From Pyrinomonadaceae bacterium (GTDB lineage: Bacteria > Acidobacteriota > Blastocatellia > Pyrinomonadales > Pyrinomonadaceae), in the NCBI GenBank assembly GCA_041745575.1, contig JBGTIQ010000069.1:29480-53479 (forward strand): a stretch of DNA of 24,000 nt, written 5' to 3'. The translations under genes were made by a program, and so were the position numbers. How positions within the stretch are numbered: the stretch's first letter is position 1; the number at the start of each line of letters is the position of its first letter. The notes beneath the pieces are model-generated. The model worked only from the letters and a program-made list of their open reading frames with translations, made no database searches and was not told the origin of the DNA. This document shows positions 1-24,000 of this stretch, piece after piece.

Positions 1-4
1 GTGA

Positions 5-81
5 CGGGGCGTAGCACAGCCTGGTAGTGCGCACGGTTTGGGACCGTGAGGCCGCAAGTTCGAATCTTGCCGCCCCGACCA
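5..81 (+). tRNA. tRNA-Pro (anticodon UGG), 3' CCA encoded
   Basis: Hand-folded cloverleaf, 77 nt. Acceptor CGGGGCG/CGCCCCG. D stem GCAC/GTGC. Anticodon stem CACGG/CCGTG with loop TTTGGGA (anticodon TGG). 5-nt variable loop. T stem GCAAG/CTTGC with loop TTCGAAT. Discriminator A, then CCA. Confidence 0.9.
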
Positions 82-136
82 TCAGGCGGGTCGATCAACT
101 GATCATTTCCATTCTGCTGCTGTTTCTTTGCAGACA

Positions 137-164
137 TTCTGTTCGCGAAAGAAGTATTTATAAT
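137..164 (+). promoter_or_regulatory. Candidate sigma70-type promoter for the HU gene (perfect -10 TATAAT at 159-164, weak -35)
   Basis: TATAAT lies 30 nt upstream of the ATG at 194, and GGAGG (177-181) serves as the SD. The -35 region (TTCTGT) is poor. Sequence inspection only. Confidence 0.3.
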
Positions 165-193
165 CACAAATCACTCTGGAGGTTAATTAAAAT

Positions 194-478
194 ATGGCTC
201 GTATGACTCAATCGGAGATCGTCAATTCATTGGCGGATTCGTCGGGACTCAAAAAATCGGATGTTAAAGGCTTGTTTGACACTATCGCCGACCTCGCGGC
301 AAGAGAAGTTAGAGCAAACGGCGAATTTACGCTGCCGGGATTTGGAAAGCTCGTAAAAGCGACGCGTAAGGCCCGTGAAGGCCGAAACCCGGCGACCGGC
401 GCGGTGATACAAATCCCTGCCAAAACTACGGTTAAGTTCCGCCTTGGCAAATCGATGAAAGACGCTGTAGGAAAATAG
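194..478 (+). CDS. HU/IHF-family nucleoid-associated DNA-binding protein (94 aa)
   Basis: The translation has the typical HU-family pattern (GFGKL...R.ARNP.TG..I.IPA...V.F..GK.) and the typical length. A GGAGG SD precedes the gene and a terminator follows it. Confidence 0.9.
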   Translation: MARMTQSEIVNSLADSSGLKKSDVKGLFDTIADLAAREVRANGEFTLPGFGKLVKATRKAREGRNPATGAVIQIPAKTTVKFRLGKSMKDAVGK

Positions 479-503
479 AACACGAAGAATTCGCTTCGAA
501 TCC

Positions 504-536
504 GACCGGCCAGCCCACACTCGCCGGTCTTTTCTT
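504..536 (+). terminator. Rho-independent terminator after the HU gene
   Basis: Stem GACCGGC (504-510) pairs with GCCGGTC (523-529), followed by TTTTCTTT. Confidence 0.65.
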
Positions 537-767
537 TACAAGCCGTCCGAAAAAAACTTCGTGACAAATCTGCGTTTTGTCTGTTAAAATTTCCTTACAA
601 AGTTGGTTAGCGTTCGGAATCCCTCATTATTTGCAACGTTGAAATCGCTTTTTTTCAACTAAACACCGTCGGAGATATGCAGATTTACGGCATGTTTCAG
701 GGATTCGGCCGTGTCCAGCTGAAGTGATATTTATAAGGGGTAATTTATCCAGTAAGGAGAGTAAAAA

Positions 768-1016
768 GTGGCAGCAGCTAAACTTATGACATTGCAGGAC
801 CGGATTCTGCAAATCGATCACATCCAGGCGCGCCGGTATTCGAAATTGACGGAGGATGCGATTGAGATCGCAACCCAGGGAATCATCCGGCACCTTCGTG
901 CATGCGCACGTATGGAAGTTAATCCGGACGCTTCGGCAGTTCGCGAAATAATCGACGATGCGTTGAACGGCAGGCGTGTTTTTGCTGAAACGTCGAACGA
1001 TCTTTTAGCCGCTTAA
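768..1016 (+). CDS. Hypothetical small protein (82 aa), GTG start
   Basis: The ORF is preceded by AAGGAGAG (754-761) and followed by a strong terminator. I recognise no family. Confidence 0.55.
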   Translation: MAAAKLMTLQDRILQIDHIQARRYSKLTEDAIEIATQGIIRHLRACARMEVNPDASAVREIIDDALNGRRVFAETSNDLLAA

Positions 1017-1047
1017 GAAGTATTTATATTTACTTAGCAATACATAT

Positions 1048-1076
1048 GGCCGCCTCTTCCGAGGCGGTCTTTTTTG
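1048..1076 (+). terminator. Rho-independent terminator
   Basis: GGCCGCCTC-TTCC-GAGGCGGTC hairpin (one G.T pair) followed by a T6 run. Confidence 0.8.
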
Positions 1077-1152
1077 CGCCCACAAAACGGTTGCCGTCCT
1101 GTTTGCCCGACACGCGAGTCCTAACGCCTTGGTGAAAAATTGATCGAAAAAG

Positions 1153-3069
1153 CTATTCCGATCGAAGGGTTAGTTTGTAGATCGTGTACTTTCCCACCAC
1201 CTCGCCGCCATCCCGTCCGTACCATTTATCGAGATTGCTGAGATCAGTATCCGAATCGTTTCTTACGACCGCGTATGACAGCATCGGATTTGCGGCGTTG
1301 ACGGCGTCGAATGCGGACCTATAGGCCGCGTAGCGGGCGACCTCTGTCTCGATCTCACCATACGTCAGCGGCTTTGCTTTGCTGCTTAGACGATCGGTGT
1401 GTCGTCCCCAGCCAAAAAGCGCGATCTTCGCGACGAAGTCATTTTTCAGAAGATAATCCAGACCCTCTTCATCGACATTTAGGTAGTAGAGAAACTGAAA
1501 ATACCGGTCCTTATTTTCTTGCCAGGACATCCCGGCAAAAACATGCTGATGACGAGACCAAAGAACGTTCTGCGGCGCAACGCTCGGCAAATCGTCCGAT
1601 TGGATCATGTCGTAAGCCAGCACGGTGGAGCGATACGGATCGACGTCGTCTCGTGACAACTCTTCGAGTCGGTTCGCAACTGGCAGAGCAAGATCGCGCT
1701 CGACATTCGCTCCGTCAAGGACGCGTACGGTGTAATGGCACTCGACGAAACCCCACCCCACAGCGATCACCGTCAGTGCCGCGCAGGCGATTTTCGGCCA
1801 CGCACCTTGCGAATTCAGTTGCTTTCGCAGCAAAACTCCGATGGTCACGATGAGAGCCAGGGCAGCAACGTAATTTCCGATGAACACCTGATAATGGATC
1901 GGCTGCAAGGAACGTCCAGTGACGATCTGCTGATTGAAGATAATAAAAGGTACAAGAGCCATCGAGAATGTGAATAGAGTCGATCTATCCCCGAGAGCGA
2001 TCACTCTTTTCGTGACGCCGATCGACAGCAGCAGAAGGCATATCAAGCTGATATATTCCGGCATCCGCCAAAGATCAGGCACCCGTGTGTAAACCAAGAG
2101 TTGGACGTCGTCCATTGTCTCTGAGCGATTAGAGAGAAGCCAGGCGTACGGTATGAGCGCGATGACACAACCAGCACCGACGAATGCAAAATTCTTCAGG
2201 TCTCTCTTAAAGCCTTCGGGCTTGAAGACGAGCCAGATGAGAAACAGGCAACCAAGCCAAGCGGCCGCTGTGGTCCAGATATAAAAGTAAGAAAAGACGG
2301 TGTAGGCGAAGCAGAAAACGGCGGCCATTACGAGTAACGCGGAATGCGGAACGCGGAGTGCGGAATTCGTGTTACGAGCGCGCGTGGGCAATCGTGACTC
2401 ATCGTTTGCACGTGAAGACCGCGTTTCAAATTCCGCATTCCGCATTCCGCATTCCGCATTTCCCAAGAGCTTCCATACATACGCAAACAATCCAAATACC
2501 GCCGCCATTGCCATCGCCGGAATATAGCGTCTGAACCCGGGAAAGTAAGGATAGGAGAATCCCTCGAAGAAGATCTCCGGCAGAGCTCCTTCGCCAGCAG
2601 CGAGAGCTCCGCCGGCAAACACAACAATCGATCCGGCCATGCCGTACCAGTTACTGCCGCTCATACGTGCGATGAGCCAGAACCCGGCGAGCGCGGCGAG
2701 AAATCCGGCGACAGCGCCCGAAAGCGTCATAGCCCACGGTGTTCCGATCCCGAGCACACGCGCCGGGATCGCGATCGAGTAGGGGGCGGCAAATTGGATC
2801 GAGAAAAGTGATTCCGGCTGTGGTGTTTCGGGTGATTCGTCACGCCCGGAATACGGATCGTTCTTTCGAGGCCGGCCGTCGATGAGAGCCCGGACGTACG
2901 ACGCATACGCGACCTCGTCGATGTCGTTGTATGCGTAATGGCCATTCCACTCCGACCCGCGCAGATAGACCATCTTCAGCTGCGGGTAGAGACAAAATAT
3001 GGCCAGGAAAATTGCGGCGACAACGCCAAAGCGCCAGCGAAGTTTCATAAAGAATTGAAAGCTTAGCAC
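1153..3069 (-). CDS. Polytopic integral membrane protein (638 aa) with a C-terminal soluble domain; function unknown (GT-C-like topology is only a guess)
   Basis: Long ORF with a GTG start preceded by AAGGAGAGGAG. There are many hydrophobic segments in the first ~440 aa and a hydrophilic C-terminal ~190 aa. It carries an in-frame repeat element at 2339-2457. Confidence 0.8.
   Translation of the reverse strand: MLSFQFFMKLRWRFGVVAAIFLAIFCLYPQLKMVYLRGSEWNGHYAYNDIDEVAYASYVRALIDGRPRKNDPYSGRDESPETPQPESLFSIQFAAPYSIAIPARVLGIGTPWAMTLSGAVAGFLAALAGFWLIARMSGSNWYGMAGSIVVFAGGALAAGEGALPEIFFEGFSYPYFPGFRRYIPAMAMAAVFGLFAYVWKLLGNAECGMRNAEFETRSSRANDESRLPTRARNTNSALRVPHSALLVMAAVFCFAYTVFSYFYIWTTAAAWLGCLFLIWLVFKPEGFKRDLKNFAFVGAGCVIALIPYAWLLSNRSETMDDVQLLVYTRVPDLWRMPEYISLICLLLLSIGVTKRVIALGDRSTLFTFSMALVPFIIFNQQIVTGRSLQPIHYQVFIGNYVAALALIVTIGVLLRKQLNSQGAWPKIACAALTVIAVGWGFVECHYTVRVLDGANVERDLALPVANRLEELSRDDVDPYRSTVLAYDMIQSDDLPSVAPQNVLWSRHQHVFAGMSWQENKDRYFQFLYYLNVDEEGLDYLLKNDFVAKIALFGWGRHTDRLSSKAKPLTYGEIETEVARYAAYRSAFDAVNAANPMLSYAVVRNDSDTDLSNLDKWYGRDGGEVVGKYTIYKLTLRSE
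2339..2457. repeat. Inverted heptamer-array element: (GCGGAAY-like)x4, 63-bp spacer, (ATTCCGC)x4
   Basis: 2339-2366 reads GCGGAAT GCGGAAC GCGGAGT GCGGAAT. 2430-2457 reads ATTCCGC x4 (perfect). The arms are reverse complements at 25/28 positions. The element lies inside the 1153-3069 CDS without breaking the frame. Confidence 0.9.
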
Positions 3070-3131
3070 GAAGCTCCTCTCCTTGTTTAGGAGGGTGGCA
3101 ACCGCTTTTCGGGTGACGGGGTGGTAGCCCT

Positions 3132-3219
3132 GTCAGAACCGCGAGCGGTAGCGACCGGGTTTCCCCTAGTTACCTCAAACGCCGCGGGTAACCCGGTCGC
3201 TACCGATCGCGGTTCTGAC
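3132..3219. repeat. 88-bp hairpin element: 29-bp inverted repeat (1 mismatch) with a 30-nt loop
   Basis: GTCAGAACCGCGAGCGGTAGCGACCGGGT (3132-3160) against ACCCGGTCGCTACCGATCGCGGTTCTGAC (3191-3219). It sits in the divergent intergenic region between the membrane-protein gene and the GltD-like gene. Confidence 0.9.
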
Positions 3220-3309
3220 TTCAGCCGATGACTCGGCCACAACTAGTAAACAACGAGGTGAGCTTTTCGTCGAATAACTGATTGAAGTTACCGTCGAAAG
3301 ATATTATTT

Positions 3310-5286
3310 TTGATTAGCGCTCTGCAGCGAGTATCATTTGTTGTCGAACGAGCAAGGACGAACTTCGTGAAACCAACAAACATCAACGATCCCGAATATT
3401 TCCATAAAGTGGTGGATTGCCAGTACGCGTGTCCGGCTCATACACCGGTGCCGGAATACATCCGCCTAATCGCCGAAGGTAAATATACCGAGGCGTACAT
3501 GATCAACTGGGATTCGAATGTGTTTCCGGGGATTCTTGGGCGAACGTGCGATCGGCCGTGCGAACCGGCATGCCGACGCGGAAGAATCGACGAAGAGCCG
3601 GTCGCGATCTGTCGCCTGAAGCGCGTTGCGGCTGACAACAAGGACGAGGTCAAACACCTCATGCCGCAAGCGCCGTTCAAACCGAACGGCAAGAAGGTCG
3701 CGTTGATCGGTGCCGGTCCCGCTTCGTTGACCGTCGCACGCGATCTGGCGCCGCTTGGTTACGAGATCCATCTTTTCGACGAGCAGTACAAGGGCGGCGG
3801 ATTTATGCTCAGTCAGATCCCGGCGTTTCGTTTGCCGGAAACAGTGCTCGACGAAGAAGTGAATTACATCCTCGACATGGGGATCCACACGCATTTCAAA
3901 CATTATGTCTCGTCGTTGAAAGAGGTGCTCGAACAGGATTACGACGCGGTCTTCGTCGGCACGGGAGCGCCGCGTGGACGCGAGCTAAAAATTCCCGGCC
4001 GCGAAGAGGGTGCGGCGAATATTCATATCGGCATTAACTGGCTCGGCAGCGTCGCGTTCGAGCATACGACCAAGATCGGCAAAACAGTCATCGTGCTCGG
4101 CGGCGGAAACACGGCGATGGACTGCTGCCGCACCGCGCGTCGGCTCGGCGGTGAAGACGTCAAGGTGATCGTCCGCTCCCCGTTCGCCGAGATGAAAGCG
4201 TCGCCGTGGGAAAAAGAAGACGCACAACACGAAGACATCCCGATCATCGACAACCACGTCCCGAAATCGTTTGTGATCGAGTATGAGGATGATGAACCGC
4301 AGAGTCGCCGAGACGCAGAGGCCGGAAAGGCGGAAACCCGACCGGTAGGGAGGGTGTCCGGTGGCTCCGAAGTGACGCAGCCCAAACGTAAAGGCCGTCT
4401 AATGGGCGTGATGTTCGAAAAGGTAAAAGCCGTCCACGACGAGAACGGAAAACGTTCGCTTGTCCCGACCGGCGAGCCCGAGGTTTTCTTCCCCGCGGAC
4501 GACGTCCTCGTCGCGATCGGACAAGAGAATTCATTCCCGTGGATCGAGCGCAACATCGGCCTTGATTTCGACAAATGGGAAATGCCGATCGTCGATAAGA
4601 CGACGTTCCAATCGACGAATCCGAAAGTTTTCTTCGGCGGCGACGCAGCGTTCGGTCCCGAGAATGTAATTACTGCCGTCGCTCACGGCCACCAGGCCGC
4701 GGTGTCGATAGACCTCCTTTGCAACAAAAAGAATCTATTGACCGAGCGACTTCATCCGATGGTCAATCTCGTCTCGCAGAAGATGGGCATTCACGAATGG
4801 GCCTACGACAGCGAGATCGACGAATACGATCGTCTGGTCGTGCCGCAAGCACCGAAAACGAAGACACTCGTCAATCGCAAACAGGAAGTCGAGATGGGAT
4901 TCGACCGGCTCGCGGGTTTCAAAGAAGCGGAGCGTTGTTTGAACTGCGATGTGCAGACTGTCTTCGACGGGCCAAAGTGTATCGAGTGCGACGCCTGCGT
5001 CGACATCTGCCCGACCGCCTGCATCACCTTCACCGCGAACGGTTCGGAAGAAGATCTCCGCGCACGCGCGAAAGTTCCCGCCTTAAATCTCACGCAGGAC
5101 CTCTACGTCTCCGAGCCGCTTATTCAAACAAAGCGAATCATGGTGAAGGACGAGGACGTCTGCCTGCACTGCGGCCTCTGCGCCGAACGCTGCCCGACCG
5201 CCGCCTGGGACATGCAAAAATTTTGGTACAACGTAACGAAGGCCGGCGAGGTCAAGTACGGGTGTGATGGGAATGGGGAAGGCTAG
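3310..5286 (+). CDS. GltD-family NAD(P)H-dependent Fe-S flavoprotein oxidoreductase with a C-terminal 2x[4Fe-4S] ferredoxin domain (start uncertain: TTG 3310 or GTG 3367)
   Basis: An N-terminal Cys-rich Fe-S segment (CQYACPAHTPVPEYI, CDRPCEPACRRG) typical of glutamate synthase small subunit / DPD-like proteins. Two dinucleotide folds (VALIGAGPASL, VIVLGGGNTAMD). Two CxxCxxCxxxCP motifs (CIECDACVDICP, CLHCGLCAERCP). Confidence 0.85.
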   Translation: MISALQRVSFVVERARTNFVKPTNINDPEYFHKVVDCQYACPAHTPVPEYIRLIAEGKYTEAYMINWDSNVFPGILGRTCDRPCEPACRRGRIDEEPVAICRLKRVAADNKDEVKHLMPQAPFKPNGKKVALIGAGPASLTVARDLAPLGYEIHLFDEQYKGGGFMLSQIPAFRLPETVLDEEVNYILDMGIHTHFKHYVSSLKEVLEQDYDAVFVGTGAPRGRELKIPGREEGAANIHIGINWLGSVAFEHTTKIGKTVIVLGGGNTAMDCCRTARRLGGEDVKVIVRSPFAEMKASPWEKEDAQHEDIPIIDNHVPKSFVIEYEDDEPQSRRDAEAGKAETRPVGRVSGGSEVTQPKRKGRLMGVMFEKVKAVHDENGKRSLVPTGEPEVFFPADDVLVAIGQENSFPWIERNIGLDFDKWEMPIVDKTTFQSTNPKVFFGGDAAFGPENVITAVAHGHQAAVSIDLLCNKKNLLTERLHPMVNLVSQKMGIHEWAYDSEIDEYDRLVVPQAPKTKTLVNRKQEVEMGFDRLAGFKEAERCLNCDVQTVFDGPKCIECDACVDICPTACITFTANGSEEDLRARAKVPALNLTQDLYVSEPLIQTKRIMVKDEDVCLHCGLCAERCPTAAWDMQKFWYNVTKAGEVKYGCDGNGEG

Positions 5287-5298
5287 TTGCGGCTACGA

Positions 5299-5895
5299 AT
5301 GCAGCGTGCACCTAAAGTAATTGTCCTGACTCTCGGAATTGCCTTCGCAGCGGCGACAGGTTGCAGCCGCGTTTCATTGGAAGACGCGAACAACCTCAAT
5401 TCTGCTCATGTCGCAGAACCGATGGTTGAGCCATCGAAACTCAGCCCAGCGGATCTATCGAAACTTCAGAAATATGCCGAAGCATACCAACCGAAATCGG
5501 GCCGTGTGGTAATTCCCGAAGTGCCCGTTCCAAATGAAGAGATTTCGCAAATAATTTCGAAGGCTGCCGATGCTGGCACGCGGGAGCACGAAAAGTTCGT
5601 CGTGCTGATTTTCCTTCGACTCTCGCGATTTCAGATCGAGAATTTCAGACAACGTTACGAGCTAGGACGCACCAACCCACTAACAAAAGAGTTTTATAGA
5701 CTGGTCGGACAGAACGACTACGAAAGGGCCGAAATGATGTCGGTATATTTGGCGGACGATTATATTGACAAAAACCCGCATCTTCGGGACTACAAGTTGA
5801 TCGATGCCGAAATGAAAAGGATCGCCAAGGCTGGTGAAAGGATTAAGCAGGAGTTAGACAGGACAACGAAACGAGCAAAGCAATCGCGTAACTAA
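5299..5895 (+). CDS. Putative lipoprotein, function unknown (ATG 5299; the ORF opens at TTG 5287)
   Basis: Signal peptide with a lipobox-like motif (LTLGIAFAAATGC). It starts directly after the upstream stop codon (5284-5286). I recognise no family. Confidence 0.6.
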   Translation: MQRAPKVIVLTLGIAFAAATGCSRVSLEDANNLNSAHVAEPMVEPSKLSPADLSKLQKYAEAYQPKSGRVVIPEVPVPNEEISQIISKAADAGTREHEKFVVLIFLRLSRFQIENFRQRYELGRTNPLTKEFYRLVGQNDYERAEMMSVYLADDYIDKNPHLRDYKLIDAEMKRIAKAGERIKQELDRTTKRAKQSRN

Positions 5896-5940
5896 CCGCT
5901 CTGCCGATCGGCGTGCGGAAAAGCTCCGCTTGTCGGAAAG
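5896..5940. repeat. Copy 1 of a ~45-nt motif that precedes REP clusters (CGGCTCTGCCG-TYGGYGTGCGGAAA-CTCCGCTT)
   Basis: Alignable by eye with 6718-6762 and 14395-14433. Copies 1 and 3 share AACTAAC-GCTCTGCCG. It begins right after the lipoprotein stop codon. Confidence 0.55.
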
Positions 5941-5964
5941 ACTTTGATATTAATTCTCGCGGCT

Positions 5965-6153
5965 TTCGTCGCGTAGCGACGGGCTGAATTTAGCCGTGGC
6001 CTTCAGGCCACGGTAATCTCGAGTATTTGATTTCGTCGCGTCAGTGACGATTGAAACAAATGCCGATTCATACCGTCGCTACGCGACGGGCGCTTTGTTA
6101 ACGGCTGACCGTGGCCTGAAGGCCACGGCTAAATTCATTTGCCCGCTACGCGG
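5965..6153. repeat. REP cluster 1 (composite BIME-like unit of four hairpin modules)
   Basis: Four modules: CGTCGCGTAGCGACG; GAATTTAGCCGTGGCCTTCAGGCCACGG (5986-6013); CGTCGCGTCAGTGACG; CCGTCGCTACGCGACGG. Then the inverted partner CCGTGGCCTGAAGGCCACGGCTAAATTCATTTGCCCGCTACGCGG (6109-6153). The GTAG/CTAC head is typical of REPs. Confidence 0.85.
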
Positions 6154-6175
6154 TCCGAGGCAATCGGGGGAAACG

Positions 6176-6645
6176 ATGCCAATAAAAGACCAGTTCATTC
6201 CGCATTTGATCGTTAGCGACGGTCTTGCCGCCCTTGAATTTTACAAGGATAACTTTGGAGCCGAAGAGGGCCACAATATGATGTCGCCCGACGGTAAAAA
6301 GCTCATTCACGGAGAGATAATTCTGGATGGGCATAAACTTTTATCTCCGACTGGTTTGCCCCGGGCGATGGCGGTTCGCTGGAATCCCCCGAGCGGCTCG
6401 GAGGTACATGCGTGCGAATAACGATAAACGTCGATGATGCGGATGCATTGGTCGAACGTGCCGTCGCTCGCGGATCCGAGGTCATCATGCCGGTGCAGGA
6501 CATGTTCTGGGGCGCTAGGTATGGCAAGTTAAGAGATCCCTATGGCCACGAGTGGGATATCAACCAACAGCTCGAAGAAATTACTCCGGAAGAAACCGAG
6601 GCCAATGCGGATAAGTTCTTCGCGAGGAATGATCAAGCCAAGTAA
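6176..6645 (+). pseudogene. VOC/glyoxalase-family (PhnB-like) protein gene interrupted by a 1-nt frameshift
   Basis: The N-terminal half (MPIKDQFIPHLIVSDGLAALEFYKDNFGAEE...HGEIILDGHKL) is in one frame. The C-terminal half (FISDWFAPGDGGSLESPERLGGTCVRITINVDDADALVERAV...FWGARYGKLRDPYGHEWDI) is in the -1-shifted frame. The junction is the T4 run at 6339-6342, and the shifted frame opens right after the TAA at 6334-6336. Confidence 0.8.
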
Positions 6646-6717
6646 TAACTTTTTCAGCACTGGCGTTTGAGGTGCGAAAAAGCTTTTTACATTAGCCTAG
6701 ACTGGTGTCCTAGTTTC

Positions 6718-6762
6718 CCCGGCTCCGCTGTTCGGTGTGCGGAAACCTCCGCTTTTCGAAAA
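6718..6762. repeat. Copy 2 of the ~45-nt pre-REP motif
   Basis: CCCGGCTCCGCTGTTCGGTGTGCGGAAACCTCCGCTTTTCGAAAA. It contains a small GCGGA/TCCGC hairpin followed by TTTT. Confidence 0.5.
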
Positions 6763-6812
6763 ATTAAGAACGATTCGAGGCGCACGGCAGCTAGGTGACG
6801 TACTATTTTGAA

Positions 6813-7141
6813 CCGCCGCGTCAGCGGCGAACTGAGTTTAGCCGTGGCCTTCAGGCCACGGTAATCTCGAGCATTTGATTTCGTCGCGTCAGCGACGATT
6901 GAGTCAAATGCCGATTCATACCGTCGCTACGCGACGGGCGCTTTGTTATCGGCTGACCGTGGCCTGAAGGCCACGGCTAAATTCATTTGCCCGCTACGCG
7001 GTCGATGCGGGCTATGACTCAGACAATTGTCGGCGCTAAAGAAATTGAAATGTTGACTGCGTCGCGTCAGCGATAACGTGAATTTAGCTGTGAGGCCACG
7101 GTTTTTTCGAAATATTGTAATCTCCGTCGCGTCAGCGACGG
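6813..7141. repeat. REP cluster 2 (full composite unit 6813-7001 plus a degenerate extra unit 7059-7141)
   Basis: 6834-7001 is nearly identical (about 7 mismatches by eye) to 5986-6153. The degenerate copy has GAATTTAGCTGTGAGGCCACGG and ends with the hairpin CCGTCGCGTCAGCGACGG, 18 nt before the RAYT start. Confidence 0.85.
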
Positions 7142-7158
7142 CTGAACCATCTCCCAAT

Positions 7159-7609
7159 ATGGCAAACACATTCTCCCAACTCTTTTATCACCTTGTCTTC
7201 AGCACGAAGGCCCGACAAAAACTGATCACTCAGGAAATCGAATCTCGCGTGTGGGCGTACATCGGCGGCGTCGCTCGTAAACATGAATTAGCCGCGTTGC
7301 AAGTGGGCGGAATCGAAGATCACATCCACGGTCTCGTAATGGCACGGCCGGTAATCGCTCCATATCAAATCCCACAATGGCTAAAGGGCGACTCATCCAA
7401 ATGGATACATGGGGAATTTCCTGCAATGAGCAAATTTTATTGGCAAGACGGATACGGAATATTCTCGGTGAGCAGATCGCAAGTTCCCGATGTGATTCGA
7501 TATCGAAAATCAACGCGAACATCACGCCCGACAGACGTTCGAGGAGGAATACGTGTCCCTATTAAAATTGCACGGGATCGAATATGACGAGCGGTTTATT
7601 TTCGATTGA
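7159..7609 (+). pseudogene. REP-associated tyrosine transposase (RAYT; IS200/IS605 Y1 HUH family) with a 2-nt frameshift
   Basis: MANTFSQLFYHLVFSTK..., with HUH motif DHIHGLV. After ...SQVPDVIRY the frame is lost. The shifted frame from 7502 reads IENQREHHARQTFEEEYVSLLKLHGIEYDERFIFD and stops at 7607-7609, colinear with the intact paralogue at 14580-15032. DNA here is CGATATCGA where the paralogue has CGATATATCGA. Confidence 0.85.
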
Positions 7610-7614
7610 TGCAA

Positions 7615-7800
7615 CCGCCGCGTCAGCGGCGAAATGAGTTTAGCCGTGGCCTTCAGGTCACGTTAATTCATGATATTCGATTTCGTCGCGTCAGCGACGA
7701 TTGAACTATTCGCCATTTCAACCGTCGCTACGCGACGTATCCGATCTCGTTCGTACCGTGGCCTGAAGGCCACGGCTAAATTCATTTGCCCGCTACGCGG
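7615..7800. repeat. REP cluster 3 (composite unit, same orientation as clusters 1 and 2)
   Basis: The same module order as cluster 2 (CCGCCGCGTCAGCGGCG ... TTTAGCCGTGGCCTTCAGGTCACG ... CGTCGCGTCAGCGACG ... CCGTCGCTACGCGACG ... CCGTGGCCTGAAGGCCACGGCTAAATTCATTTGCCCGCTACGCGG). The hairpins are conserved and the spacers have diverged. Confidence 0.85.
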
Positions 7801-7907
7801 TCACTAATACGTTATGATCGCTCTCCCAGAAGACTGATCGCTTTTATCCTACACCTTACGAAGGCTGTACTTGCCATCTCCTCGAACCATCTTCATCCTA
7901 AATACAA

Positions 7908-9380
7908 ATGTCTGATCAATACGATCTCATCGTTATAGGAGGCGGATCGGCGGGGCTCGTCGCCGCCGGCGGGGCCGCGATCCTTGGAGCAAAGGTCGCT
8001 CTCGTTGAGCGCGATCGCCTCGGCGGTGATTGTCTTTATTCGGGGTGTGTTCCATCGAAAACCTTTATTCGTTCGGCGAAGTTTGCACACGAGATGCGCA
8101 ATGCGGATGGATACGGGTTTGAATCTTCGGAGGCGCGATTCCTCAACGATTCGTTCGCATCCGTTATCGAGCGCGTACAGCGCGTGATCGGCGTTGTCGA
8201 AAAGCGCGACGCACCCGAAGTGTTCGAAGAAATGGGCGTCGAGGTTATATTCGGAACCGCGAAATTCACAAGCCCGTACGAGATCGAAGTGGCCATGGAA
8301 GGAGGCAAATCAAAAACGCTAAAGGGAAAGCGGTTCTGCATCTCAACTGGTTCGCGGCCGTTTACGCCGCCGATCGACGGGCTCGAGCAGACTGGCTACA
8401 TCACAAACGAAGATGTCTTTCATATAAAGGCTCTGCCGAAGCGGCTCGTCGTTCTCGGTGGCGGCGCTATCGGCGTTGAGCTTGGCCAGGCGTTCGCACG
8501 TTTCGGATCGGATGTGACGATCGTCGAGATGGGCGACAGGATATTGTCGAAAGAAGAAACCGATGTGTCGTCGTCGATGGAGCAGATATTGAAAGCGGAA
8601 GGCCTGACAATTCTGACCGGTACTAAAGCTATCCGCGCCGCAAAGACCGAGAGCGGTGCCAAGTCGATCACAGTCGAATCGTCGGGGAAAGAGAAAACGA
8701 TTGAGGCTGACGAGATACTCGCCGCCGTCGGCCGCAAGCCGAACATCGACGATCTCGATCTGAAACGCGCAGGAGTCGAATTCGACGAGAAACAGGTCAA
8801 GACGAACGGCCTTCTCCAAACCTCGCAGAAACACATCTACGCCGCCGGCGACGTAACCGGTCACTTTCAGTTCACGCATATGGCCGATTACGAAGCTCGG
8901 ATCGTCATACAGAACGCTTTCGTCCCTTGGCCTTTCAAAAAGAAGGTAGATTTTCGAGTCGTGCCCTGGGCGACGTTTTCCGATCCCGAGATCGGCCGCG
9001 TCGGGATGACCGAGGCGGAGGCGCGAAAGAAGTTTGGCGAGGATGTCGCGATCCACGTGGTCCCACTCGATGCGAATGACCGCGCTCAGGCGAGCGGTTC
9101 GACGGACGGTTTTGTAAAGGTCGTTTCCCACCGTGGTCGGATCGTCGGTGCGACAATTGTCGCGAGCCACGCCGGCGAACTCATTCATGAATATGTCTGG
9201 GCCGTAAAAAACCGGCTCAAGGTCGCGCATCTCAACGAGATCATCCGCGTCTATCCGACGCTGTCAAAGATCACGCAAGAGGTCGGAACCGAGGCGACGC
9301 TCAAGACGTTGAAATCGCCGTTCGTCCAGAGATGGTTCGCGAGATACCTACGTGTCTGGCGCCGGGCGGTCGGATCGTGA
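7908..9380 (+). CDS. Class I pyridine nucleotide-disulfide oxidoreductase (dihydrolipoamide dehydrogenase / mercuric reductase-like), 490 aa
   Basis: FAD fold VIGGGSAG. Redox-active CxxxxC (GGDCLYSGCVPSK). NAD fold VVLGGGAIGVE. C-terminal dimerisation-domain His/Glu (SHAGELIHE). Confidence 0.85.
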   Translation: MSDQYDLIVIGGGSAGLVAAGGAAILGAKVALVERDRLGGDCLYSGCVPSKTFIRSAKFAHEMRNADGYGFESSEARFLNDSFASVIERVQRVIGVVEKRDAPEVFEEMGVEVIFGTAKFTSPYEIEVAMEGGKSKTLKGKRFCISTGSRPFTPPIDGLEQTGYITNEDVFHIKALPKRLVVLGGGAIGVELGQAFARFGSDVTIVEMGDRILSKEETDVSSSMEQILKAEGLTILTGTKAIRAAKTESGAKSITVESSGKEKTIEADEILAAVGRKPNIDDLDLKRAGVEFDEKQVKTNGLLQTSQKHIYAAGDVTGHFQFTHMADYEARIVIQNAFVPWPFKKKVDFRVVPWATFSDPEIGRVGMTEAEARKKFGEDVAIHVVPLDANDRAQASGSTDGFVKVVSHRGRIVGATIVASHAGELIHEYVWAVKNRLKVAHLNEIIRVYPTLSKITQEVGTEATLKTLKSPFVQRWFARYLRVWRRAVGS

Positions 9381-9403
9381 TCCATACGGAAAAAGAAGAG
9401 GGC

Positions 9404-10093
9404 GTGCGTCCCGTAATCATCGTGATGGCAAAGGTACCTCGAACGGGTGCCGTGAAAACGCGTCTCCAGCCGTTCCTCACCGCTGAACAATGTGCGAGCC
9501 TTGCCGAAGCATTCTTGAAAGACACGGTGCGGATGGCTGCGAGTATCTGCGATGACGTGATAGTCGCCTTTGATCCACCGAACGGGCGTGACGAGATCGA
9601 ACAAATTGTCGGCCCCGACGTGTCACTGATCCCACAGAATGGAACGGGGCTTGGCGAACGGCTCGACGGTGCGGTGCAGGAAATCGCGGATCTGAATTTT
9701 AGCCCCGTCCTCATTATCGGTACCGATAGCCCGACGCTGCCTTACGAGTTTCTCATCGATGCGATTGCGGCATTCGGCGAACCCGACACGGACCTTGTTC
9801 TCGGTGGCACAGAGGATGGCGGATATTATTTGATCGCGATGCGCGAGCAGATTCCTGGAATCTTCGATGAAATCCGTTGGAGTTCCGAGCACGTCTATCG
9901 AGACACGCTTGAGAGAGCTCAAACGCTCGGGCTAACACGTATAACCGAGCTTCCGCGTTGGTACGATGTCGATAATCCGCCGGACCTTGTCCGCATCCAA
10001 GAAGAGTTCGCAACCGACGAGTCACTCGCATCCCGGTGTCCGGACACCCACGCGTGGCTTGAAGAAAATCGCCTGAGTTTCGACGAGAGTTAA
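9404..10093 (+). CDS. DUF2064-type nucleotidyl/glycosyl-transferase-like protein (TIGR04282-like, the 'arsenosugar/rSAM-associated transferase 1' family as I recall it); alternative GTG start 9377 overlaps the upstream stop as GTGA
   Basis: N-terminus VRPVIIVMAKVPRTGAVKTRLQP... and the ...GTDSP... motif are typical of DUF2064. GAAGAGGG precedes the GTG at 9404. The ORF opens at 9332 inside the upstream gene. Confidence 0.7.
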   Translation: MRPVIIVMAKVPRTGAVKTRLQPFLTAEQCASLAEAFLKDTVRMAASICDDVIVAFDPPNGRDEIEQIVGPDVSLIPQNGTGLGERLDGAVQEIADLNFSPVLIIGTDSPTLPYEFLIDAIAAFGEPDTDLVLGGTEDGGYYLIAMREQIPGIFDEIRWSSEHVYRDTLERAQTLGLTRITELPRWYDVDNPPDLVRIQEEFATDESLASRCPDTHAWLEENRLSFDES

Positions 10094-10791
10094 TCGGGCG
10101 GTTTGGACGACCGCACAGGTTGATAGAGGTTGGCGAGACTGTCAGGGTGCACGCCGCACCAGAAAAGCACCTGAAGAAAAGACCATCGGGCAAACATCAT
10201 GGGAAAGCTGCGTCCCTCGAACCTTCGAGACGATGTGACCACTTTCGCTTCTAATGTTTTGAATTCTCCCTCGCGTCTGAGGCGATGAAGTAGATCGAGG
10301 TCCTCGAAAAGCGGTAGCGGTTTGAAGCCGCCGACCTTTTCGTAAACTCCCCGGCGGACAAAGATGCCCGAGTCCCCATACGCAAGACCGAGCCGGCCAA
10401 GCTTCGGATAAAGCCAACTCATAAAGCGTGCCGGCCGAGATATGCCGTCGAAGACGATCGTAAAATTGCCTCCGACTACAGACGCATCGGTCAGAGCATT
10501 CATCATCTGATCAACCGCGTCGTCGTCGGGAATCGTATCGGCGTGAACGAACCAGAGCACGCCTCCGGCCGCAGCATCTGCTCCAGCTCTAAGCTGAGCT
10601 CCTCGTCCTTTTTTTGAATGCACGACCCGTGCGCCGTGCTTCATGGCGATATCTGCGGTTCCATCGGAACTTTCTCCGTCTGCGACAATGATCTCCGCAT
10701 CCGGGCAACACCGCTGCAACGACTCGATCGTCGAGCGCAAGGAACGCTCCTCGTTGAACGTCGGGATTATTATCGATACCGTCGGAACCAA
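10090..10791 (-). CDS. Family 2 glycosyltransferase (TIGR04283-like, 'transferase 2' of the same system as I recall it), TTG start
   Basis: VSIIIPTFNEERSL... and ...ADGESSDGT... are GT2 signatures. A GAGGAG SD lies 5 nt upstream of the TTG. It follows the hydroxylase stop after a 16-nt gap. Confidence 0.8.
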   Translation of the reverse strand: MVPTVSIIIPTFNEERSLRSTIESLQRCCPDAEIIVADGESSDGTADIAMKHGARVVHSKKGRGAQLRAGADAAAGGVLWFVHADTIPDDDAVDQMMNALTDASVVGGNFTIVFDGISRPARFMSWLYPKLGRLGLAYGDSGIFVRRGVYEKVGGFKPLPLFEDLDLLHRLRREGEFKTLEAKVVTSSRRFEGRSFPMMFARWSFLQVLFWCGVHPDSLANLYQPVRSSKPPD

Positions 10792-10807
10792 AATATCTCC
10801 TCGTTGT

Positions 10808-11620
10808 TCAATTATCTGATGACGGGGTTGAACCTGAGTGGAAAGGAAGGGCGAGGATCGACTTCAAACCGACGTCGACCGCGAGATCGTCCCCTGGAGC
10901 TCCGATAACGATCGAACTTTGCGGGACGTCGGTCCGTATCGTGCCGTGCAAACGATCCCAGATCGTAAGCCCGCTCGACCAATTCGAGTCTGTTTCAGAA
11001 ACTTCGACTGAATGATGGATGCCGTGCAGCCGCGGCGTCATGATCAGCGAGCTTAACTTATTTTCGACTTGGAGCGGCAGCCTGAGATTGGAGTGGTGAA
11101 AAAGGATCGAGGGCAAAAGGAACGCCTGCCAGGCCTTGAAAGACGACGTTGAAACTCCGATGACGACGATCTGCGCCGATCTCCACACGATCGAGATCAA
11201 CAACTCGCCAAAGTGAAATCGGAGAGCGGTCGACGCGTCGAGGTCGCGGTCGGCGTGATGGACGACGTGAAATCGCCAAAGAAAAGGGACCTTATGCGTC
11301 AGCACGTGCCAGATGTACAGCGTGTAATCGAGCAAGATAACCGCCGCCGCGGCTTCAACCCATTTCGGAAGCGGCACGAGCTTTAAGATACCGACCTGAT
11401 GTTTCTCGACCCATCTCGTCAACCGATCCGTTATCGGCCTTTCAACCAGATAAAGAGAGCACGCAGCCAAGCCCGCGATGGCGAGATTTCTGCCGGTGCG
11501 TGTGGTTGTCGATTCGACAGGCTTTCGCAGCGGGCGTCGTCTCTCCATCACGACAAGCACCGCAAGTGCACCAATAGCCACGGGAACCGACAATGCCTTT
11601 ATTAATTTTGCGACGCCCAT
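10808..11620 (-). CDS. Fatty acid hydroxylase / sterol desaturase superfamily membrane di-iron enzyme (start taken at ATG 11620; the ORF opens at 11662)
   Basis: Histidine boxes HVLTH, HVVHH and HGIHH, with several TM segments. The ATG at 11618-11620 lies 1 nt after the arsS stop (11622-11624). Confidence 0.8.
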   Translation of the reverse strand: MGVAKLIKALSVPVAIGALAVLVVMERRRPLRKPVESTTTRTGRNLAIAGLAACSLYLVERPITDRLTRWVEKHQVGILKLVPLPKWVEAAAAVILLDYTLYIWHVLTHKVPFLWRFHVVHHADRDLDASTALRFHFGELLISIVWRSAQIVVIGVSTSSFKAWQAFLLPSILFHHSNLRLPLQVENKLSSLIMTPRLHGIHHSVEVSETDSNWSSGLTIWDRLHGTIRTDVPQSSIVIGAPGDDLAVDVGLKSILALPFHSGSTPSSDN

Positions 11621-11621
11621 T

Positions 11622-12629
11622 CTATGCTCCTGCAACCGCACCGCCGCACGACGAACCTGCACCGGCCGTGCAGCCGAAACAATGCTCGGCGGTCGTCACA
11701 TGTCGATTCTCGAGCTCCGCCATTTCGAAATCGAAGATCGTCTGCGGCCTGCCGCTCTCGATCGGCAGATCGAGCATCTGATTGAAATCGCAATCGTATA
11801 GTTTTCCGTTCCAGTCGACGCTGATCAGATTCCGGCACATCAATCCGGCAACCGTCTCTGGATTGAAGGCCGCAACAAGCTTTCGCATGTAAGATTCGGC
11901 GTTGCCCGATCGGTGCAGCCATTCGTCGAATCGGGCGATCGGCATGTTCGTGATCGTGAATAGATTGTCGAACACGATCTCGTAACGAGCACTCAGCTCG
12001 TGTTTGAAATCGGCTTCGATCGCGGCTTGCGGCGGCGGGAGAAAAGCTCCGACGGGATTATAGACAAGATCCAGCGTCAGATGTGCCTGACGTCCATACC
12101 CGACATCATTCAGCCGTCGAAGTGCCGAGATCGACTTGTCGAATACGCCGCGACCGCGCTGCGCGTCGGTCTGCTGCGCGAGAAAATACGGGAGACTCGA
12201 AACAAGAGCCACCTCGTTGCGGGCAAAAAACTCCGGAAGATCTTCGTGACCCGATTCGTGCATCACCGTCAGGTTATGTCGAACCATGACCTTCGCCCCG
12301 ATGCGCCGCGCCTCGGTTACGAGATATCGAAAATCGGGGATCAGCTCAGGTGCTCCGCCCGTGACGTCGAGCGTCGGGATCCGGTTTTTTTCTAATACCT
12401 GCAAACATGCGTCGACGACCTCGCGTCCCATGATCTCGGTCCGCGTCGGCGATGCGTCGACATGACAGTGCTTGCACGCCTGATTACACAATTTCCCGAC
12501 GTTGATCTGCAGCGTGCTGATCTCGTTCGAGCGAAGGACGCCGGTGTCGAGGTGATCGGCGAACGATCTCCGAGACGGAGCCATACGTGTTGTGCTTTCG
12601 CGTGGTATCTGAATCGTAGCAGTCGTCAT
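11622..12629 (-). CDS. arsS: Radical SAM / Cys-rich C-terminal domain protein, ArsS-like (arsenosugar biosynthesis radical SAM family, TIGR04167-like)
   Basis: CX3CX2C motif (CNQACKHC) near the N-terminus and a C-terminal Cys cluster (CFGCTAGAGSSCGG). It is translationally coupled to the upstream gene (TAAATG junction at 12627-12632) and sits next to an ArsM-like gene. Confidence 0.8.
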   Translation of the reverse strand: MTTATIQIPRESTTRMAPSRRSFADHLDTGVLRSNEISTLQINVGKLCNQACKHCHVDASPTRTEIMGREVVDACLQVLEKNRIPTLDVTGGAPELIPDFRYLVTEARRIGAKVMVRHNLTVMHESGHEDLPEFFARNEVALVSSLPYFLAQQTDAQRGRGVFDKSISALRRLNDVGYGRQAHLTLDLVYNPVGAFLPPPQAAIEADFKHELSARYEIVFDNLFTITNMPIARFDEWLHRSGNAESYMRKLVAAFNPETVAGLMCRNLISVDWNGKLYDCDFNQMLDLPIESGRPQTIFDFEMAELENRHVTTAEHCFGCTAGAGSSCGGAVAGA

Positions 12630-12959
12630 TTACATCGAGACCTTGTCGTGTGCGTTGTGCGACTGAATTCCATGGATCAGGCTGGCACCGCCGCGGATAG
12701 CAGATGCGAGATGCATCGCCTCGGTCATCTGCTCCATATTCGATCCGTTCTCGAGGCTCGAATTGGTGAACGCCTCGATGCAGTACGGGCATTGGACCGT
12801 GACGGCGACAGCAAGGCCGATCAACGCCTTTTCCCGACGCGAAAGCGCTCCTTCTTCCTGACAGGCCTGGTACCACGCCATGAATTTCTCGAACAAATGC
12901 GGCTGGTATTTTGCGATGTCGCCAAAGCGTTCAAGATCGTCTTCGTTGTAGTAGTGCAT
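12630..12959 (-). CDS. AhpD/carboxymuconolactone decarboxylase-family 'peroxidase-like' protein (start taken at ATG 12959; the longer ORF to 12995 would overlap arsM by 28 nt)
   Basis: CxxC motif in the AhpD-like context (VQCPYCIEAF), ~110 aa. This family is, to my knowledge, a recurrent neighbour of ArsS/ArsM. Confidence 0.75.
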   Translation of the reverse strand: MHYYNEDDLERFGDIAKYQPHLFEKFMAWYQACQEEGALSRREKALIGLAVAVTVQCPYCIEAFTNSSLENGSNMEQMTEAMHLASAIRGGASLIHGIQSHNAHDKVSM

Positions 12960-12967
12960 ATCGTGTT

Positions 12968-14122
12968 TCAGCAACAGCCCGTGTCCGGATCGCACGACGC
13001 CGCACCCGAAAGATCGGTCACGGCGTAATCCATGCCCTTGGTCTCACGCGGATGACGCTTTGCGTTGCGGCGGCAGTCGAATTCAATTGCATCTTCCGCC
13101 GAAATCGGCTCACGCGGCTCGATGCCGATGATGTCATTCGCGTACGGCTCGCGCGTGTAGATCTCGAACGTCTTTTCGCAAACGGCCATTCGCGCTCCGC
13201 GTTCGAGGATGTGCCCGTCATCGTCGATCACCTTCTTCCACGGACCATTGTAGATGACGGCCTGATTCCCTTCCCTGCATTCGCCTTGCTTGCCCTTATA
13301 GGCGACGATCGTCACCGATCGAAACTCGATGCCCCCGACGACTCGCCACGGTTTTTCGTCGCGCTTGACGACCTGCATTCCGTAAAAGCCGGCTCGCTCA
13401 AACGCCTCGATGAACGCATCTTCTCTGAACGCACCCGATATACAGCCGGACCATAGCTCGGGATCGTTCTGCAGATGCTCGGGGACATCCTCGTCGGAAA
13501 CGATGTCCGCGATCGCGACACGGCCGCCGCGTTTGAGCACGCGGAACATCTCGGCAAACATCTGCTCTTTGTCCTCCGGTTTTACCAGATTAAGAACGCA
13601 GTTCGAGAGGATCACGTCAAGGGATGCGTCGGCCACGAGCGGCCGCTCGCTTTTCGCTTTGACGATGAACGTCTCGTAATCGAAGAGGTCCGCCGTCGTT
13701 TGCAGCGGTATGCGCGACAGATATTCTTCGACAAGCGTTAGATCGAGCCTGAGGTCCTGGATCCGGCCATACCGAAATTCCACATTGGCATAACCGATGC
13801 GATCCGCCATCTCATCGCGATATTTGTTTGCAAGCGCGAGCATCTCGGTATTCGTATCGACGCCGATAACGCGTCCCGACGCTCCGACGATCTGCGACGC
13901 GATATAGCAGATCTTCCCGCCACCCGAGCCTAGATCAAGTACGGTATCCCCGGACCTGACAAACTGTGACGGATCGCCGCAGCCGTAGTCCCGCTCGATG
14001 ATCTCGTCGGGCAGGATCTTTAGAAACTTAGGGTCGTACTCCACCGGACAGCAGAGCGCGTCTTCTTTAAGTTTTGCGGCGGCTCCGTACCGTTCGCGGA
14101 CCGCGGTCTCGATCTCATGCAT
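12968..14122 (-). CDS. arsM: Arsenite S-adenosylmethionine methyltransferase, ArsM-like (384 aa)
   Basis: SAM-binding motif VLDLGSGGG. Cysteines in the positions expected for ArsM (N-terminal ALCCPVEYD, YGCGDP, SNCVLNL, WSGCISGA). C-terminal domain ending in a Cys-rich tail (SCDPDTGCC). Confidence 0.85.
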   Translation of the reverse strand: MHEIETAVRERYGAAAKLKEDALCCPVEYDPKFLKILPDEIIERDYGCGDPSQFVRSGDTVLDLGSGGGKICYIASQIVGASGRVIGVDTNTEMLALANKYRDEMADRIGYANVEFRYGRIQDLRLDLTLVEEYLSRIPLQTTADLFDYETFIVKAKSERPLVADASLDVILSNCVLNLVKPEDKEQMFAEMFRVLKRGGRVAIADIVSDEDVPEHLQNDPELWSGCISGAFREDAFIEAFERAGFYGMQVVKRDEKPWRVVGGIEFRSVTIVAYKGKQGECREGNQAVIYNGPWKKVIDDDGHILERGARMAVCEKTFEIYTREPYANDIIGIEPREPISAEDAIEFDCRRNAKRHPRETKGMDYAVTDLSGAASCDPDTGCC

Positions 14123-14224
14123 ACGTCTATTATAGACGATGCTCGATCCGAATCTTTTTATTCCCCGGGACTTCTCTTCATAATAACCCGTCGAACGTAT
14201 CGATCGTCAGATACTGGCTTTCAT

Positions 14225-14257
14225 ATGCAGATCCACGACTTTGTAATTCGCTTTGCG
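14225..14257 (+). pseudogene. 33-bp relic of the korA 5' end (ATG + 10 codons: MQIHDFVIRFA)
   Basis: 29/33 nt identical to 20562-20594 (ATGAAGATCAACGACTTTGTAGTCCGCTTTGCG) on the same strand. Similarity stops abruptly after codon 11. Confidence 0.7.
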
Positions 14258-14394
14258 TCCAGCCTTCCTCTCCAACCTGATTTCTGTCATTTTTGTAATT
14301 CGACTATAAGTGTGGGCTCGTAAAGTTATTTGAGCTCGAGGATATGACGACTCCCACAAGTGACACTTCAACCACGCTCGGTTGGGATATAACT

Positions 14395-14433
14395 AACGGC
14401 TCTGCCGCTTGGTGTGCGCAGCCGTCTTGGAAG
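14395..14433. repeat. Copy 3 of the ~45-nt pre-REP motif
   Basis: AACGGCTCTGCCGCTTGGTGTGCGCAGCCGTCTTGGAAG. It lies ~60 nt upstream of REP cluster 4. Confidence 0.5.
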
Positions 14434-14492
14434 ATTTAGACTGAATCCCTCGTCTGCGCCAAGTTTATAATGGCGGTAGACGCTCGGAGGGT

Positions 14493-14573
14493 CGCGTAGC
14501 GGCCGCATGCATTTAGCCGTGGCCTTCAGGCCACGGTTTTTCGACGACAGAGGTCCTGCCGCGTCAGCGGTAG
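14493..14573. repeat. REP cluster 4 (variant REP, left flank of RAYT2)
   Basis: CGCGTAGCGGCCGCATGCATTTAGCCGTGGCCTTCAGGCCACGG plus the hairpin CTGCCGCGTCAGCGGTAG. It ends 7 nt before the RAYT2 stop. Confidence 0.85.
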
Positions 14574-14579
14574 TTGGAA

Positions 14580-15032
14580 TCAATCGAAAACGTATTGCAG
14601 GTCGTACTCGATACCATGCAGTCTCAGAAGCGAGATATATTCCTCTTCGAAGGTCTCGTTATAGTGATGCTCTCGCTGGTTCTCGATATATCGAATGACG
14701 TCGGGAACTTGTGATTTGCTTACGGAGAATATGCCGTAGCCGTCCTGCCAGCTGAAATCGCTCAGGTTCGGGAATTCGTCGTGAATCCACTTGGAGGAGC
14801 CACCTTTTAGCCACATTGGAATCTTACACGGAGGAACGACCGGCTTCGCCATAACAAGTCCGTGAACATGATTCTCGATACCGCCAACTCTCAAAGAAGT
14901 TACGTCGTGTTTCCGCGCGATTCCGCCCATGTAGTCCCAAACACGTTCTTCGATCTCTTGGTGAATAAAGTTACGCCGTTCTTTTGTACTAAAGACAATG
15001 TGGTAGAAGAGCTGGGAGTACGTGTTTGCCAT
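14580..15032 (-). CDS. REP-associated tyrosine transposase (RAYT), intact, 150 aa
   Basis: MANTYSQLFYHIVFSTK..., HUH motif NHVHGLV, and the C-terminal catalytic-Tyr motif RYIENQREHH. It is flanked by REPs in inverted orientation. By-eye identity to the 7159-7609 copy is roughly 70 percent. Confidence 0.9.
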   Translation of the reverse strand: MANTYSQLFYHIVFSTKERRNFIHQEIEERVWDYMGGIARKHDVTSLRVGGIENHVHGLVMAKPVVPPCKIPMWLKGGSSKWIHDEFPNLSDFSWQDGYGIFSVSKSQVPDVIRYIENQREHHYNETFEEEYISLLRLHGIEYDLQYVFD

Positions 15033-15051
15033 CGTCGCAGATTCCGTTCAT

Positions 15052-15134
15052 CTGCCGCTGACGCGGCAGAATCACTGTGATACTTTGACCGTGGCCTAAA
15101 AGGCCACGGCTAAATGCGTGCGGCCGCTACGCGG
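15052..15134. repeat. REP cluster 5 (variant REP, right flank of RAYT2; reverse complement of cluster 4)
   Basis: CTGCCGCTGACGCGGCAG plus CCGTGGCCTAAAAGGCCACGGCTAAATGCGTGCGGCCGCTACGCGG. Confidence 0.85.
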
Positions 15135-15310
15135 CTGCGAAGCCATTCGCATTGAATTGCCGCTATTTTAAGCCCGGGGAAGCGTAGACGTCTTTAATTT
15201 TTCTTAATCGTTCGGAACACAGGGATGCGTGCACACCACTGATAAGGCGGACGACAATTATCGAAGATCGCTTTGTTTCAAGGGCACTTTCGGTTAATCC
15301 TACATAGAGC

Positions 15311-16768
15311 ATGGAACACCTCGACGTTCTAATTGTTGGTGCGGGCCTCTCAGGTATAGGAGCTGCATGTCAGCTCAGCATGGCGTGTCCGCAGAAGAGC
15401 TTCGCGATACTCGAAGGACGGGATGCGATGGGCGGGACGTGGGACCTGTTTCGCTACCCGGGAGTTCGTTCAGATTCCGACATGTACACGCTCGGTTACA
15501 GATTTCGGCCGTGGCGTAACGCCAAGGCGATCGCCGACGGGCCGGCCATCCTCAACTACATCCGTGACACGGCCGGTGAATTCGGCGTCGATAAAAAGAT
15601 CCGGTACGGGTACCGGGCAAAGACAGCGTCATGGTCATCCTACGACGCTCTCTGGACGGTCGAAACGCTGACGAGCACCGGAACAAAAACTCTCACCTGC
15701 AACTTTCTATATCTCTGCACTGGTTATTACGATTACGAGAATGGATACACGCCCGAATGGCCCGGGGTCGAACAATTTCGTGGACAGATCATTCATCCAC
15801 AGAAGTGGCCCAAAGATTTGGACTATGAAAATAAACGAGTCATCGTGATAGGCAGCGGGGCGACCGCCGTCACGCTCGTACCCGCGATGGCCGAGACCGC
15901 GGAACATGTCACGATGCTTCAGCGTTCGCCGACGTACATCATGACGCTTCCGGCTGAGGATCGCATCGCGAACTTTCTCCGCCGCATCTTTCCTGAGCGC
16001 GCGTCGTATGCCGTGACGCGCTGGAAGAATGTCATGCTCCAGATGTTCTTCTACGTCCTCTCACGGAGGCGGCCCGCGACGATGAAGCGTCTGATCGCGA
16101 AAGGTGTGCGGACCGAACTCGGAGAGGGATATGACATCGCGCACTTTACTCCATCGTATGACCCGTGGGATCAGCGACTGTGTCTCGTGCCCGACTCAGA
16201 TCTTTTTCGGGTGATTCGTGACGGGCGTGCATCTATGGTGACCGATCAGATTGTGACCTTCACCGAGACGGGGCTGCAGCTAAAATCGGGAAGGCATATC
16301 GAAGCGGATATTATCGTCACAGCGACGGGTCTCAACCTCAAACTTATGGCGGGACTTCAGCTGGTCGTCGACGATGAGCCGGTGGATATGTCGAAGACGA
16401 TGGCTTACAAAGGAATGATGTACAGCGACGTTCCCAATCTCGCGTCGGCTTTTGGCTACACCAACGCATCGTGGACATTGAAGTGCGATCTTACCGCGGA
16501 GTACGTCTGCCGTATGCTGAACTACATGGACCGATATGGATTCGCACGGTGCACTCCGCGGCTGAACGATCCTTCGGTAAGACCCGAGCGCGTATTGGAT
16601 TTCACCTCAGGTTACGTCGAGCGGGCGCTTCACACATTGCCGAGTCAGGGTTCGAAAACGCCGTGGCGTTTACATCAGAACTACATCAAGGATCTTTCAA
16701 TGCTGCGATACGGCCGCGTCGCCGACGGCACCATGGAATTCGAGAAGCAAAAAAGACCGTCCGGATAG
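15311..16768 (+). CDS. Flavin-dependent Baeyer-Villiger-type monooxygenase (EthA/FMO-like), 485 aa
   Basis: FAD fold VGAGLSG. BVMO fingerprint FxGxxxHxxxWP (FRGQIIHPQKWP). Second dinucleotide fold VIGSGATA. Confidence 0.85.
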   Translation: MEHLDVLIVGAGLSGIGAACQLSMACPQKSFAILEGRDAMGGTWDLFRYPGVRSDSDMYTLGYRFRPWRNAKAIADGPAILNYIRDTAGEFGVDKKIRYGYRAKTASWSSYDALWTVETLTSTGTKTLTCNFLYLCTGYYDYENGYTPEWPGVEQFRGQIIHPQKWPKDLDYENKRVIVIGSGATAVTLVPAMAETAEHVTMLQRSPTYIMTLPAEDRIANFLRRIFPERASYAVTRWKNVMLQMFFYVLSRRRPATMKRLIAKGVRTELGEGYDIAHFTPSYDPWDQRLCLVPDSDLFRVIRDGRASMVTDQIVTFTETGLQLKSGRHIEADIIVTATGLNLKLMAGLQLVVDDEPVDMSKTMAYKGMMYSDVPNLASAFGYTNASWTLKCDLTAEYVCRMLNYMDRYGFARCTPRLNDPSVRPERVLDFTSGYVERALHTLPSQGSKTPWRLHQNYIKDLSMLRYGRVADGTMEFEKQKRPSG

Positions 16769-16821
16769 GGACAACTACTCGAACAAAACCGATCGTACGT
16801 CAGGTGAAATAGCCTTGCCTT

Positions 16822-17235
16822 TCAAACCGTGTCTGGACGCCCATCGTCACCGAGAAACTCTTGCATCCGAACGGCGATAGCTGCCGCTCGCTCCTTGAGA
16901 TAGTCCGCACGCTCACCTGCAAAATTTTCATCGATCGTTATGGAAAAGATCTCGAGCCATCGCCGGAAATGGTCGGCGGTCAAGGCCAGTTTTTCGTGTA
17001 GCTCTTTGTGAACGAGTAGTGGGTTCCGACCGTGAATAGAATATGCAGGCGTCCCGAACAGCAGGCTCTCCCAAAAATCGCCGATGATCGGCAAATGATG
17101 TTCGAGATCGAGCTTTGCGACATCGGTGAATATGAATCCGATGACATCGTCAACCAGCACGCGTTCATAGAACACCTGCATTAGGCGGTCGATGTCATCC
17201 CTGGTTGCGATATCGTCCACAGTGTCTAGCTCCAT
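16822..17235 (-). CDS. Group III truncated haemoglobin-like globin (start taken at ATG 17235; the ORF opens at 17346 but that extension runs through a hairpin repeat)
   Basis: ~137 aa with the pattern IDRLMQVFYERVLVD..IG.IF...DLEHHLP.IGDFWES.LFG...Y.G.P...H, which I recognise as trHb group III-like. It lies directly downstream of norB on the same strand. Confidence 0.7.
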   Translation of the reverse strand: MELDTVDDIATRDDIDRLMQVFYERVLVDDVIGFIFTDVAKLDLEHHLPIIGDFWESLLFGTPAYSIHGRNPLLVHKELHEKLALTADHFRRWLEIFSITIDENFAGERADYLKERAAAIAVRMQEFLGDDGRPDTV

Positions 17236-17278
17236 GCGTTCGTAGATTTCCGGATCCGCAGGCGGATCACACCAATAC

Positions 17279-17340
17279 AACAGGGATGAAGGGGATGAAC
17301 GGAATACATGAAGAATCCCATCATCCCCTTCATCCCTGTT
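17279..17340. repeat. Perfect 20-bp inverted repeat with a 22-nt loop, arms built of GGGATGA-type heptamers
   Basis: AACAGGGATGAAGGGGATGA (17279-17298) against TCATCCCCTTCATCCCTGTT (17321-17340). It starts 8 nt after the norB stop codon. Confidence 0.9.
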
Positions 17341-17347
17341 AATCAAA

Positions 17348-19591
17348 CTACGCCTGCGCAGGTTCAGGCACCAATGCCGGTTCAGGTTTCTGCTTTCGGA
17401 TCATCAGACTTATCGCAAACCAAACAAAAGCGACCGCGCCTATCGCAAACACGGTGTCGCCGAACAGACGCATCCACCTCAGGTTCTGCATAAGCGGGGT
17501 TTGCATGAACTCCGGACTTCGCGCATACCAGTAACCCTCGTTGACGGATTGGTAGGTTTGCAGAAGGCCGATCGGCAACAGGCTGAACATGATCTCCATG
17601 AGCATGCCGATATTGATCGCCCAAAACGCGAACCCGAGCAGCTTGGTGTTCCAGATCCGCTGCGGGTCCATCGCACGCATGCAAAAGAGCAGAAGGGCGA
17701 GGCCGAGTGTTCCGTACACACCATAAAGAGCTCCGTGTGCGTGGACGGCGGTCGTGTTCAATCCCTGCATGTAATAGAGAGCGATCGGCGGATTGATCAT
17801 AAAGCCGAAGATGCCGGCTCCAACCAGATTCCAAAACGCCACCGCGACAAAAAAGTACACGACCCACTTGTATTGGGCGAGCCATGGCCGAACCTTTGAA
17901 TGACGGATGTTCTCGAGCGCTTCGTAACCGACGAAAACAAGCGGCACGATCTCGAGGGCGCTGAACACTGAGCCAAAGGCGAGCGCGACCGTCGGTGTAC
18001 CGGCGAAATAGAGATGATGCAGTGTGCCGATGATACCGCCGCTCAGGTAGATCGCGCCCGACAGCAAGGCAGCGTACGCCGCGTGTTCGGGACGAATGAC
18101 CTTAAGTCGCGCAAAAAGATATGCGATGACGACGGTGGCAAACACTTCGAAGAATCCTTCGACCCACAGATGCACGACCCACCATCTCCAATACTCGACG
18201 ACCGTCAAATGCGACCGCATTCCCCAGAACAATCCCGGGGCGTAAAACAGAGCTATACCGGCTGTTGTCAAAAGGTAGAGCATCACAAGCGAACGCCCGG
18301 GAGTTTCCTTTTTTCTGAGTGCGGGGATCGCGGAGCGGGCGATCAGAAAAAGCCATAGCAGCAGTCCGACGAACAACGCCGCCTGCCAGACGCGGCCAAG
18401 ATCCACGTACTCATATCCCTGATGACCGAACCAGAACCACAGGTCGCCCGGCAGCATATGCATGACGCTCATCCACTGTCCGGCCATCGATCCAAGAACG
18501 ACGACGAGCAGCGCACCGAATAGCAGGTCGACGCCGAGCTTTTGGCGCTTCGGCTCATACCCGCAAATGTATGGTGCTATAAAAAGTCCGGCCGCGAGCC
18601 ACGCGGTCGCGATCCAGAAGATGCCTAGCTGTGTATGCCATGTGCGCGTAACGACATATGGGAGGTAATCCTGCAACGGGATCCCATAGAATCCGCCGCC
18701 TTCGACGCCGTAGTGCGCCGTTATTATTCCCATCACGATCTGCAACAGAAACAATAACGAAACCACGAAGAAATATTTGACCGTGGCCTTTTGCGATGGC
18801 GTGAGCTTGGCGTCGATCAGCGGATCTTCGTCGGGCGTGTCACGCTGGTCCGGTTCTTTGTGCCAGCCTGCATAGAACCAGACCATGGCGCCGATGCCGG
18901 CGATCAGCATGATAACGCTGACTCCGGTCCAGACGATCGCCGAGCTCGTCGGAACATTCCCGACGAGCGGTTCAGCGGGAAAATTGCTGGTGTATGAAAT
19001 TGTATTGTTCGGGCGGTTCGCGGCCGATGCCCACGCTGTCCAGAAGAAGAATGAGTTGAGCTGTCGAAGCTTTACCGGATTCGATTGAGCATTCTTCTGA
19101 ATCGCGTAGTCGGAGTTTCCGTCGGTGAAGATCTCGCTATAGTGTGCGAGATTGCTTTCGAAAGCACGTTTGCGGATCGGGTCGACCTCGATCGTGTTCG
19201 TTGCCTCGTCGTACGTATTGGTCCGCAGCAGATCTTGAAGACGCTGCTTTAGCATCGCCTGCTGCTCGCTCGGCAGTCCACCGCGTGAAAATTGTCCGCC
19301 CGACCAATCGTCGAGGATGAAAACGGCCTCACGATGAAGATAGTCAGCCGTCCAGTCAGGCGCGACATAACTGCCGTGTCCCCATATCGAGCCGACCTGC
19401 ATCCCGCCCATCGCCTGCCATACGTTCTGCCCGTCGGAAATCGCTTCTTCAGGGATGACAATTTCACCGGTGGTCGTCACGACCTGCGTCGGTATCGGCG
19501 GAGCCTGACGGAAGATCTCAGTCCCGACCCAGCCGAGTATGGCGAACGAAAACACGAAGATCGACACCAACAAAATCCAGAGTTTTTTCAT
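17348..19591 (-). CDS. norB: Quinol-dependent nitric oxide reductase (qNOR, single-subunit NorB/NorZ type), 747 aa
   Basis: N-terminal TM plus a ~200-aa periplasmic extension fused to a haem-copper-oxidase subunit I-like 12-TM core with conserved His clusters (WWVVHLWVEGF, GTLHHLYF, VHAHGALYG). GAGGA SD 5 nt upstream of the ATG. Confidence 0.9.
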   Translation of the reverse strand: MKKLWILLVSIFVFSFAILGWVGTEIFRQAPPIPTQVVTTTGEIVIPEEAISDGQNVWQAMGGMQVGSIWGHGSYVAPDWTADYLHREAVFILDDWSGGQFSRGGLPSEQQAMLKQRLQDLLRTNTYDEATNTIEVDPIRKRAFESNLAHYSEIFTDGNSDYAIQKNAQSNPVKLRQLNSFFFWTAWASAANRPNNTISYTSNFPAEPLVGNVPTSSAIVWTGVSVIMLIAGIGAMVWFYAGWHKEPDQRDTPDEDPLIDAKLTPSQKATVKYFFVVSLLFLLQIVMGIITAHYGVEGGGFYGIPLQDYLPYVVTRTWHTQLGIFWIATAWLAAGLFIAPYICGYEPKRQKLGVDLLFGALLVVVLGSMAGQWMSVMHMLPGDLWFWFGHQGYEYVDLGRVWQAALFVGLLLWLFLIARSAIPALRKKETPGRSLVMLYLLTTAGIALFYAPGLFWGMRSHLTVVEYWRWWVVHLWVEGFFEVFATVVIAYLFARLKVIRPEHAAYAALLSGAIYLSGGIIGTLHHLYFAGTPTVALAFGSVFSALEIVPLVFVGYEALENIRHSKVRPWLAQYKWVVYFFVAVAFWNLVGAGIFGFMINPPIALYYMQGLNTTAVHAHGALYGVYGTLGLALLLFCMRAMDPQRIWNTKLLGFAFWAINIGMLMEIMFSLLPIGLLQTYQSVNEGYWYARSPEFMQTPLMQNLRWMRLFGDTVFAIGAVAFVWFAISLMIRKQKPEPALVPEPAQA

Positions 19592-19639
19592 TTTGGTCCT
19601 CGGACAGCGTGAAAAAGCGGAGGCGCTTGTGTGCCCATT

Positions 19640-19669
19640 TATATACTGAGTTGGAATACACTAGTCCAA
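19640..19669 (-). promoter_or_regulatory. Candidate norB promoter (TTGGAC-N18-TATATA on the minus strand)
   Basis: The -10 complement is at 19640-19645 and the -35 complement at 19664-19669, ~50 nt upstream of the norB ATG. Sequence inspection only. Confidence 0.3.
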
Positions 19670-19685
19670 AGACTCTGCCGGCGTC

Positions 19686-19701
19686 TGTGTGTTACGTCAC
19701 A
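19686..19701. promoter_or_regulatory. CRP/FNR-family type palindromic site TGTGT-N6-TCACA in the norB upstream region
   Basis: TGTGTgttacgTCACA matches the TGTGA-N6-TCACA class of sites used by CRP/FNR-family regulators (including HcpR-type nitrosative-stress regulators). It is centred ~100 nt upstream of the norB ATG. Confidence 0.35.
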
Positions 19702-19722
19702 AAGGGCGGGCTTTTTCGCATC

Positions 19723-19751
19723 TTCACATTTCGCCGATGACGCACTATCAT
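19723..19751 (+). promoter_or_regulatory. Candidate plus-strand promoter TTCACA-N17-TATCAT (would drive the korA relic, TA cassette and korA)
   Basis: Hexamers at 19723-19728 and 19746-19751 with a 17-nt spacer. Sequence inspection only. Confidence 0.3.
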
Positions 19752-19845
19752 TGTCGATAACGATCAAGCCTTCACTAAAAACGCAGCTTATAGAAATATG
19801 AAAGACGGCTCTGTCCGTGAAAATGCTCGCGGGTCGAAAGATGTT

Positions 19846-19953
19846 ATAAAGATCAACCACCTCGTCGTCCGGTTTGCGAATGTCAACGGCACCGGTTCGG
19901 CGTCGGTGAATGCGCTGTTTACAAAAGCAGTGTTTCGCATGGGCGTGCCCGTT
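19846..19953 (+). pseudogene. Relic copy of korA codons 1-36 (start codon mutated ATG->ATA), truncated by a repeat half-site
   Basis: 19849-19953 aligns with 20565-20669 with 8 mismatches in 105 nt (IKINHLVVRFANVNGTGSASVNALFTKAVFRMGVPV vs MKINDFVVRFANVNGTGSASANALFTKAVFRMGVPV). Homology ends at 19953. Confidence 0.85.
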
Positions 19954-19956
19954 CGG

Positions 19957-19983
19957 GTCAGAACAGGGTGCGGTAGCGACTGG
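19957..19983. repeat. Single arm (half-copy) of the 3132-3219 hairpin element
   Basis: GTCAGAACAGGGTGCGGTAGCGACTGG against GTCAGAACCGCGAGCGGTAGCGACCGG (22/27 identical). No matching second arm follows. Confidence 0.65.
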
Positions 19984-20031
19984 ATTCTCACACGACTGCC
20001 GGTGTTATAATTGCGAGGGAGGAAAGTAGAT

Positions 20032-20256
20032 ATGTCAGTGATCGCAGAAGCCGAAGAACTAGCCCTTAGCCTCTCCGACTCGGACCGTGCCAAACTCGCC
20101 GAAAAGCTTATTGCCTCGTTGCCTTCACCGTTCGTTGAAGAAGATGAGGAATGGGTGGAAGCGGCCTTGCAACGCGACCGTGAGATGGACGAAAACCCCG
20201 ACTCGGTCATGACCCATGAAGAATTTTTCGCTTCACTTAGAGACCATAACAAGTGA
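20032..20256 (+). CDS. Type II antitoxin, 'putative addiction module component' type (74 aa, acidic)
   Basis: A GGGAGGAAAG SD precedes the ATG at 20032. N-terminal ...AEELALSLSDSDRAKLAEKLIASL... resembles the small addiction-module-component family as I recall it. Its stop overlaps the toxin start (GTGA). Confidence 0.75.
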   Translation: MSVIAEAEELALSLSDSDRAKLAEKLIASLPSPFVEEDEEWVEAALQRDREMDENPDSVMTHEEFFASLRDHNK

Positions 20257-20549
20257 TACGGGCCTCCTACAGTTCTGCGGCTAACCGTGATGTTAAGCGA
20301 GCACTGGATTATTACAAGCGAGAAGCGGGGGTCAGGGTCGCGGATGATTTTATTGCGCAGCTCAAGTCGAAGGTTGAAAAAGTACTTATAAGTCCCGAAT
20401 CGTACCGAGTGGTCGAACGAGATTTCCGGTGTGCCAATCTTGATCGTTTCCCGTATCAAATTGTTTACAGAATTGCTAACGCATCGGTGATTAGGATCAT
20501 TTCGGTTCGCCATCATAAGCAGCATCCTGATTTCGGACTGAACCGCTGA
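20253..20549 (+). CDS. Type II toxin, ParE/RelE superfamily (98 aa)
   Basis: Size, basic character, a C-terminal ...IRIISVRHHKQHP... pattern typical of ParE/RelE-like plasmid-stabilisation toxins, and a 4-nt overlap with the upstream antitoxin gene. Confidence 0.75.
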   Translation: MIRASYSSAANRDVKRALDYYKREAGVRVADDFIAQLKSKVEKVLISPESYRVVERDFRCANLDRFPYQIVYRIANASVIRIISVRHHKQHPDFGLNR

Positions 20550-20561
20550 CCCACTTTGATG

Positions 20562-22532
20562 ATGAAGATCAACGACTTTGTAGTCCGCTTTGCGAATGTG
20601 AACGGCACCGGTTCGGCGTCGGCGAATGCGCTGTTTACAAAAGCAGTGTTTCGCATGGGCGTGCCGGTTACGCCGAAGAACATCTTTCCGTCGAACATCC
20701 AGGGGCTGCCGACGTGGTACGAGGTGCGTATTTCGGAAAGCGGGCATCTTGGCCGCCGAGAGGGCGTCGATCTGATGATCGCCGTCAATCCGCAATCGAT
20801 GAAAAAAGATTACGCCGATGTTCGCGAAGGTGGATATTTTCTTTATGACTCGTCGAAACCTCTCGCGCCCGCATACGATCGGACCGACATTACACACATC
20901 GGCATCCCGCTTATGGCGCTCTGCAATGCCGAATTTACCGATGCACGCCAGCGCCAGCTTTTTAAGAACATTGTCTACATCGGAGCCCTCGTCGCGCTGT
21001 TCGGGATCGAGTTTGAAATGCTCGAGCAGCTTGTCGGCGAACAGTTCCGCGGCAAGGAGAAATTGATCGAGCCAAACATCCGAGCTCTCAACATCGGCAT
21101 AAAATACGCGAGCGAGAATTTCGAATGTCCCTTAGATATACGCGTCGAACGGCGCGACCTGCTCGGCGATAAAGTTCTCTACAGCGGTAATTCAGCGTGC
21201 GCACTCGGTGCGATCTATGCCGGAGCGACCGTCGCCGCGTGGTATCCGATCACCCCTTCGACATCAGTTGTCGATGCGTTTGCCAAGTATGCCGCAAAGT
21301 ATCGCGTCGACGCCGAGACGGGGATGAACAACTACGCGATCGTTCAGGCCGAGGACGAACTCGCGGCGATCGGAATGGTGATGGGCGCCTGCTGGAACGG
21401 CGCACGTGCGTTCACCGCGACGAGCGGTCCGGGCATCTCTCTGATGAACGAGTTCCTCGGATTAGGTTATTTTGCAGAGGTGCCGACCGTGCTGATCGAC
21501 GTTCAGCGGACCGGTCCCTCGACCGGCATGCCGACGCGGACACAGCAATCGGATATCTTGCTTGCGGCGTACGCATCGCACGGCGATACGAAACACCCGC
21601 TGCTGTTCCCCGCATCACCGAAAGAATGTTTCGAGATGACGGCCGACGCCTTTGATCTGACCGAGCGTCTTCAGACCCCGGTCATAGTCATGACAGATCT
21701 TGATCTCGGGATGAACGATCACATCACCGAGCCTCTTGTTTGGGACGACGCCCGTAAATTCGACCGCGGCAAGGTCCTTACGGCCAGACATCTGGAACGC
21801 GTCGGCGGTGCGGAGCAGGCCGATATTGTCGAGGGAATGGAGAACGAGACGGACGGCGACGCGTTTGCCGGAAGCGCGATCGAACAGTTTCGCGGTAAAT
21901 TTGGGCGCTATCTGGACATCGACGACGACGGAATTCCGTACCGCACGGTGCCCGGTGTTCATCCGACGCGCGGAGCGTACGTCACGCGCGGCTCATCGCG
22001 TGACGAGTACGCCGTCTACACCGAGGACGGCGACGTTTATCGCCGTAACATGGACCGCCTCGCCCGCAAATGGGACACGGCGAAGGAACTGGTGCCGCAG
22101 CCGGAATTTTATGGCGACGCGGGGACGGGGCGACACGGAGAAGGGGAGAAAGGGAGAAGGGGAGATGGGCCGACCTCTGACTCATCACTCATCACTCATC
22201 ACTCATCACCAAAAAATGACGCCGTCATTTTTTTCGGCACCTCCACATACGCTGCGATCGAGGCATTGCAGCTATTAGCCGACGAAGGTGTCCATCTCGA
22301 CGCAATGCGTGCCCGTGCATTCCCTTTTGGAAAGTCGTTTCGGGATTTCGTTGACTCACACGACCGCGTCTTCGTCATCGAACAAAACCGCGATGCGCAA
22401 TTTCGCAGCCTGATGATGATCGAATTAGGAGCCGACGCATCGAAGCTCATTTCGGTTCTGAACTACGACGGCATGCCGATCACGGCGGATAACATCTTCA
22501 GACAGATTCATTCATTTTCTCAGAACCCCTGA
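20562..22532 (+). CDS. korA: 2-oxoacid:ferredoxin oxidoreductase, fused gamma-alpha ('alpha') subunit (start ATG 20562 or 20559; the ORF opens at TTG 20556)
   Basis: N-terminal gamma-type domain (VRFANVNGTGSASANALF..., NIQGLPTWYEVRIS). Alpha/pyrimidine-binding domain (GNSACALGAIYAGATVAAWYPITPST, ...TATSGPGISLMNEFLGLGYFAEVPTVLIDVQRTGPSTGMPT). C-terminal domain III (VIFFGTSTYAAIEA...VFVIEQNRDAQF). Confidence 0.85.
   Translation: MKINDFVVRFANVNGTGSASANALFTKAVFRMGVPVTPKNIFPSNIQGLPTWYEVRISESGHLGRREGVDLMIAVNPQSMKKDYADVREGGYFLYDSSKPLAPAYDRTDITHIGIPLMALCNAEFTDARQRQLFKNIVYIGALVALFGIEFEMLEQLVGEQFRGKEKLIEPNIRALNIGIKYASENFECPLDIRVERRDLLGDKVLYSGNSACALGAIYAGATVAAWYPITPSTSVVDAFAKYAAKYRVDAETGMNNYAIVQAEDELAAIGMVMGACWNGARAFTATSGPGISLMNEFLGLGYFAEVPTVLIDVQRTGPSTGMPTRTQQSDILLAAYASHGDTKHPLLFPASPKECFEMTADAFDLTERLQTPVIVMTDLDLGMNDHITEPLVWDDARKFDRGKVLTARHLERVGGAEQADIVEGMENETDGDAFAGSAIEQFRGKFGRYLDIDDDGIPYRTVPGVHPTRGAYVTRGSSRDEYAVYTEDGDVYRRNMDRLARKWDTAKELVPQPEFYGDAGTGRHGEGEKGRRGDGPTSDSSLITHHSSPKNDAVIFFGTSTYAAIEALQLLADEGVHLDAMRARAFPFGKSFRDFVDSHDRVFVIEQNRDAQFRSLMMIELGADASKLISVLNYDGMPITADNIFRQIHSFSQNP
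22137..22209. repeat. In-frame repeat element in korA: purine-rich GGGAGAA-like array followed by (ACTCATC)x4
   Basis: 22137-22168 reads GGAGAAGGGGAGAAAGGGAGAAGGGGAGATGG. 22180-22207 reads ACTCATC x4 (perfect) plus AC. It is translated as ...GEGEKGRRGDGPTSDSSLITHHSSP.... Confidence 0.85.
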
Positions 22533-22570
22533 GGCACCTTAGGGCGATGCGGACCGTCTGTTTAAGAATC

Positions 22571-23401
22571 CTACGATGTTTGGCGGAATGAATGAGAGAG
22601 AACCCGGGCCATGTTTATATTTTCAGTTTCGGAAAGATCGGATACCACGAACACGGCCCGCTTATCCTGAGCAAAGCTTGCGACCTGCAATCCATCTTCG
22701 ATCTCGCTCGTGATCGGGCCAGGTACGCCGCCTCGCGATTCCGCGACGACATCAGTCTTGTCGAAAAAAACTGACACTATGTTGCGGCCGTTTCTAATAA
22801 CGACGTGGGTAAATTCCTTCCCGCGGAATTCACAGTCATGGACACTTAACATCTCCACCGAATCGGAATATTGTTCTTTTAGCGGAGCTAGTATCTTCTC
22901 GCTATAGGCTGCCTTTTCCGGATAGTCCGTCTCCGACATGCGTTCCCACCTTGCGAGCTTCTCCAATGCGCAGTCCTTGTGGTTTCCGGAAGCAAAGTGC
23001 GCCAGCTCAGCCAATCCATTCGATACCGTGTCTTTCACGGTAATCCCGTCGACGCCGCTGCTGTTTAAGTAATACGAGCCAAATCCGAAAGCGATCAGTA
23101 GAGATGCAACAATCGGGATCAGAACTCGCCGGCCTGTCGAAAATTTTGCCCAGAAGCCGGCACCAAGTGCGTCTTCCCTCAGACGACTTTTCAATCCCTC
23201 GGCGAAAGAAGGATCGATCTGAAACTCGGCGGCGTTCACCGCGGCCGACGACACGCGTCTGCGCAGCGCACGGCGCGATGCAAAGTCTGTTCGGCACTCC
23301 GAACAGTGTTCGAGGTGATGATTTACCTGATGATGGGTTTCCACCAACAGCTCGTCACTAAGGTACGATTCTGAGATTTCTCGAAATTCCCGGCACTTCA
23401 T
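22571..23401 (-). CDS. Anti-sigma factor, zf-HC2 type, single-pass membrane protein (276 aa)
   Basis: N-terminal H-x3-C-x2-C motif (HLEHCSEC), one TM segment (VLIPIVASLLIAFGFGSYYL) and an extracytoplasmic C-terminal domain. It lies immediately downstream of the ECF sigma gene. Confidence 0.8.
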   Translation of the reverse strand: MKCREFREISESYLSDELLVETHHQVNHHLEHCSECRTDFASRRALRRRVSSAAVNAAEFQIDPSFAEGLKSRLREDALGAGFWAKFSTGRRVLIPIVASLLIAFGFGSYYLNSSGVDGITVKDTVSNGLAELAHFASGNHKDCALEKLARWERMSETDYPEKAAYSEKILAPLKEQYSDSVEMLSVHDCEFRGKEFTHVVIRNGRNIVSVFFDKTDVVAESRGGVPGPITSEIEDGLQVASFAQDKRAVFVVSDLSETENINMARVLSHSFRQTS

Positions 23402-23415
23402 TAATATCTACCTCT

Positions 23416-23985
23416 CTATCGGGCCGCGGCCTTCTCCTGATCTCCAAATCCATGTCTGCCAGCGTAATCCGCCAGTTCGATCCTCAACACGCGACGGCCG
23501 CGCGATAGCCGCGACATAACAGTTCCCATCGGAATATCCACTATCGACGAGATCTCCTTGTAAGAGAGTTCTTCGATATCGGCTAAAACCAATACGATCC
23601 GGTAAATTTCCGGGAGACGCCCGATCGCGGCAATGACCTCCTCGTCCGAGATCTCGCTGGGTATCTGCGGCTCAAAGGGAATCGTGTGCGCGATCTCATC
23701 ATCCACGTCTTGGACCAGTTTCAAGTTCAGCATCTTTCTAAGCCGACGGACATTTTGCACGTACAGGATCCGCGTCAGCCATGCCTTGCAGTTCGTTCCC
23801 ATCCGATACGAGTGAAAGGATCTCATCGCCTGAAACATGGTCTCCTGAACAAGATCTTCCGCCTCATCCCGGTTGCGCGCCAGCCACATAGCCGTCCGGA
23901 AAAGGTCAGGAAGAAACGGCATGGCTTCGGATTCAAAGTTCCGCCATTTGTCCTCCCTATTTTCGAGCCACTTTATTCCAAGCAT
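23416..23985 (-). CDS. ECF-type RNA polymerase sigma-70 family factor (start uncertain: ATG 23985 or 23922)
   Basis: Region 2 (DEAEDLVQETMFQAMRSF...CKAWLTRIL) and region 4 HTH (LSYKEISSIVDIPMGTVMSRLSRGRRVL). Confidence 0.85.
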   Translation of the reverse strand: MLGIKWLENREDKWRNFESEAMPFLPDLFRTAMWLARNRDEAEDLVQETMFQAMRSFHSYRMGTNCKAWLTRILYVQNVRRLRKMLNLKLVQDVDDEIAHTIPFEPQIPSEISDEEVIAAIGRLPEIYRIVLVLADIEELSYKEISSIVDIPMGTVMSRLSRGRRVLRIELADYAGRHGFGDQEKAAAR

Positions 23986-24000
23986 TAGTTAACGAACTCA

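Follow-up and report, generated by a model that had tools for sequence, protein, structure and literature searches.

A putative ArsS-type organoarsenical biosynthetic cluster of Acidobacteriota with two accessory enzymes

Methylation of As(III) to DMAs(III) is the established chemistry of the ArsM family. For ArsS, the formation of 5'-deoxy-5'-dimethylarsinoyl-adenosine via a 5'-deoxyadenosyl radical was demonstrated elsewhere (PMC13598754). The locus analysed here resembles the ArsM/ArsS pathway of Synechocystis sp. PCC 6803 in that an ArsM-type methyltransferase gene adjoins that of ArsS, which comprises the same CX3CX2C motif and Cys-rich DUF3641 domain. Unlike in Synechocystis, the host belongs to the soil Acidobacteriota, the cluster contains five further genes, and the methyltransferase is not the cyanobacterial orthologue (126 bits against the cyanobacterial arsenosugar ArsM model NF038099, cut-off 400).

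A second set for comparison is that of the 'arsenosugar biosynthesis' families of NCBIfam/TIGRFAMs, formerly named 'rSAM/selenodomain-associated' and defined by co-occurrence only. TIGR04167, TIGR04169, TIGR04282 and TIGR04283 are all represented at our locus, above their cut-offs. The set includes neither a FA_hydroxylase nor a flavoprotein disulfide reductase (FDR), both of which lie within the cluster or directly adjoin it here. Both enzymes are absent from every described arsenosugar gene set, and the initial annotation had rightly placed them outside the described core. We read the locus as a cluster for ArsS-type organoarsenical (arsenosugar) biosynthesis in an acidobacterial relative of Pyrinomonadaceae, with two accessory enzymes, and give this reading, including the route proposed below, a probability of about one half.

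Layout and core proteins of the cluster

The window, that is the whole analysed stretch of 24,000 nucleotides, contains a seven-gene set at 7908-14122, and its open reading frame (ORF) list confirmed all seven genes, five on the minus strand and two converging on the plus strand, where the initial annotation had put them. The minus-strand operon starts with the gene of the ArsM-like As(III) SAM methyltransferase (12968-14122, 384 aa), followed by those of an AhpD/CMD-fold protein (12630-12959, 109 aa from ATG, with a possible ORF start at 12995), ArsS (11622-12629, 335 aa), a membrane di-iron hydroxylase/desaturase of the FA_hydroxylase family (10808-11620, 270 aa, or 284 aa if a GTG start at 11662 is used) and a GT2 glycosyltransferase (10090-10791, 233 aa). 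These genes are spaced by 0-16 bp, and the hydroxylase gene lies 1 bp past ArsS and 16 bp ahead of GT2. On the plus strand, the ORF of the FDR (7908-9380, 490 aa, containing GGDCLYSGC) overlaps by 49 bp with that of a DUF2064 protein (9332-10093, 253 aa) with a CofC-like nucleotidyl-transferase fold. The stop codons of the DUF2064 and GT2 genes are convergent with a 4-bp overlap. A profile scan of all ORFs of at least 120 aa detected no arsR, acr3/arsB or arsC in the window, in agreement with the initial annotation.

Two IS200-like Y1 transposase genes of the REP-associated type lie at the edges of the cluster, in inverted relative orientation. The copy at 7078-7587 on the plus strand (NF033573 70 bits, PF01797 87 bits) has an apparently degenerate C-terminus, and the second copy is located at the other cluster edge (14580-15032, minus strand; NF033573 73 bits, PF01797 95 bits). 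Both are 71% identical and are paired by an inverted repeat (I1, 355 nt, 71%). REP-like hairpin repeats flank the first transposase (6811-7003 and 7613-7802), and REP hairpins are also found by the second (14486-14564 and 15089-15136), which is absent from a syntenic relative (L002).

By NCBIfam's own cut-off, the predicted radical SAM protein, with CNQACKHC and HCFGCTAGAGSSCGG, is the ArsS equivalog. It reached 450 bits against TIGR04167 (cut-off 300) and, with its Cys-rich C-terminal domain (DUF3641), 194 bits against PF12345; the family-membership search thus left it 150 bits above the equivalog cut-off and bore out the description 'ArsS-like'. Residues C48, C52 and C55 (CX3CX2C) as well as C265, C280, C317 and C320 were invariant among 45 diverse homologues. 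Among ten long homologues, five were fused to an ArsM-type methyltransferase and one (P0182) to a CMD domain. An assignment as HpnH was ruled out, with only 20-26 bits against TIGR03470.

The methyltransferase exceeded none of the curated ArsM cut-offs in the NCBIfam profile search. Its best model was the arsinothricin-type ArsM NF040538 (350 bits, cut-off 500), and PRK11873 gave 194 bits (cut-off 263). Alignment to CmArsM structures placed its YGCG, SNCV and SGC motifs on Cys72, Cys174 and Cys224, and a methyltransferase of this long ArsM type (434-626 bits) is likewise the neighbour of ArsS in loci of Pyrinomonadales, Planctomycetota and others. By this cysteine triad and the linkage to ArsS, the protein belongs to the ArsM family without being the cyanobacterial orthologue. 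'ArsM-like' therefore holds for the arsenic-binding cysteines, but not at the level of any curated cut-off.

The three remaining core proteins fall into families that NCBI names 'arsenosugar biosynthesis', all above cut-off. The AhpD-like protein scored 152 bits against TIGR04169 ('arsenosugar biosynthesis-associated peroxidase-like', cut-off 120). Of 80 genomes, 52 carry a gene of this type next to ArsS, 49 ArsS-adjacent homologues show at least 90% conservation of the QCPYCIDA motif, and NCBIfam curates an ArsM/AhpD fusion family (NF041537). The DUF2064 protein matched TIGR04282 from residue 29 onwards (170 bits, cut-off 134), the CofC model at 50 bits and the 'putative nucleotide-diphospho-sugar transferase' 3cgx in the PDB at 95 bits. 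GT2 scored 211 bits against TIGR04283 (cut-off 182), with weak PDB matches to GpgS and dolichyl-phosphate mannose synthase. In line with the initial annotation, our literature search yielded no paper characterising the chemistry of the two transferase families or the AhpD-like family.

The hydroxylase and the reductase

The hydroxylase matched PF04116 FA_hydroxylase with 79.6 bits (cut-off 31). It shares the Pfam family, full His boxes and a multi-pass membrane character (at least three hydrophobic segments) with OlsE and the sphingolipid, sterol, carotenoid and alkylglycerol oxygenases of the superfamily. OlsE was the only curated NCBIfam family matched, but at 72 bits (cut-off 475), and the subfamily of our hydroxylase is defined by being linked to ArsS and GT2. 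The boxes WHVLTH, FHVVHH, FHHSN and HGIHHS are invariant. No solved structure was detectable by sequence for the hydroxylase, and NCBIfam holds no arsenic-specific curated model for either accessory enzyme.

Arsenosugar-cluster genes were found beside 18 of the 37 hydroxylase relatives (50-63% identical) that had at least 3 kb of flanking sequence, while the other half of these well-flanked relatives had no cluster gene nearby. The linkage takes at least five gene orders in two phyla, and the linked genes are mostly located directly upstream of GT2; a GT2 gene follows the hydroxylase gene directly in 21 of 57 informative loci. In a neighbour-joining (NJ) tree, linked and unlinked members were intermixed throughout, and the Pedobacter hydroxylase, which branches outside all other relatives, is linked as well. 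This cultured Pedobacter carries AhpD-ArsS-DUF2064-GT2-reductase-hydroxylase on one strand (L060), a six-gene operon in which all four core proteins are above cut-off. When counted from ArsS, both accessories are rare and confined to a minority of loci (hydroxylase in 4 of 80 genomes, reductase in 3 of 80).

The reductase comprises Pyr_redox_2 and Pyr_redox_dim domains, and its top PDB match was MerA (5x1y). With MerA and the MerA-like 'FAD-containing oxidoreductase' NF004991 (PRK06370) it has the CxxxxC motif and the fold of group-1 FDRs in common, and like MerA it carries a Tyr where the catalytic His would be expected; YPT aligns with HPT of Lpd, and the reductase lacks the His-Glu dyad that serves in disulfide exchange. 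Unlike MerA, it has neither an NmerA domain nor a C-terminal Cys pair, and it carries an extra amphipathic C-terminal tail, whose hydrophobic moment (muH 0.77) exceeds that of any other part of the protein. Its scores stayed below the cut-offs of NF004991 (490 bits, cut-off 620), Lpd (394 bits, cut-off 409) and MerA (383 bits, cut-off 454). The copy in locus L071 exceeded the NF004991 cut-off.

Eleven reductase homologues that are linked to ArsS or the hydroxylase, from Acidobacteriota, Bacteroidota and Planctomycetota, share the conserved CxxxxC, Tyr-Pro and tail. However, only one of five sampled homologues at 65-70% identity belonged to an ArsS cluster, and since the other four lie outside such clusters, the reductase may have a general redox function. 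Its linkage to ArsS is thus loose, spanning three phyla yet facultative. The conserved linkage on which the initial annotation had made its case depend was therefore found for both enzymes, for the hydroxylase in roughly half of the loci that were informative and for the reductase facultatively.

The co-occurrence of a Lpd-like flavoprotein and an AhpD-fold CxxC protein recalls the mycobacterial Lpd-AhpD-AhpC relay. A 70% identical reductase homologue likewise sits beside AhpC/Redoxin and CMD genes, together with rhodanese and ArsR-type HTH genes, a setting that points to thiol redox chemistry. Unlike AhpD of the relay, our AhpD-like protein has CPYC followed by Phe instead of His, and the reductase occurs without an AhpD-like gene in L071 and in the gene order termed arrangement D.

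Proposed route and alternative readings

In the proposed route, ArsM would methylate As(III) to DMAs(III), and ArsS would then use the 5'-deoxyadenosyl radical to form 5'-deoxy-5'-dimethylarsinoyl-adenosine, possibly with the CPYC AhpD-like protein as thiol handler or protector of the trivalent arsenical or of enzyme cysteines. Phosphorolysis, here by a housekeeping enzyme, would strip the adenine to give arsenoribose-1-phosphate. The window holds no cluster-encoded phosphorylase, but a purine-nucleoside phosphorylase gene adjoins ArsS in three Bacteroidota loci (L074, L044 and L045), in L074 between ArsS and DUF2064, which suggests the order adenosyl-arsenical, ribose-1-phosphate, NDP-sugar, glycoside. 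The DUF2064 protein, with its nucleotidyl-transferase fold, could activate this arsenoribose-1-phosphate to the NDP-sugar, from which GT2 may move the arsenosugar onto an acceptor. In the hopanoid side chain, adenosylation by the radical SAM enzyme HpnH is followed by adenine removal by HpnG. The logic is alike, in that a 5'-deoxyadenosyl group is attached and then loses its adenine, so that a ribosyl unit remains for elaboration; the resemblance is in workings only, with arsenic instead of hopene as acceptor and no phosphorylase in the window.

The membrane di-iron hydroxylase might make or modify a lipid aglycone, so that the cluster probably yields an arsenosugar lipid bound to the membrane, as judged from the family and membrane character of this enzyme only. 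The least certain step concerns the MerA-like flavoprotein, which may associate with the membrane and pass reducing power from NAD(P)H to a dithiol, keeping arsenic trivalent or the CPYC and ArsM cysteines reduced. Both functional suggestions of the initial annotation, a lipid-linked product and a thiol-dependent As(V)/As(III) recycling, are plausible.

Other readings compete with this route. The product might be an ordinary water-soluble arsenosugar, or just an adenosyl-arsenical made for detoxification, with ArsM, the AhpD-like protein, ArsS, DUF2064 and GT2 as sole functional members, while the hydroxylase and above all the reductase would work elsewhere, in the remodelling of lipids or in a general defence based on thiols and against oxidative stress. 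Most ArsS loci indeed have neither enzyme, about half of the long-flank hydroxylase relatives have no arsenic gene nearby, and of the five close reductase homologues, three have unrelated gene neighbourhoods and one belongs to a stress locus with peroxiredoxin and CMD genes. We nevertheless consider this unlikely, as half of the hydroxylase subfamily has ArsS-cluster genes no more than a few kb away, far above chance, and this linkage persists through at least five rearrangements and across phyla. In addition, the hydroxylase gene is placed tightly inside the operon between ArsS and GT2, and the reductase linkage recurs independently in three phyla. Both enzymes are more than chance neighbours of the cluster.

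Alternatively, reductase and hydroxylase could form a two-component monooxygenase in which the membrane-docked flavoprotein would supply the di-iron centre with electrons from NAD(P)H, with no direct arsenic or thiol role for the reductase. Di-iron membrane hydroxylases require an external electron donor, such as rubredoxin reductase for AlkB or cytochrome b5 reductase for eukaryotic family members. Both genes are adjacent or near in L060, L123, L139, L122, L161 and arrangement D, the C-terminal amphipathic helix of the reductase is conserved, and a small 3-TM protein is conserved as neighbour of the reductase in other loci. But L071 and L074 combine reductase and ArsS without the hydroxylase, arrangements A and C and locus L003 combine hydroxylase and ArsS without the reductase, and genes for ferredoxin, rubredoxin or b5 are absent from the cluster. 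The invariant CxxxxC dithiol indicates thiol chemistry, and we know of no group-1 disulfide reductase that acts as direct donor to a di-iron centre. Such a pairing is doubtful. Far less probable still is a substrate other than arsenic, be it Se, Sb or a non-metalloid, with a methyltransferase that does not act on arsenite. The sub-threshold ArsM scores, the window free of arsenic resistance or regulatory genes and the selenoproteins among the ArsS and AhpD-like families would fit this reading, but it conflicts with the ArsS score, the three retained As(III)-binding cysteines, the common ArsS-ArsM fusions and the PiT-type phosphate/arsenate transporter genes that accompany ArsM-ArsS in seven other loci.

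We thus favour the ArsS-type organoarsenical cluster with two accessory enzymes. Since the hydroxylase and the MerA-like reductase both recur next to these arsenic genes in bacteria of other phyla, they are candidates for later steps of arsenosugar or arsenolipid synthesis.

Layout and family assignment of the core

All seven genes that the initial annotation had placed at 7908–14122 were recovered as ORFs exactly there. The minus-strand operon opens with an ArsM-like methyltransferase (12968–14122, 384 aa), followed by an AhpD/CMD-fold protein with a QCPYC motif (12630–12959), ArsS (11622–12629, CNQACKHC plus a C-terminal HCFGCTAGAGSSCGG), a membrane protein of the FA_hydroxylase family (10808–11620) and a GT2 (10090–10791). 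On the plus strand, the genes of a MerA-like flavoprotein disulfide reductase (FDR, with GGDCLYSGC; 7908–9380) and of a DUF2064 protein (9332–10093) converge on this operon. With gene starts called on the identical public contig, the minus-strand gaps are 8, 0, 1 and 16 bp in transcription order, and the stop codons of the DUF2064 and GT2 genes overlap (4 bp).

In HMM searches, four of the proteins exceeded the curated NCBIfam cut-offs: ArsS with TIGR04167 (450 bits, equivalog cut-off 300), the AhpD-like protein with TIGR04169, the 'arsenosugar biosynthesis-associated peroxidase-like protein' (152 bits, cut-off 120), the DUF2064 protein with TIGR04282 (170 bits, cut-off 134) and the GT2 with TIGR04283 (211 bits, cut-off 182). 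The genes of the latter three lie at most 2.6 kb from ArsS. The core is a member of the known ArsM/ArsS arsenosugar module together with the NCBIfam association set TIGR04169/TIGR04282/TIGR04283. ArsS carries a C-terminal DUF3641 domain (PF12345, 194 bits) and its CX3CX2C motif reads CNQACKHC; an alignment of 45 diverse homologues shows no variation at C48, C52 and C55 of this motif or at C265, C280, C317 and C320. The DUF2064 protein is CofC-like and matches PDB entry 3cgx, described as a 'putative nucleotide-diphospho-sugar transferase', while distant relatives of the GT2 include polyprenyl-phosphate glycosyltransferases and glucosyl-3-phosphoglycerate synthase.

As(III) methylation is established ArsM chemistry. 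The ArsM-like identity proposed for the methyltransferase stood as far as the As(III)-binding cysteine triad and the coupling to ArsS are concerned, but no curated ArsM cut-off was reached. The best model was the arsinothricin-type ArsM NF040538 (350 bits, below 500); scores were 194 bits with NF008823 (below 263) and 126 bits with the cyanobacterial arsenosugar ArsM model NF038099 (below 400). Aligned with the CmArsM structures 4fr0 and 4kw7, its YGCG, SNCV and SGC coincide with the As(III)-binding C72, C174 and C224, and a match to Methyltransf_31 (92 bits) places it in the class I SAM methyltransferase fold. ArsM proteins of this long type are encoded next to ArsS in Pyrinomonadales, Planctomycetota and other loci, spanning several phyla. 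In an 88%-identical relative (L002), the ArsM frame at 7499–8651 is broken into two overlapping pieces (residues 1–83 and 80–384), of which the gene caller gives only a 280-aa product; the cause is a frameshift or else a fault in the assembly.

The cluster is bracketed, in inverted orientation, by two IS200-like Y1 transposase genes (7078–7587, plus, and 14580–15032, minus; 71% identical), each flanked by inverted REP-like hairpin repeats (TTTAGCCGTGGCCTTCAGGCCACGG; spans 6811–7802 and 14486–15136), which is a REP/RAYT-style arrangement. A further solo REP pair lies at 6811–7003, and the C-terminus of the first transposase copy looks degenerate. The 88%-identical relative encodes the same seven genes without these elements, and there POR directly abuts ArsM. 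Compared with it, the window holds an additional 6.4 kb or so that separates ArsM from POR (14123–20555 versus 5455–7499), comprising the second transposase gene, an FMO (15311–16768, plus), a globin-like gene (16822–17346), a qNOR-type NorB (17348–19591) and a 369-aa ORF without family assignment. The FMO is weakly similar to the ArsO family and to Baeyer-Villiger-type enzymes; with 64 bits against a cut-off of 425 it is not an ArsO. Outside the cluster, the window encodes NorB, the globin-like protein, POR, a sigma/anti-sigma pair and an Fe-S flavoprotein. A scan that covered ORFs of 120 aa or longer revealed no ars resistance gene or regulator, in agreement with the earlier statement that arsR, arsB/acr3 and arsC are missing from the window. 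Judged by the names of its homologues, the organism belongs to Acidobacteriota, close to Pyrinomonadaceae. Near the cluster, an Rfam scan detected neither riboswitches nor regulatory RNAs; its sole match was a tRNA gene at the left edge of the window (5–78, plus; RF00005, 67 bits). The promoter scan, which covered sigma-70-type sites only, gave one promoter-like site, below the number in shuffled sequence, and the 13 predicted terminators are near the shuffled mean.

Neighbours of ArsS across phyla

The ArsS family comprises 616 clusters at 50% identity (E <= 1e-30). Starting from an alignment of diverse ArsS proteins, we collected 80 loci from species-representative genomes of many phyla and searched the ±10 kb around ArsS with the seven window proteins by tblastn. 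The AhpD-like protein was the commonest neighbour (52 of 80 loci), ahead of ArsM (24/80), DUF2064 (17/80) and GT2 (14/80). The CPYC motif of the AhpD-like protein is kept in at least 90% of 49 sequences. In one family representative this protein is fused to ArsS, its fusions to ArsM form the NCBIfam family NF041537, and five of ten long ArsS homologues are ArsS-methyltransferase fusions.

The hydroxylase was found at four of the 80 loci and the FDR, counting convincing cases, at three, which makes both of them minority accessories. The hydroxylase occurs at ArsS loci of three Pyrinomonadaceae genomes and in Pedobacter sp. JCM 36344 (Bacteroidota, L060), where AhpD-ArsS-DUF2064-GT2-FDR-hydroxylase lie on one strand and all four core proteins exceed the curated cut-offs. 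A Chryseolinea locus (L074) reads AhpD-ArsS-phosphorylase-DUF2064-GT2-FDR, and in a Planctomycetota MAG (L071) the FDR lies directly upstream of ArsS. The purine-nucleoside phosphorylase gene (NF006054, 336 bits versus a cut-off of 218) adjoins ArsS in three Bacteroidota loci (L074 4583–5407, L044 11521–12336 and L045 1931–2719); in Chryseolinea it is located between ArsS and DUF2064. By eye, we also noticed a PiT-type-like phosphate transporter ORF inside the ArsM-ArsS loci of seven genomes (L006, ORF 8407–9546; L014, L028, L032, L046, L050 and L057), most of them Nitrospira, with Pyrinomonadales and Planctomycetota represented once each; its product may supply the pathway with arsenate from outside the cell.

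In the curated family libraries and the literature searched, the hydroxylase and the disulfide reductase are indeed outside the described core, as the initial annotation had held. The same sources contained no description of an FA_hydroxylase subfamily systematically linked to ArsS and GT2, of a recurrent recruitment of a Tyr-for-His, amphipathic-tailed MerA-like FDR, or of a phosphorylase beside ArsS. Literature on ArsS combined with glycosyltransferase, hydroxylase, arsenolipid or the TIGR numbers contained nothing on the accessory genes; a review and a soil survey mention the families by name alone.

The hydroxylase and the reductase

The hydroxylase matches PF04116 with 79.6 bits (gathering cut-off 31), has at least three hydrophobic segments, and shows no variation in its His boxes HxxxH, HxxHH, HH and HxxHH. 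The one curated relative is the ornithine-lipid hydroxylase OlsE (NF052566), an identity we reject because the window protein (72 bits), like the Pedobacter copy (62 bits), falls far below the equivalog cut-off of 475. A PDB sequence search gave no match and hence no structural clue to the substrate.

A second census was centred on the hydroxylase and used 80 metagenome loci that encode relatives of 50–63% identity. The initial annotation had made its reading depend on a conserved linkage to ArsS, and such a linkage exists: among the 37 loci whose flanks add up to 3 kb or more, 18 have one or more cluster genes, the linkage takes no fewer than five gene orders, and Pedobacter has it too. These orders are ArsM-hydroxylase-GT2-AhpD-ArsS, the arrangement of the window itself, hydroxylase-GT2-<DUF2064-AhpD-ArsS, <FDR-<ArsS with a divergent hydroxylase, and two more in loci L122 and L161. 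The most constant trait is that GT2 immediately follows the hydroxylase gene, as it does at 21 of 57 informative loci. In a neighbour-joining tree, linked and unlinked hydroxylases are intermixed, which led us to reject separate paralogue clades, and the most distant member, from Pedobacter, is linked. Given this intermixing, the linked outlier and the persistence of linkage through different orders, an ancestral tie to ArsS clusters seems to hold for the whole subfamily, and the splitting of clusters best explains the unlinked cases. When the neighbours of the unlinked relatives were clustered to look for a lipid pathway, no recurrent partner came up except in three near-identical contigs.

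Two of these loci show further features. At L122, 2906–5347 (minus) encodes a protein of 813 aa in which a radical SAM/SPASM domain is fused to an ArsM-like methyltransferase; identity of the former to ArsS is only about 26%. The locus, which may specify a variant of the pathway, also encodes the reductase, the hydroxylase, DUF2064, GT2 and another Pyr_redox_2/Pyr_redox_dim flavoprotein (454 aa). At L161, the gene of a membrane protein with a VTT/DedA domain and DUF547 (9071–11086, minus) lies immediately upstream of the reductase gene; this locus also has ArsM, ArsS, DUF2064, GT2 and the hydroxylase.

The FDR of the window falls short of each family model compared. Its best family is NF004991 (PRK06370.1-3, 'FAD-containing oxidoreductase'), yet it scores 490 bits where 620 are required, whereas the ArsS-adjacent homologue of the Planctomycetota MAG passes with 735 bits. 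With dihydrolipoyl dehydrogenase (TIGR01350) it reaches 394 bits (cut-off 409) and lacks the HPTxxE His-Glu dyad, its YPTLSK aligning to HPTYTE of PDB 6uzi. With MerA (TIGR02053) it reaches 383 bits (cut-off 454) and has no more in common than CxxxxC and the change from His to Tyr; it lacks an N-terminal extension, where MerA usually has its NmerA domain, and the C-terminus (...RYLRVWRRAVGS) has no cysteine, unlike the MerA Cys pair. Among eleven FDRs encoded beside ArsS or the hydroxylase in three phyla, CxxxxC is common to all, and all have Tyr-Pro at the position of the catalytic His-Pro of Lpd and glutathione reductase. Tyr-Pro is the MerA state, but the MerA C-terminal Cys pair is missing from these linked FDRs. 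The MerA-like Tyr speaks against a disulfide and in favour of a metal or metalloid as the substrate. The linked FDRs also keep a C-terminal tail (...SPFVQRWFARYLRVWR) with the highest helical hydrophobic moment in the protein, and the enzyme is probably membrane-associated.

The proposed linkage of the reductase to ArsS was borne out in part: it recurs in three phyla, but at only 3 of the 80 ArsS loci and for one of five 65–70% identical homologues sampled on long contigs. This one lies in a complete ArsS cluster (L167), another in a stress locus (L166) and three in unrelated contexts. At L166 (7001–9891), the homologue is 70% identical and precedes AhpC/Redoxin and CMD genes, with genes for rhodanese/beta-lactamase-fold, DUF302, FMN_red and ArsR-type HTH proteins all around, which is a thiol, persulfide or peroxide stress context. 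From these scattered contexts we conclude that the FDR is a more general redox enzyme that was recruited repeatedly and is not an obligate cluster member. A strict role as reductase of the AhpD-like protein, or strictly as electron donor of the hydroxylase, is rejected, since the FDR occurs without each of them.

The L167 cluster, on a Pyrinomonadaceae-type contig, is otherwise identical, with SnoaL_2 and DinB_2 genes (11726–12892) added among ArsS, AhpD and ArsM; DinB-fold proteins are often thiol-dependent enzymes. Directly beside the reductase gene, Acidobacteriota and Chryseolinea encode a small protein of about 105–114 aa (L166 6633–6953, L167 6588–6923, L168 6614–6958, L074 8194–8511). 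By eye it has about three hydrophobic, likely transmembrane, stretches, it is 58% identical between the two phyla, and a scan of the Chryseolinea copy gave no Pfam or NCBIfam match. The window lacks it and has a transposase unit at that upstream position.

A putative arsenosugar lipid pathway

We assign the cluster to an ArsS-type organoarsenical pathway with a probability of roughly 0.85. A system that does not act on arsenic is unlikely, given how well ArsS scores, that ArsM keeps its cysteines, that fusions of ArsS and ArsM exist and that PiT phosphate/arsenate transporters adjoin ArsM-ArsS at other loci. Other ArsS enzymes add the 5'-deoxyadenosyl radical to DMAs(III), the trivalent dimethylated arsenical, yielding 5'-deoxy-5'-dimethylarsinoyl-adenosine (PMC13598754). 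In the window, ArsM would methylate As(III) and ArsS would adenosylate DMAs(III), as established for these families. Being the commonest ArsS neighbour, with a conserved CPYC and fusions to both enzymes, the AhpD-like protein may be their direct partner. Adenine would then be released by phosphorolysis, a step proposed from the phosphorylase gene between ArsS and DUF2064 in Chryseolinea and beside ArsS in two more Bacteroidota loci. The resulting arsenoribose-1-phosphate would be a natural substrate for the nucleotidyl-transferase-fold DUF2064 protein, and the GT2 would then use the NDP-sugar so formed.

To our knowledge, all known members of the FA_hydroxylase superfamily act on lipids. On the basis of this membrane di-iron superfamily and of the tight pairing with the GT2 gene, the hydroxylase most likely makes or modifies a lipid aglycone, in which case the product would be a membrane arsenosugar lipid. 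We consider it likely that the hydroxylase belongs to the organoarsenical pathway; that the product is a lipid is a tentative proposal, at slightly under even odds. It competes with a soluble arsenosugar for which both extra enzymes are bystanders, an explanation that draws on their rarity around ArsS and on the scattered FDR contexts, but which we find improbable because the hydroxylase sits inside the operon and its linkage persists through rearrangements.

For the FDR, the chances of participation in the pathway are evenly balanced. It may pass NAD(P)H-derived reducing power to a dithiol, with the CPYC protein, the ArsM cysteines and pentavalent methylarsenicals as candidate acceptors. Alternatively, it could serve the hydroxylase as electron donor, as the adjacency of the two genes, the amphipathic tail and the conserved small 3-TM neighbour would suggest. 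Yet either enzyme can accompany ArsS when the other is missing, and the dithiol never varies, so that we give this role little credence. We know of no bacterial gene assigned to the recycling of DMAs(V), the pentavalent form, to DMAs(III). The most far-reaching combination is that soil Acidobacteriota and Bacteroidota make an undescribed membrane arsenosugar lipid, with the ArsS-linked hydroxylase building the aglycone and the membrane-docked FDR acting as a dedicated NAD(P)H-dependent pentavalent-methylarsenical reductase that converts DMAs(V) to DMAs(III) for ArsS; that all of this holds jointly we regard as a long shot.

ArsM and ArsS account only for the formation of the adenosyl-arsenical. 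The cluster and its relatives offer candidates for the later arsenosugar or arsenolipid steps, namely a purine-nucleoside phosphorylase, DUF2064, GT2, a dedicated membrane hydroxylase, a CPYC thiol protein and a MerA-like flavoprotein, and they may also bear on the reduction of oxidised methylarsenicals to trivalent forms. The phosphorylase beside ArsS suggests how the adenosyl intermediate is processed. Pedobacter sp. JCM 36344 is a cultured strain that carries such candidates and is open to testing. Arsenosugar-type chemistry has been studied mostly in algae and cyanobacteria; our analysis suggests that it is widespread in soil bacteria.

Follow-up and report, generated by a model that had tools for sequence, protein, structure and literature searches.

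By sequence comparison, the korA locus in the stretch of 24,000 nucleotides analysed here (the window) is a head-to-tail series of three alternative forms of the same locus, each closing in a korA 5′ end. In order, arsM is followed by korA codons 1-11 (relic 1), the qNOR gene by codons 1-36 (relic 2), and a toxin-antitoxin (TA) pair by the full korA gene (Table 1). The stack probably arose by one-sided homologous recombination on korA with an illegitimate joint at the left end, the source being versions of the locus carried by relatives, and it is a further example of an already known kind of event. Footprints of one-sided homologous recombination are rarely so legible in natural genomes, with ordered versions, dated scars and relatives that still have the empty site. 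Read in this way, the locus would be a direct record of a soil acidobacterium gaining a nitric-oxide reductase block and a TA module without mobile-element machinery.

Table 1. Features of the korA locus in the window, and segments collinear with two relatives (L numbers denote loci of relatives; J1 is the junction at the right end of relic 1)
Feature	Position	Strand	Basis and remarks
arsM-like methyltransferase gene	left neighbour of relic 1	divergent from korA start	Pfam
Native arsM-korA divergent spacer, 102 nt, retained upstream of relic 1	14123..14224	+	aligns with arsM-korA spacer of L169 and L002
Relic 1, korA codons 1-11	14225..14257	+	29/33 to intact korA and to L169 korA; collinear L002 and L169 alignments stop at 14257
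Left end of inserted DNA, 233 nt; J1 between 14257 and 14258	14258..14490	.	GC 49%; no counterpart among loci searched
RAYT2 unit: IS200-like Y1 transposase gene (14580-15032) between inverted REP arms	14491..15138	-	Pfam Y1_Tnp, 3.5e-27; inverted repeats I15 and I17
BVMO (FMO-like) gene	15311..16768	+	Pfam; block A cargo
Truncated globin (Bac_globin) gene	16822..17346	-	Pfam; block A cargo
qNOR gene (NorB/COX1, quinol NO reductase)	17348..19591	-	Pfam; block A cargo
Native qNOR-korA spacer, retained upstream of relic 2	19714..19845	+	alignment to L008
Relic 2, korA codons 1-36, 108 nt	19846..19953	+	92% identical to intact 20562-20669; start codon now ATA
REP-like 30-nt motif (GTCAGAAC..GCGGTAGCGACTGG), left edge of block B right after relic 2	19957..19986	+	
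Type II TA cassette: antitoxin 20032-20256, ParE toxin 20253-20549	20032..20549	+	Pfam Unstab_antitox, ParE_toxin
Intact korA, fused gamma and alpha subunit, 2-oxoacid:ferredoxin oxidoreductase	20562..22532	+	Pfam POR and POR_N; right-hand homologous anchor
Alignment to L002	window 7868-14257 with L002 3646-10033; window 20556-23992 with L002 9995-13393		
Alignment to reverse complement of L169	window 7920-14257 with 4946-11290; window 20556-24000 with 11252-14727		

Truncated korA copies and relatives with an empty site

Relic 1 (ATGCAGATCCACGACTTTGTAATTCGCTTTGCG) and korA codons 1-11 at 20562-20594 (ATGAAGATCAACGACTTTGTAGTCCGCTTTGCG) are identical at 29 of 33 bases on the same strand, the four substitutions altering three residues. 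The preliminary description of the window, in which this recurrence was reported, held chance to be an unlikely cause, and the numbers bear it out: with the gene itself set aside, matches to the korA 33-mer in the 24-kb window rank 29/33 (at 14225), 27/33 (relic 2, at 19846) and then 20/33, and the top match in shuffled windows (n = 300, first-order Markov) is at most 23/33. The similarity begins at the ATG and ends after codon 11. Past that codon no KorA likeness was found by blastn, tblastn or in-frame translation (SSLPLQPDF..., unrelated), nor was there any sign in these comparisons of the decayed paralogue running on beyond codon 11 that had been named as the case against a scar. Over korA nt 1-33, L169 agrees with the intact gene of the window, and relic 1 departs from both at four positions. 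The spacer retained upstream of relic 1 is conserved, relative to L169 and L002, in its arsM-proximal part and has diverged over the last ~20 nt before the old ATG, as expected for a korA ribosome-binding region now out of use. On these comparisons the 33-mer is what is left of the resident korA at its 5′ end, together with its native arsM-korA spacer. The surviving ATG, behind the old korA upstream region, opens a predicted 32-codon ORF (MQIHDFVIRFASSLPLQPDF...) at 14225-14323.

A KorA scan with one genome per species gave 80 loci, all from metagenome-assembled genomes of Pyrinomonadaceae/Blastocatellia (Acidobacteriota). The nearest by KorA protein identity are L001 (GCA_037969295.1; 95%) and L002 (92%); in L169 (GCA_040006435.1), arsM is 94% identical at the protein level and korA-sigE 90% identical at the DNA level. 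arsM and korA are divergent neighbours in both L002 and L169, separated by 102 nt in L169 and about 100 nt in L002, and the arsM-korA adjacency without either block that was presupposed in the preliminary description therefore exists. The left-hand alignments to these two relatives both break at 14257, the final base of the 33-mer, and the right-hand ones resume at 20556, so that 14258-20555 (6.3 kb) is extra DNA in the window. To the right of 20556 the window is collinear with L002, L169 and L001. An ancient, conserved three-copy arrangement, the other observation held in advance to speak against serial acquisition, was not seen among the relatives.

Sliding identity to L169 is 90-93% over 11120-13500, 86% in the last interval before 14257 and ~90% over 20556-24000, and this similar closeness of both flanks of the insertion fits a resident arsM-korA(-sigE) backbone. 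The average identities to L169 of 83% on the left and 90% on the right were considered as a sign of different histories and rejected, because a diverged PNDR490 segment had lowered the average. The ars-side block is itself a mosaic (7920-9500 versus 11120-14257): the PNDR490 gene is L002-like (82-90%, versus 67-72% to L169), and the arsS-arsM part is mostly L169-like (90-93%, versus 84-91% to L002), with the exception of the last ~700 nt before 14257. Downstream of korA, the window (22533-24000), L001, L002 and L169 lack korB, unlike most relatives. An anti-sigma/ECF sigma pair on the other strand stands in its place, and the operon is thus split in all four.

The second copy, previously delimited as 105 bp at 19849-19953, proved to be 108 nt long. 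Window positions 19714-19943 align at 79% identity with L008 9870-10095, a segment made up of the qNOR-korA spacer and the korA 5′ end of that locus. As reconstructed, the ancestral relic 2 would have differed from korA at only ~2/108 positions (~98% identity). The independently assembled L001 matches the window in having relic 2 followed by the REP-like motif, a TA pair and korA, with the same junction J2 at the right end of relic 2. J2 is therefore real and was in place before the window lineage and L001 diverged. L001 also contains, between its qNOR gene and the relic, an extra ORF of 188 codons without Pfam match (4092-4706), which stands in place of window 19771-19850 and the first codons of relic 2. 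The L001 contig terminates within the BVMO gene, the Logan contig L168 (94% BVMO) stops 43 nt past RAYT2, and an L001-like arsM copy was not found by arsM search. The exact 22-mer across J1 had no match in the JGI metagenomes, and the korA scan of metagenome contigs gave none above 80% identity and no intermediate states.

Both relics are decaying, relic 1 with 4 changes in 33 nt and a diverged ribosome-binding region, relic 2 with loss of its start codon. The extent of this decay suggests, on small counts that make for weak evidence, that J1 is the older junction.

Content of the inserted blocks

The gene assignments of the preliminary description (arsM, RAYT2, BVMO, truncated haemoglobin, qNOR, TA and korA) hold by Pfam. 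The compositional difference between blocks that it proposed to look for turned out to be uninformative, the blocks having 50-56% GC and all plausible donors belonging to the same family.

Homology to L002 and L169 stops abruptly at 14257, and the first 233 nt of block A (14258-19845) match no fetched locus. With blastn (word size 7, E ≤ 10) against the first 80 genome loci, 14258-14488 gave no match, only the korA relic and REP being matched beside it; 14258-14490 was likewise uncovered by blastn against L169. The RAYT2 unit, 233 nt from J1, is conserved as one module with 88-90% identity in L008 and L169, and is linked to the BVMO gene in several relatives. RAYT2-BVMO also occurs in L169 at the position occupied in the window by RAYT1 (7078-7587), around which lie three ~190-nt direct repeats of REP pairs (5967-7803, with 848- and 802-nt spacing). 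At 2336-2460, short repeats of the GGAAT/CGCAT type form inverted arms inside a 638-codon ORF. The BVMO-globin-qNOR group adjoins korA, without TA pair or relic, in L008, L082, L083 and L084, and qNOR adjoins korA in L004, whose contig begins inside qNOR. A 25-nt inverted repeat (92% complementary) is found near the globin start, just before the qNOR stop (region 17279-17340).

Block B opens with the REP-like motif, a 30-nt element (consensus GTCAGAACCGGGAGCGGTAGCGACTGGGTT) that is recurrent in the family, its 14-mer core occurring about 20 times without mismatch in 1.2 Mb. Sites of the element include 19957-19986 and 3132-3219 in the window, L001 ~7016, L016 11558, L040 5055, L043 5656, L075 6144 and L078 5864, and it takes the form of single copies before TA promoters or of inverted pairs. 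In relatives the motif lies between the DUF2200 stop codon and the TA promoter; in some genomes the element is found in frame inside korA (SEPGAVATG), in the variable linker and the C-terminal region. It was rejected as a general recombination site, being missing at the L033 and L072 junctions and in L034. An extended -10-like box, TGTTATAAT, lies upstream of the TA cassette. About 20 of the first 80 loci have a homologous antitoxin/ParE pair ~10 nt before korA, and a TA pair immediately precedes korA in dozens of relatives. Since the ParE stop is ~10 nt from the korA start both in the window (20549-20562) and in ~20 relatives, korA is probably co-transcribed from the autoregulated TA promoter. 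Promoter/terminator, Rfam and tRNA scans gave nothing relevant near the relics. Because the TA pair and qNOR are both found adjoining korA in relatives, the right end of each block is a korA junction that existed beforehand and not the end of a random insertion.

Gene-end copies and cassettes across the family

In its compact form (e.g. L059, L060, L122, L163), the operon consists of a gltD-like gene, DUF2200, korA and korB, with gaps of 6-60 nt. In most genomes its boundaries are enlarged by 0.4-6.7 kb each, and the gltD-to-korA distance of the window, 15.3 kb with no korB nearby, is the largest seen. Self-comparison of 157 Pyrinomonadaceae loci (1.9 Mb) for direct-repeat pairs of 45-600 nt, at least 75% identical and 300-7000 nt apart, gave 79 pairs inside the operon span (0.94 Mb) versus 10 outside it (0.97 Mb), and 6 of these 10 are still core-gene relics. 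Across the 157 loci the repeats have a median length of 101 nt and the gaps a median of 643 nt. The repeats are ends of gltD (3′), DUF2200 (3′), korA (5′ and 3′) and korB (5′). Anchoring of scars on the korA 5′ end, as put forward in the preliminary description, thus stands for that site and is not peculiar to it, the other gene ends being used in the same way family-wide.

The cargo checked by Pfam is mostly type II TA: ParE/Unstab_antitox, BrnT, HigB with HTH, DUF433 with DUF5615/PIN, HicB/HicA, CopG antitoxin, and DUF2281 with PIN. Seven or more types of TA cassette have accumulated in a single housekeeping operon, at each of its gene boundaries and always beside ~100-nt gene-end copies. 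This natural collection lends itself well to the question of whether a specific recombination route is what spreads addiction modules. Mirror-image relics of the korA 3′ end occur in L014/L034, L036, L040, L044, L075 and L141, with two nested in L141. In L132 (1-8500), successive cassettes (RelE-like, VapBC, DUF433/PIN and others) are set apart by five or more copies of the gltD 3′ end, 60-140 nt in length, and 5′ and 3′ relics of DUF2200 come next; no integrase was seen among the ORFs of this array, listed by eye. The korA 3′ relics of L014 (6903-7040) and L034 (12675-12812) are 81.5% identical in DNA and 41/46 in protein, and both are open, the korA genes being 76% identical; within its first 51 nt the L014 relic does not differ from the intact korA of the same locus. 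The relic-cassette structures of L014/L034 and of L040/L065 are as diverged as the core genes, yet the relics stay near the intact gene in sequence, which suggests that gene conversion or selection acts on them.

One could go further and regard the gltD-DUF2200-korA-korB operon as an integrase-free cassette platform, on which a TA cassette with a ~100-nt gene-end copy is a self-propagating unit, an extension that we consider rather doubtful. Cassettes would be excised by recombination between their flanking direct repeats and would re-enter naive operons by single crossover; gene conversion would keep the repeats usable, and the outcome would be integron-like with host recombination alone.

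Origin of the stack and comparison with known systems

According to the favoured account, arsM and korA stood back to back in the ancestor, as they still do in L169 and L002. Incoming DNA would have derived from close relatives with other versions of the locus, ...RAYT2-BVMO-globin-qNOR-korA in one case and REP motif-TA-korA in the other. In each event, the right end would have been fixed by a homologous crossover within korA, and the left end by an illegitimate joint inside the resident korA 5′ end, once after codon 11 and once after codon 36. A complete korA would each time have been regained from the incoming copy, the truncated resident copy being left behind with its own upstream spacer. 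Block A probably came first and the TA pair second; there may have been two events, or a single import of an already composite donor. The underlying mechanism would be homology-facilitated illegitimate recombination, or break repair templated by a differently arranged copy of the locus. A homologous right end combined with an illegitimate left end on korA was the explanation offered in the preliminary description, and it is supported as the best fit by the empty sites, the native spacers and the variable breakpoints.

As each relic carries its own native spacer, the blocks derive from, or became joined to, loci in which korA was already the neighbour, and random insertion would not give those junctions. 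Sliding identity revealed no clear breakpoint of an imported 5′ segment in korA; the donors would hence be very close relatives, or the crossovers would lie within the first ~150 nt. In its textbook form, homology-facilitated illegitimate recombination usually replaces or deletes recipient DNA, and a copy of the anchor is not left behind. Given the retained relics, the illegitimate joint must fall inside the region homologous to the donor. The clustering of relic lengths around ~100 nt (median 101) may reflect a mechanism with a preferred length scale, which is a point against the favoured account, and the difference of only ~2/108 between ancestral relic 2 and korA also fits duplication within the genome.

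In the account ranked second, and considered unlikely, small circles made of a cassette and a short gene-end piece integrate in Campbell fashion, one homologous crossover joining each to the gene end already present. Such a circle would be closed by end joining, or would be released from an existing cassette when its flanking direct repeats recombine; the duplicated length would equal the gene piece on the circle, and the junction (e.g. korA nt 108 with the REP motif) would be its closure point. Circles account for a gene-end copy on both sides as well as one-sided recombination does, and they explain the clustering of repeats near 100 nt (with gaps of median 643 nt), a length sufficient for RecA recombination. 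They are also in keeping with the presence of the same junction and the same cassette in L014 and L034, whose korA genes are only 76% identical, with the near-identity of ancestral relic 2 to korA, and with a similar life cycle put forward for restriction-modification units that lie between long direct repeats (PMC2853133). Against this, no circular form was seen, and a 33-nt anchor bearing 6.3 kb would be a very inefficient substrate. Moreover, the L014/L034 and L040/L065 structures, being about as diverged as the flanking core genes, fit old vertical inheritance and not recent spread, and at the end of block A the native qNOR-korA spacer is whole, as it would be on a linear fragment from a differently arranged locus.

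Site-specific recombination, by an integrase acting in trans or in an integron-like manner on a target in the korA 5′ end to which cassettes are added, was mentioned as an alternative in the preliminary description and is now very improbable. The recurrence of insertions at the same gene ends, the L132 cassette arrays with their repeated separators, and the conserved REP-like motif at the left edge of many TA cassettes, block B included, would all be expected of such a system. Independent korA 5′ relics are however found in L033 (61 nt), L116 (~100 nt) and L072 (~495 nt), each with different cargo, so that together with the window korA 5′ relics end at five positions (33, 61, ~100, 108 and ~495 nt), and the 3′ relics start at varied codons (~603-626). 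Pfam scanning of all major ORFs of the window detected no integrase or IntI, and in the 6.3-kb insert no integrase or transposase other than RAYT2. Truncation points that vary from one independent event to another, and the lack of an integrase, make a single fixed site of integration unlikely. The REP-like motif is missing at the 5′ relic junctions of L033 and L072, and from L034 despite the same cassette as in L014, and the separators are gene-end copies and share no attC-like element.

Two related candidates were rejected. A transposon with target-site duplication does not apply, as no inverted repeats bound 14258-20561 or 19954-20561, and the duplications, 33 and 108 nt, vary between events; an integron cassette array is not compatible with the lack of an integrase in the window and with cassette separators that are copies of neighbouring gene ends. 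In a left-anchored, mirror-image alternative, gltD would be the anchor and the ars block the import; this is less parsimonious, since in both empty-site relatives arsM adjoins korA and the flanks match on both sides.

The least probable reading is that the 33-mer is no scar and comes from chance similarity, from a decayed oxidoreductase paralogue or from a chimeric join in metagenome assembly. In its favour, the contig probably belongs to a metagenome-assembled genome, as do those of all relatives, and J1 has so far been seen in one contig only, its 22-mer being absent from the JGI metagenomes. Against it, the match exceeds all shuffles, its left edge coincides with the ATG, the 102 nt before it are orthologous spacer, and nothing paralogue-like follows codon 11. 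A chimera would need a shared k-mer, but relic 1 has four differences from the other copies and runs into unique sequence, and the sister junction J2 recurs in an independent assembly.

Interpreted as one-sided recombination on korA, the stack can be set beside several known systems. Neisseria minimal mobile elements are variable cassette sites between conserved genes, exchanged among related strains by recombination in the flanks, and are described as clean replacements. The korA locus differs in that alternative versions are stacked and truncated copies of the flank are kept. A full-text literature search for Acidobacteria, toxin-antitoxin and Pyrinomonadaceae jointly found no paper.

Homology-facilitated illegitimate recombination (de Vries & Wackernagel 2002; Prudhomme et al. 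2002; Meier & Wackernagel 2003), as far as it is presented in papers citing these studies (PMC5361080, PMC3240628), likewise has one end anchored by homology, here in korA, and the other joined non-homologously, does without a dedicated recombinase, and leads to the gain of foreign genes beside a conserved gene. At the korA locus, in contrast, the joint lies inside the anchor gene and a truncated copy of the anchor is kept, and the event is deduced from genome comparison, not observed. Serial displacement by the same process has been proposed for the orphan immunity arrays of the Vibrio cholerae T6SS and for Rhs genes (Kirchberger et al. 2017, PMC5361080), further examples named being Rhs C-terminal displacement (Jackson et al. 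2009) and CDI orphan modules. There too, imports are anchored on a conserved gene, older modules are pushed outward and truncated gene ends serve as separators. Those arrays, however, lie 3′ of polymorphic toxin genes and are selected for immunity, whereas the anchors here are housekeeping oxidoreductase genes, used at both 5′ and 3′ ends, and the cargo is TA or metabolic.

Insertion with long target duplication was described for restriction-modification units (Nobusato et al. 2000; Furuta, Abe & Kobayashi 2010, PMC2853133), which have no mobility genes, are flanked by repeats of 46-423 bp, frequently lying across a start or stop codon, and have an empty site in a relative; the thresholds used were repeats above 30 bp and an insert below 20 kb. 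The repeats in the window, 33 nt (88%) and 108 nt (92%), exceed the length threshold of 30 bp, and each is single copy in relatives, in L169/L002 and in L008-type loci, respectively. Block B (0.6 kb, TA only) also agrees in size and in lacking mobility genes; the 6.3-kb insert carries RAYT2, a Y1 transposase homologue. Common to both are repeats that span a gene start or stop with the target gene left intact, and a cargo of the addiction type. In contrast to the described units, the cargo consists of TA pairs and a 5.6-kb metabolic block in place of restriction-modification genes, native spacers show that one copy of the repeat came with the insert and was not copied from the target, the host belongs to the Acidobacteriota, and the events are nested and mostly gathered in one operon. 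The pattern seen across the family extends insertion with long target duplication, so far a matter of restriction-modification genes, to type II TA systems.
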